From Trichosphaerium sp. ATCC 40318 (Eukaryota; Protista; Tubulinea), in contig JALMLS010000585.1 in NCBI GenBank assembly GCA_038496445.1, forward strand, positions 124,001-188,000: a stretch of 64,000 nt of DNA. Direction: 5' to 3'. The notes beneath the pieces were generated by a model. The model did not search any database. It was not told where the DNA came from and saw only the letters and a list, made by a program, of their open reading frames with translations. Positions within the stretch are counted from its first letter, which is position 1; each line of letters opens with the position of its first letter. This document shows positions 1 through 64,000 of this stretch, piece by piece. A program made the position numbers and the translations under genes.

Positions 1-1098
1 ATGAGAGGCTACCAACATTATCACCGTCACAATTGCAGCGATAATAGAGACAATGCAGATAGCCAAAAGTGAGTGGATTGACCTTTGTTTTATGCTAGTG
101 TCCTTTAGATTTGTTGTCCTAACGACCAAGTACACAAGAGCAGCTTCATAGCACATAGTTTTGGTTGAGCTATTGCGCAGGTGTAACCGTTTACGGGCTT
201 ATATTATGGGTTTGACAGGTTGCCTTATTCTGAATAAGTAAGGCCACTAATTACAACGTAACTGTGTTCAGATTTAGGTATAAGAGATGTAGAGGCGCTT
301 CTTTCTACAGCTTTTGTCTTTCAGTTAAACAGTTTGGGTGCATTCATCAATCAACCAATTGAGATAGTTAATACCAAAACAAACGCTCTTGTAAGTGAAC
401 TCTGGATTGACCAGTAGTTCGGGTAATTTTTTGAAGCGAAAATTTTTGTTTTCAGAGATAGTTTACTATAAAACTACAGCTTCAAACAAATACTTGGGTA
501 CAGTTTTGCAAATTGATGGTATTGTCAAGCATCGGAGCGGAAGAGATTTACAATATCCAATATGTAATGCTGAAAATGGGATGAATGGTAGCAACATGTA
601 CCCGGGTATTGTTCTCCGTAGCACATTTTGATAACAAAGTAGTTTACATTGTCGAGCTTGCTGAGAATACCCACCTCTGTACTTCACTTGTTTACCAACA
701 ATAGAGCGTAGAAGAATCATGGACTACAATGAGCCAAGTACATAGCATAGGATTGTTATGGAAACAATACGTTTTGCACCTATTTTCGGATAGGTTCCTA
801 CGGAAGATTGTGAAGTACCCATGTATCTGTCTATTACCAACTGAAAGACAACAAGTTAGGGTCCTTTTCAAATAAAGTAAGTACGTGCAAACATAGAAAA
901 GGGCTAAGAAGATCCTTACAATGAACCTGAGACCAGTCGGGTAGTAAGTTCTACTGACATCATTGACAAACTTGGTTTAGTACTTTTGCAAATTTTCCCC
1001 TTTGGAGATTTGACAGATTTGGCAGATCTTCTCGTTTGTCTTACAGAGCTCTCAAAACTAACGCTTTCGTTGGGTGCATAGTTCAGTCTACAATTCAT
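1..1098 (-). CDS. Partial, spliced putative membrane protein running off the left edge; possibly degraded
   Basis: Minus-strand ORF pieces 916-1098 and 466-720, plus a hydrophobic stretch near 1-110 (SIHSLLAICIVSIIAAIVTVIMLV). No family recognised. Confidence 0.3.
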
Positions 1099-2052
1099 TG
1101 AAGCATCAACAGATTTGCGATGCTAAAGAAAGGCGCAGTTACAACAATAAATAGTGATGTAGCAGTTTACACGCGGTGTTGATTGAAAGAAAGGTGGCAC
1201 AGCATTTCTAACAAAGGAGCGTATTAGAATTTTCCTTTAAGGGCTGTGATGGTCTCTGACTCATTGTAGTACTCTGAGGTATTGTAGCCACGTACAACAT
1301 TAAAATTCTGACCAAAACCAGCTTACCTGTTCGCGAAGCTCATTATCACGTGTAACCATACAGTAACATCGAAAGCATAACTAATCAAGCAAATCCTAGT
1401 GGCTGTGAGCCACGAAAAACAAAGCAAAGCGAGCCTTAAGCACCTTATTGTAATCCTAAGCGCGTGAATGAGTGGTGCCTCTGTTCCTTGAGGTTGCAAC
1501 TTTTTTGAAATATGTCAGGTTTCAGAAAAAACAGGGTGTTTGGACAAGAGTATAAAACTTGGAGTTTTCTAGGAGCCCACGATCACTTAAACCGTTTTGT
1601 TGCACTGGTACATAGGACTAAATCGTCCTACTAAAACTCATTTATGCTCTTGTACAAACTTTTATTTTTAGCTAGCATTTGCTTTGTAGGAATCTGTGGG
1701 CGTAAGGTATTCATTACAAAAGTTCTTAGCCTAAATAAAAATGTACCAGTTTTAAATGAAAGTCGACGTTACAAATCTCCCCTAACTTGTTATTTCACCC
1801 ATTCTCACATTTCTTGATTGAAACGGCAGTTTGCCCCGAAAAATAGTTTTCACACTTGCTTAACAATCGCACGTGATTTGCAGTATCGTCAAACGTAGCT
1901 TAAATAATCCACGAAGCGTTAAAAAACCATTGCATGGTTTTTAGTTTGGCATGAATAGACACGATCTTATTTAATGTACCCGAATGCCAGCACGACCAAA
2001 AACCCGACCTAACATTTTGTGGTCTTTAATTTAAAAGTCCAAAATACTCCCA

Positions 2053-4029
2053 ATGACAGCATCACGTGTCGCAATATTATTTACTCTACTCCTTGCCTGT
2101 AAGTAAAACCTCCCCTTCTTCACGTTTTTTTTACTAACCCAACAAAATGACAGTGTGTTATGCATTGAGCGTAAATGAGTGGGGACAGCTCACTGAAAAA
2201 GACTTGGAAACTGGCGAGCGGTTAGAGCAACCTCTGATCGCTACTGGTGAAATGACAGGTCACGGACAAACTATATGTATCGCAGCAACAATAGAGACTA
2301 TGGGTTCAGGAAAAGGAGCAGTTGTTTTTATTGGCAATCAAAAAAGTGCGTGGAGAAAAAGAGTGGACAAAAAAGCAGTTTAACGCATTGTGTTACACCT
2401 TGTTAGGTTTTGAAGATGGAACAGTTACTTCGTTCAGACTCACTGGAGACTCTATACCTTACAGTATTGCCTACGGAAATAATGAGTTTGCCATTGTACT
2501 CTACAATGATACTCTACGAGGTGAAATGAGGTTTATTACACCAGAAGGAAATGTTCGTGCAACTATTTGTTTGCCAAGTTTAACTAACCTACTTCACAGG
2601 GTTTTAATGTATCTGACGTATACAAGTATGATATATTACGTGTTGCTGGGTTTCAAGATACTGCTTTCACTTTTGATCAAGGTAACGCCATTTATTTTTA
2701 CTAAACAAAGCAGTTTGGTTTTTGTCTTTTGATTCAAGCTCTTGTGTCATCCGGATAGTACACGTGATAAATTAATTTGAAGTTTATTGCCGATATTAAA
2801 ATTACTTAATAAATTTTGAACGTAACAATGCCACTGTGTAACATCTCAGTGCCTATTTTAGTTCGATTGAAGCAAAAAAAAAGTTTAAGCTATATTTGAC
2901 TTATCTCTACTTAGCATCCAATTCATACATCCTCATTAATAGAGACAGAAGCAGTAGTATTATATCTCCCATTTACATTGATGCTGGTACAAAAGAGTTG
3001 TCTGTGGGCAGTAACAAAGGTATGTACATTGGTGACTAGAGTTTTTGTAACTCTCGCTTTAGTTGCTGAAGGTGGGCTGTTCACTACTTCGGCAGAAATA
3101 GGTGAAGATGGATGTCTCGTTACTGCTTTTCAAAAAAGGAATGTAGATATTGGTTTAATACGTATATCAGTGATAAAAGGAGCACAGACGGTAAGCAAGA
3201 ACAATTCTTGTTTGTATTAAGTTGATTATTAGTTTCTTTATGAACACCTTCTTGTAAATGATAGTAACATGTACGATGAAGCTACAGATATGGCGTATGA
3301 TCCAGTTTCAAACCAGTTTGCGTTGTTATACGTAACTGCGATTGATTCTGATCCTAATCAACTACCACCAATGCCTACATTGACAATACACGTGATCCAA
3401 TTTTCAGTAAAATGTGAGGCCAATGCTCAAGTTCAAGTTATTGGAGATACTGCAAATATTACAACAATAGCTAATAGAAGAGAGTTATCTTATGCTATTC
3501 GACAATCCCAACTAGCGAAAAGTGCATTTCTAGCAACATATTCAGATGCTGTATCAACGTACATGCTTGATATATCTTCGTCAAATGATGTAAACAAAGT
3601 AAAACTACCTGACAATGCAGCCAAGATTCCCAATAATGTCGATATTGCTTGGTTGCAAACACCTTCTTGTGGATTAGCTGTGGTACGTTTCTCCATCTAT
3701 ATCATTTAACGGAATGGTTCAAAATAATTACACAATTATGTATCCACGCATTGAGGCAAAGACTAATGTCTTGGTTTTAGGTTGTTGCTGAAACAGATAG
3801 TGATACATCACTTATATTGGTTGATGAAACCCTAAACCTTTTTAATTGTTCTGATGCTCAAACTAGTGCACCTACAATGATGCCAGCATCGCCAACAGCG
3901 TCAGGTAATGGAACAACACCACCATCGACAACAACATCACCAAGTACTGGAAATACACCAAGCGACTCTATGCGCATCACGTGGTATGCTCTAAGTCTCT
4001 TTGTATTACTCATCAGTCTTTGTACTTGA
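2053..4029 (+). CDS. Secreted, probably GPI-anchored surface protein (multi-exon)
   Basis: Signal-peptide-like MTASRVAILFTLLLA at 2053, several GT-AG introns, a Ser/Thr/Pro-rich stalk and a hydrophobic C-terminus (ITWYALSLFVLLISLCT*) ending at 4029. Confidence 0.6.
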
Positions 4030-4375
4030 TGTCTTTGTGATACCTTGTAATACCTTTGAATACTGACATTACACCGAATAAACAACCCTTGCACTTTCAG
4101 TCACAACGCACTTTGCTCTGCACCGAATACACATTCACCTTTCATTGAGTTATTTAAACCAACACCGACACTATGTCATTAGAACACGTAAAAGTTGCGC
4201 CTGTTCTTGAAGTAGGACAATAATGGCCCCTTGAGCTGGTCCACATTTACAAATGGAACAAGCTAATCTATGAACCTTCACACAACTCGAGGGCACCACG
4301 TGCTATGGATTCAATTGTTGTAGAAAAAAGTTGCGTTCTCAAATCCTAAAGCGAACAAAGGTATACAATAGGTAT

Positions 4376-4932
4376 TTAATTTACAAGAGATTCATCTAGG
4401 TTACAGTCTATTACATGCTCATCGCTTGGTGGAGGAGATAAACTACAAATATCAAGCAACCCATCAGATTCTCTTAGCGTTGGTGATTTTACCTTTGTTG
4501 CGCGTAGTTTACCCTTCCAGAATAGTAAAGATTGTATTGATGCTTCCATTTTGTCCAAATCCGCTAATGCTGCTTGAAATTCTTTAACGAGACTTTTACG
4601 CTTTTGACGTAGTTTAGGTGATGCTATAGCATCCAGTCGTTCCATTAATCCGACCAATGTGTTGTCTATAGCCATTCTTTGTTTAACGGCAACTTGTAAT
4701 GTTTCGTTTGTTACACTTGTGATAGTTAATGTCCCTTGAAGCGCTTGAGCTTGTTTCTTTTGGCGTAAGAACTCAACGCGTATCATTTCTAATTTTCGCT
4801 CCTCTGGAGCGTGCTTTCGCAAGCATAGGCGACATACTGGTACTGGAGTAGCGTAATCGAACTGTGGGATAGAAATTTGCTCTGGAGCGATACAATCTTT
4901 ACAAAAATACCTTCCACATCCTCTACATCCAT
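4376..4932 (-). CDS. BAG-domain co-chaperone-like protein
   Basis: LVGLMERLDAIASPKLRQKRKSLVKEFQAALADLD matches the BAG pattern L..LD.I....R..RK.LV...Q..L..LD. The 5' end is uncertain (frame change near 4820). Confidence 0.6.
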
Positions 4933-5298
4933 GCTAAAGCGTTGTAAAACAATGAGTTTACCGTTGAATTCAAAAAACCCGTACTGTAGCTTCAAAAATA
5001 CCAAAGACGTGCTTACACTTATAACAGTCTTCAGAGACTACTATAGTAGGCCTTCGTTGCATAAACGAGCTATTTATGAGGTCTTAGTCTAACACTTTTT
5101 GAATTTGTTTGAAATTGACTGATTTGTCCTCTTTTGGTCGCCAGTATTACAGAAAACTCGCAAAAAATTGTCTTTGTTTCCAAAATCTTTCAGGTGTTCA
5201 CAACGCTCTTGTTTCGTGAAAAACAAGATAAACAAAGACAGAAAATACTAACTTTTTTTTAGACAACTCACGCTGGCGTTTTTACTTTTCTTGATTTG

Positions 5299-7754
5299 CT
5301 ACAAACTATAGTTCCATGGTATATCAAGAAGACCATCTTTATCAGCAACAGCAAACTCTGGAGCAATACGAATACGTAAACCTTCAATAAAAGGGAAAAG
5401 GCTTCCACCATGATTCAATAAATTCATCAAACAAACACCTTGTTGTCCCCAAGAAACCATATCATCAAAAGTTAATCCAGGTAGACGATAAACACGTACA
5501 ACCTTTAATCTAAGGTTTTCTATATCTTTCTGCATCTTTGATAGATTTTCATGCTGTTTAAGCAACCCAGGACCTTTTTCTTTAAGTACTCTAACCAAAA
5601 CAGATGGATCTGTGTCAAGAGGAACGTGAAGGACACCATCTATAGGTTCTGTAGAGAAAGCTTTTATACTACTTTTGTTTGTATCTATTACCCTCATTTT
5701 TATATTTGATAGTTCTTCTAGAACCCATTCTGGGTGTTTTTGTGTTGATCTGTCCAAATGAGTTAAAAAGTCTTTATATTCTGGTGTATTCGCAATATCA
5801 AAATCTGTGAAAAAATATCCAAGTCCCATCTTCTTTGCTACGTCCATTTCTTGTTTGAACCTAACAATAATAAGTAAAAAAATAGTGGTATATTTCTAAT
5901 AAAACATAAAAGAACAAAGAGGTAGAAGAAACTTGTTGAAGAGTTCAATTTGTTTGATCGTTTACCTGATTGATTCTCCTTTTTTGATGTTTGCTATGAT
6001 TGACGGAGTAAAATTACATAACATCTTTGTCCAATCTTCAATAGTGCCATTATACTTTAATGTTAAACGCCCTATCTTATCAATACCATAATGACCACCA
6101 AATACAATGGCCTATAACACGAAATAAATAAGAAAAAAATAAGAATGCCTAGCCGTGAAAAACAATCAATAAACGATTAGCAGACAGCTCACAAAAATAA
6201 TCTGTAAAACTCTATCTTCTTATGTATAGCTTGGATAGAACGAAAACATGCAAAACAACACATATAGACATGTAACAAACGTACCAGCATCGCTAATTTT
6301 GTAGTATCTTTACCTTCATCTTTAAGCTTTGTGATAAGCTCATCAAGTCTTTTTATTAGGTCAAACCTGAATATTGAGTCTTCTAGTGGGGTTTGCTTGA
6401 ACCCAAGCAAATGATGATACTCAAATACAGGTCTCACTTTATGATGTTGCCAAAGAACTGAACAATATAATCAACATGTAAACAAATACACAAGTGGAAT
6501 AAAACAGACGTTATGAGAAACTTACACACTCTAGATATGTTGTATTCCCTCTCCTTGTCTTTACACTTATTGGCACGTTCTCTAGCATCTTGACCATACA
6601 TTTGAAGGAAAGAGAGTAATGTATCTGGCCTACAATAACGATTAACAAAATCGAGAAAAAAAGCGAGATTCGAAGAGAGACGCACTTTTCAACTAGTTGA
6701 TTGTTGCTATCCAATATTTCAGTCTTAACACGTGTGTAGTCGTGTACCAATACGTCATCTACGTCCATATGACAAGAACTATAATATTCATTAAGCACAA
6801 AGACGCAAAGTCATCAAAGAAAGAACGGTTTTTTAAAAAAAAACAAACCTGAACAACATTAGCATTGTTGACTTTAGATAATCTTCAGTTTGGTCGGATG
6901 TACTCTGAAAATGTTTTCCATCAATTAATAAATCTACTTTATCATCTACAAAAATAAACCATGTGTCAAAATGTCAAAAATCTTTGCATTTTCAATGAAA
7001 AAAACCCCCGAAAAGTTTGATTTTTCTCTCTGCTCGCTGACACTTTAGAGGTACTTAGACTATGCTAGTTAATTCTCTTCACCAACTAGAAGCGTGTGGA
7101 ATAGATGAGGTATCGTAAAAGCGAGGTAGGACATAAATGATGGCAAAAAAAGCGGTTATTTTTACCTTCTTGTTCGAGATAAAATGTAAGCACATACGAA
7201 CTTCTAGGCTGCCTCATACGTTCTGCGGTAATTGCTTATATAAGTTAACCCTCAATAGGCTTCTAAGAGATGTTTTTGGTTCGTTTTAAACAACGTACAA
7301 GTCGGTTTGAACTCTTCCAAAAAACACATTAATTTTTGGAAAGAATATTCGTTGACACGCTATTTGACGTCATAAACAATCGAAGTACGAAGTTTTAAAG
7401 GGTTTGCACCTTTTTCGTTGGATCTTTCATTTTATCCGGTTGAATCTTACGGTAGAAGTTCCGCAACACTGTTGTCAGTGCCTCTGGCTGTTTTTTATAA
7501 CCATACAATCGTATTTGTTTGCGCTTAGTATTTAAATCAGCTAAACGATATAAATATCATTGTGGTACGTACTGTATGCTTTTTTGTTCTGTTTGGCGCA
7601 CGATTGGACAAACTCAATCGTAAATTACAGTATCGCGCTTGCGAAACTACTCGACTGCGTAACATCACAGACTCGCGACTTTGGTGAGTTAACAATCAAA
7701 TTACTATATTACGACTGACAATGACTTACGTGAAGAACTGTCATCTAGAAACAT
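5299..7754 (-). CDS. TCAIM-like (DUF4460/DUF4461-type) protein, multi-exon
   Basis: The N-terminal exon TVLRNFYRKIQPDK...VNEYSFQKL resembles the TCAIM LR.FY..VHPD...VNE.S...L motif, and the C-terminus GLLDIPWNY resembles the TCAIM G...IPW motif. The start codon is uncertain. Confidence 0.6.
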
Positions 7755-8120
7755 GCGCAAACTGTCAAAGAGCTTTGAGGAGTATCCTTGCAAACAGTCA
7801 AGGTATGCACACGTGACAAAATGAGGCACTTTTTCTTTTGTGAGCCGATACTAACTAGTTCCGTTTTCCACTTTTATTACTCGTCGGCTTGTTCTTAGAG
7901 GACAACCATTATTTATAATTTAATACTAACAAAACCCAGTAGACATTACAATACAATTTTACTGTACACAGATAATTATTTACATCTCCAAAATAAAAAA
8001 TAAGAAACAGAAAAAAATAAGACAAAATGTTTGTTCTTTCATCTTATCTTATTTTTTCCCTCTCGTTTGTATCTTTCTTTCCTTTCTCAAAGGAATACGA
8101 AAGTTTTTTTTTGTTTTTTT

Positions 8121-11100
8121 TTATAATCCGTCATCTATTGAAGCTAAGAACTCTTGTAACAGATCCAAAGCATCACCAAGCCACATACGATCATCAGGGT
8201 CTTTTAACCAACACTGTTGCATCATCTGAGATAGAGCAGGAGGACAAGATCGTGGGATCGTTGGGCGTAAGTGTTCATCAATGATAGCTGTTTTAATTTC
8301 CTAAACCAAGATTTAATACAACACTACACAATAAGAAGAAAAAAAAAGTAACCAACTTTCAACGCAGTCAAAAAAACTCAAAAAAGTTTTTCCGTGAGAT
8401 TATGTCTCTTATAGGTACCTGTAGCTTCCATTCTGAGAAAGTAGCAATATTCCCATTGACCTCCCAACCGCTTTGTTCAAGTTTTTTAACAAATTCTTTG
8501 TCATTAACCTGAGTATCGTTGAGTGTTTCCTCACGATGTGCTGTATATTGTTTAAACTCCTCAAAAGGATGTTCACGAGCTATAATCTCCCATATAAGAA
8601 TACCAAGACTATAGATATCAGACTTATGATCATATCGTGTCCCTTCTGAGTCATCTAATATTTCTGGAGCCAAACATTGGAAAGTTTTGAGAGCTTCATT
8701 CAACGACAGAGTAGTGAACTTAAAAAAAAAGAGTCAGTCTACAAAAACTCAAGATCGCTTTAAAATTACCTGAGCAAGACCGAAATCGCCTAACTTAGCC
8801 AGGATATCTGCATCAGCAGATAAAGAGTTGATCTACAAGAGTAATAAGTTTCAGTTTTTCAAATGACTGCTTTTTTGTAGAGTGACGTACAAATACATTT
8901 GGACTACGTAAATCGCGGTGTACGATAGGTGGTTGCATTGTTTGTAGGTAATTTAATCCTTTTACAACATCTATTATTATACGTGTACGTACACGCCAAG
9001 AAAACTGTGAATCTGATAGATTTTTATCGTGAATATGGTGGTAGAGTGATTCATTTGGTATAAACTCAAGAACCATTGAAAGAGGGTTCAAAGAGATACC
9101 AAAAATATTAACCAAATTAGGGTGGTTAAGTCGGCTTTAAGGAGGAGTAAAGTCAGCAAAAAACAAATACAATTAACGAAAAAAGTTGGGCGAAAAACAC
9201 AAACGCACCTCATGATGTATACTTCATGCGCAAATTCAATAAAAACTTGGCTACTAACGTCGCCTTTAAGTTCCTAAAATAAAAGCGTTAACATTGATTT
9301 CTATTAAATCTTAACATTCTTCTTTACATACCTTAATAGCGACAGTCTTAGAGCCGTCCATTACGCCTTTGTAAACAACTAAAAAAAGTGAGTACAAAGT
9401 TTGTTTAGTTTTCATTGCGAAAACAACCACTTACCTCCAAAACCACCTTCACCAATACACTCTTTACACTCCAATTGCTCAATAAGTGGTAAATGTACAA
9501 AAGCAATATCAGGAGCGAGTTCCTAAAACAAAGTCAGAAAAGACGTCCAAAAAACGAGAAGGTGAAAAGGAATCAAGTCAAAAAAAATCAATTGTGGCGG
9601 AATATTACCTCAATAGAAATACTTCTATCACCAAGTGACATAACCAATTGACCATTAGTAAAAGCTTTGATTGTCTCTTCAAACGTAAAAGTAAATGATT
9701 GTGGCTCTCCATCTGCATCGGTTAAAGTAACACCAAGGTTTCTAGTTACTTTATCATTCATACTTGCGTAAAAGCTAAGTATAAGAGCATCAATAGCTTC
9801 AATTGCTCTAGCTAGTAAACCCAAATTTCCTTCAATCTCACAGTCATGAGGTGTATGTATTGTTAAAGCAAGCCTGTCTGATGAATACAACAAGTATCCA
9901 GTCTCATGACCTAGCTTGAATAACATTCCTTTTGCCCATACTTGTTCATAAGCTAAACCAGAAATTTGCATAAAACGAACAGTCAACCGTGAGAAAAAGC
10001 CACGTGGTAGAAAGTCGAATTTGTATTCTCTAGAAAACCGTGTAACTGTTGGTTGTAAGCTCTGACGGAACGGAACAAATGAGTCATCAAGTAGATCAGG
10101 GTTATCTCTAAGAAGACAAGGTATAACACTCTTCTTAGAACCTAAACAATTAGAGTAAGTACAATACGTTCAATAGGTTCATTTAACAAGAAGACAATAT
10201 AATTACCTCTGATAGGAAACATAACCTCGAATAATTCAAGTAGAGATATCAAACTGGCGTGTAAATCAATTGGATACTGCTTCCAAATATGTGGTAGCAT
10301 TTGATGATCTAGTACACCATTTTCAATTGAAATTGAGAAACTGACAAGACTTGACATAACATTTGCGAGCCATTGAGGGTCAAGAACAACAAGGTCCCTT
10401 AGTTTAGGCTAAACAACAGATATTAACTTCTGTAGTATACCAAATAACAGGTAATCTACATACCTTGTTAAACCAAAGAAGGCTTCCAACATCATGTAAA
10501 AATTCAGCCATTGGTACAACCGACTTTGCATCAGCACCACAAAGAGCGCATTGCTTCTCAAAGTCACTCCACTTCATAAAATGAACTCCTTTACGTCGTA
10601 GATTCTCAACAACAGTATCTACTTTCTAAAAAGTTGAGTTAGGACAGAAGAACCTAGCACATCGATGTTTTACTGTAAAAAAGTCCTGTTCTGACAATAA
10701 CGTACCAAGTAAAATACAGGCACTTGTGCTTTGAGTACATCTTGTTTAAGAGCAACTTCTTTGAGCGCTCGCCGTATATTACTTATACCATGACCAGTTT
10801 TTGGGGAGCAAAACGCAAATTCACGGATATTTGGATAAGTCCTTTTTAATCGATTAATTTTCTTTGTTACTTTCTCCAAATGCTCTGAAGTACATCTAGG
10901 ATCATCCTAAAAAATTAACAAAGTCAATACAAAATATTACAAGACAGAAAATCACAAAAATAACGAAAGAAAGTTCTTGGTTTTTCTACACCAAAACACG
11001 TACCCTATGAGTTCCTACTAGCACTATAGGTGATAGCATATCTAGCAATTTTACAGTTTTAAGCCAATACTCAAGTCTAGAACTCTTTTCATCCATGACA

Positions 11101-14100
11101 TTAAAAACAAGCATGTAAATACTCCGTTTTGTCAAAAAGAACTGATGAGAAGGATAGAAAATCTATAGTTTCATTAGAACAAAGCCCAGTAATTAACTCA
11201 GAAGTTGACTATAAAGCGTACCTCCTGACCACCAAAGTCAAGTACAAGGAAGTAATGCATTTTAGAAAGAGGAATACTTGAGAACAAAGGTAAGTAAATA
11301 AAACAAGACAAAATAATTTTGCAACATACCGACCCATGTCAATTCCATCTGTTGACATATTCTTTGGATATTTTTCTTTCTGTAGTCTACGTATCAAATG
11401 TGTCTTACCAACATTCTCTTGACCAAGTACTAATAGTTTGACACGTCTCCAACCGTCTGTACCAGACTCTGTGTTTCGAAGATATTGAAGCAACTTAGGC
11501 GTTTTCTAATTTTTTCTTTAATTTTTCTTTCTCTTGTAGTGCCAAAGCGTACCTTCATTAATATTTCCCGCGGAATAGTTTGTAATGGGTTATTCGCTAC
11601 TAATAGTTTTTCAAGATCAGAAAATCTACCAAGAACGGGAGGTAACCTAGAAGGAAAAGTCAATTTTTTTAAAACGTGACAGATTTGATTTTAAGTTTCT
11701 GTCAACTCCACAACTCACCGTTGAAGATTGTTATTCATCAAGTTGAAGAACTTTAAATATCGTAATAATAAAGCCCATTCAGGCACTTCATCCAACTTCA
11801 GATCTGATAAATCAAGTGTTTTGATATCATCAATGTGACTACCAGCTTCAAGGAGCAAAGGAACCAATTCTTGTTTCTTTTTGTAATCATCTTTGATGTT
11901 CGCAATAATTATACCAAGAGGTGTCAACCCACGTGTATTTTTAGTGTATACATCCACGTTGTCATACGTAAGTAAGAACCTTACAACATTACTTTGAACC
12001 TCATAGCAAGCTAGATAAACAATCAGTAACGTCATTCAAGGTACCAAAGCGAAAAGAAAAAAGATAACATACCATGATGAAGAGCTGTGTTTTTGTATTT
12101 ATCTTTAGCTGTAATATATGCTCCTTCATTTATGAGGTGTTGCACGATCTATAAAATCATTAAATTAGATGTGCTCAACAAGAAATTTAGTCACCTCTAA
12201 ATGACCTCCATGAGCAGCAGCTATAAGCGCTGATTCTTTATTTGGCCCTTGATCAATAGGAACATGTTGTTCAAGTAATATCTAAAACAAATAAAATGAG
12301 GTTTGTTGTGGCACCATAAAGTAATCCATACCCGTGCAATGTCTAGGTAACCTTTCGAACAAGCCATATACATAGGTGTCATACCCGTGGCAAGTTGCCC
12401 ATGGACTGCATCTGGCCTTAATCGCAACAAGCTCTTAAAAATAGAGTGATCTTCACCAATATTTTCTAAAACAGCCACAAATGATTCAGTTGCATTTCCT
12501 TCACTCCATAATAAAAAGAGACGAAGGACGTCAAGTCTGTTGTTCCTTGCAGCATTTACAGAGGCAACCCACAAAGGTGTCAACCCAGTTGGTCTAAAAA
12601 GTCAATTACGAGCTTCAACCATTAAAAAGAAAAACGAACTTACCCTGCTCTGTTTGGATCATCTCCGTATTTAATCAGCGTAGCAGCCATTCGTATATTT
12701 ATATTCTCAGCACTACATACACGAAACAATGGAGAATCACTTCCACCAGTAATGGATGGTGCATGAAACTCCAATAGAGCAATAGCTTCCTTTACTTTGT
12801 TTTGCTCAATGTAGTCCATAAAAAGACGTGCTAGCGGATAGTTAGCGAAACAAAAAGAAGACAACGTTCAACCACATACGTCCTTCGCTAAAATGATGTT
12901 TAGCTCTTTCAAAAAAATTGAGCCAAGAGTCTCTCATCTTAACTTTATCTATTGGTACATAAAAGATATAACGTGGTGAAACCGAGCCTAAATTGAAAAG
13001 TGTTAGTATTTTGTTTTAAACAAACTGTACAATTTGTACCATTCTTTGTTACGCTAATACCTACTGATCGATCATTCAAGTTATACACCAAGCACTCTAA
13101 ATTAACAGTTAGAATTTTAAATCTCATGAGAGACTCAAAAAAAGAAAAGAAGTGTTGCAAAAAAAGTACCAGTCGATTCAAGTTTTCCAAAACAATAGTC
13201 GCTTATCATAAGTGCGCGGACAAATCTAAGAGAATCAACACCTCCTTCTCTACCAGGTACTTTTTCAGTAATAAGTATCATGTCATTCGTTAAATACAAC
13301 CAACGTTCCTAAAAGAAAAATGAATAACTGAAATCATATCATCCAACTAGTAAAAAACGTACAGCCATATTACCAGACCTAACGCTTAACTCACTCCAAC
13401 CTGACTCGTAAGTATGCCTTCTACCACGCTTGACTAAACGTGTTTTCTACGAGCATTAGTTGTTATTTATAGATTGTTTTCTTGACATACTTCAGGAATA
13501 CTTGCAATTTTATCTTGTATTGCAAAAATCTTGTACATATTTTGTGCAGCACGTAATGAAGGTCCAGCATACGTCATCATATGATCAAACGCTTGCAAAA
13601 ACTTTTTTGTAGCAGCATGATCAGCATGATTTGTAGGTGTTGATCTTCTAAGAGTCTACAACACAAATTAGTATGTAGGAATAGAATAAAATAATTTAAA
13701 AAAAACTGACACATTCAGCTTTCGCGATAGAACTTACTCTGATAATATTATGCTGTTCCTTGATGTCATCAACTATTAATTTAAGAACACATAATCCAGA
13801 AACCCAATATTGTCCAATATCGGAATCTGCGCGTAAAAGACGCTCATAAACCTCTAGAGCATACGGATAATTATGTAAGTATCGGTAAACAATACTCAAA
13901 TACTCAGGACCCTATTTCATAAAGTAAATATCTTCATGGCTTATAAAAAACAACTAGATACGCACAGAAGTAACAAGAATGCTTCCAACCTTTGCTGAAA
14001 AAGGATCTTGTTTAACAACATCAAGGTCACTAGACAGCTAATATGCCGAAAATTGTTAATCCCTATTGAAAAATTCTTTTTCTTGTACCTTTGTCAGTGC

Positions 14101-15862
14101 GTTACATATATCTTCAACGTTGCCAAATAGTATATTTATATCGTCTTTGGATAGATGACAAGATGTTAACATGTTTCCTTTTCTAAAAGGTACTGCGAAT
14201 TTCTAAAAAAAAGTATGTTAACATTTTGTTGAAAGGCGAAGAGTAATTGCGAGCTTCTTACTTGAATCATATTTAAAGCGTCAGTTAATAATCTCTTAAG
14301 GTGCCATATAAGACGTTCAAGTGATTGAATGCGTAGATCTTTAGTATTCCAACAAGGAATAAAGCTAGGTCGATCACTCTAAATACAATTGTTAAAATTA
14401 AATCTCTTTTGCAAAAGTTTTTCAATTCGCGATTAAAAAAGCGTTAAACAATGAAAGAAAAATTAAATTAAATACGCCAATGCACTGAGAGTACAAGAAA
14501 GGAGTTTACAAGGAAAAAAGTAAATAAAAATCAAAAAAAACGCCTGTCATTGGCCAAAACGTACAATAATCTCGTTTATCCTACACCTTGCGAATTTAAT
14601 ATCAGTATGAGGAGATGGAGGACCCTATTAATACTCGATAAGAATACTTTTCAAACACAATAAGATAAAGCATACATCTTTAAAAATGCCACGAAGACTC
14701 CGTTTAGTAAATCGACGCTTGCGCAAGCTGTTTCTCTTGCTCTTCTTTGGTAATGACTGAGATGCACGAGTACCAACAGGTAGATTAGGTAAACTAGCGT
14801 TCAGGTTCGGTCCAGTATCGCTGTGCACAAGTTAAATGGAAATTTACAAAAAGACAGGTGAAAAAAAAAAACTGTTGAATCTGGATTATTACGCTCGTAA
14901 ATCACCACCAGCAAGTAACGCAGACATAGAAAAAAATTGTAGACGTGTAACACGTCCGTTAAAAAAAAATACTTCAGGCGTTTTTTGTCAGTTTTTGTAC
15001 TTACTTTCCTGCCATTCGCCATGTACTACCTCCATACTTCAAGTGATCATTGCTTCTACTATTTTTTAACCAAGGACGACCTAAAACAATCATTACAAAA
15101 GACACAAAAGCTTCAAAAAAACGTTTTAATTTTTATTTTCTGCATAAAAAAAATTGTGCATGCTATTCCAAAAATTACGTTCTACGCAGTAACTAGTATC
15201 ACAGTAATAATAAATAGTACAAAAAAATGCGTACCCAAGCTTCCATTGTCAATTGTAGAGCGCCTGCCATTTTGAACTTCTGCGCTCGCACGCCTAAATT
15301 TGTAAGCTATTGATAGTTGGCTTACTATCGCTTTTAACGCACTGTGACGATGTCAGGGGACCCGACGCGCCCGAACCGTTTGGACGCTTCAAACGAATAT
15401 CTGCACCTGTATAGTTCACCCTAGTTGCTGAATAGCGTTTCTTGCGTGGTGACTGCGATAGTTTGCTTCTTGGAGAACCAGAACGCGGGGAAATATTGGG
15501 CTTAACCATAGAGATTGAATCGCTCTCAGGCTCTCGTTGTGAGATAGCTAGCTCTATTTCCGAAACCAAGTCATTATTTACCTCATTATCGACTGGGGCA
15601 TCAGGCTCAACCACTAATAGCGGCTCTACTCAACTGTTATTACAATAATTACTGTTTTCGTACCACCAAAGCCTCGTTTTGGTTTCTTGCGTGAAGAGCG
15701 AGTAGCAGAGCTACCATAGCCTTTGGTCTTATCTTTGCCATCAATTTTTTTTCTGGACAGCGACCTTACCAATCTTCGCACAGGCGCAACTGTTTGGCGC
15801 ATACTTATCTTGCGCTTCTTTTTTTTGGCTTTCTGCGCATCTCTTTTCTCCATGTTGCTCAT
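8121..15862 (-). CDS. ROCO family kinase: RhoGEF(DH/PH)-ankyrin-LRR-Roc-COR-kinase, many exons
   Basis: DH-like FGNVEDI...VGSILV...YLHNYPYA; ankyrin TPLWVA/TPMYMAC; LRR LDLSDLKL/LLVANNPL; Roc P-loop LGQENVGKT, STDGID and YPSHQFFLT; COR region; kinase GEGGFG, HRDLRSPNV, DFG, APE; stop at 8121-8123. The basic 5' exons at 14600-15862 are assigned by position and strand. Confidence 0.9.
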
Positions 15863-16779
15863 TGTATACAACTCTACTGTTAATCATACTTTACGCGCAT
15901 TTACACGCTATAGCTGGTATACAAAGCCTTAATGTTGGTTTTGAAGTTATTTGCGTCAACAGAAATAAACGATTACATAAGTACTTACGACCATGAACAC
16001 CAAAATAGGCAAGCGTCATAGCGCTTGTTAACCAGCAATACTGGATGCATAGTTTTAATTGTGTCTATTTATTTTTTGTGTATTTTAGTACAACGCAATC
16101 GGATGTTAAGAATTGTGAGCTAGCGTCACCGTACGGTCAACAAATGATTTGTTGCTCAATGTTACATGTTTGGCAGAGACCAGCCGAAACCGCACATCTT
16201 TCTGCTTGCACAAACCGTACGCGCAAGAAAGTGTTTATAACCAAACACAAAAAGGTTCAGCTGAACGTTTATAAATTAGGCAATAAAAAACTTGATTTCG
16301 AAGTGGATTGACATTCTTGTAAAGCAAGTCATAGATTAACCTACAACGCATCTTACAAACATGCCTTTTTGGTGGCGAAAATAAGAAGAAGTTTCGGACT
16401 GTACTGTGCTCACTATCACCAAGTCACTGTTAAATAAGCGTAAATTTGAACATACTCGCAGCGACTACGCTAGATTTTGCATGACGCTTAAGGATTTGTT
16501 GTGCTAAGCCTGTTTTTTCGAGACGGTTTGTGAACATAGGTAACCTTTTGCAACTCTGCAAGCTATACTATTACTGTATCCATATGGAGTACTTTACGTG
16601 AGCATAAGTACAAAAAAACACATGCGTTCTACAATTCAGAGTGGCCTTTTAAAAGTAGGCTTAGCGTTAAAATAAAATAGCGCTATTTCAGGTAAAATCC
16701 AAGCTTGCTTCAATGTTGAATTTTTTTGCAACATATCAAATTTTAGCCGCGAATACACTTATGTTTGAGATTGACAAGA

Positions 16780-18512
16780 CTATTTATTTATGACAATTTC
16801 ACCATCTTGTACTGCTCTTACTCTAAAGTTCCATGGTAATATAGCTTCTTTAAGACGAGGTACAGAGAAAACAATGACAAGGAAAATCAAAAGAACCTAC
16901 CATATAATTTAAGAAAAAAAAAAGAACTAAAAATTTGCTTTCACGTGCCAATACCAGCCCGCCCACTGTCGCTCCAACAATAATTCCCATCATATCAGAA
17001 CAATCATTTGCTAATATTAGTATATCAAGCCTAATAGTGCGATAACAGAAATAAGAAAACAATAGTTCTAAAAAAGCAATACCCTCTGCCATGTTTTTCT
17101 TGTGTTGTAGCTGCGCATTCATTTTCTTCATTTTCGTTTACTATATCAACAGTTCCATCCAAGCAAGGTGACTCAATAGCGTTTAATCTCTTGTCATATG
17201 ACTTGTCAATATGTGAGACATCGATCAAAAAGGAACTGTTTGTCATCAATGTTACACAACCTTAAGAAAAACATCAACTGTCAAGTTGAGCATGTTCAGT
17301 AAATTATCAATAACCCTCTACCTGATACGTTTAAACTTGCAGAATTATCTGAAGTAAGTACCAATCGTACGTTACCATTGTTTATAAAGTCTCCGTTGAT
17401 AACAGTAGGTGTTGTTATCTCCAAAGTAAAAGATACATTTGATGGTACTATGTAGGTGCCATTAAAAGAGCAACCTCGTCTATCATTGCATTGAAGGCAA
17501 GTTATATCCTCACATGAAACTAAACAAACCATATGAGTATTTGATCGTAAAAACCTAGGTAAAACACCTGCCAAGATACGAAAAACATGAGAACCGTACC
17601 TATTGTAGTGGGCGCTTGATTAGGACCGTTATATGGTGCCTCAGTGGGTACCCCAGTGGGTGAATCTGTTGGTAATTCGGTTGGCGCTTCGGTTGGCGCT
17701 TCGGTAGGCGCTGGTGTTGGTGGATTACAAGAACATGATGTGATAGATATAAGAATTCCTCCAATATTACCAGTGTCCTCTAATGTAAAGCTGAGACTAT
17801 GATTTCCGGTTGTCATAACATTCAAATCGAAACCGGTAGCCATTTGTATAGTCCTAAAATGTTGGTTTGAAGTATAGACTATAGGTTGATTGTCTAGTTC
17901 TACTTTAACAATGTTGTCGTCTGCCCAACATTTTAGTGATAAATAGCATACTAGCGAAGTGTTAATAAAAATCAACGTAAACGAGCTCAACACTGCATAA
18001 ACGAACCTCTCTGAGTTTGAAACGTTGTTTCAAACGTTACATTACCTTTAGTAACACCAAAACCTTGCCAACTTATCCATGCACTCTAGAATAACATGAG
18101 AATGAAACAACTCCATCTGAAAAAAATAGTACAGGTTTAAAGAGAGTGTTGTTGATTGGATGCCTCCAAGAGTCTACAAGAGGCCCACAGCATCTTGGTA
18201 GCGCGTATGAAAAGCAACATCCTGTTAGAGGGTCCGTAAAACCGTCACCGAAACAATCTGAAAACTCTGCTGTTGTGCCATCGCATATGCGCCAATGCGG
18301 GTCTTGTACTTGTGGCATTGTTACGGGAAGACTTACAAAAAAATCATCAACGCCTTTTTCAATACGTTAAAAAGGTTCCAAGTAAAATAAGACGTGCCTG
18401 TTGGGTATAGACCAATATCACTCAAACATTGTTGTATTTCTGGCTCGTATGGCGTGTACGCCATTACAATGGTGGATAGAAGGATCAGAACGAACGTTAG
18501 CGCGTATTGCAT
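16780..18512 (-). CDS. Secreted type-I membrane protein with a PTEAPT mucin-like linker and Cys-rich regions
   Basis: Signal peptide MQYALTFVLILLSTIVMA at 18512, (PTEA)n at ~17640-17725, transmembrane segment GIIVGATVGGLVL, stop at 16780-16782. Confidence 0.65.
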
Positions 18513-19748
18513 CCTGTAGAGAGAAGAAGTTGGCTCTTTCCCTTTTGTTAGCCGTTTTTTTAATCACGTGATGAACAAACTATAAAAGTATCTTCAGCAG
18601 CTTTTTAGGACAAAGATTTGTTACGAAAACATTTTGTACATGAAGCTATGTGTACTTTTGAGCAAAATTTGTGTAATGTAAGTAACCTGACATAACACAG
18701 CTCTTCCATTTTATTTCGTTTGTTTTTCGCGTTCGACATTTTGGGAAATAAGTCACTTGAGTAGTACTTGCAGTTTTGTCTTAAAGGACAAAATGATTGA
18801 AAAATTAGTATTCTTTGTAGCTATGATTCAACATTGAAAAACGATCGGGGTTAGATTAGTTTCATTTTATACATGAGGTTCTTATGAAAACTGTGATCAT
18901 TTTTTCATGATTACGATTGAGAATAGTAATGAGGTAAAAAGCAAGATTGAATGGTACATGAAGAGAGGTCAAGAATTTGACAATGGACACGTAAATATTG
19001 TGGCATCAAAACGGAAGCAGAAAGCTTTATTCTGCTAGCTAACAATATTTTTCAATTTTGGTTTGGGTTTTTAAATCGCGTGTTCCAGTTCATAATTTCT
19101 CCTACCGTGGATCACATTTCAAAACCCCGGATATGCTAGGCCAAGTAAAATTGTCAGTTATGTAAGAACTAACAGAACTTGAAAGATTTGCCAGATCTAA
19201 CTCGAAAACCGATAGTCACAACAGCAAATTTGAACAACATGTAAAAACAAAAACTAAAGTTTGGATATGAATTCGAACTGTTGTCTCATCTACTCTACAG
19301 CTATATACAAAATATAACAATAGAATAAGTGTTATTTCTTCTAGATATTAATGTATTCAAAGAACGAATTTTATCACTCATTAATAGGATGCCATTTCCA
19401 TGATTACTTTGTAGTTCAATTTTATTCAAGCGTATACTTTGGAATCACTGTTATGATGTTTGTAATATCTGTAAGTAAGTAGCGCAATACCAACAATAAT
19501 ACAAAGTAAAGCAACACCACATCCTATACCAACATAGAGAAAAAGGAATAATTTGTCATCTCCACATGATGCTGAATCATTACGAATTAAATCAGACAGA
19601 TCAATTGTCTCAACATTTAATACCTCACAATCCTTTGTTTCAACTCTATCTGATACTTGTGCATAAAGGCATCCTGGAGGTAATGTAATGGTTGCAAAAC
19701 TTTCAAGTTGTATTGTGATATCTAGAGTAAGCTGAGTAACAGTACATA

Positions 19749-20400
19749 CAGGTCTAAAATTTTTGAGCTGTTTTTATGGTAGATACCATGAATTTGTGGT
19801 ATAATTATACCATTGATTACAATTTTATACCACAAATTCCAGTATAATATACCATAAATCAAAGACTTTATACCATGAAACAGCCAAATTATACCATAAA
19901 TATGCAGTAGAAAGTGCGAATTTATACCATATTTTTTCACCTGAAAAAATGCAATATATGGTATAATTCTACCATAAAACATGGTATAATACACAGTATA
20001 ATACCATAAAGCCTGGTATATTATACCACCAAGTACAGTATATGATACTATATAACTTGGTATTGTGTACCATAAACAGCAGTATCTTATACCACAAATC
20101 ACAGTATAGTATACTACATAACTTAGTATCTTGTACCATAAACAGTGGTATATTATACCATAAAACTTGGTACTTTGTACCACAAACAATGGTATACTAT
20201 ACCATGAAACTTGGTACTTTGTACCATAAACAATGGTATATTATACCATGAAACTTGGTACTGTATACCATAAAACTTGGTACTTTATACCATAAACAAT
20301 GGTATATTATACCATGAAACTTGGTATTGTATACCATAAATAACCAAAAAAACCAGTTTATTGTACTACAAAACACAGTATAAAATACCATAAATATCAA
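19749..20400. repeat. Left TIR plus subterminal array of TATACCA/TGGTA motifs in ~45-70 bp imperfect units
   Basis: Many copies of tataccat/ttggta, e.g. repeated tataccataaaacttggtactttgtaccataaacaatggtatat. Confidence 0.9.
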
Positions 20401-20419
20401 AAATCCCATACGATATTGT

Positions 20420-22627
20420 TTAAAACTCCAAATATTCACTCAAAGCTACATCTTCAATGGAATGAAGGCCTATTTGATTTTTAACTAATATTTTGTTAGA
20501 TAAAAAAAATGTAAGCAAACTTACAAGAGAGAAAATGCGTAGCTAATTTGTCAGCCTTGGAGTCATAGTGCAATTCCCGAAACAGTTGCAATAAAGCTTT
20601 TTTGCTCAAAGTTTTCTTATGATTTGCCTTTATTCTCGCCAAAACTATTGATTTATCATCCTACAAAACAATTAACACTTTGTCAAACTTTGTGAGAGCA
20701 CTTGTTTTTTTTCAATCAATGTGGCTTTTATCACGTATCTTGCCACCATCTCTGAGCTATCTCTACAACTTTCAATTGAACCTCCTAATACCTTACTTGT
20801 CGTCAAATCAATAGATGCCGGCACAACTTTTTTATAATTGGCGATGCTGGTTTCAAAGCCAAGTATTTCATCTACATTTGCACTTGGACCTAAAACATTT
20901 GAGATAAGGAAAAAAAAAAAACCCAATGTCTACTTACAGTACGTGTAAATGCTGTCAGAGCTTGCAACAATAGAAAACCAAGCACTAGAAAATAGTAAAG
21001 ACAATACACTGTAGCATAGTAAAAGAAAAGTACATGTTAGAGGTATAAAAGTCATCTTCTATGTCGCCGATTGAGTCAAAAACAATAAAATGATTTTCCG
21101 AATTCTTGTAAAAAGGAATCAAGGCAAACACAGAATGGTTCTTCAACTCAACATCCTAAAGATATTTAGCACAATACCTACCAATACATGTACCATTGAA
21201 GAAACAGCCGATAAGTCTTGCTTTAAACCAATCACCGTGACTTTGTGGTAGTAATCTTGAATTGTTAACAAAAAAAAAAAGGAGTGCAATGTACCTTTTT
21301 TTTTACTACCAAAAAAAAACCTGTTAGCTTCGTCAAATGCAATCCACACTGTACCTTGCTATCTTTGCCAAATTCATATAAGCATCCATTTGCTGTGCGT
21401 TTGGTGTACCATCTGAGGTAAACAACCATATAAAATCTTTAAACTTAAACTTGAGATCTCGCACTGAAACTACATCGTTTAACAATAGCCGCTCTTTCTT
21501 TTTTTTTTCTACAGGTGCTTTCTCATTCTCTTTTTCAAGACCTATATCGTGTCAAATGTGAATAAAAGCAAAGAAATCAGCTGTACCAGTAGTATTGGCA
21601 TCCACGTTCACAACAAGTTTGTCGACACTGTTATTACTTTGTTCACTTTCCTCGACACTTGACTTTGTAGTTTCTAATAAATTTATTATATCAGCTATAT
21701 CCATATCACCTTCTGAATCATCAATAAATGTGTCGCTACAACAGGCATGAGAGGAAAAAAAAAGAAGGAAAGAAGCACGTGAAAAATAAAAGCCGCACAT
21801 GTATTTGTAATGTCCATTTGTTGTAAAGTAATTGTGGCCAGTTTGTTGATATTTTCCATGCTTATTTTGTAAAGCATCCATTGTGAGCGTGTAGTATTCT
21901 GTAATCTGAACAATATTAAATCACAAATAAATAAGCAAAAAAAAAAAGGTAAATTTACTTTTCGTACCCATCCTTGTACCATTTCTTTTAAAGCCACAGT
22001 GATTGTAAAAGGAATCTTAAAATGAAACACTTTGTTTTGAAGTGCTAAATTAAAAATAGCAACTAATAACAGGTTAGGCACTGAACGCTAAGTTGATTAT
22101 GCTTTACATACTAACAGAAGCCTCTGAAATCTGTGGAATTTTGGATTTTATTTCTACCAAATACCTGCTCACATACGCTTTAAAAGTCCTTGTAGTTAGT
22201 AAATAGTCATTGTTAACTTGAGAGTAGTTCAAGTCGCATTTTGCAAATTTTGGGTTTGTTCTCCACGTGGTTTTAAATGCTTCCCATGTTTTTTTTTTAG
22301 CACTGGAACTAAGAGCTCCAGCCTCTAAATAAAGTCTTTGAGCAATAACACCAGCTTCCGACTATTGCATTATTAGTGTGGTTTTTAATACAAAAACAAG
22401 TGGTAGCGCACGTTTGTAGTGGCAATCTCCGGCTTGGATTGATTTGTGGTCATGCCAACATTTTGCTTTATTGTCTTCACCTCCTGTTCTAAGGCTCGAA
22501 TGTGATGTGCAAGCTTTCTAAACTGTAATTAACAACTGGTAGAATAATAACAAAAAAAACCATACTGAACCAGTGCTTTCAAATTTTCCTCGTTCATTTG
22601 CTTCTTTGATGGCGGCTCAGCAGACAT
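20420..22627 (-). CDS. Transposon-encoded protein of unknown function (possible accessory/TnpA-like), multi-exon
   Basis: ATG at 22627 (MSAEPPSKKQ, NLS-like), several GT-AG introns, final exon CLHSIEDVALSEYLEF* at 20420. Lies immediately downstream of the transposase. Confidence 0.55.
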
Positions 22628-22692
22628 GGCGTGCTTACAAAGTTGTTAAAATTTACTAATTTAATTGACTACAATGATGAATACAGAGTTTT

Positions 22693-25600
22693 TTAGGAAG
22701 GAATGGCATAGTGATAGTAGTTAATGAGCTGCTCTCCATCGTCACTGGTTGTATATACTTGCGCTAGCTTGTACACATTTTTTAGTGGTACACATGCTAT
22801 TGTGTCAGCAAATTCAACGCTACAGCAAAGTCAGTGTTTCAAAAGCAAAGAGTGAAGGTTTTGCACGTCAATAGCTCGCTGTTGGCATCATATGGGTTGT
22901 TTGGGTTTTTTAAAATAAAGTACCTAAAATTACGTGAGTAAATTAGTTGTTGCACTACTACAAACAGCTCACTCTCCGAATACAAACACTTGATTATTGT
23001 CAGTGATGCTTTGATAGATGGCTTGAGTTTTAACATATATGCAGTCTTTTTTAGTTTCTCTCTTTGCCGGTCTCCATGATTTAAAAAGAGTTTCATTTGA
23101 GACAGACAGCTTCATTGTCAGATCTTCCATTGTTACAGAGTTATAAGAAACAAACGGTTCTGACATAAGTCTCCTAGTATCAGCAGGGAATGTAGCCTCA
23201 AATGCTAATTTTTCCATGTGGCATAACTCTCTAACACACCTTTTGTTGCCTAAAAACAAAGTGAGATGTAATTTTTTTTATTTGCATTGCTTACGTAAAA
23301 TCCAGAGTGCCTTTTGTCTTTTGTAAAATGGAGGAGTGATCACTTTCCTTGACAATTCAACGTTATCTTTGTATTGATTGTGTAGCACAGAAGTGCAAAG
23401 GGCATCAAACTTGCCAATATATGATAACATTAACCATGGTATTTCTTTGTCTACTATGTCCCTATGCTTTGTTGGTGTATGTTGAAACAAAACATTTTGT
23501 ATACTTTATTTTGTCATGGTTCTTCGATGACAGCTTCCATTTTTTGATGGTGGCATGCTTAGATTCACATGCATAAGTGCTAATAATGTACAGTTAATCA
23601 CAACCATGTTAAAAGTGTACCTAAAGTGTTTAAAAACTCCAAATCGTTTAATCATGTATTCATAATGGTAAGGCACGTGAAAGTTTGTTGTGTCTAAATT
23701 TAACTCTAATAAGTTGTCAATGATCAGACACATACAAAAAAAGTAAATTGCAAACAGTACCAGGTAAATTAAGCTTTATTTCATTCAATAAGTTTTTGTA
23801 TTTGATTGTTACACTTTTGACTTGACGTTCTGACATAAAATCTCTTTGTGTCAATACTACAAAAGCCAACAAGTGTTTCCTTTAAAATTGGTCAATAAAA
23901 AGACAACACAAAGAGCTTTGAGAGGTACCACATTGACATGAGGTCATCAGGTAAAATGTGGCGAAAAACCAGAGCAGACATTTTCAAAAAGGTCCTCATG
24001 TCTGTTCCGTCCCAACTCTCAGATACTAAACATCCTGTATTATTCCACACTGCCTTCATTCTAAAATGACTTTGAATCAATACATCAAGTCAACAACATG
24101 TACATACTTTCCTAACCCTGTATTTTGTTTTCTAACATACTTGATCCTACGATTTAGAGTTTTTTTAAAAGTTTCTTTGGGTTGAAGCTCTTGCATTTTA
24201 GCCAATGCCGCATCCAACACATTTTTAGCTATACCCAATATGATGTTATGAAATGGACAATATGGAGAATCCAAAAAAAAGTCAAAGTGATAGTTCAGCA
24301 GTTTACTGAACGGAGACTAAAAAAAAAAAAAATACCAGTTAATCTAAAGTAAAACTAAATTCGTGGTTTGTTGCTCACCTGCCTGTGAATGCTAAAACAA
24401 TCTTTAATGTGATCACTGTATGAGTGTTCATGTGCCATGGTGAGGATTTGGTGTGTGTTTCTTGTGGCTGTTACAATCTCATTGTCTTCTGTAATTAATT
24501 GAAAGGCATTTTTTGGCACTCTACATATTCGGCAAGGATAATGAGATGTTGGACTCCTCATTGCTAAAAGTAACATAAATTGATCAATAATGAAGGATTT
24601 TTGTACATATCAATCTATTTGAGCCTGGTGAATCACCCAATATCTTAGACAACCTCAAATACACTGTGAAGTACTATTTTTGGATTAAATTGTAAAAAAA
24701 AAACCAATAAAATTGGCACGTACCTTTTGTTCACTTTTTATGTAACATCTCATGCCATTGTACACCTTTAAAAAATCATTTACAACATGCTCCAATAGAT
24801 CTTCTTCATGCAAACACTTTGGTAACACAGCCAACAACATTTTTCCAGTAGCACTGGCACTGTTAGGTAAATTCCAAACAACCATATACAAAGGCCCCAA
24901 ACTGTCTTTTTTATCGTATGTAAAATCATCCTTGCTTATATATGCTATTGATTAACAGTGAGTAGACAATCAAAAGATAAGTATAGTGTACCTGGGAGTA
25001 AAATAGTGTTGTCTTTGTCTGCCTCATAAACATCAAGTACATCTGCAAACACTTTTTTCACATTGGTTCCAGTTTCTGGACCTTTGTATACCTTCTCTGC
25101 TTTCGTAGTTCCATCTTCATAGTGCGTGTGCATTGTGGCTGGTCCATCAGTTATACATTCAGTGATGCTTTTTCTTGTGGGCAAATAATACAACACTCTT
25201 TTGATATGCTCTGATGGAGAGTAAAAAGGAACTTGTGTCGTGTATACAACTTTGTCTGACTTGGTTTTCTTGTCCACTGATATTATTTCAGGTGGGAATT
25301 GAGGCAAAAACTAGTATAAAACAATAAGCAAGGACAAAGGCATATACGTCTGATAAATGTACTTTTGTAGCAATTTCTTTCAACAATGTGTTTACAGAAA
25401 CAGACACAGTGCCTAACAAAGCCAACATAAGAGATAATCACAACGTGGTGTGTTACATACCATTAGCGTCAAGTCCAAAAAGAACCAAGGCAGTATTGAA
25501 CAGCTCTAAAATTTTTTTACACAAAACCAAAGACAGTTTGTGTTCCAACTTTAGCGCAAACAACAAATAACCAAGCTTTTGTTGAGGAGAGGCAGAGTTA

Positions 25601-26085
25601 AAGTCATCACTTGGCTCAAAATCTGGAGGCTTTTGTTCTTTTTTCCATTGCTCATCAGACAACTGTTCGAATTCTTTAACAAACAAATTAAATGCTACAC
25701 TAATTGTTACAGTTAACTCACCACTGCGCATAGCCTCACCATCAACACTTAAAAAGTGTGGAAGAGTTGTACATGGTAGCTCCGTATTGTCATCTCTTCT
25801 TAAATATATTGGTTCCACAAACTCGTCACTGACACTGCTTTCATTGCTCTCATCACCGGTGCCATTGAATCCACTGTCCGCACTACTTTCAGAGTCACTA
25901 CTGTGACTTATTGCATTGCTATTGGCATCACAATCTGTATCATATAGATTAAAAGCAAGCAGGTGGTCGACACTTTCACTGGCATTTGCTGAATCTCCCA
26001 AATTAATATCATGAGTTCTAATCCGTTTCTTTGCTTTGCTAATGTTATTGTTTCTTTGAGAAAAGTCTCTACCTCGTTTGCCCAT
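22693..26085 (-). CDS. CMC/EnSpm-Plavaka-type DDE transposase, multi-exon
   Basis: Spliced motifs: AYISKDDF...LGPLYMVVWNLP (first D ~24928), ILGDSP (second D ~24632), PCRIC (C2C), CPFHNIILGIAK, FHVPYHY (H3H), FSTYACESKH (E ~23564). This motif order is characteristic of the CMC supergroup. Confidence 0.88.
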
Positions 26086-26352
26086 TCCTATAATTAACTA
26101 AGTACATTTGAGGTATTTTGTACATGTACCTAGCTTTATGGTCGCCGCTGTATGTTTATTAGATTTTAAGTGTCTGTAATGATAATGTCTCCATGTATAC
26201 CATGTCTTACAAGCGTCACAATACACGTTAGCCATTGTTGCTTGTTGTTAATTACAATTAAGAAAAAAAACTCCACTTAATGAGCATAAATTTATTTATT
26301 GTTTCCTACACAATTTATCTAAACCTATGAACAATTTAGACGTTTAATACTT

Positions 26353-29190
26353 TTACAACCAACGTACAGTCACATTTTCGCTTGTCTTCTTTGGATAGCT
26401 TTCCTGTGTAGGCAAAACGATTTACTAGTGTTGGTAATACTGTAGTAAAAGAAACATTAGAAAAAAAGTTGCAAAAAAAATGATACCATTTAATTGTTTG
26501 ATCGTGTTCCAATGACAGCTTTCTTTACTTATTATTTCTCCATCAGACATCTTTTTGGTAGAAGGTTCATCACTGAAGATGTCCAAGAATAACGGACGCT
26601 GTTTGCAACACTTACAGTTAAGGAGAAGAGAGAGGTTATTTTCTAGACGTTTGATAGTTCTAAAAACCACAACCGGCTGATTACCATAATAAAGAAAGCC
26701 ATGAACATACCACCTTGACACAATGCCAAGTTGTCGGCTGCCTATGATACAATGTTAATAGAATGGAAACCTATGTCACGTTCTTACAACCAAGTGTATT
26801 ATAGGCAACATCAGCCTGATGTTTTAATAAAGTGCAAGGAGTTATAAAAAAAGTGCAGCCTTTATCTTCACTGTCATTTTCTCGCTGTAACTGTAGTGAC
26901 TTTTTAATAAGCTCTTTAACTCTATCTTGAGATATTTCAGTTGCAGTAGAATATACAACTGCCCACTCGCCTGAAAAATATCTGCAAATAAAATTAATGT
27001 AACATAACTGAAAAGAATCTTGACGTACTCTTTGGCAACACATTCTTTTTTAACCACCACTTTTAAACCTACTCCTGTATGTCCTTGAAAGGTTTTTTGA
27101 TAAGAAGCAATCAAACCCATTTCATACAAACTTGAAGAGATATTAAAACAACTTTGTGATTATTAATAAAAACGCACCCAGGTAGATTGTAAATTAAAAG
27201 AGTTCCAGGGTGTATAATTGTTTCTTTATCGTCGTCTTGTGGTAGTTTATACGGAGAGGATAAAAGGAAATGGTTGTTGGCTTTGTATCGTTGATTGCTT
27301 GGACACACAAATAAAGAGTGTTTCATTAATGTGTGCGTGGCATAAGATTTTGAAGATAATCCTACCAAACGCTTTTGTTTTGTGATAGCAAGATCAGTTA
27401 TTTTGGGCAGTTTTCGAATAAACTGTCTGACTATCAAAGAAAAATAACGAACTCCTTTAGGGACCATAACTTCAACAGAATGTCGCACAACTCCTGGACC
27501 AAATCCGTCACCATCATCTTGTACACCAGTTGCCAACTCAATGTTGCTTAAAGCCCACACAAAATTAGTCCCGCTGACTTTAAGCTTTCCACCATCTAAA
27601 TAAATACATTAATCTCTTATAAAATAGGTTGTATTTGACGTGCTTGTTTGTATGATGATGTTTTTGATAGGTTTTTTTCCTCCGTCCTTCAAAGCAAAGC
27701 CAAAACACGTTATACCAGTGCGGCTATGTAATTGTCCTTTGTCTCCATCTGTGTGCATTCTTAGGCCTGATTTACCCGTAGGCCACTCCTATAAATAGTT
27801 ATATTTAACCGTTGTACACGATATACGTTAAACCCACCTTTAACTCTATAACCATGTCTGCTATTTCACTTTCATTTAGTGCCTTTGCGTTGGTTGTAAT
27901 TTTGTGATGGGCATCTATAATAGGCAGCAATTGATCCCACTTAGCTTTATCCAGTTGAATGGGTATTTTAATCTCAGAGTTTCCACAAAACTTATCTTTA
28001 TGGTTTGTGTCAATCACGATACCAACCAAGTAAGTTACTTACCGGAATATGGTGTCACACAAACCACTTTACCATAATTTTGAGTTTTATATCTTCTCAT
28101 AATGTTTGCTTCCCACAAATCACCGGGCTTAGACCAAAACTAACAAAGTAAAAATGTTGGTTCTGACGATGGTTACGTACAGTGTGTTTGAGATCATTTT
28201 TTGACTTCTCAGCAAACTTTCTGCACACAATAAGCAATTCATCCGGCAAAGTGTATGTTGTAAGCCACAATTTTGACACAGATCCTTGCCAATCGATATT
28301 CAGCTTTGTAGAATTGGAAACATTTGTGACTACAACATCTTCAGTGTCTTCATCAGTTTTTTTATTATTGTCTTGTAGAATAAATTAGAAGACAAACATT
28401 TTATATTTGTTCAACTCGTACCTTTTTTAAAGTGGTTTACAGTAGGCATTTCATCGCATTTAAGGTAATTAAAGGCCATGACTACATCTTGTGGCATAAT
28501 ACTTGGTTGTAAAGTGCCATAAGGAACAACAGAACGCCTTTTTTTCGCTGTTGCAACAATAAGTTGTTGGTTGTTGATGTTAATGTACCTTGTTGTCTTT
28601 TTTTTCGTACTTTCAAAGCCATACGTACCAAGGCAGCACTAGATATATTATGCTTCTCTCCTTTACGTTTTATCTGTATTGGAAAAAAATGAGAAATGTC
28701 TAATACTAAGAAACCGTACCTTATTAAGCTCTTTGTATGTGTTTGCCGTTGGAGATCTTACATTTGCTGGCAAAACGCTTTGCACTATCCACTTTGTATG
28801 TGTCTTAGACATTAGCGTCGCATGTAAATTACATTCTTTAGCCCACGGCTCCTCCAATATTGTTCCTCCTCCATTTTCCACTGTAAGTTCTAACAGACTT
28901 TTGAGACCAATAACAGCGTCTTTTATCTTCTCTCTTTGCAGCTTAAGTTCATCGTGTTCATTTGCATTTGGTGTCTAGGAGAGTAATTAAGATTTGAGCG
29001 TTACACAATGAAACAATTGTACCTTACAGCTTATGTCATTCACATGGCATGTTACCTTCAAGTCCTGTATACGTGGTTTTTTTGACGTTGCTTTGGAGGA
29101 GTTGGATAAACTTCGCTTTCTACGCTGTGGTTTAGTCACAATAAAAAAAACCCTCTGTATACCTCTTAGATGTATTTCGTGCGGACAACA
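26353..29190 (-). CDS. Transposon-encoded protein containing a putative 2-oxoglutarate/Fe(II) dioxygenase domain, multi-exon
   Basis: Spliced ELKEWPTGKSGLRMHTD (HxD at 27747-27755) ... VVRHSV (distal His ~27480) ... VRYFSLIVR. The model requires one GC-AG intron (donor GCACGT at ~27643). The start codon is uncertain. Confidence 0.6.
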
Positions 29191-29939
29191 TAAGCTAAGC
29201 GTTGTTACCTACTCAGCTGTTAAGTCTAAATAAAGCAAATTTAAAAACGCGCGGCAATGCAGGAAAAATCAAAAAAAACCAAATAATTTGAAAAAAAAAT
29301 ATCAGAGATAACGCGAATGGCTAAAATCTCTTTTTTTTAGGTGGAGTGTACATTTAAGTACTTTTTGGAACTATTCAAAAAAAAAAAAATAATATTGGGA
29401 GAGTTTTTGCGCTAAGGCCTCGCAATGGTCCTGACTACGCGCAAAAACCACATTGGCGCCAAGTCACTTGCGGGCAAAATTGAACAAAAACCTCCAGTTG
29501 GAGGAAAATTGCACACACAAAAAAACTCTTAGAACTTGAGTTAAAAGGCCTACATAACCATAATGCGTACCTTTACCTTCTTTGGTTTATAATTTACCGA
29601 GTAACGCTAATGAGATTTTAGATGGTATTCATCAAATAAAACTGGTTGCACGTACCTCAAGCTGTGTTCAGCTGTATTTGCGTTAAGGAAGATTTTCTAC
29701 CACTTTCTTAACGCAACTAAAGGATCCCCAAAGGTACGCTATCACGTTATTAAGTACTTGGGATATTATACGCCCGCGCTACGGAATAATCAGTAAATAT
29801 ATATATTTTAACGAAATGTCTTTAAAACTAACGCTAAACTACCTTACGTACGTGCAGGGCTATTTTACACAGGTGCGCAACTCTAAAGCGTGTCTGGACA
29901 AATAATTATAACTTACGCTCATTAGGTAACGTCGTCAAG

Positions 29940-30220
29940 TGGTTAAGCCCAATATTTCCCCACGTTCTGGTTCTCCAAGAAGCAAACTATCGCAGTCACC
30001 ACGAAAGAAGCACTATTCAGCAACTAGGTGAACTGTACAGGTGCAGATATTCGTTTGAAGCGTCCAAACGGTTCGGGCGCGTCGGGTCCCCTGACATCGT
30101 CACAGTGCGTTAAAAGCGATAGTAAGCCAACTATCAATAGCTTACAAATTTAGGCATGCAAGCGCAGAAGTTCAAAATGGCAGGTGCTCTACAATTGACA
30201 ATGGAAGCTTGGGTACGCAT
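29940..30220 (+). pseudogene. Captured fragment of the neighbouring ROCO gene (copy of 15227-15508, inverted in the window)
   Basis: By-eye alignment: 8 substitutions and one 1-bp deletion over ~280 bp. Confidence 0.95.
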
Positions 30221-30792
30221 ATTTACACTTGCTGATAAAGCCGTGTGGCGTATAGTGTAGTTAATCTACTATTTGCTTCCTGCTTTCCAATTGATCGCCA
30301 CATTCTCACTGTACTTCTACTTAGACTCTACCAATGCGTGTGAGATATTTGGCGACTAGTAATTCAAACAAAACACCAACACGGCCAGAAGACTTTACAG
30401 AAGTACTCAAGCGCACTTATGGCGCTTCTACACACGGAAAAAGCAGCGATATAAAAAACAAAGAAAAGTATGCAGTAAAACGCTCTCGAAGAGATCCTCT
30501 AGGCAAGGCATTGGCATGGCAAGGTACTGTCGAGTGTAATTGTATTTTATCACGCTAAAAAACCGCTGTTACACTCAGCGTAGTGAAATTAATGCTTACA
30601 GCAATCGTTTTGCACGTTTGTCATACTGACAATAGCTAAACCGCTCTAGGTACTGACACGACAATCCTTGTTGGCTCTCCTCACCTTCAATTCCTGATAC
30701 CAGATGATGTATTGCTACCAAAGTCACTAGATCGCTTTGGAAAGTTTGTATTCAAGGTAACTACCGAATTCGAGAAAAAAACCCCTTTACAC
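30221..30792 (+). other. 572-bp unrelated segment inserted in the captured ROCO copy and flanked by a TACGCAT duplication; contains exon-like pieces
   Basis: TACGCAT at 30214-30220 and 30793-30799. The ROCO copy resumes at the same source position after the insert. Confidence 0.75.
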
Positions 30793-31273
30793 TACGCATT
30801 TTTTTGTACTATTTATTATTACTGTGATACTAGTTACTGCGTAGAACGCAATTTTTGGAATAGCATGCACAATTTTTTTTATGTCTGCGTTACTTGCTGG
30901 TGGTGATTTACGAGCATAATAATCCAGATTCAACAGTTTTTTTTTTAAAACCTCATCATTGGTCATCGTCTTTTTGTAAATTTCCATTTAACTTGTGCAC
31001 AGCGATACTGGACCGAACCTGAACGCTAGCTTACCTAATCTACCTGTTGGTACTCGTGCATCTCAGTCATTACCAAAGAAGAGCAAGAGAAACAGCTTGC
31101 GCAAGCGTCGATTTACTAAACGGAGTCTTCATGGCATTTTTAAAGATGTATGCTTTATCTTATTGTGTTTGAAAAGTATTTTTATCGAGTATTAATAGGG
31201 TCCTCCATCACCTCACACTGATATTAAATTCGCAAGGTGTAGGATAAACGAGATTATTGTACGTTTTGACCAA
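30793..31273 (+). pseudogene. Second captured ROCO fragment (copy of 14550-15233 lacking a ~218-bp block)
   Basis: Near-identical ORFs 30995-31195(+) and 14628-14828(-); intronic sequence is retained. Confidence 0.95.
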
Positions 31274-31289
31274 ATATCTTTCTTAGTAG

Positions 31290-32345
31290 ACATTGACTGA
31301 TATTGGTCCAAATCGTATGGCAGTGTATGCAAAGCTATTTACTCACCAGTTCCATTTGGTATGTCTGTTCATCCGTCAAAAGAGAAATTTCACTTTTTTT
31401 TGCATTTTTTTTTTGATTTGGTTTCCTCGTTTGCTTACGTCTTTCCAACACCAGTGCTGAGCAGATTTCTATCTCTCTTGATGGTAAACAGTTTGCATTG
31501 ACCGTTGAGGATGCTTCTTCAAGTGCTCAAGCTTGGACAACTGGTTGGGATATCTACACTGTAAACGTTGGCGATAATGGTCCTGAAGATCCAATATTAA
31601 TTGCAGGGTATTTACTAATACTTGTAGCTGTTTTTTCTAACGTGCTTCTTCCCTAAGATACACCTCTGCAAGAACACAAAACCCTGCATACGCTCCATCT
31701 TCAAAGTGGCTTGCTTACGGGTTTATCAACGATGGGTTTTTTGTTTCTCTAAGAATGAAGTCTTGGCCTTACACTCATTTTTAGTGCTATGATAAGACCC
31801 GGTTATGAAGCTGATCAACTCTATGTTGTTCTATATGATGAAGTAAAGAACGTTACTTCAATGCTACCTCTGGTAATAGTGTTTGAAAAAAAAACCGTTT
31901 TTAACAGCAAACGTTATTTGTTCTGTAGTTCGTCCTCACTCGGAGTATATGGGCGTCTCCAAAGAAGTATTCCACTTGAAGACCTATATTGATAAATGCA
32001 TTCACAAGATTAAGACAAGTATATAACAATGGGAAACACCTATGCTCGTAGTTCAAGGTGGACATGATTTCAGAGTACACCAATCATAAAGCAAACAAAA
32101 AAACCCCCAAACTAACGCTTTTGATAATAGGTACACATAGGTCAAGGTATTGGTACAGTTACAGCTTTACAATGTCAAGGTATGAATCAAAACTTTTGTT
32201 CCTCAAGGTAAGTATAGTCCCTTACATAACATGTGAATACACGTGTTGTTCAACAGCGTTCTTACTCTTTTTGTTAAGATAGGAAGTCATTGGGTTTTGC
32301 AACTGTATAACGGTATTGAATGGTACTTTGAAGTTCTTGCTAGGA
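31290..32345 (+). pseudogene. Captured, internally deleted S9C dipeptidyl-peptidase-5/acylaminoacyl-peptidase fragment
   Basis: AWTTGWDIY, PAYAPSSKWLAY and AMIRPGYEAD (propeller part) are joined to WETPMLVVQG, QGIGTVTALQ and HWVLQLYNGIEWYFEVL (catalytic C-terminus). Stops and frameshifts are present; introns are retained. Confidence 0.75.
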
Positions 32346-32856
32346 AGACAAGTACACCTCAAGTACTACATACAGTAGGCGTATTTTCGTTCATGCATTA
32401 TGCTTACAGCTTGAAATTTTTCTGGTAAGCCTTAAACAGCGTATATACGCCATAATAATACTATAAAAGGTCACCAGTGGTAGGTTCCGTATACTTTGAA
32501 TCATTTGGTACGTTTTCAGTAAAAAAAACCCTATGTGGCGTTTGGCACTTCTAACAGTGTACCTTCAAGGCCGATGTAAATCATGGGTCGTACCTTTAGG
32601 TTTTTTTGTGGCATTTTTAATGAGGTACCTCTGTTTTTTTGCTGTACAAAGTTTCAACATCACTACCTTTGCTTTAGTACTGTGGTACTGTTTTGAATAC
32701 TCTGGTATGTGAGTATTGTTAACCTTTTAATTTAGTTGAAGAAAACGGCCCTGCACCTACAGAAGCGGTACGGATCTCTTTCAATGGGTTATATCCACTA
32801 GCTTGAGAAGTTCCGAATTATTAATGTGTGTCTCTCTTTTTTTTTTTCGTGTAAAG

Positions 32857-33335
32857 GTTTGGCGTAGATTGTACTTTGCAGTATTGAGTGGTAACGTTGA
32901 ATCAGTTAAAGTGGTTTTATTGCAAGGTGTTGATATCAATGGCAAGATAAGGATGTATGTAGCTTCAACAGTGATGAGAAATCGCACCAATTACTTTTTT
33001 ACTTTTTTGGTTTGGTTCTTTGTAATAATTTTTGCTAACGGTTGATAATGTAGGGTGACTGTATTGTGCACTTGGTGTGTCAAAAGCAACATTTGGTGCG
33101 AATTACTACTTGTAATTTTTGAGATTATTCAAGCTGTAGATACCATTACAGCGTTTACACACTTGAGTTTATAGTACTGACAACTTACCCCTCTGTTTAG
33201 ATTATAGTCAATGAATTACTAGTGTATGGTGCTACAGATGTTCTCGATAATACGGTAAGCGTAGATTAAGATAGTGTAGACGCATAGTGCTTATTTTTGG
33301 TTTAGGGCATGTCGTCATTGCACGTTGCTACCTCA
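32857..33335 (+). pseudogene. Captured ankyrin-repeat gene fragment
   Basis: LYFAVLSGNVESVKVVLLQGVDIN, IVNELLVYGA and GMSSLHVA, separated by GT-AG introns. Confidence 0.65.
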
Positions 33336-33659
33336 TGAGAGACCTGCACCTCCACCAGCGTGTGCTTCCTCAGCTGACGACTAGAAGAAGCAAAACATGT
33401 TCCCAAAGTAGAAGCAAACTCCTGTAGTTGATAGCGGTTTTCAACTGCAAAGAGCATCGACGCCTCCACCAAAGCCTAGTCAAAGCGTACATAGATATAC
33501 CTATTAAGAAGGGTGTTCGTAGAGATGTACCATTACATCACAAGCATGACGTGTTCATACTACATCTTCTTGTACGTATCAATTTCACTTCATGATTATG
33601 AACTCACTTTTAAAATACAGCAAGCGGTTTACCAGCATTACCAGTTTTGTAGAACGTCA

Positions 33660-34590
33660 TGGCTCCAACCACAAAAGCGCCAACTACAGAAACTCCAACT
33701 ATGAAGGCTCCTACCTCTGTAGCACCTACTACAGAGGCACCAACAACAGAGGTCCTACCACTGTAACGCCTACTACAAATGCACCAACTACAGAAGCTCC
33801 AACAACAGATGCACCTACTACTGAAGCACCAACCACAAACGCTCCACAACAGATGCTTCAACCACAGATGCGCCAACTACTGAAGCGCCAACGATTGAGG
33901 CACCTACTACTGAGGCACCTACCACTGAGGCTCTTACAACTGTAGCACCTACTACTGAAGCGCCTACTATGGAGGTTCTCACGACCGAGGCTCCAACTAC
34001 AGGAGCTCCTACGACTGAAGCTCCTACCACAGATGCGCCAACAACTGAGGCTCCTACCACTGTAACGCCTATTACAAATGCACCAACTACAAATGCTCCA
34101 ACAACAGAAGCCCCAACAACTGAAGCACTACAACTGTAGCGCCAACAACTGGTACTTTGTATTTTACTTTTTAAAGCAACTAACTTTCTTTGTAGATGCA
34201 CCAACTACAGAGCTCCAACAACAGATGCACCTACTACTGAAGCACCAACAACTGAAGCTCCTACCACTGAAGCTCCGACAACTACAACACCAACTACAGA
34301 GGTCCAACCACACAGAAGCTCTGACGACTACGACACCAACTACAGAGGCTCCTACAACGAAAGCGCCAACTACTGAAGCCCAAGTACTTACGCTCCATCT
34401 ACTGCTCCAACAACAGAGGCTCCAACTACTGCGCTTACTACTGAGGCACCAACAACTGAACTCCAACTACAGATGCGCCTACAACCAAAGCTCCAATGAC
34501 AGAAGCACCAACTACAAAGGCTCCAACCACAGAAGCGCCAACTACAGAGGCTCCTACGACTGATGCTCCAACAACAGACTACACCAAGTG
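33660..34590 (+). repeat. Degenerate 15-bp coding tandem repeat encoding (APTTE)n mucin-like sequence, frameshifted
   Basis: Repeated GCNCCNACNACNGAR units with indels, and an intron at ~34152-34195. Confidence 0.9.
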
Positions 34591-34705
34591 ATCGCTGCCT
34601 TTTACTCGTGGAAATTCTGCTTTGTTTTCTCTGGTGACTTACTTTATTTTTTTTACTCATTGCTACTCTTTACTGACATTGTGTCCTAACATCTGCTTGT
34701 TTTAG

Positions 34706-34892
34706 GTTGGAACCTTGTGCTGGCGGTGCTGTATACTTACTTGCACTCACAGATTTAATTTTCATGGTAGAAGGTACACGTGGTTTATAAAAAACTGAAC
34801 AACATTTCTTGATTTATGTGACAGTTTTTCTTACTCTGGTGTTTTTTCTAGATACATCATACATGTTCATCACAGGGCCAGAGGTTGTAAAC
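34706..34892 (+). pseudogene. PCCB: Captured two-exon fragment of a propionyl-CoA carboxylase beta-chain (carboxyltransferase) gene
   Basis: PCAGGAVYLLALTDLIFMVE / DTSYMFITGPEVV matches the conserved GPCAGGAVYSPALTDF.FMV..TSY.FITGP.VV; the intron is retained. Confidence 0.8.
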
Positions 34893-35064
34893 ACCAACAT
34901 TGCACCGCTGTCTTGTCAATAAATAACATTACAAAAAACTCGTTGTTTTTAACTCTTTTGACTGTGAGTTTTTAGTTTTCACTGTTTACCATCAGAAACA
35001 CCCGCTTTAGGTATGTATTGTTGTTTTAAAGTCTTTTAAGTCTTTTAACTTATTATTTTATTGT

Positions 35065-35258
35065 TTTTACTTATAATCGCCCAAATAACAATAAACCTAG
35101 GTATCCGCTCAGTTTTATAGCGCTTTAAGCCGTTTAGGCCATTTAACTCTTTATTTTAGGTATTTTACTTGTAAACGCCCAAACAACAACAATTCTAGGT
35201 ACATGCTCAGTTTTATAGTGTTTTAAGCCATTCAAGACATTTAACTCTTTATTTTAGA
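35065..35258 (+). repeat. Two-copy ~98-bp tandem duplication, each unit containing a GT...AG intron-like segment
   Basis: cgcccaaa...ctaggta...gctcagttttatag...catttaactctttattttag occurs twice. Confidence 0.75.
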
Positions 35259-35282
35259 TTATTGGCTTGTAGAACGTCAAAA

Positions 35283-37182
35283 ATGAATAGAAAAATGCAA
35301 GCAATAGTGCTCGCAGCAGGTACATATTACATAATAACTTGTAATGACATTTGTCATTAACACATTTTATAGCTTCTACAAATGAAATTGAACCTTTCAC
35401 ACGCTCTGATTTGAGGCATCACAGTACTGTTTTGTGTAATTACTTTGGCAAGCACTTGCAGACTGTGACTAGCATCAATTCTGGCTTCATTCACGTTCAT
35501 GTCATATCTACGGGACAATTCCGTCAAAAGTACTTTAGCAATTTTGGTGTGGTTTTCACTGTTAACATCTTCTAGTACTTATGAAGATGCTCTACCTATT
35601 GATAATCCTATAGATGCACTACTGCAGTTTCATAAATCTCGTGATGCTGTGTGTACTGTTGCTGGAAGAGAAATTCGTGGTTCAAGAAAAATATATTCTG
35701 ACTTTTATCAATTTAGCAATGACAAACACTCACGTGTTGTTGATGCTGTTGTCATGGATGCTGAACTTACTTTACCTGAAATAGTACGGTTTTTTTTGTT
35801 TGTAAGCCACCATATCAACTTATAAATGTAGATGACGAGAAGTAAAATTGTGAGAATAGTAATTCTTAAAGTCAATCTTACTGAATCATGGTGTCTTTTT
35901 GATCTTTTGTCACAAACACCATTATATCCTCCACCTCTCAGTGCGTGTATGTGTATCAGTTAATAGTTTAATGAATCAATAGGTTTGTGGTATACTATTG
36001 GCAAGGTAATAGAGAAGGCAGCTATGTCAAAACATGGTAGTTCAATGTACGTTATTGATAAATATAAATACAAACTATCACCTTTTGTGTTACTAACACT
36101 TGTATAGAGATGATGCCCAAAAGAAACTATTGACTACAATTGTAACTGAGCCTTATCAACCAAAATTGTTGATGATTCCTGGCGAGATCTTCGAGAAGAT
36201 TCGTGGTTTTTGTGACATTGAATTTGATCATTGTTTTTCATTGGTGTGTTCATATTTTTTGGCTCCATTGTTTATTAAACACCACGGCTGTTGGGTCAAA
36301 CATGGAGTGTGGATAAAAAATAATGAGGAAAAAACCAAAGAAATACGAGCTATCTTTGACTATGGACGGTGTATCAAAGTATTATTGAACGTAAGAGTTG
36401 GTGTAAAGTTATACAAGTACGAAATTTTTGTTTGTGGTTTTACAGTTTAACAATTACTTGCTTTATATAGAGATGTCTTTCACTTCAGTGTAGAAGGTCA
36501 GTTTTTGAAAGGAACAAGAAAAATAGTCACTGAAGATAAAGAAGAAGTTGTCACTGTCAGATTTACTACCAACGCTGCCACTTACGAGATTGAAAATTCT
36601 TTTTATTTTCAAGATACACTTTATACTTCTAAAACAACCTATGCTTTGGCCAACAAAAAATTGTTGTTAGTTTCTGTAACAGCTATTGTTGGCTACAAAC
36701 TCTTTCCAGTGATGGCCATTGACTTTCAAGATGAAGATCACCTTGAGTTTTACGACAAGAAAACAAAAGATATTTTATTTGAAATATCCAATGAGCAGCT
36801 TTTTGATTATGTGGATAACACTAAAGAAGGTACCAAGATAACTACATTAACCATTTGTCTTTAATTTTATTGTTTAGATCTCAATATGGATGAATTTGGT
36901 TGTCAGCAGCTTTGTACTGTTTGTGAGCTTCACCAAGCCACTCATCAGTTGTGGCCTTTTGTTTACGAATGGCTCAAATACAAAATAGATATGTTAATAC
37001 CCGATTGGTACTATCCAAATGTCCTTTACTGTCAGCCGCGCATCCATACTATGGCAGCACTGACAACTTTTGAACCTTTATTTGCTGTATCTAACTTTAC
37101 TGAATGGAATGAAGCGATGGATAGGTTCATACTAGTGGCATTAAGCTATGAACATCACATACGTTGTCATGTGTTTCAATAA
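35283..37182 (+). CDS. Transposon-borne multi-exon gene: degenerate nucleotidyltransferase-like N-terminus followed by an F-box-like motif and a beta-rich region
   Basis: MQAIVLAA and LLQFHKSRDAVCTV recall the NTP_transferase/eIF2B-gamma N-terminus; LLMIPGEIFEKI recalls an F-box start; long open exons. The domain calls are weak. Confidence 0.4.
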
Positions 37183-37289
37183 ATGCAATTCACGCTACTT
37201 CATGTAATTGTTTTTTTTTTATTTACATACTACAGTAAAGACCAAACACGACACAGTCATTGTAAAATATTTGACATCATAAAAATCCA

Positions 37290-37473
37290 TGAATATAGAT
37301 ACAGTATAAAACATGGTATATTAAGTCTTATACCATATGTCTAAAAATCACGGTACTATACCATAATTTGCAGTATAATTTTATGGTATAATTTGTGATT
37401 ATACCAAGGTAGTACCATAAACCACAATTATACTGCAAAATATGGTATTATACCATGATAATTTTCAGACCTG
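37290..37473. repeat. Right subterminal TATACCA/TGGTA array plus right TIR of the giant element
   Basis: Repeated atggtata/tatacca motifs ending in ttttcagacctg. Confidence 0.85.
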
Positions 37474-37987
37474 TACAAACCAGTTAATAGTAAAAGCACA
37501 TGTTCTTGACTTTACCTGGCGGACATTCCAGAAAGGTGACATTTGTTCCTGGAGCAAGAATGATAACAGGAGTAGGAATATTGCCTACATCAAGGTGAGA
37601 AAACTTGGTTAAAACAAAGGGTTTATGGCTTACCATCAACAGTGACATTGCCTTGAATTCGAATTGAAGGTAATGGTTCAGAATCAAAAGGAAAAGTCCA
37701 AACACCACGAACACATGTAGCTAAAGGTAATGATCCTGAACATGCACTTGTAGGAGGTTCAGTCGTAAACAAGCTGAAAGCTCACCTGCAAGGCAGTGCC
37801 ACCTTTTGTTTTGTAGATGTAATCTAAAGATATTCGCGATTAGCAGAAAAAGAAACTTGAATCTCACTTTTAGGAATTGACCTGGATTATCAACAAGTTA
37901 TTCAGTTCATTGTTACTCATAGCCTGAATAATTTCCATACCTCATATTTGATAAAATGGATGCTATTAGGTGTTACAATGTATTTGA

Positions 37988-38344
37988 TGTCATATACACG
38001 TCTCACGTGATGACTTAGATGACTTAAGCTTACATATTCATGGCTTATTCGTTCTTTTGCTCTTTCTTTATTTGCTAAATCTAGGTTCCTGCAAATTAAC
38101 TAATCGTTCACATATTTGCTTCGTGATGTTTCGTGTAGACTATGAAAACCATTATCGATGTCTATAGTCTATTGGGATGTTATTATCACGAAACTTGTTC
38201 ACGAAGTAACTCGAAGTCTATTCAAGATGTTTCACACGCCACGAGATACACTCACTTACTAGAAACGCTCATCTAAGACATTGTAATACGTTCATGTAAT
38301 AAACAGATTTAACTAATTACACAAGCGTTACAACATCTCTTACA
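37988..38344 (+). repeat. 5' LTR
   Basis: Direct repeat of 46964-47320 with two C/T differences. Confidence 0.97.
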
Positions 38345-38356
38345 TTGGCGACACGA
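38345..38356 (+). promoter_or_regulatory. Primer-binding site (TGGCGAC..., possibly complementary to a tRNA-Ser 3' end)
   Basis: TTGGCGACACG immediately follows the 5' LTR. The tRNA identity is inferred, not checked. Confidence 0.65.
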
Positions 38357-41300
38357 TCATTATTTTTATACCTTTGCATCTCCTCCCGAGACTTCCTGTT
38401 TACACAAACTACTCACGCACTTTGCTTGGTGTGGGAGAACCTATATGTCATAACCGTAGCTTTGCCAAAATACTTGTGGGCTGGTAGAAAACGCCCTCCA
38501 TAACAGCTACGTCATTACTGCTTTACGTTCATCGTCTCTTTTGAAGTTTCTCTTTATCACACATTCACATTATGTCAGGCGTTCCGATTTCCGAATTGGA
38601 AAAACAGATCAAAGCTTTGGAAGCTGAAGTTAAAGAAGCTAAACGCAGAGAATCACGTACCTTTGCTACAACTGCATACACAGTCCCTTCTTCACATGTT
38701 ACACCTCGATCAGCGGATAGACGACAACGTCTCCAGACTACAACTCTGAAAGCTCCTCCGATGCCGAACCTAACACAATAACCTGTCGTTAAGATACAAA
38801 ATGCAGCGCTCAAAAAGGCACGCGAAGAACTCGGCGAACCTGAAGAAGATGCCACAGAAGATGAGAAAAAAGAACACGAAGAAGCTTTGGGAAAGAAAAC
38901 TCGCATTTATTTCACAATACAATTCCAGAAGGTATTCAGGCAGAAACAACTGGAATTAATACAATCCGAGAACTTTGAAGCCGTTTCTACCGATTTGGAT
39001 GCTCTTGTGGTTCTCGAAGATGAATATGGTGGCGATAGCAATGGCACCGAGCCTGTGCCTACACAACCGGCATTTATTCCGATGATGTCGAACCTCGAGC
39101 AAGATTTCACTCCTTTTTCTGGCACGAAGAAAGAGAACGTTCATATCTGGATTCAGAACGTACATACTCGATGTTCCAAGTTATTTATGCACGATTCCAT
39201 GCGAGTGGCTTTCATCGAAGACCATCTTATCGATCACGCGAAAGAATGGTATCAAGGACACATTCGAGGCAAAGAGGTCACTGCAGATGAGCTCCTCAAC
39301 GCTTTGAAAGAATTTTACAGCAGCTCTGGCGATGCTAGAAAATTTCGACAAGAATTCAAGCACTTCTATCAAGGAAACCTTTCCGTTCGAGAATACGCCG
39401 CTTCTAAATCCGCTAAAGCTGCTTATGCTCACCTTCCTCTAGATGGTTACTCACAGATCGAGTCTTTCACAGATAACCTCCGAGAAGATATACAGACGCA
39501 ACTTTATTGTCACACTGGCTCTGAGTTCGAGACTTGGAACGAAGCTGTCAAAGCCGCTATCCGTATTGAAGAAGCTCTCGAGCGTATTGGGCGTAACAAA
39601 AAGCGCATACAAAAGTCCAGAGGATCTACAAACTCTACAAATTCATCAAAACCGGCGAAGAATACAAAAACTGGTTCTGGTTCTACAAATTCTCCTCCTC
39701 GAATTCCACGCGACAAATGTCTGGACAAAACCAAGTGTCCAGATCCCAACAATGCCTCCGTCAACAAATGGTGTGATAACCATGGCTTCTGGTGTGCTCA
39801 TTCAACAGATCAATGCAGAAAGAGCGCCAAACAAAACTCCATCTCAGTCATTCCAACCGACAAAGAAGTAGAAGCTGCCCTCACAGAGAAGATTGTCAAA
39901 CCACGACGTCCGATGGATTATGATATACAAGCTGGGATGTCTAGATTCGATACGCCTCTCAGTCCGTATCACCCTCCCAACTTTGACTTGAGATCCGAAG
40001 CCGTTATCACTGAGATAATGCCTCCTGGTCAGAATTATGTGGAGATTCGACTCAATGGAACTCCAATAACAGCTTTGGTAGACACTGGCGCAGATAGATC
40101 GGTCATTCTTGCGTGTGCTCTCAATCTCATCAACCAACCCTACTCGCTAGAAGAAGCAAATGTAACCGGTACAGTTGCTAGTGGCGGTAAGGTTGAATTC
40201 AAAAACAAAACCTCTGCCCTTCAACTTTCTTTGGCTCCAAACATTGTCGTGAACACTTCTTTCCTAGTTTCAGATGAACTCAGCGACATTTGTATTCTTG
40301 GCAACGATATCTTGGGTAAACACAACATCGGCATATTCCCTCAACGCGGTATTCTATTGGTCAACGATCATCACGAAGTCCCTCTCATCAAGAAACCATA
40401 TGTTTCTAAGAAGCTTCTCAAACAGTCTATTCTCCGTGCTGAAGATGATGTGGTGATTAGTCCTCAAGAGACGGTTGTGTTGGCTCTAAAAACTGATGTT
40501 TGCCAAGGGCTCATTGGAGTTGCAAACCTCTCTAAACGCCTCGCTCATGAAGGACTGGCTGGAGCTTGTGTTTTAAACACTATCGATAAACGGAGAGCTT
40601 ATTTGCAAGCCACCAACTTATCGAAATGCTCCATCTACCTTCAGGCAGGTCAAAGAGTTGGGCTCTTCAAACCTCTTCGTGCAACTACACAGATTAGTTG
40701 CCTTTCGACTCATATCGGTCAGGTCTATTCAGATGCGTTTATGGAACCTGCCACCTCCTCTTTCGTACGTTCAGTTGATCCTAGTGACCCAGCTGTTTCT
40801 GCTAGCGATGAATCAGTTGTTAGTGAAGATTCCGAAGAAGCGTCAGTTTCTGAAAGTTCTAAGCTTAACTCTATGAAATCAGGAACAGTTAACTCTGACG
40901 TACCTACTTCTTCTGGAACATCTAGAGCTGGAGATAGCGATTCCAGTCTTCGTGTAGCAACAGAAGAAGAAAGAAAACATATCTTGGAACTATTCGATCT
41001 TTCTGATAGCTCATTGACAGCTGAGCAACTCCAACGTGCAACCAATCTCCTCGCCGCCTATTCCGACAGATTCGAAGAAGAGATTCAAGCTCCACGTTCA
41101 ACAGAAGTCAAACTGAGGATCGACACAGGCGACTCTAAACCAAAGGGTCAGCCTCCAAGAAGATTTCCACCCAAATATCGCGAATTCATCGAAGAATTCA
41201 TCCAGTCTTACAAACAGCGAGGTTTGATAAGACCTTCCACCTCTCCATGGGCTGCACCTATCGTGGTAGTCCCTAAATCAAATGGTAAGCTGCGATTCTG

Positions 41301-41513
41301 TATCGATTACAGACAGCTTAATGGTGTTACGAAGCGTGATGTCTATCCTTTACCAAGAATCGATGATGCTTTGGATGCATTATCAGGTTCTACCCTTTTC
41401 TCGACAATGGACGCTACGTCAGGATTCCATCAACTGGAGATGGATCAGGAATCAATCGAGAAAACTGCATTCATAGATCAAACTGGTCTCTATGAATGGC
41501 TAGTCATGCCGTT

Positions 41514-42095
41514 ATTGTAGGTAAAAGAGTGGCTCTTTGTACCTATTATATAAAATCAAAAACCAAACAACCAAAAAACCAATTAACCCAGCATTGTGTG
41601 ATCACAAGGTCAGTGTAATACAGTGTGTAATCACAGATGCCAACCTTGATACCAAATCAAGGTTGCCTAGGCTAGGTTTTACATTCTATAAACAAGCTGT
41701 GTGGTATTTGAATATAATGGTTGATCATACCTATTAAAATGGTTGTTTTTACCTATTAAAACGGTTGTTCTTACCTATTATTGAATCAATACAGACACAA
41801 CAACCGAAAACACAAGCCCAACAAAGAGCCATCACACATAAAGACAACACAGTGTACCATCACAGACGGACAACCTTGATACCAGATCAAGGTTGACCTA
41901 GGCTAGGTGCAACAAAACAAAGCAATCAAAAAAAAAAAACCAAAGTCAACAAGTAGTAAATGATTAACAGTGGTGCAACAAATGGTTGCTGGTCCCTATC
42001 CTGATTGACAGAAAAGAACTCAAACTTCAAGTGCAAACGGTATAAGCAACCGTGGTTCGTGTAGCCCATGTCCTGACACCATCATCCACAACTCT
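41514..42095. mobile_element. 582-bp TIR-less insertion in RT with a 3-bp GTT duplication and internal hairpins; class unknown
   Basis: Splits ATG CCG TTT GGA (MPFG); GTT at 41511-41513 and 42096-42098. Confidence 0.85.
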
Positions 42096-42477
42096 GTTTG
42101 GACTCACTAACGCTCCTCCTACTTGGCAGAGATACATGAACTTGGTTCTAGCTGGTCTCACGTGGAAGCTGTGTCTGGTCTACATGGATGATGTTATCGT
42201 ACCTTCTGTAACCTTTGAGGAACATCTTGTCCGCCTTGAAGCGGTATTAAAACGATTTAGATATTATAACATTACACTTAAACCCTCCAAATGCCACTTC
42301 TTCAAAACTTCGGTCGATTATTTAGGTTACGTGGTCTCTCAACATGGAATTGTGCCAAATCCAGCTAAGATAGAGTCAGTCCTCAACACCAAAGCACCTA
42401 AAGAACCACGTGACATTCAACAGTTTCTTGGGCTAGTCAACTACTATGCACAGTTCGTTCCAAAACTTGCTTCTAAA

Positions 42478-43537
42478 CAGGTCTAAAAAAATATACCAGT
42501 TTTTTTGGTATATACCACTTTTATACCACTTTTTTATACCAGTTTTTCATGGTATATACCAAAAAAAGTGGTATATTTTGACCGAAATATACCAAAAAAA
42601 GTGGTATATTGACCAAATATACCAACAATATACCAAAAAAAACAGGTATAAAAACAGAAAATATACCACTTTTTTTCACCAAAAAAAAAAAAATATACCA
42701 CTTTTTTATACCACTTTTTTTAGGTATATACCAGTTATATACCACTTTTTTATACCAGTTTTTCATGGTATATACCACTCTTATATACCACTTTATGTCT
42801 ACTTATGGTACACCTGCAATTCCAGAAAATACACTTTATTTAATACACAGTTTGTGAGTTACAAGTTTTGAACAATGTCCACTACAGTTACATTACTATG
42901 GGCGTCTGGAAAATTTGTCCATCTCCATGAGCTTGCTGTACCTACTGTAAAAACATGCTGCGCACCTAATGAAAGTGGTTTCACCTGAATCTATCAATTA
43001 CTAAGGCCTACGGAGGTCGGTTAATGTATATCAAACGAAAATAAAATAACACTTTGTCTGGTACCCACGAACGTCTGTATAATACCTGCAATATAGTTTC
43101 CTTAATGTTGGTACTGGAATCAGGTCCTGCGGTTCGAATGAGCTTGGTTTGGTTAGATTCTATGATATACTAAGGTCCCTACGCACCGTTCAATGTATGA
43201 CGTCTATGATCGTTCAACAAGAAAACCCATTACCAAAAAGCTCCTTAATGACCTTCTTGAAGCATACCATAAAAGTGGTATATACCAATAAAAAGGTGGT
43301 ATATACCACATACCATAAAAAAGTGGTATATACCACTTTATATACCATTTTTAGAAGGTCTCATTATGTGAATGAAAAGTGGTATATACCACTTCCATAT
43401 ACCACTTTTTTATTCACTTAATTTCTAAAAAAAGTGGTATATCAAAATGGTATATACCAGTTTATATACCATTTTGTTGAAAAAAGTGGTATATACCATA
43501 AAAAAACTGGTATATACCACTTTAATTTTTAGACCTG
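42478..43537. mobile_element. 1060-bp non-autonomous element (CAGGTCTAAAAA TIR, TATACCA subterminal arrays, AA TSD), related to the giant element
   Basis: Termini CAGGTCTAAAAA / TTTTTAGACCTG; AA duplicated at 42476-42477 and 43538-43539; splits PKLASK|AAPLR. Confidence 0.93.
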
Positions 43538-44286
43538 AAGCAGCACCTCTTAGAGCTTTACTTAAGAAAGGTGTCGAATGGCAATGGCTTGACAGAGAGA
43601 TTACAGCGTTTCAATCTATCAAACAAGCTCTCACCACAACTCCTTGTCTGGCATATCCAGACTTCTCTAAACCCTTTGAACTACACACCGATGCATCAGA
43701 TTATGGTATTGGCGCTGCGTTAGTTCAAAAAAGCGAGGATGGCACAGAGAAAGTTATCAGTTATTATAGCAGATCTCTCAATCAGGCTGAACAAAACTAC
43801 AGCACTACAATGAAAGAGGTATTGGCTATCGTGGCAGCAGTTCGAAAATTCAGAGTTTATTTGCTGTCTCAACACTTCAACGTCTACTCAGACCACTCAG
43901 CGTTACAGTGGTTCTATAGACACAAAAATCCTGATTCCAAGATGGTTCGTTGGTCGATCTTCTTATCCCAGTACAACTATACAGTCAAACATAGACCTGG
44001 TACAAAGAACTCTGATGCTGACGCTCTATCAAGATCACCCATTGTTCAAAAACCTGGCACAGCGATCTATACAGCTAGAATTCGCTCTTTCAAGATGCCA
44101 GATAAACCTATGCTAAAAACTTATTATGCTCAAAGACAAGACCCAGATCTACGCTTGTTAATAGAATATATGCATTCTCCAAAAGCGTTTATTGGATATG
44201 ATAAGTACAACAGGCTTAAAAAGCAGTCTGTTAACCTCTTTCTGGATGAACATGGCATTCTCAGACGTCGATGGTGCCCATCTAAA

Positions 44287-45323
44287 CAGGGCTGAAACTC
44301 AACAAGGCATTTTTGGACAATGCCTAGGCATTTTCATCAAATAATGCCTTATTTTTTACAAAAATGCCTAGTTTTTGCCTCATTCAAAAAAGCAAATACA
44401 GGGCAATGCCTTATTTTTTGCTCCAAAAATGCCTTATATTTGATGAAAAATGCTTGCATCTGGTACACAAGATTGCAATGGTTTTGCCTGCATATTTTAA
44501 GGAATTATGCCTTCAAATTAGGGCATAACTCATGCATCAATGCCTTATTTTGAAGGCAAAAAGAAAGCATTGTCATAGTCTACAGTGCCTAATAAACCAG
44601 GGCATTTTCAGGTAATAACACAACTATTTATTTTATAATACAGTACACATACAATACACAAAACTCCTAAGTCCACATTTGAAAAAACCTTAAAGAAAAT
44701 ATGAGATGGTGTAGAAAAAAAAAAAAAAAAAACTTACCTTGTAGTGTTAGAATTCCGCGGTCCTGGAAATATCGCGGAGTTCACTCCTACTACTGTTGTA
44801 GGTGAAATAGGGTGCTGCGGTTCGTTTGGCGGTGGTTTCGTCTAATTTCATGAATTACTAAGAGCGCTAGATGCCTATCTATATAAAACGTCAGTAGGTG
44901 ATGTGAAAAAAAAAGTGTAAAAGTTGTTTGACTGTTACTTACCTTAAACCACTTCCTTAATGTGATCAGTCCTATGATATAGTATAGGCAATGCCTTATA
45001 TATGAATTAAAATACAAGGCATATATTGCTTAAAAAAATAAGGCATAATAAAGGCATAAAGTACTTGCAATACAGGGCATTACTTGATTTTATGCAATGC
45101 CAAAAAATGCAATACAAGGCATTACCTGATTTTATGCAATGCCAAAAGATGCCCAAAAATGCCTGGTATTAATGCCTTTTTGATGAAGGCATTGCCTTTT
45201 TGTAAAAATGCCTTATTTTATTGGGCATTGCCAAATGCAAATGCCTTGATTTTGCCATCTAATGCCAAATGTTAGGAATATGCATCATTTTTTAAGGCAA
45301 TGCCTAGCTGAGTTTCAGCCCTG
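44287..45323. mobile_element. 1037-bp non-autonomous element (CAGGGCTGAAACTCA TIR, AATGCC subterminal arrays, AA TSD)
   Basis: Perfect 15-bp TIR; AA duplicated at 44285-44286 and 45324-45325; splits WCPSK|AQLAD. Confidence 0.93.
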
Positions 45324-46951
45324 AAGCGCAATTAGCTGATACTGCAGAACGAGTTCAGTTAGTTGTGCCACATTCCTTAAGGCACGATATCCTTTCTTCC
45401 ATGCATGATGATACCCTCTCAGGACACCTAGGTATTGATAAGACATACTTGCGTGTTTTACAGAAGTATTGGTGGCCAGGTGTCAAGCGTGATGTTATGT
45501 ATTGGATCAAATCTTGCAACCTTTGTCAAACTGGCAAAGTCAAACGTCAAGCTCGTGCTGGTGCTCCAATGGGAACGGTTACCTCTTCGTACCCTTTCCA
45601 AGTAATTGCTGCTGATCTTATTACAGCATTACCAGAGACGAAACTAGGTAACAAAAACATCTTGTGTGTTGTTGACTATTTCACTCGATTCGCTATCATG
45701 GTACCAGTACCAGATAAGAAATCTTCCACTATTGCACGTGTTTTATTCGAGCGTGTTATATCACAATATGGTGCTCCTGAAGTCTTTCTCTCTGATCAAG
45801 GTGGGGAGTTTGTCAAGCACGTACAGGAACTTATGGATATGATTAACATGGACAAACGACGAACATCTGCATATCACCCTCAATGTGATGGATTGGTAGA
45901 ACGATTTAATTCTACCTTAATACAAACAGTTAAGATGTACTGCAATGAAGATCAAAATGATTGGGATGATTACTTGCCTGCGGCTACATTTGCATACAAC
46001 ACAGCAGTACATGCAGAGCTGAAAGAAACGCCTTTTTATTTGCTACATGGGTTTCGTGCTGTTCAACCTATAGATCAAGCACTTGGAGTGCTGCCTGTTT
46101 CTAAAATCCATAGCCAGTACTTAAAAAAGGTGGCCAAGACACTCAAGGTCGCTAGACACAACGCAGAAGAGGCTAGGAAGATCGCTCATGAAAAACAGGC
46201 TAAAAGATACAACGCAAAACGTAAATCTACATCTTTTGCGGTTGGTGATCAAGTTATCAAGTATCGTGATAAGCCGTTTGATTACGGACAACCTGACAAG
46301 CTATCTTTTGCATATGAAGGTCCTTATACAATTGCTCGAGTCCTAAGTCCTATTACTTATATGCTTACTGATTGGAATGGTGATTTATTGGAGTCTGCGT
46401 ATCATGTTACGAAGCTATTGCCTTATCATGATCCAGCTAAGAGATTGTATTCGTCAGAAGATATATTGGATGATGTAGAAGAAGATATTCAAGTAGACGA
46501 TGTGGATCCTGTATCAAATATTTCTTCCAACGCCCAGTCAGTTTCTGATGAAGATTCTAACTCTTCAGTTCTTACTTCTCAACCTCAGGCAGATCTTTCT
46601 TTTATTCCTGCCTTCCCTATTGCTTCTCGGTCGCGTCACACTCGTAGCCGTACAAAAAATGCTGGCTCTGCATTCAAATTGGCACTTCACGATATGCTGG
46701 CTGAAGTGTTAAAAAGAGATTCTGAAAAAAGGTTTAGTCAACAAGTTTTTCTTCATTATCACAGTTCACTTATGGATTTATTAACATCATCGCATTCACC
46801 TTTTGTTACTAGTTTCCATAGAAAAGAGCATTTCCATGCTCAATTACAAAACGTTACTAAGGCTCCTGATTTTATTCAATTCTTGCGGGTATTGGTGGAT
46901 CATTTCAAAGATGTCTTTAAATACGAGCTCAAATAGATGTTATCTCGCTCT

Positions 46952-46963
46952 GGTGTGGGAGAA
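46952..46963 (+). promoter_or_regulatory. Polypurine-tract-like sequence
   Basis: GGTGTGGGAGAA lies immediately before the 3' LTR. Confidence 0.65.
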
Positions 46964-47320
46964 TGTCATATACACGTCTCACGTGATGACTTAGATGACT
47001 TAAGCTTACATATTCATGGCTTATTCGTTCTTTTGCTCTTTCCTTATTTGCTAAATCTAGGTTCCTGCAAATTAACTAATCGTTCACATATTTGCTCCGT
47101 GATGTTTCGTGTAGACTATGAAAACCATTATCGATGTCTATAGTCTATTGGGATGTTATTATCACGAAACTTGTTCACGAAGTAACTCGAAGTCTATTCA
47201 AGATGTTTCACACGCCACGAGATACACTCACTTACTAGAAACGCTCATCTAAGACATTGTAATACGTTCATGTAATAAACAGATTTAACTAATTACACAA
47301 GCGTTACAACATCTCTTACA
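46964..47320 (+). repeat. 3' LTR
   Basis: Direct repeat of 37988-38344. Confidence 0.97.
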
Positions 47321-47550
47321 TTTGATGCTTATTACAATGTACTGAATGCTCATAGTGATGAGCAAAATATCAGCAAAAAAATGAGACTATCAATAATCTT
47401 TTGTCGATAATACGGGTCAATTCCGCTTAAGCGACTTTCTCGTTTTTACTAGCGTCAACTGTATTAAACAGAGCATTGCAAAAGTGATAGATCTGCATTT
47501 AACACAGAGAAAGCGACCCAAACCAAACAACGCTACCCAAAAACGCACAA

Positions 47551-48583
47551 ATGACGTTAAATCAACAGGTACGAGTGCGTTACTTCAAATACGATTAAAA
47601 ATACTAACTCCATGAGATATAGGTGGCAAACACGGCATGTCGGTTCCTTTTAGATCTTCCAGTGGAGATACAGCTAGATATCATGGATTTAGACCACACA
47701 GTGTACAAATTATGGCCATTACTTTCAAAACACACAGCGACAACAACAAGGTTTGATTTAGAGTTAAACAGACACGGGAAATGGATACAAAAGGATCCAT
47801 CTTCAGGACGTACTCAAGAGCTTCATTTGAAGCATGGAAAGCGTGATGGAAGGTATCAAGAGTGGTATGCTAGTGGTAAATTACGAGTACAGTGCAATTA
47901 CGTTGATGATAAAAAGGATGGAGATTACATGGTGTGGCATTTCAATTCACAGATGTCTGAGAAGCGTCATTACATAAACGGCAAGTTGAATGGAGAATAC
48001 AAGAGGTTTCACACGAATGGTCAAGTGTATGAGCTTAAACACTATGTTGATGGTAGAGTGTAAAGAATGGCATGACAAGAGATGGTATCCAGAAGGTAAA
48101 TTGAAGTTACACAGTCATTACGTCAACGACAAAGCACATGGAGAGTTTAAAGCATTTCACAAGTGTGGTAAATTAGCTGTTCAGTGCGAATATGTCAATG
48201 ACAAGCGAGAAGGAGAGTTCAAGAGGTGGTATTCGAATGGTCAATTACAAGAGGTGCTTCATTTTGTTAATGATAAGTTTGAAGGACAGTCCAAGACATG
48301 GTATGAAACAGGAGAACTATTGCAAAAGAGCTGTTATGTACACGGTGTATCAGATGGAATGTCGCAGAGTTGGCATAGAAATGGTCAAGTCAAGGATAAG
48401 TATCATTACATAAGTGGTAAGCCGGAAGGAGAGTATACAAGGTGGCATGATAATGGTATCATGCACAGGCTTTATCATTTTGTCAATGGTCGTCCGGAAG
48501 GGGAACACAAAGAATGGAGTAGAAATGGAGAATTGAAGGAGCACTACAAATACGTAAATGACGTAAAACACAAGATTTTTTAG
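47551..48583 (+). pseudogene. F-box-like plus MORN-variant (YwqK-type) repeat protein with a frameshift at ~48060
   Basis: Short exon MTLNQQ plus an intron, then FLLDLPVEIQLDI, followed by ~24-aa repeats G.Y..WH.NG.L.....Y.NG in two overlapping frames. Confidence 0.75.
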
Positions 48584-49537
48584 GTAAAATATGAAGACGA
48601 ACGAGAAAGGGACTTGTACATTGAGTACTCAGAACATCAATAAACGATTATTAAGTACGGTTGTATGGTGTTTTGATAAACCACAGTGTATATTTGAAAG
48701 TGATACACCTGTTTACATGTCACACAGTAGTGCCTATGTTGAGGTACTTCAGCAGACAAAAAAAAATATGACAAGTCAAAAATGCATTAGTCTTCGTTTC
48801 TCTTAATCTTAGCTCTTTACGGCTCTTATATCTACCTTTATTAGTGACCATGGTAGTACAACTTTTCTAATAGCAGGTACAAAGAAAGCAGCAAGGAAGA
48901 AAATCACGACAAGCTATGCAGTAAGAATAAAACGAGAATTCCTACATATTTTAGTTTCTTTTGTACCGCTATGACTGAACCAACTGTGGCTCCAACAATT
49001 AAGGCTATATTATTGTTTCAACCATTCACATGTGTTTTTAGAGTTCAAGTCGTGTGGGTTCATTTAAAGCTGGACTTTTTTTGGACACGAACATAAATTT
49101 CTTTTTAAGGGTTTCTATGTCTGTCGATAAAAGAATAAACGTCCATCTATTACCACTAGTGGTGTTACAAACTAAAGGTTTATTAGTTCTTCTGTACCAT
49201 ATAAATGTCACTCGAAAACTGACTTGTCCTCCGCATTTGTGTTTGCAAGTTGTGATAGTTTTTTTTATTGTAAAGAAGACAAGCTTAGCCGAGGGAAAAA
49301 TCCAAACAACAATCTTGTAGTTAATTTATCCAAAACTGTTACAGTCCTTAACCGTTTAGAACCGTTGAAATAACATCACTAATCACCACGCCACGAAACA
49401 TGTGCGACAAGCCTTCCTTAATAGTTTGAGGTTAAGTAAGCATTCGCTTTAGCCTAAAGGGCATGACGGTTTGAACAACAGTAGTAGCAATGAAAAGACA
49501 TGTATAAAACGAAATAGTCGATGGTACAATATATTTG

Positions 49538-50446
49538 ATGGCTGTAAAAGAGAAATTCGCTAAAAGCATACAGGAGACCTCGCAAGGTAGTAGTGATTGT
49601 AATTTTAAGCTTGTAGTTGTTGGTGATGGCGCTGTTGGTGAGATTTTTTATCTTTATCTGTTTTACAGTAACACCTCGTGTACTCACTTAATATCGTTCT
49701 AGGCAAGACAAGCATGCTAATATCGTACACAATGAACCGCTTTCCAACTGAGTATATTCCAAGCGTTTTTGATCAGTACAGAATAAACTTATTTGATGTT
49801 GATGGAAACACAGTTGTGTTAGATCTTTGGGATACTGCTGGACAAGGAGGCTATGATAGACTCAGACATTTGACATACAAGTGTCCAGTAAGTTGTTATT
49901 CGCTTACAGACTATTGCTCTGTTATTTCTTTGTCTACCTTTTTAGCATTGTGTTCCTAATAAGTTATAGCAAACTGATGTAGTCTTGTTATCATTCTCTG
50001 TTATCAACAAGTTCTCTTTTCAAAACATAAAGTACATACTTCATGAGCTCTTGCCATAGAGAGTTTGCAAAGTCGACAGGAGCTTCATTTGTCTTCAATT
50101 TGCTAAGGTGTTTGTTTTGTAGATCGAGGTGGTTGACTGAAATTAAAGAACATTGCCCAAGTGCTAAAATAGTGCTTGTTGGTACTAAAATAGATTTAAG
50201 AACGAATATATCAAGTGTTGAACTGACGAACAAAGGAAAATCAATTGTAACTAGAGAAGAGGCTGAAACACTTGCAAAGGAAATAGGTGTACGATTTGAG
50301 TAATTAAGCCTTCTAAACTCACTATGATAAAGGCCTTCAAGTATGTTGAGTGTTCAGCTCTTACTGGTGAGGGGCTTAGTGAAGTATTTGATACAGCTGT
50401 TAGCAGTCTAGTAGCAAAAAAAGAATCATCTTGCTCAATTATGTAA
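49538..50446 (+). CDS. Rho-family (Rac-like) small GTPase
   Basis: [10 protein letters not shown]|[31 protein letters not shown] and a C-terminal CAAX box CSIM*. Confidence 0.93.
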
Positions 50447-50609
50447 CATACAATGATAATAAATATGGGATACATGCTCCCAAGGGAATGAGTTTATGGG
50501 AAAAGAAATACTGTACATTTCTGCCAATATAAGCACGTGAGAATCATAAAATGACAATAGTAACTACAAATATGAATACTAAGTTGGAACTTAGCACTGT
50601 TAATTTTTT

Positions 50610-53600
50610 TTATCCTGTTTCGAAGCTGGAGCGAATGACTTCCATCACGTGTCTAGGCTTCGGTCTTCCTCTATAAAATACATGTTAACACGTGTGTATA
50701 GATATGGTAATTAAACGCACGTTACACCAACAACATTTGATACACTTGGCATACTTGTCCAACTATACAACGGTGTACTTTTTTTATCTATAACATAAAC
50801 ACCAGGTTGTACGAAATTCTTTTCATTTGTAAATGAAGCGAAGGCCTCTGGTGTATCTTCTTTATATAAAGGAAAGTCATTTGATATCTCATGATTCTCA
50901 TCACCAAGAAGAGAGTAGTTCAAGTTCCACTTTTGCTGAGTCTCAAAACAAAAACGTCAAAACACAAATCATGTTTCGGTGCTTTGTACCTTTGCCATTT
51001 TCTCCATTGATTGTGTGCTCACGCCAATGAGACACCCTCCCCTCTCTTCAATCTATGGCGTTCAAAATTAAGCTAGGGTAGATGTGTTTTTGTACAAGTA
51101 CCTCTTTGACATGTTTCCTCCATGACCTCATGTATCGTCTACAGAAAACACACCAAGAACCTCTAAAGAACACAACTATAGTAAATTCGTTTGACGCCAT
51201 TTTCTTATCAATCCATTGCTTGGGACTTAGAGTATCAAGAGAAACTATCATACTCCTCTCATACATTCTTGGTGTCCTATAAGTCATAAGAAAAAACTGA
51301 GAATAATATACTTATCACAACGTACTTCATTTCTTTTTCAATGACATCTACTATTCCATCATCGAATACAATATTTTTTTGGTCAGGGAGTTCTAGGGAA
51401 TCAGATAATACAGACCTCGTTTTAATGAGATTATTCTCTGCTTTGTTATCTGTAGGTATATCCAAGTCTTTGAGTGCTTTGAAATTACTTTCACAAAACG
51501 AAGTAACTTTATTATGAAGATCTTTGTCGTTTACTGAGAAGTTATCCTTGATAGCTTCACTAAATAATTGGTTTTAGTTTAAGGTATGTGAAGTGATATA
51601 TCATTTTTAGTATACCTGTTGTAGAGAACAAAGTTCCCTAGTGCTTGAATTGATTTAACCATTTCTTTTTTCCCAAGTTTTTGTTTTTTTTCTTCTTTTG
51701 TATGTTGTTCTGTGTAAACTTTTGTGAATATCTTCGATACTGCATTTTTTACTCGTTCTTTGTTGTCTTTAATATATACCAATATATCTTTGTTTTCAAT
51801 ACGGCTCTCTGGGAGTTCTCCAGAAAGTACACGCATTGCCAAGCATATGCTCAAGATGTTTCTGCTTGCATTTACATTAAAAGAAACTGCAAAGAAGTAA
51901 GAATTACTGAACGCTTAACAATATTATTACGTACTTGAAGGTCTTCTTGATGAAGAACAACGTATTGGTCCGCAAGAAAAGCATTCCAGAGGTTGTTTCA
52001 AAAAATTACAGAGTCCTTGGTGCAGCAAGAAAGATTTTGCGATTTTAATAAAAACATCCTTAGTTGCTCCTTTTTTCTTGTACTTAGACATCCCTATGGA
52101 AACTATTGCTTGTAACCCTTGTACAACAACTTGTGGTACATCATCAATCAAATCAATAAAAACTGATACGAAATAGTCTAACAACTCTACAACTGAGCAC
52201 TGTCCTTTTGCCAAGTGATCTATAAATAGAATGTTAATGAACGAACAAATTTTTTTGTAGTCTCAATTTGTTACGCACGTAGAAGTTTCTTCAATCTTCC
52301 ACCTATACTACGTAAAGCGTATGTAATTGTATGTGCGAATACAAGTGATGTTGATGTATTTTCACTCAGTACAAACATCCATGGTTCTCCTCGTTTTTTT
52401 CTAAAAAATTTTGATAAGTGATGGAGTACAATGCTTAGTTTTGTCAACCTGTAGAAGTTTTCTAGCATGTAGTTCAGACTTTCTTCTCTCTTAGGCGCGC
52501 AGACATTATATTCATGATATAGCACGTATTTAAGGAGTTGTAGGGTTGATTTATCTCCTTGAGATGCAACAAGTTTAACGAAACTATCAACGCTTTCTTT
52601 TGGTGCATCTAATGTAAGTGCAAGTCCAACGCCTTTTATGAAATGTCGATGTGTCATAAGCTCCTCAATAATTTCAACATTAAGTAAATGAGACCTCCTC
52701 CAGTTTAGAGTATTTGGTTTCCTACATAAAGAGTAAACAAGACTACTTTAAAGTTTGGAAGAGTCAATCAAAGTACCAAATAAAGAGATTAGACACTGCC
52801 TTTTTGTCGCTTGATGCTGACAAGAAGTAGACAAATCTTGATCGAACATGAGTTTGTACTATACGCTCTGGGGTATGTACCATCTTCAAAGGCCTGGTGG
52901 GATTCTTGTATTACACCCGTTAGTAAAAACATGTTTAGGAAACTTGCTTTTTGTACCTTTACTAGAAGATTGTACACAGCTAGTCCTTCTTGTGTACCAA
53001 CAAAAACGAAGTTGTCTATCAAATCTATACTAGACACTCTGCTCTTCAGCTGTTCAAATATATTATCTGATTTGCGCATGTCGCTATCTTGTTTTCCTGT
53101 TTTTATCGTCAAAGTTTCTTCAGCTAAACAAAAGAATAAGAACAACATTGTTTAACTTTATGCTCCTACCTAAACCAAACACGTGAACATTTCCATCTAA
53201 ATCTCCTGCTATCACAACAGTCTTTAGTAGATGTACACTAGTAAGTGACCTCGGTGTTTCTTTGTGATAGCAGAGCTTTTGAGTCTACCGCACAATAAGA
53301 AAGAAACAGGAATAACAAAAAAACTAACCTTCTTGTACCAACAGTAAATTTCATCACGTGTAACACCAACAACGATTTCTTTATTTTGCTTGAGTGTTAT
53401 CCACCCTTTAGCAGCGTTTTCCATCTCACATCTGCTTATTGGTGAGAAGGTAATTAAACACGTAAGAGAATTACCTGAACTTGAGCTTGAAGGTATGTGT
53501 ACAATAAACTTCAATGACGTGAAGAGCACTAGCATAAGTAACAAGAGCGTTACCTTCAACCAATGAAGATAGATGTCGTATGATCTTTCCATGTTTAAAA

Positions 53601-54044
53601 AGAGGCTTTGGAAGCTTTGTCTGGCGGACTTCTTTACCTTCAAAGTCAATACGTGTTATAGTCGTTGATCCAGCAACACAAATGCCCTGGACAAGAGTGT
53701 ATGTTAACTATTATCTACTTAAGTTGTTAAGTACCGAAGGTTCTGTGAATACTGCTTGCAGGTACTCATCTTTAAAGAGCTTTGGAGTGTATAGAGAAGT
53801 TTTATCGATAGCTATGTTATACATTTGTACATCATAAATTGTTTTTCCGTCTTCTTCGTGCTCATGCATACTAACAATATGCTGACCCTCAGCTCTTATT
53901 ATCTTTGTGACATGCTTATTTTTTAAATGGATTTGTTTCTTTAGCTCTGCATGAGCAACAACAATATGCCTAACGTTAAACTTTAGCTTCAATATTAGAC
54001 CTTCGTACAAAGTTAAAGAGTGAGAAAACTGTTGATTCGAACAT
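50610..54044 (-). CDS. Large multi-exon protein (beta-propeller-like N-terminus, helical middle) apparently spliced to a C-terminal peroxiredoxin-like AhpC/TSA (PRXL2-type) domain; may be two genes
   Basis: C-terminal VVFFRGSWCVFCR, FVQPGVYVID, GRPKP. Upstream exons contain VIAGDLDGNV and VFVGTQEG. The start codon is uncertain. Confidence 0.6.
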
Positions 54045-54830
54045 GAGTTCCAAACACTTTAAAAAAAAAGAAAACAAATAAATTAACTGTTGACGTTTAT
54101 GACGAACGTCAATTTATCGAATATGTACCCTGTTCCAGCGTATGAAGCTGCAATCCACCCATCGTTGGCGAAAACAATCGTATGTCGTTTATTTAGCTTT
54201 GAGTCCACGTACGGCGGTACAACATCGTTTAAAGCGAAGCTAATCGGTTTTTAATAATCTAAATGTTATGCAGTAGTACTTACTTGTTCACGTGCTTTAC
54301 TTCGCCTTTAAGTTTATGCGTAATGCGTCTAGAGAACTAAGATTGTACGTTAGCATATAAAATAGTTATTAGGCTATTTTCCGCAAGGTATGAAAAGCGG
54401 TAAGTGGTAATTAAGTTATTTCCGCGGATTTATTAAAACCGAACGCCGTTAACTGTTTCCAGAACATGCGGTATTGAGTAGACGTAGTATCAGCATGGCG
54501 CGGATAAACAGTGGATAATATTAAATCTGTACAATGCGCACCGATGCTTTTTTGTTGCTCTTTGATATAGGTTGTCCTCTCATTGCTTGTTATGTTGATC
54601 AATGTCTCTTTTGGCGAATTTACCGTTTGTGCACTTAACAATAAAGACGTGCCTTAACTGTTTGTTTATTTCTGGCTAGGAGGTATGGACTTCAGAAGGA
54701 TGGCGTTATTACTTTGGTCAATGGACTGCTATGTGCAATATTGTATGTTTCTTGTTACAAAGTTTGTGATTTGTTTAATCAACAACATGAGTGTTGGCTG
54801 CTTTGTATGTGCCCTCAAATATTTCCGGTT

Positions 54831-56077
54831 TTAGCTATTAACCACTTCATTTGTTAGGTATATTGATGATGAACGTAACCCTTTTTTCAGGTCTTCAAAT
54901 TGAGATCTAGTAAGATTGCATCGTAGAGTTTTTAAGGTTCTATTCTTTGACAATGCCTCGATAATAGTTTCCATTTTAGGGTGACCCAAGAGGCAATCCA
55001 CTGCGATGTTCTTGATGTGTTTGTTATGTTCAAATACACTTAATAAGTTGGCATCATCCATAATACTGAAAGTGATCTTTTCCAGCGTCAAAGCGTGGAC
55101 ACTTGTGTTTAAAGCAATGCCTTGAAGAATTGGTTCCAAAATACTATTGTGTCTGTACAGAACACGAGACCCACAGTATCTGGTGGTGATAGTCTTTAAG
55201 CTTGTGTTTTCTGATAGTGCTTCTATTATTTCATCTTTAAACTTGGCATCACTGTATACATAATAGACTGTTAAGTCAGTTACAGATGTGTTAAACTTAA
55301 GGAAGTTTACAAAGTTTTAAAGCAATATCTGATATTTATCTTCAGCTCTTTGAGTGTATTATTTTCGAAAGATAGTATATCAAATATAAAGTCAAAATCA
55401 TAGTTATAAACTTGAAAGTCAAGTTTTTTTAGTGACGTTCCATCAAGGATGTTATACTTGAGATCAATTTCGCCTTTACCAAAACAACTATCATGGATTT
55501 TTAGTTCTTCAATATTCGGAAGTTCTTCTTTTGCTGAGGTATTAAATATGTCTACATGTTCTATGCCATTAGAAGATAAATCAAGGACTCTCAAGTTTGG
55601 TAATGATTTGATGGTATGCCATAAACAATCAAATAAGTTTTGGTTAACTGCTCTGTAAAAGTTGAATTGACACTTCGTTATTGATGGTAGATTTTCTAGT
55701 GTTGACGATAAATAATTAACACGTGCTGGTGTCATTATTATATGAAGTAAGCGGCTGTCAATTATAAACTCTCTTAGATTAAGCAAAAACCTTGCAGAGT
55801 TAGCTACCCATTTTAGTTTAGCATTAAACCCGTAGCTTTGCCTGAAAGCAATAGATTTAGTATTATCCCAGCATAAAAACCTCCATTCTTTGCTAACAGG
55901 TTGTACTCTTTTATGACAAACAATTAACTGGGATTAGACAACAATAGACATTATTACTTACTTGCAAAGTTCCCTGTGCGATAAAAAGCTAAGTATTAGT
56001 AGCCACAGCTCGACAGGTACTGTATGAAGCATATTATTATCTGTGCATGCGATTTCTTTAGCTCTTGGGTGGTCCAT
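54831..56077 (-). pseudogene. F-box plus RNI-like LRR protein with at least one frameshift (~55310)
   Basis: LHTVPVELWLLILSFL...VSKEWR (F-box, one intron); LRVLDLSSNGI and ALSKNRTLKTL repeats. Confidence 0.75.
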
Positions 56078-56786
56078 GTTGTATCTGACAAAGGCAAAGC
56101 GAAAGTGTTAAGTGACCGTTTTCGTGTTGCGTAAAAAGGTTGCTCACAACTACAAGCGTTTAGTTATGACAACGCTTAAGTGTTTGTGATGATTTAGCTC
56201 TAGCCAGCTGTGGCTGCTCGTTCCGCTATTGTCTTTAGCAATAAAGTTGATATTGCGTAGTATCGCAATAATGTTGAGGAACGCACTTTGCACGTGCGCT
56301 GTACCTTATTTTTCGCTATTCTTTCCTTAAGGGTGGAGTCTTACATTGAGACGAATAGTGTTTATGGTAAACACACAAAAAAAAAGCTCATTGCTCAACA
56401 ATTATTTACTTTCCACAAAATGGAAGACAAGAGGTGATAAAATTCGTAGCATGTGCAATGTAGGGCGTTGAAAAGAACGGACAATTGATTTAACACTCAA
56501 CTACGTGCAAAAAAAGAGCTGCAGCAACAAGCAAATTCTAAGCCAAGTTGATGTAGAGCAAAAAAGAACGGTAGTGCAAAAAAGGCTTCCGCTAAATTTA
56601 CAAGTTGTGTAGGAAAAGCGCGTGTTTGTAAAATCGCGTTGCTGGTAAGGTCATATATTTAAAGTGGTCACAAAAAATTAGCTGAAATTCCTTTTCTATT
56701 AATGTTTGACGCCACCCTTAAGTCACGTACGGCTAAGACACGTGTCGCTTCAAATTGATTAAACTCGTACGTGACAACAATAAGGT

Positions 56787-59451
56787 ATGGAGGAGAGGAT
56801 GGAATCATCTATGACCGACTCAATGGACACAAGCCATGGTACTGCCGAATACGGGTCTATGGGAGGCTCTGAAACTACACTCTTGTTCACGGTTCGTTTT
56901 AAACGATTTAACAACAGCTTTTGAATCGATACCATGTTTTATCGGTTGATAGGCGTCAAAATATTTTTTTAACGCCCTGATTGCCCTCTCTAGAACTTAG
57001 GACCTCCAGAAATACCCTTGAGCGAAATTCATTATAAAGAAAAAGACCTAGTGGGCGTAGGATCCTTTGGAGCAGTGTACAGAGGTAAAAGCGCTTTAAT
57101 TAGCGAATACCACGCGTTTTCTAACAGTTTAAAAGGTAGTTGCCGAAACCTCACTGTAGCAGTTAAAGTACCTATTAAAGAACTAAATGAGGATAAATTA
57201 CAAATATTCCGCGACGAAGTAAAAACTATGAGGTAAGTTAACGATTTGGCAAATAATGCCAAGTCATCTTTCAAAGAAAACTTTGGTTTTTCGCTAACAG
57301 TTTTCCTGTTTTAGACAAATCAATCATACCAAGGTTGTTCTTTTCCTTGGTGCTCATACAGAAGGAAAAACAATTAAAATAGTAACAGAATTTTGTAAAA
57401 CGGATGTTCAGAAACTACTTGATGTGCGTGTAAAAGAAAAAAAAAAGATACGAGTTTTTTTTATTAAATTTATCTAGGACGGGATATTAAAAATTCCTTT
57501 GAATATTAGACTGTTGATGGCTAAAGATGCTGCTCTTGGTATGAGTTGGATACATGGTATTAATAGTATGGTTCATAGAGATTTAAAACCTGCAAACCTT
57601 CTTGTACGTGTTAATGGTGAACATTCTCGAGAATTTTCAACGAAATATTTTCTCATAGAGAAACGAAAAAATGAAAAACGAGATTGTACTATCAGTCTAT
57701 CACATACCATTTTAATTTCTTGGTAGGTATCCTCTGATGGTACTGTTAAAATAGCAGATTTTGGATTTGGTAAAGTTTTTAAAGCTGGTACATCATTTAT
57801 TGCTCAACGAAAAGGTAAAGATTGTTCCTTTTTTACGGTAAAAAAAAATCACATCTGTTCGTTTCTTTGTTGAATTTATATTTATAAAAGTGTTGCATTA
57901 ATGGTAAGGTACAAGAGTATGCAAAAAATACTGCTAGAATATTCAAGCTGTACCTTTTTTATTTGAGTTATAAATAATATCTCTACATCTTCCTAAAGTA
58001 ATTCCCAATAGGAAGTTTATTATACATGGCACCAGAAGTCATACATCAAGAAGTAACTGACCAAAGAAGCGATATATACAGTTTCAGTATTATCCTATGG
58101 CAGCTTATAACCGGTAAAGATCCTTTGGGTAATATTCCTTTAAAAGGAACAAAAGAGGAAGCAGAGGCTTTTGCAGCGTATGTTATAACTTTCATTACAA
58201 AAATGTTATTGACTTATGTTTTTTAGAGCTGTTTATTACAATCATTACCGACCACAACTCAATGACAGTATTCCTAAGAGATTATCTATATTGATATCTA
58301 CTTGCTGGCATCCAAATTACTATCAGCGTCCTTACTTCAAAGGAGTTATTGAACAGCTTAACTTTGCAATTATTGAACAATCGATAGACAATGGAGCCGG
58401 CCAAACTTTCTGGCGGCAGAATTTTGTCACGGATAAGAAGGTACATATACCAGTACTATGGTTACTATAATAGTAGTAATGAAATAAATCAATGTACCGG
58501 TATTAACCATGTAAATGTTTAGGACATGTTAAAAGTACCTTGGGAAGTATTCAAAGAAAAACTTGAGATCGCTCTTGATTACTCCGATTTTGACAAAATG
58601 AACATCCCAACATCACCTGGATGCCTTGAACCTTTCTTATGTAATTAATTACTTCATTGTTGATGTTTTCTAATTGATATCTTTAGGCTACAAGATGAGG
58701 GTACCTACCTTGGAGAAAATTTTGAGAAAAGAAACAGTTCAAAAAATAGTACCTTGTACACCTATTGAAAACACAAATTATGTCACCATGGAGAGCTTTA
58801 ATTTAGCTTTGAAATTTTTTGGACCATTTGTATCAAAGGTTTATTCCAGGCAAATATTTGGTACTGTTTATAGATTAACACAACAGCCGTACGTCTTACA
58901 ATATCTTTGTTACTAGTTTGCAGTTTTTTTTTTGCTGACTTTTGTTTTTCTCTTGACTAGTTGGTTCCATGGCTACATTGAACTGGAAACTGCTAATTCT
59001 AGGCTTGAACGAAGAACAGTTGGTACTTTTCTTCTTAGATTATCAACGTCAAAGTGCGTACAATTATGAAAAAAAGCTTTATAATCGCGTAACTTTTTTT
59101 TTCTCACTTTTTTCTTGTTGTAGGCGTTTTCATCCGTTTACACTTTCTTATCGAGAATGGTCTCGGGAAAACAAATGTAGTCAACCAAAACATCATCGTA
59201 TATGTATACTTCCCGACCGTAAGTACAAAATAAGGTACGTCATGCATCACAATAAAGAAGGCAAAAACTATTATTAATGAACGTTGTCATTTTTTTTTTC
59301 ATTCAACAACTAACCACGCTGTCTTTTTAGTTTCAAGAAACAAGACCATGGGCCTTTTGATACGATCGAGAAACTCATTGAAGCATGCCGTCCTCTACTA
59401 AATTTAAAACAAGCTTGTCCAAAGATGATAAGAGACATTTATGAAGACTAG
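56787..59451 (+). CDS. TKL kinase with a C-terminal SH2 domain (Dictyostelium Shk-like)
   Basis: GVGSFGAVY, VAVK, HRDLKPANLL, DFG, MAPE; SH2 WFHG...GTFLLRLSTS...HPFTLS. Confidence 0.9.
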
Positions 59452-59944
59452 GCTGCACTTGTGAAAAACGGGTGTAGTTTTTGAACAAGGATATGCTCTA
59501 GTATCTTGTGTATTTTTTTTTTAAATACTCCATCCAAATCCATAAACAGTACTAAAACGATGAGCAATGTAAATAATGAAATAAAACGAACAAAAAAAAC
59601 TTGTACAAACAATTCGTACTTAGTTTCTTCTTTAATAATATCAATAAAATCAACAAGTTACTCAACCAACTTGTGCTTCTACTTTCATTGAGGAAATACA
59701 TATAAAGGAGTTTCTCTCGTAGCACGTGACTCGAAATCAAAACACGTGACAAAAACTGAAAAGTGTCGAAGAATCGATGTTAAGATAGCTACGTTTACTC
59801 TATTGGATATCTGAAGTTCATACAATTAGCCTCCTTAGTACGTTCAAAAAGGCACAAATCACTTAAGGCGGTACGTAGTAATCTTAAGTTCGATCGTAGT
59901 ATTTCAGGAAATCACGCGTTGTAAAACAGACAAGCACAGTGGGA

Positions 59945-62387
59945 ATGTATTCAATATACATTATAATAACGATATTGTCTTTAACGTGTTTAGTACAAGC
60001 TAAAAGTACGTCATAACGCTTTGTATTGTAATAAAATAATCGTAGATGATGTTCACAAGCTGATTGATAGTACTGAATCTAGATTCAACGTAGACGATGA
60101 CTGTGTTTATCTTGATACTAAAAACACCGGCGTACAAGCGTTTTCGTTTTTCTAGCTAAAAAATAGCTTACTGATTATTTTTTAGGGAGGAAATGGTACA
60201 CGTGATAACCCATTTCAGTCTTTACAAAACGCTATCGATAGCAAGGCACCTTGTATTCGGGTGTATCCGCATTGTACGTCTTTTTGTTTCGTGTTTCACT
60301 CGTTAGCATTTCTTTCAGCCGCAAAAGTTCTAGAGCTGATAATGTTAACCAACACTTATGAGTGTCAATTCTTCAAAAAGAATAAGTTGACTTGAATCTA
60401 TACTTACTTTATTTTTATAGCTGCATTCTATGCAACCTTGGACATCAATGTATCTCATAACGTTACTTTAATTTGTTATGATACATGGTCATCAGATGGG
60501 ATTTGTAGCGGATCCACATCTGTAAAGTGGAACATAGCGCCAACTTTCTTGCTTGAAGCCAAAAAGAAAACATATTTCAGTTTTAAATTTGATGGTATTT
60601 TCCCTTGGCCAAGTATCAAGGCAGCTGACGAAAAGTATAAACATTATATTACGGTCGACACGCTCATTAAATACTACCCTAATTTATACGATAAATACAG
60701 CACGCAAACCACTTTTTGAAGAATTTCCTATTTTTTTCTTCTCTTTCAAAAACACGTCATCCTAGCGTCTTCCTGGCTATTTAACTGACAGATATTGTTT
60801 AGTTAGTATTGGAAGAGATTGCATCAAAGGATCGATAACACTTGATACTATTCAAACCCAAGAAACAACCATAAGTTATTTTAATTTAGGTACATCCAAG
60901 AACAGTATTTAACTCTCCGCAGAGTGAACACGTTATTTCAGCCGCTCACCAAAGTGCTATAAATACTAACTTGTTAGAGTAGATAATTGCACAGGACAGA
61001 GCTTACAATTACGTAACCCAGTCATTAATAGCGGTGCTTTCCAAATTCATGGTAATGTAGCAACCTAGTAACTATAATAACTTGTTTGCAAAAGGGCTGG
61101 TTGATTTGTTCATAACAGGAGGTTTTATAAGTGCAACACCTATTTCAATGTCTGGTGGTTCTCTTATTATGAACTATACGTATATAATTAATAACATAAG
61201 ATACTCCCTTGATATACGAAACTACACTAAAGTGAATCTGTTTCAGGTCGTGTTTGACGAAAACTAGTATGTACACTGACTGCTCCTTTTATTTTAAACA
61301 CGTGAAAAAATTGTTTTAACCTTGTAATAATTGAAAGAAGGTCGAAAACAGTGTTAATTGCAAACACGTGATCACAGTATTAATACTTTTTAATTCTTTT
61401 TTTTTTTTTTCAGAAAAAAACTAGAGGACGGCCTTAACTCCATCGCTATATCAATTCGTTAATTTTAACCACATAGTTTAGTTCATTACAAGATACCTCC
61501 GTAGGTAAACTTTTACCTGGTAAAAATGGAATAACATCAATCATTGCCTGCTCTTTTAAAACAAACTATGTATACCGAAACTTCGTAAGTCTTTTACTTT
61601 TTTTAACCCTTCTACTTTCCGGTGGAACATGTAGACTTATTTCATTACTAACCTTCTCTAAAGACTCTTCAATACTATGTACCGTCTATATTTTTGGATC
61701 CATACAATGTAAATTACACAACCATAAAGAACAACAAAGTGGAGATTTTACGTAAGATTTTTTTTATACACTACCCTTCCCGCTTTGTTCCTTTATGGTA
61801 CTCTAATTCTATTATTCAAGCCCGCTGTGGTGCAGGGAACTACGCTTATTTTAGCCTTCTAAATTGCAAACAATGTGGTATTGACTACTACACAAATTTA
61901 GACAATAGTACATCCTGCAAAAAATGTGACTCTTCCAACCGACAGTATACACTACAAACAGGATCTGTATCCTGCAGTTTTTGCCCAGACGATTCAGAGT
62001 TCCATCCAGAAGCTACAAAGGGTGCATTGAAATGCTTACCGCCTTGCGGATTATTAAAGGTGAACAGTAAGACTCGTGGTCTTTGTATATGTGCGTCCTT
62101 TCATATTTAGCTTTTTTGGTCTAATGTAGTTTTTTAAGATGGCAGTGCATGGTTTTATACTTTTGTAGGCCTTGGAGTTACCGCCTATGTGATAGGTACA
62201 TCTAAAATCGATAATTTTAATAGCCAACATTGATGAAAGAAAACATTAAAAGGGAAACCAATCCCTAAAAAGAGCTTTTCTTAGTTCGTTGTGGTTTAAC
62301 GCTTACTCTTAACTAGTTGTTATAATTGTAGTTGTAGTGATTACACGTCGTGCAAAACGTTGGAGGGAGTACAAAACACTTCAGTAA
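59945..62387 (+). CDS. Type-I membrane/surface protein with a Cys-rich (C..C..G/D.Y) region; possible frameshift near 60720
   Basis: Signal peptide MYSIYIIITILSLTCLVQA; CGAGNY...CKQCGIDYY...SCKKC; transmembrane segment followed by TRRAKRW...LQ*. Confidence 0.6.
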
Positions 62388-62637
62388 CTAAGATATCATC
62401 AATACACGTGTGCTAAATTTGAAGTGTTAAAATACACTAAATACAACCTTGTAACAACTCAATACACTTGCGTAAGTACTTGCTGTGACGTATTCAAGCG
62501 CTCGCTAGTACACATACTAGGTGACTACGAAGTAATTTTTCTAAGTCACTTTGCTTATTCGCAACAAAACACGTGTTCAAGTAAACCCCTCAACTTAAAA
62601 GTTCGACAAGGTTAATTTTCATACATACAGTACAGTC

Positions 62638-64000
62638 ATGGCTGATAGTAAAAAATATGAAAAGTCAGAAGGAGACGAAGAAACAGTCCAAATGATACAA
62701 GTTCGTCAAGTTTTATTTTAAAATTAACAACTAAAGTGTTATTAGAGGCCTATACGAGGTGAAACAGAAGAAGGGACATCAGTCGTGGCTTGGGTATTAG
62801 GTGGGGTTTGTTTACCTCTCACTTTGCTTTGTAGTTGGTTTACAGTACAAGTACGTTAGCTGTGATCACGTGACATCTTTTTTTTAAATAGTTTAACGAC
62901 ATTTTTCCGTTTTCTTTTCGTATTCAGTTCTTGCTTATCTGTGACGATTAGGAACGCGAAGAAGTAGTTGTATTGAGTTATGGTAAATTCGTTGGAATTG
63001 AAACCGAACCTGGATGTCACTGTAGGCACGTACTACACTAATATACATTCCAAATATGGGTTTATAATCTTACCTATATTTGCGTAATTGTTCGTTCTTC
63101 TTACATTTCTCCACTTAGAAATTGCTGGGGTAGAGAGCTTCGTAGAATATCTACAGCAACATTAACGTCAGAAATACCACCAACAAAAGTAATTGACCGC
63201 AACGGTAACCCAGGTACGCCAAAATTGGATATCTCCTCTTACCAGCATACTAACATCTCAACCTAGTTGTTGTTTCGGGTATTGTAACGTACTACTTCGA
63301 AGATCCAAAGAAAGCAGCCATTGACATTGGAAACTACATGCAGGTAAAGAAACCAACATTCTCAAAGCCTTTGTTAGTGTTGGCTTTAGCATGTGTTTAA
63401 CCTCAGTCGCTCAACCTTTTAGTTTGTGAACGATCAAGCTCAAGTAACTATGAAGCAACTGGTTTCTCGTTATCCATACGAAGCTGATTTTGGAGAAGAT
63501 GAGTACGATTCTAATGCAAAATGAAAAAAAAATGAGGAAAAATAGTCTGCTAACTGACCTTTTTTCAGAGACAGCACAAAAGACCATGAACCATGTTTGA
63601 AAACAGAAGCTCGCGAAATACAAATGGAGTTTACAGAATTACTCCAAAATCGTGTTGATATCGCAGGAGCACGTGTATGTGACTTGTGACGAGAAAAATC
63701 TACAAAAATTTAAACTAAGCTGATCGCTTTCTTAGGTTTTGTCTTTTCAGTTTAATGAGCTCAGTTATGCTCCTGAGATTGCTGCTGGTATGTTAAAGAG
63801 ACAACAAGCAAAAGCACTTGTTGATGCAAGAAAAAGTACGCCCTGTGGATATGAATGAGCTTTACCATTAGATCAATCTTTTATTTCCTCTGAGGAACAA
63901 CTTGACTTACTTATTTACACTAGCCATTGTATCTGGTGCTGTGGATATTGCTTATTCGGCTATGGAACAACTCGAACAACGAGGTGTTACCCTGCAACCT
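62638..64000 (+). CDS. SPFH/Band-7 domain membrane protein (runs off the right edge)
   Basis: VVVLSYGKFVGIETEPG, KVIDRNGNP, SRYPY, ELSYAPEIAAGMLKRQQA and IVSGAVDIA. Confidence 0.9.

Follow-up and report, generated by a model that had tools for sequence, protein, structure and literature searches.

The 17,725-bp unit at 19749–37473 of the window (the whole 64-kb stretch of DNA analysed) is very probably a cut-and-paste transposon of the CMC/CMCT type (EnSpm/CACTA, Plavaka and kin), full-length and potentially autonomous, and its family is unmatched by catalogued sequence. It opens with CAGGTCT, closes with AGACCTG, and interrupts an intron of a host gene. The observations behind it are the ends, the 2-bp duplication, the intron restored on removal, four stop-free spliced gene models and the order of the catalytic motifs.

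Element boundaries and interrupted host intron

The ends of the element, the duplicated target site and the two parts of the interrupted intron are as follows.

19747–19748, no strand: left TA target-site duplication
19749–19762, plus strand: left terminal inverted repeat, beginning CAGGTCT
37460–37473, minus strand: right terminal inverted repeat, closing with AGACCTG
37474–37475, no strand: right TA target-site duplication
37476–37515, minus strand: interrupted host intron, 5' part, donor at 37515
19722–19748, minus strand: interrupted host intron, 3' part, acceptor at 19722

The terminal inverted repeat is short (approximately 13–14 bp) and imperfect. Deletion in silico of the element together with one TA leaves, on the minus strand, an intron of 67 nt with GT..AG borders (37515–37476 plus 19748–19722), which connects two host exons with the reading frame intact. 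The exon after the acceptor at 19722 is the last exon of a gene encoding a single-pass membrane protein. The first-pass annotation had proposed ends 17,725 bp apart flanked by a TA duplication, as well as flanks that rejoin into a short GT-AG intron with the frame restored; the former was borne out when coordinates 19749 and 37473 were checked, and the latter by the deletion itself. In the JGI metagenomes, a flank common to the empty and filled alleles was not found. An assignment to Tc1/mariner, despite the TA duplication, was rejected on account of the C(2)C/H(3)H insert of the transposase and the AA duplications of the sister elements.

Subterminal arrays and small sister elements

Both ends carry arrays of the motif TATACCA, and two elements of approximately 1 kb with CAGG ends are located to the right of the transposon.

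19790–20390, no strand: left subterminal array, TATACCA in both orientations, with a 22-bp period at 20001–20340
37310–37459, no strand: right subterminal TATACCA array
42478–43537, no strand: 1,060-bp non-autonomous element with CAGGTCT ends, TATACCA arrays and an AA duplication, within a young Ty3/gypsy element
44287–45323, no strand: 1,037-bp non-autonomous element, belonging to a sister family, with CAGGGCT ends, ATGCC arrays and an AA duplication

The motif occurs 81 times in the window, versus 9 expected and a maximum of 17 in 100 shuffles. The left array (19797–20336) holds 23 of these copies, the right array (37314–37455) holds 6, and a nearby MITE holds 39; the terminal arrays reported from the first reading are real. 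Removal of the two CAGG-ended MITEs with their AA duplications restores the pol frame of the Ty3 element, the LTRs of which are 99.4% identical; this level of identity indicates that CAGG elements moved recently. Since both of these small elements are flanked by AA, the duplication is a variable 2 bp and is not TA-specific. The 2-bp duplication noted in the first reading holds (TA, AA, AA), the AA cases being the two sister MITEs.

Transposase and clade placement

22693–26235, minus strand: DDE transposase, 943-aa model, 16 exons

The CMCT clade is defined by C(2)C and H(3–4)H motifs located after the second D and ahead of the E of the transposase, CA..TG ends, and a duplication of 2–5 bp (PMC12730594). 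The 943-aa model includes an N-terminal C2H2 finger, the first Asp motif at positions 369–375, and the residues D454, C474/C477, H548, H691/H695, and E715. The order D, D, C(2)C, H(3)H, E is that of CMC transposases, in line with the first-pass annotation, and the D, D, E residues are intact. The element thus combines a DDE triad having C(2)C and H(3–4)H between the second D and E with 5'-CA..TG-3' termini (CAGG..CCTG) and duplications within the 2–5 bp range (TA, AA, AA).

A database search with the exon encoding the first Asp returned three matches, among which P0001 is the one real relative (41%; E value 5e-7); P0002 and P0003, being repeat proteins, were set aside as spurious. P0004 was also judged real. 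The named look-alikes of P0001 in the Atlas are DUF1280, RAG1 RNase H, Plavaka and Transposase_21, with scores of 0.82–0.85 that serve as leads only; they include four families of the CMCT clade, all below 0.9. Relatives were not found among metagenome, viral and bacterial contigs. The predicted fold of this exon has low confidence (pLDDT 50) and the structure searches based on it were disregarded, while PF18759 and other Pfam profiles gave no match on the transposase exons when these were searched one by one. The CAGG termini, together with the orphan proteins, argue for an undescribed family or lineage inside a known clade. To that extent the earlier suggestion of an undescribed family of giant CMC transposons stands; a claim of undescribed architecture is not supported, for reasons given below.

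Accessory genes

26336–29191, minus strand: gene 1, approximately 747 aa, with HxD, distal His and Arg motifs (possible 2OG-Fe(II) dioxygenase) and, by eye, a possible SRA-like C-terminus
20420–22627, minus strand: gene 3, 528-aa model, 14 exons, with faint Ulp1-protease-like motifs by eye
35283–37182, plus strand: gene 4, 516-aa model, 8 exons, with an NTP-transferase-like N-terminus and an F-box-like segment by eye

Gene 1, the transposase and gene 3 are arranged head-to-tail on the minus strand (747, 943, and 528 aa) with gaps of 100 and 65 bp, and the fourth gene (516 aa) is on the plus strand. In ab initio models all four can be spliced free of stops using GT-AG introns, mostly of 36–66 nt; an automatic splice search matched 14 of the 15 hand-picked transposase introns exactly. 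Gene 3 occupies the position of CACTA ORF2/TnpA. Exon-by-exon searches with all element genes gave no match to a relevant Pfam or PHROGs family, and neither the Ulp1-like reading of gene 3 nor the NTP-transferase/F-box-like reading of gene 4 found a Pfam match. The layout agrees with that of the first-pass annotation except for the name given there to the first gene, a dioxygenase-domain protein, which proved to be a motif reading to which the profile and fold tests lent no support.

On balance, the motifs of gene 1 favor a 2OG-Fe(II) oxygenase, which may have been kept as a counter-silencing or DNA-modifying accessory. Compared with AlkB, the HxD..H triad is recognizable by eye, but the Arg spacing is 7 where R-x5-R needs 6, and PF13532 gave no match. 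Compared with TET/JBP, where the criterion is a single Arg plus x-S, the His-to-Arg spacing is 11, and PF12851 gave no match. The main exon has no match in a search of 5.8 billion proteins or among viral contigs, phages, PDB sequences and the Atlas, and its single-sequence fold has a pLDDT of 37. With home-made AlkB and phage TET/JBP profiles the gene 1 exons did not score above 1,130 decoy pieces, and the profiles also missed each other's family.

It is less probable, yet deserves consideration, that genes 1, 3 and 4 are not functional accessories at all, i.e., that gene 1 is no dioxygenase and all three are old captured or fast-evolving orphans bearing chance motifs. They are without database, profile or fold support, the Arg spacing of gene 1 is an exact fit to neither AlkB nor TET, and its HxD exon and H..R exon meet at an ambiguous junction (near 27640–27573) that requires either a long intron, a frameshift or a donor that is weak. 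Against this, genes 1, 3 and 4 are open across 8–14 exons while the adjoining true cargo is full of frameshifts; the HxD, His and Arg of gene 1 are in the correct order at roughly the right spacing; and profiles that miss each other's family return a blank which carries no information.

Comparison with known systems

The closest system by description is the giant Plavaka group (EnSpm superfamily) of Bostrychia and other red algae. These elements measure 17.4–19.1 kb, encode a DDE transposase with three accessory genes, one having a weakly detected putative 2OG oxygenase domain, and contain tandem arrays of inverted repeats; their PAG1-3 cassette comprises N6-methylase+SET and ParB+2OG oxygenase (10.1101/2025.02.11.637652). 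Compared by description only, the 17.7-kb element is alike in size, in its transposase plus three accessories and in its inverted-repeat arrays; it differs in the subterminal position of the arrays, its host-gene cargo and its probable amoebozoan host. That it is an amoebozoan member of the giant Plavaka group, using a Bostrychia-style accessory-gene strategy, seems unlikely. Besides the size range, the three accessories with a putative 2OG oxygenase and the arrays, the 2-bp duplication is as in PlavakaA/B, and Plavaka is among the Atlas look-alikes of P0001. However, the ends are CAGG and not the TGT..ACA or CATCA..TGATG of Plavaka (A/B), PF18759 matched no exon searched singly, and the Plavaka score of 0.82 is no better than those of RAG1, DUF1280 and Transposase_21. 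Moreover, the scanned exons gave no Pfam match to N6-methylase/SET or ParB+2OG oxygenase as in the PAG1-3 cassette, and by eye genes 1, 3 and 4 have no N6-methylase/SET or ParB motifs.

Among TET-positive fungal CMCT transposons (EnSpm, ESTA, PlavakaB), a dioxygenase gene adjoins the transposase (Kojima 2025, PMC12730594). The 17.7-kb element has in common with them C(2)C/H(3–4)H, CA..TG ends, a 2–5 bp duplication and a putative dioxygenase gene beside the transposase. The fungal termini are CAC (3 bp), CATCA (2–3 bp) or TA-specific (ESTA), whereas those of the 17.7-kb element are CAGG with a variable 2 bp (TA, AA, AA); in contrast to ESTA, the duplication is AA at the MITE that shares these ends and the TATACCA motif. 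In addition, the fungal gene is TET/JBP, while gene 1 is a putative dioxygenase by motif. The architecture that had been called undescribed is thus preceded twice, by the size, gene number and inverted-repeat arrays of the red-algal giants (10.1101/2025.02.11.637652) and by the TET/JBP genes already carried by fungal CMCT elements (PMC12730594). The general design is already known from red algae and fungi; what is new is the CAGG ends, the orphan proteins and the probable amoebozoan host.

Two further comparisons concern parts of the design. In plant En/Spm, TnpA is encoded by a second gene, downstream of the transposase, and subterminal repeats occur in both orientations. The 17.7-kb element resembles plant En/Spm and Pack-CACTA in its short inverted repeat, subterminal repeats both ways, gene downstream of the transposase and host fragments, but lacks the CACT(A/G) ends (CACTA in En/Spm) and 3-bp duplication of plant EnSpm/CACTA. 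Mirage elements are CMC transposons with a 2-bp duplication; set side by side by description, they share this duplication and the CMC motifs with the 17.7-kb element, and are not known as multi-gene giants.

Captured host DNA

Between the three-gene module and gene 4 is a cargo region of approximately 5.8 kb (29400–35280).

14550–15508, minus strand: donor, a RhoGEF-like gene of the host (its 5' exons and introns), lying 4.2 kb beyond the left end of the element
29940–31273, plus strand: captured copy of this neighboring gene's 5' part, inverted and frameshifted, split by a 568-bp foreign fragment, with microhomology joints
31274–35280, plus strand: further cargo of gene fragments, among them one near 32870 that is ankyrin-like, a PTTEA mucin-like array with frameshifts (33662–34578) and a 98-bp tandem duplication

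The RhoGEF-like copy is 97.6% identical to its donor (18 substitutions in 759 bp), with microhomologies of 11 bp and approximately 14 bp at the joints. Host gene fragments with an identifiable donor thus lie within the ends, in agreement with the host cargo noted before, and this donor is the only one traced. Single-copy Pack-TIRs formed by gap filling, in animals and other superfamilies, have a donor within 5 kb and microhomology at the breakpoints (Tan et al. 2021, PMC8277862). The inverted local copy and its microhomology joints fit this known mode of capture; here, several donors are strung inside a full-length element. Pack-CACTA elements, for which a neighboring-insertion model has been proposed, are non-autonomous carriers of host fragments (PMC6379663), whereas the 17.7-kb element retains intact gene models. 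The suggestion that Pack-type cargo is a family trait was not upheld: the single traceable piece looks like a local, copy-specific capture.

It is distinctly improbable that the unit is a hybrid, in which an element with three genes and another one (gene 4 together with the right end) trapped the intervening DNA and then moved here together. The arrays are asymmetric (23 versus 6 motifs), gene 4 lies beyond the cargo in opposite orientation, and the neighboring-insertion model supplies a known mechanism (PMC6379663). On the other hand, no internal terminus or residual array is present between the ends; the cargo is pieced together from short segments of several genes, joined at microhomologies, and does not form one continuous interval; the traced piece duplicates a gene 4 kb from the present site; and gene 4 is CpG-depleted like the other element genes, which implies long residence. 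The refuting possibility named in the first-pass annotation, that of two separate small elements supplying one end each, would make the match a coincidence and is extremely improbable, since, even with a short inverted repeat and TA frequent in a 36% GC genome, deletion of the exact span restores an intron of normal length and the reading frame, and no partner terminus lies close to either end. The CAGGCG/CGCCTG motifs that face outward at 14546 and 14975 were not accepted as transposon ends; no matching duplication accompanies them, and they are situated within or next to T-rich introns of the RhoGEF-like gene.

CpG decay

In the RhoGEF-like copy, CpG has changed to TpG/CpA at 7 of 78 CpG positions versus 3 of 228 other positions, with none in the reverse direction (Fisher p=0.003). 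The CpG observed/expected ratio is 0.39–0.69 in the element genes versus 0.75–1.1 in host regions. The one-way decay in the copy suggests that the host methylates CpG in the 17.7-kb element, and, recorded in a dated, local duplicate, it offers an internal indication that transposons are methylated in this little-studied amoeba.

Proposed mechanism and significance

By analogy with En/Spm, the DDE enzyme would cut at the CA..TG ends and insert at a target site staggered by 2 bp, and either gene 3 or the zinc finger of the transposase would serve as the element protein that binds paired TATACCA sites and brings the ends together; the same proteins may mobilize the 1-kb MITE that shares the ends and motif. 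After or around its arrival here, the element could have suffered an internal break whose repair switched templates to host genes, both nearby and elsewhere; this would account for the patchwork of dead gene fragments that separates the three-gene module from gene 4. A role in counter-silencing or DNA modification, of the kind proposed for TET-positive fungal elements and the red-algal PAG3, might fall to the product of gene 1. Taken at its fullest, and as a less likely reading, this would describe a lineage-level new CMCT branch in Amoebozoa with CAGG ends and a variable 2-bp duplication, whose autonomous members would combine a dioxygenase fused to a methyl-DNA reader with protease-like and F-box-like accessories that reverse host CpG silencing, remaining autonomous while gathering host gene pieces.

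Should gene 1 prove to be a dioxygenase, fungi and red algae would be joined by a third eukaryotic supergroup with giant CMC-type transposons that encode a DNA-modifying enzyme of their own, which would point to repeated or ancient counter-silencing in the CMC clade. Without it, the element is a well-defined but ordinary new family for the repeat library. The captured RhoGEF-like neighbor shows gene capture taking place within an element that is still full-length.

Boundaries of the element and the restored host intron

The giant element is real and well bounded. On the plus strand, the sequence reads CATA followed by CAGGTCT at 19749 and AGACCTG followed by TACA at 37473, which makes the element 17,725 bp long; TA flanks both ends, and the terminal inverted repeat measures about 13-14 bp with one indel. 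The window contains 81 copies of TATACCA (9 expected), of which 23 form a left array and 6 a right array within the element. When the element and one TA are deleted in silico, the minus strand regains a GT-AG intron of 67 nt; across it, an upstream exon reads in frame into the final exon of a single-pass membrane protein. Ends, arrays and rejoined intron, all proposed in the first-pass annotation, were thus borne out. Because of the termini and TA pair, the arrays, the restored intron and frame, and the failure to find another partner for either end inside the element, there is a strong case that the span represents one element. The flank common to the empty and filled alleles had no match in the JGI metagenomes. 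No clear start was traceable for the 5' part of the interrupted gene (37520-37950, 47325-47500), which may be short or already damaged.

In GC content and in its short introns the window agrees with published values for the host genome (37.7% GC, 75-bp mean intron; PMC10521059); a text search for transposons in the same paper gave nothing.

Gene content and transposase

Splice models were built by hand and cross-checked by a simple automatic splice search; all four proteins are stop-free as modelled:

29191 to 26336, minus strand, gene 1, 747 aa
26235 to 22693, minus strand, transposase, 943 aa
22627 to 20420, minus strand, gene 3, 528 aa
35283 to 37182, plus strand, gene 4, 516 aa

The predicted arrangement of three head-to-tail minus-strand genes, separated by just 100 and 65 bp, plus one plus-strand gene therefore holds. 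The transposase model includes a C2H2 finger at the N-terminus, a first-Asp motif (369-375) and, in order, D454, C474-x2-C477, H548, H691-x3-H695 and E715. This D/D/C(2)C/H(3)H/E order, already noted in the first pass, is the hallmark by which the CMC/CMCT clade is defined; most of its members have CA..TG ends and a 2-5 bp duplication (PMC12730594). The motifs place the element well at clade level but not in a particular family. The profile search suggested earlier gave no Pfam match in any exon (all searches were run exon by exon).

Among 1.84 billion representatives, the sole real relative of the first-Asp exon was P0001, a 76-aa metagenomic fragment (41%; E value 5e-7), whose named Atlas look-alikes (DUF1280, RAG1 RNase H, Plavaka and Transposase_21; each <0.9) are leads only. 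P0001 and P0004, similar transposase fragments from ENA metagenome data (the longest contig of either measures 10,178 bp), point to a putative related element in a eukaryote. The end of P0001 coincides with the intron position at which the window exon ends, and the best Atlas look-alikes also include unnamed bacterial clusters. By eye, gene 3 shows Ulp1-like motifs and gene 4 has NTP-transferase-like and F-box-like segments; these are leads that found no support in the exon-by-exon Pfam search.

Gene 1 had been annotated as a dioxygenase-domain protein. By eye, it contains HxD at 360-362, His429, an Arg 11 residues past this His and a second Arg seven beyond, a pattern intermediate between TET/JBP and AlkB, and its C-terminus faintly resembles an SRA domain. 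Exon-by-exon homolog searches (protein, viral, phage, PDB, Atlas) and a single-sequence fold were blank, and the exons scored no higher than decoys against local AlkB and TET/JBP profiles, which are too narrow to find each other's family. On balance we favor a putative dioxygenase, its subtype left unassigned.

Neighbouring CAGG-ended elements

A Ty3/gypsy element lies only some 510 bp beyond the giant element's right end; its pol is broken by two CAGG-ended MITEs (non-autonomous elements), and deletion of either restores the pol frame:

37988-47320, young Ty3/gypsy LTR retrotransposon, LTRs 99.4% identical (2 of 360 bases differ), 5-bp TTTGA duplication
42478-43537, MITE 1, 1,060 bp, CAGGTCT ends, 39 TATACCA copies, AA duplication
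44287-45323, MITE 2, 1,037 bp, CAGGGCT ends, different arrays, AA duplication

With AA at both MITEs, the target duplication is thus a 2-bp one of variable sequence, ruling out Tc1/mariner and TA-specific ESTA for the giant element. Insertion of the MITEs between near-identical LTRs shows that CAGG elements were mobile recently, and MITE 1 is likely a client of the giant element's family transposase. The MITEs (42478 and 44287) share the target context TCTAAA then GC, a hint that target preference extends past the two duplicated bases; the site of the giant element is unlike it.

Comparison with known systems

The first-pass proposal of an undescribed architecture is weakened by the giant Plavaka elements of the red alga Bostrychia. 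These measure 17.4-19.1 kb and combine a DDE transposase with three accessory genes, one of them for a weakly detected 2OG oxygenase, and with inverted-repeat arrays in tandem (10.1101/2025.02.11.637652). Compared by description, our element is of like size and likewise has a transposase plus three accessory genes. In fungi, TET/JBP genes occur in EnSpm, ESTA and PlavakaB elements (PMC12730594), and the present element would work like these and the red-algal Plavaka. Judged by its CAGG ends, it does not qualify as fungal PlavakaA/B, ESTA or plant CACTA; given this and its near-orphan proteins, membership of these groups was not assigned. It is probably a new family within the known giant, accessory-gene-bearing CMC/Plavaka kind.

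Cargo, probable local capture and CpG decay

Broken gene pieces occupy about 5.8 kb between genes 1 and 4; they include an ankyrin-like piece (Pfam E value 0.08, weak), a frameshifted PTTEA array and one segment with its donor in the window:

29940-31273, captured piece, inverted copy of 14550-15508

The donor, 4.2 kb outside the left end, covers the 5' part of a host gene, RhoGEF-like by one weak Pfam match (E value 0.04 in one exon). The reading frame is intact in the host copy and frameshifted in the cargo. Microhomologies of about 14 and 11 bp flank a 200-bp deletion and a foreign insert of 568 bp. Gap-filling capture, with donors usually <5 kb away and microhomology at the joints (PMC8277862), is a closer match than the Pack-CACTA model of neighbouring insertion (PMC6379663). 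The nearby donor and microhomology joints imply that at least this RhoGEF-like cargo belongs to this copy and not to the family; of the suggested Pack-type cargo, the captured host pieces stand and the family trait is not supported.

Captured piece and donor differ by 18 substitutions in 759 bp, 7 of which are CpG to TpG/CpA changes in the cargo and none the reverse (7/78 vs 3/228; Fisher p=0.003). The CpG observed/expected ratio is lowest in the transposase (0.39), intermediate in the other element genes (0.52-0.69) and highest in host regions (0.75-1.1). The simplest reading is that the host would methylate CpG in the element.

Part of the donor segment is surrounded by an outward-facing imperfect inverted repeat (14511-14546 / 14975-15010) with a shared 12-bp CAGGCG-T-run core and no matching duplication. 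A 98-bp tandem duplication (35025-35276) just upstream of gene 4 is possibly its promoter region or a cargo boundary.

Follow-up and report, generated by a model that had tools for sequence, protein, structure and literature searches.

The locus examined here raises the question of how almost 5 kb of DNA (29940-34894 of the window, by which we mean the whole 64,000-nt stretch of Trichosphaerium sp. DNA that was analysed) came to be a train of host gene pieces that all read in the same direction. The reading that we favor, with a probability of roughly 80%, is that the pieces were captured by template switching into the spacer of a terminal inverted repeat (TIR) transposon, and were then trimmed and spread by transposition. 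By a genome-wide DNA search and local BLAST, about 97% of the bases in this stretch were traced to loci elsewhere in this genome with 85-99% identity, and the E-values of the donor matches, from 1e-15 to 0, exclude chance. Seven donors contributed: a Roco GTPase, a TAGT-like gene, an S9 peptidase, an acetyl-CoA transporter, an ankyrin-RhoGEF gene, an (APTTE)n mucin repeat and PCCB. The ROCO, DPP5-like peptidase, ankyrin, (APTTE)n mucin and PCCB fragments named in the initial annotation are all present over 29940-34894 and, with the exception of the mucin, were assigned to donors by DNA match. Its train of at least five fragments was therefore real, although the count of donors rises to seven with the TAGT-like (on C200) and acetyl-CoA transporter (on C37) genes, which it had not listed.

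The carrier is a TIR DNA transposon at 19749-37473 (17,725 bp, no strand assigned), whose ends are shared by the copies of its family, being the exact start or stop of all long copies (C188, C470, C445, C351, C352 and C380) and of at least 40 short ones. The left TIR lies at 19749-19761 (+ strand; CAGGTCTAAAAT...), followed by subterminal repeats up to approximately 20400, and the right one at 37461-37473 (- strand; CAGGTCTGAAAAT), with the consensus CAGGTCT[A/G]AAAAT. The target site duplication (TSD) of the window copy is TA/TA, and a matching 2-bp TSD was observed in 10 of 12 copies, compared with a chance expectation of 1 in 16. Flanks differ between copies and several loci are occupied; bounded by TIRs and a TSD, the element is a mobile TIR transposon. 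A Pack-CACTA label is not demonstrated for it: its TIR starts with CAGG, its TSD is 2 bp long, it has no Transposase_21 match, and it is long and protein-coding. Subterminal arrays of GGTATA...TACCAT units, a CACTA/EnSpm feature, are found at 19.8-20.4 kb and 37.29-37.46 kb, but the termini begin with CAGGTCT rather than with the CACTA or CACTG of CACTA/EnSpm (CMC) elements, and the TSD has 2 bp instead of their 3 bp. A 2-bp TSD is found in the Mirage branch of CMC. Membership in CACTA is not demonstrated, since no relatives of the carrier's conserved coding exons were detectable.

These exons lie on both arms. The left arm (20600-28900, - strand) holds coding exons for a putative transposase and other element proteins, in ORFs that stay open between subfamilies and whose between-subfamily substitutions fall preferentially on third codon positions, and the right arm (34908-37473, + strand) holds plus-strand ORFs at 36100-37179, also kept open, with changes depleted at second codon positions. 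Pack-type elements, in contrast, are non-autonomous and have no coding capacity of their own. Element and donor proteins were searched as single exons, not as joined (spliced) models. A Pfam scan, exon by exon, of the exon-sized ORFs on both arms returned nothing usable; the genome-wide search for Transposase_21 (PF02992) had no match in the element; the search of a conserved 120-aa exon by HMMER against 1.84 billion proteins retrieved no true relative and one spurious bacterial repeat protein; and the ESM Atlas gave no usable match to the element exon sequence. Because no search identified a transposase, it is from the conserved coding exons that we take the element to be probably autonomous.

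Between the arms, all cargo pieces lie on the + strand. The cargo zone starts to the left of 29940, given an older small piece resembling C183:64966-65056 at 29870-29939, seen in C351 and C445, whose coordinates were taken from the alignment of copies, the window's own stretch having no C183 match. Roco piece A (29940-30224) matches 15508-15223 (- strand) of the window with 96.5% identity and is also found in C445, with two derived changes in common. Nested inside the Roco piece is the youngest cargo, a TAGT-like piece (30211-30785; C200:70451-69877, 99.1%), followed by a 7-bp filler (tttacac, 30786-30792) that repeats the start of this piece. Roco pieces B (30793-30883; window 15233-15143, - strand, 99%) and C (30869-31273; window 14940-14550, - strand, 94%) come next, and the 203 bp that separate them in the donor are absent from the cargo, lost at a 15-bp direct repeat. 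The Roco origin of this part had been correctly recognized, but not that a fragment from a different gene interrupts it. The S9 peptidase (DPP5-like) fragment comprises four pieces (31264-32370; C6:748041-750571, 86-93%), with internal losses of 117, 238 and 1066 bp relative to its donor, and precedes a 5' fragment of the acetyl-CoA transporter (Acatn) gene (32365-32623; C37:171772-171514, 90%) and three pieces of the ankyrin-RhoGEF gene, which carry in-frame stops (32680-33643; C93:21241-18864, 85-93%). The (APTTE)n mucin-type minisatellite (33662-34578) has 62 copies of a 15-bp period, with the frame broken several times; it has dozens of matches of about 70% elsewhere in the genome, so that no single donor can be named, and it may have been part of the element for a long time. 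Finally, the PCCB (carboxyl transferase) fragment, in two pieces (34638-34894; C282:38000-38072 and 38276-38464, 86-88%), is the oldest cargo and is found in all copies.

The retention of introns, noted initially, is evident from the alignment to the donors of an exon-intron-exon stretch of PCCB and of an S9 peptidase exon with both its flanking introns. The cargo copies carry stops, frameshifts and deletions that disregard exon/intron borders, and under our preferred reading they are decaying pseudo-exons, not working genes. They are identified by their DNA homology with the donors, because Pfam was nearly blank on such short or decayed pieces, the only match being Carboxyl_trans (E 5e-4); an exact-protein look-up of one cargo ORF in public assemblies found nothing on record. 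Annotation of this genome should take note of this, since exon-like pieces of Roco, S9 peptidase, PCCB and further genes inside such elements are pseudo-exons and not paralogues.

Six of the seven donors were located in the same genome by BLAST, and they are apparently intact, intron-rich genes; as in Pack-type elements, the internal DNA was therefore copied from host genes that persist elsewhere. The Roco donor stretch (14550-15508, - strand) lies outside the element, only 4.2 kb from its left end, in a gene with a Roc domain at 11212-11493 (- strand; E 4.9e-5, below the Pfam cut-off). Other donors have Pfam domains on the matching strand, namely Peptidase_S9 (C6), Acatn (C37), Ank and RhoGEF (C93) and Carboxyl_trans (C282), and the TAGT-like donor gene was single-copy when checked. 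CpG-to-TpG/CpA changes number 52 on the cargo side versus 9 on the donor side, and this polarity identifies the cargo as the derived copy; the bias of the decay also suggests that the element may be CpG-methylated. With donors apparently intact, introns kept and the cargo decayed at CpG, the capture of host genes at the DNA level claimed in the initial annotation is well sustained. Substitution identities to the donor descend from 99.1% (C200) through 97.7% (Roco), 94.1% (C6) and 92.4% (C93) to 90.3% (C37 and PCCB), a gradient which indicates that the pieces are layered by age.

Comparison of the cargo among element copies, suggested in the initial annotation, found nested and private sets at one common internal site, with pieces varying independently. 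Every copy has the PCCB piece with the identical internal deletion, three copies have the C93, C37 and C6 pieces in common and two the Roco piece, and pieces of 98-99% identity are private to single copies; capture was thus serial, as had been supposed. Further gene pieces (Trx-like, DRG, IMPACT, a PHD gene and C142) are held at the same site by C351, C445, C352 and C380; sister copies retain other parts of the C6 donor, from 747415 onward, and C445 and C351 retain about 270 bp more of the C93 donor. Junctions and derived substitutions are common to copies whose flanks differ, which points to single captures inherited by transposition. C445 is chimeric, its template type switching inside the cargo zone. 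The contigs of the sister long copies are short and break off in repeat within the element, so that these copies are partial structures of a family with which the assembler struggled. This could suggest that the train is an artefact joining unrelated reads, and the junctions at 30211-32030 are private to this contig. However, the pieces are 1-15% diverged from their sources, with CpG-biased decay, C445 and C351 both have the junctions that run from the C6 tail through C37, C93 and PCCB, the internal PCCB junction recurs in C380 and the left Roco junction in C445, all of which makes an assembly artefact highly improbable.

It is scarcely more credible that the cargo was trapped by two neighboring elements moving jointly, the Catoni et al. 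model, established in Arabidopsis for Pack-CACTA (PMC6379663, PMC8903248), or that it belongs to a nested Helitron or other element, even if Helitrons do stack co-oriented gene pieces (PMC3288121). No TIR remnants were found near 29.5-30 or 34.9 kb, and no Helitron TC/CTRR ends or internal TIRs bound the cargo, whose boundaries read caag/tggt and acac/caac, not TC...CTRR. At least seven contigs supplied donors, each piece varies among copies independently of the others, and the genome-wide DNA search did not find the cargo block outside the element family. Boundaries, absent internal TIRs and independent variation together lead us to reject a nested Helitron and a two-element fusion, and the carrier itself, having TIRs and a TSD, does not present Helitron traits. 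The initial annotation had regarded missing donor loci, misassembly and a nested Helitron as the outcomes that would tell against it; donors exist, junctions recur in independent contigs with diverged copies, and Helitron ends are absent.

The mode of capture we favor, template switching into the spacer, is suggested by the junctions. Exact microhomology runs at nine of them measure 10, 11, 5, 3, 3, 3, 1, 0 and 0 bp, a mean of 4.0 bp versus 0.74 expected, and none of 100,000 resamples reached the observed sum; the junction microhomology that had been proposed for inspection is thus far above chance. The left junction of the C200 piece has a 14-bp microhomology, an 11-bp Roco stretch is duplicated on either side of this piece, and there is one templated filler, the 7 bp that repeat nearby sequence. 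Microhomology together with short templated filler, as in gap-filling or FoSTeS-like repair, points to repair by template switching, with deletions eroding the pieces afterwards. In this reading, the two gene-bearing arms of the mobile TIR transposon flank a dispensable spacer, which would be repeatedly broken; repair synthesis would jump to other templates at short matches, and with each jump the spacer would gain between a few hundred and a few thousand bases copied from an unspliced host gene (transduplication). Microhomology-mediated deletions would later trim the captured pieces, and transposition would spread each version, which would be why copies carry nested and private cargo. The repair pathway, in which templates were switched, may have been gap repair after excision or the collapse of a replication fork that had stalled. 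A Roco donor only 4.2 kb away agrees with the cis bias and the gap-filling model reported for animal Pack-TIRs (PMC8277862). A site-specific break at 29939 was also considered and is ruled out, because the older C183-like piece in C351 spans that point, its match extending 13 bp beyond the junction.

Most records of gene-fragment capture by DNA transposons are from plants, with animals added more recently, and our literature search found no report of it in Amoebozoa or other protists. This 17.7-kb protist transposon is a clear example outside those groups; soybean Tgm-Express1, Pack-TIRs and maize Helitrons already exemplify the phenomenon, to which a member is added here from a lineage without a report that we could find. 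Tgm-Express1 is a 5.7-kb non-autonomous soybean CACTA with five unrelated host gene fragments (PMC1947982), and like the carrier it is a TIR element with exon-plus-intron pieces of several unlinked genes that can be read in one direction. The carrier differs in its 17.7 kb, its conserved coding exons on both arms, 2-bp TSD, CAGG terminus and lack of a Transposase_21 match, and it is known from DNA, whereas splicing of the pieces was demonstrated in soybean. Animal Pack-TIRs, for which a gap-filling/FoSTeST model was proposed, also have breakpoint microhomology, with breakpoints that fall inside the element; their donors often lie close by in cis, and transposition has spread their copies, but they are mostly short elements with single fragments, unlike the many stacked, strictly co-oriented fragments in one bay seen here (PMC8277862). 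Plant Pack-CACTA/Pack-TYPE elements (Arabidopsis and others) resemble the carrier as a TIR family that mobilizes and shuffles captured chromosomal DNA, yet the mechanism proposed for them is the joint mobilization of two neighboring elements, for which the carrier has no supporting internal TIR remnants (PMC6379663, PMC8903248). Related copies of maize Helitrons likewise differ by added gene pieces, that is, by sequential capture, but Helitrons have no TIR or TSD and transpose by rolling circle, in contrast to the carrier with its TIRs and 2-bp TSD (PMC3288121). With layered ages, nested sister cargo, a donor 4 kb away, microhomology junctions and an orientation rule, the element family constitutes an unusually readable record.

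As to that rule, every donor in the window has its sense strand on the + strand, and the directional capture first noted here is strengthened to 11/11 co-oriented donors across copies (p ~0.001). Neither plain template switching nor current repair models predict so strict a co-orientation. Strand-biased microhomology (T-rich introns, splice-site motifs) was rejected as its cause, because the ratio of same- to opposite-strand k-mer sharing is only 1.04-1.12. Capture might itself use transcription, nascent unspliced RNA or R-loops at the donors guiding the template switch and so fixing the orientation; only unspliced RNA would fit, because introns are kept. The bias, not explained by strand-biased microhomology, and the fact that donors with a recognizable gene were copied from within it agree with this idea, which is nevertheless improbable, considering that DNA is the simpler template for fragments of at least 3 kb with every intron and that the C258 donor has no clear gene. 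That the co-orientation is a real rule, produced either by transcription-coupled capture (R-loops or nascent RNA) or by a transcribed exon-shuffling cassette that keeps sense pieces, strikes us as doubtful, but if true the family would be a natural system for studying directional gene-fragment capture. Tentatively, the bay could be transcribed as a unit, forming an intron or the 5' region of the right-arm gene, and selection there could retain sense pieces only, perhaps as cassette exons or perhaps by purging antisense pieces as silencers of essential donor genes, in which case function, and not repair accidents alone, would shape the train. The stops, frameshifts and deletions across exon borders speak against a transcribed bay, as does the lack of an identified plus-strand exon upstream of it. 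On the other hand, the 11/11 donors are sense on +, the plus-strand ORFs downstream at 36100-37179 are constrained, splice-site sequences are kept in the pieces, and those of Tgm-Express1 are spliced as cassette exons in soybean (PMC1947982).

Whole-genome DNA search with 29300-35300 as query, with local BLAST then run on the retrieved loci, traced approximately 97% of the internal zone (29940-34894) of the 17.7-kb TIR transposon to other loci of this 70-Mb eukaryotic genome, in which the window is a portion of contig C26. From left to right, this cargo comprises Roco pieces at 29940-30224, 30793-30883, and 30869-31273 (source 15508-14550, minus strand; 94-99% identity), a C200 piece at 30211-30785 (source C200:70451-69877; 99.1%), four pieces of an S9 peptidase gene at 31264-32370 (C6:748041-750571; 86-93%), an Acatn piece at 32365-32623 (C37:171772-171514; 90%), three pieces of an Ank and RhoGEF gene at 32680-33643 (C93:21241-18864; 85-93%), a 15-bp tandem repeat of 62 copies that reads APTTE at 33662-34578 (approximately 70% identity to dozens of loci), and two PCCB pieces at 34638-34894 (C282:38000-38464; 86-88%). 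The train described in the initial annotation is therefore present, but its left start at 29940 is not accurate: an older C183-like piece in another copy of the element (C351) crosses 29939, so that the cargo zone begins somewhat further left and a fixed break point at 29939 is only apparent. A mucin-like PTEAPTEAP stretch also occurs left of the element, in a host ORF at 17520-17993 (minus strand, opposite to the APTTE repeat), and has no close DNA match to that repeat.

The donors are genuine genes. Every donor locus has exon-sized open frames in series on one strand, with Pfam domains on the same strand: Peptidase_S9 in C6, Carboxyl_trans in C282, Ank and RhoGEF in C93, and Acatn in C37. 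The Roco donor has a Roc-domain match (11212-11493, minus strand; E 4.9e-5) that is under the Pfam cut-off, and the single-copy C200 gene, whose upstream part is the source of the 99% piece, gave a sub-threshold hit for PF20691, the TET-associated glycosyltransferase family (E 2.5e-5; C200:69204-69734, i.e., L024:3705-4235 of the fetched locus, minus strand). As previously proposed, the fragments were captured with introns, since an S9 exon with both adjoining introns aligns to the C6 donor and a PCCB exon-intron-exon stretch to the C282 donor. The copies themselves are non-functional: they contain frameshifts and stops, and their internal losses cut across exons (e.g., 117 bp within the S9 exon). 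The likenesses to S9, Roco, PCCB, and others within the element are those of decayed copies, recognised by DNA homology to the donors, and Pfam returned nothing for the cargo pieces, which are too short, except a weak Carboxyl_trans match. In 52 cases a donor CpG corresponds to TpG or CpA on the cargo side, against nine changes in the opposite direction, and this one-sided decay identifies the cargo as the derived copy. Its decay is of the kind expected for methylated DNA, which suggests that the element is CpG-methylated.

The same search and local BLAST approach was used to trace the cargo of the sister copies, i.e., the other long copies of the family (backbone identity to the window element of 98-99% for C445 and C351, 95% for C470, 89% for C188, 87% for C380, and 85% for C352), all of which are cut by contig ends. 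A PCCB piece with an identical 38072-to-38276 internal junction is found in the window copy, C445, C351, and C380, with a partial piece in C352. The C93, C37, and C6 pieces are common to the window, C445, and C351, with derived substitutions and stop codons in common; the Roco piece occurs only in the window and C445, with two derived changes in common; and the C200 piece is private to the window copy. Substitution identity to the donors (C200, 99.1%; Roco, 97.7%; C6, 94.1%; C93, 92.4%; C37 and PCCB, 90.3%) runs parallel to this sharing, from the private C200 piece to the all-copy PCCB piece, so that the serial capture claimed in the initial annotation is borne out. Other copies carry further cargo: a PHD-finger gene piece (source C2) in C445, C380, and C352, a 3-kb piece of C142 in C352, and, in C351, a DRG GTPase piece (source C15) interrupted by 98% pieces that are private to this copy and come from C258 and an IMPACT-family gene on C52. 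Pooled over copies, single original captures span 747415-750571 for C6 (three copies) and 15508-13233 for Roco (two copies), and the copies retain differing parts of them, which argues that deletion erodes the cargo as actively as gain adds to it. The C445 copy (C445:12457-23310; L013 and L014) has two PCCB pieces and is chimeric, with a left arm 98% identical to the window type, a right end 96.5% identical to the C352 type, and the switch within the cargo and mucin zone.

Base-by-base inspection of the junctions revealed that the Roco-to-C200 switch lies in 14 bp common to the 5' splice sites of both genes. Directly after the C200 piece comes a 7-bp filler repeating the first bases of that piece, and the Roco sequence then resumes where it had been left, with an 11-bp duplication as the result. 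In addition, 203 bp of Roco sequence are missing between 15-bp direct repeats. The remaining junctions have 10, 6, 3, 3, 1, 0, and 0 bp in common, or a 9-bp filler. Exact-run microhomology over nine junctions averaged 4.0 bp, versus 0.74 bp for junctions placed at random in these genes, and none of 100,000 resamples attained the observed sum. These features are the hallmarks of template-switching repair synthesis: breaks in the cargo zone would be repaired by DNA synthesis that switches templates to host genes, with element excision, or a fork stalled at the minisatellite, as candidates for the initiating break. No TIR remnants flank the zone, which leaves a fusion of two adjacent elements, through their joint mobilisation (PMC6379663, PMC8903248), without support. 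The initial annotation had itself weighed a lack of donors, misassembly, and a nested Helitron, and none of these held: donors were found; the copies are 1-15% diverged from their sources and their junctions recur in independent contigs; and the zone borders are not Helitron ends, and the pieces vary independently between copies.

The proposed uniform orientation was also confirmed. The sense strand of every window donor corresponds to the window plus strand and, with all copies pooled, 11/11 donors of known coding strand read sense on the element plus strand (two-sided probability of approximately 0.001). Strand-biased microhomology cannot be the cause, given that same-orientation k-mer sharing between donor genes is only 4-12% above opposite-orientation sharing. 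The zone has minus-strand genes to its left and plus-strand ORFs to its right; co-orientation may be due to antisense pieces being selected against where the plus strand is transcribed, or to capture being coupled to transcription.

The nearest published parallel is the soybean CACTA element Tgm-Express1, in which five unrelated pieces, comprising exons and introns, undergo splicing as cassette exons (PMC1947982), and stepwise capture has been described for maize Helitrons (PMC3288121); gene-fragment capture itself is therefore already known. The cis donor (Roco, 4.2 kb beyond the left end of the element) and the junction microhomology resemble animal Pack-TIRs, in which a cis bias, microhomology, and template-switching repair have been reported or proposed (PMC8277862). 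Our literature search found no earlier report for this lineage; new are the lineage, the carrier, a long element that codes for proteins and belongs to an unplaced family, and the cargo pattern, which is clearly layered and strictly co-oriented.

Comparison with other copies bounds the carrier at 19749-37473, with inverted CAGGTCT[A/G]AAAAT termini adjoined by subterminal repeat arrays, a 2-bp flank duplication in 10 of the 12 copies examined, and at least 40 short copies (approximately 2 kb each) having the same ends. ORFs of the left arm (20600-28900, minus strand) and right arm (36100-37179, plus strand) are kept open between subfamilies, with changes concentrated at third codon positions or else depleted at second ones; they are therefore coding, with exons under purifying selection. 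Exon by exon, Pfam was blank for the element ORFs, including Transposase_21 and, at 26.4-28.9 kb, 2OG dioxygenase; the Atlas search of element proteins gave no match, and, for one conserved 120-aa exon, a search of 1.84 billion sequences gave nothing but a spurious match to a bacterial protein. By these single-exon searches, the element proteins look orphan. A CACTA label is thus not established, given that no Transposase_21 was found by these searches and that the terminus and 2-bp duplication are unlike classical CACTA. Between subfamilies, identity is approximately 96% in the right arm (35388-37473) but only 85-88% in the left arm, which indicates stronger constraint or recent right-arm exchange. 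A second element of approximately 1 kb (42478-43537) has the same terminal motif (CAGGTCTAAAAA) at both ends, and an 877-aa open frame directly right of the carrier (38887-41520, plus strand) is, from reading its translation, a putative Ty3/Gypsy-type retrotransposon (gag, protease, and RT start).
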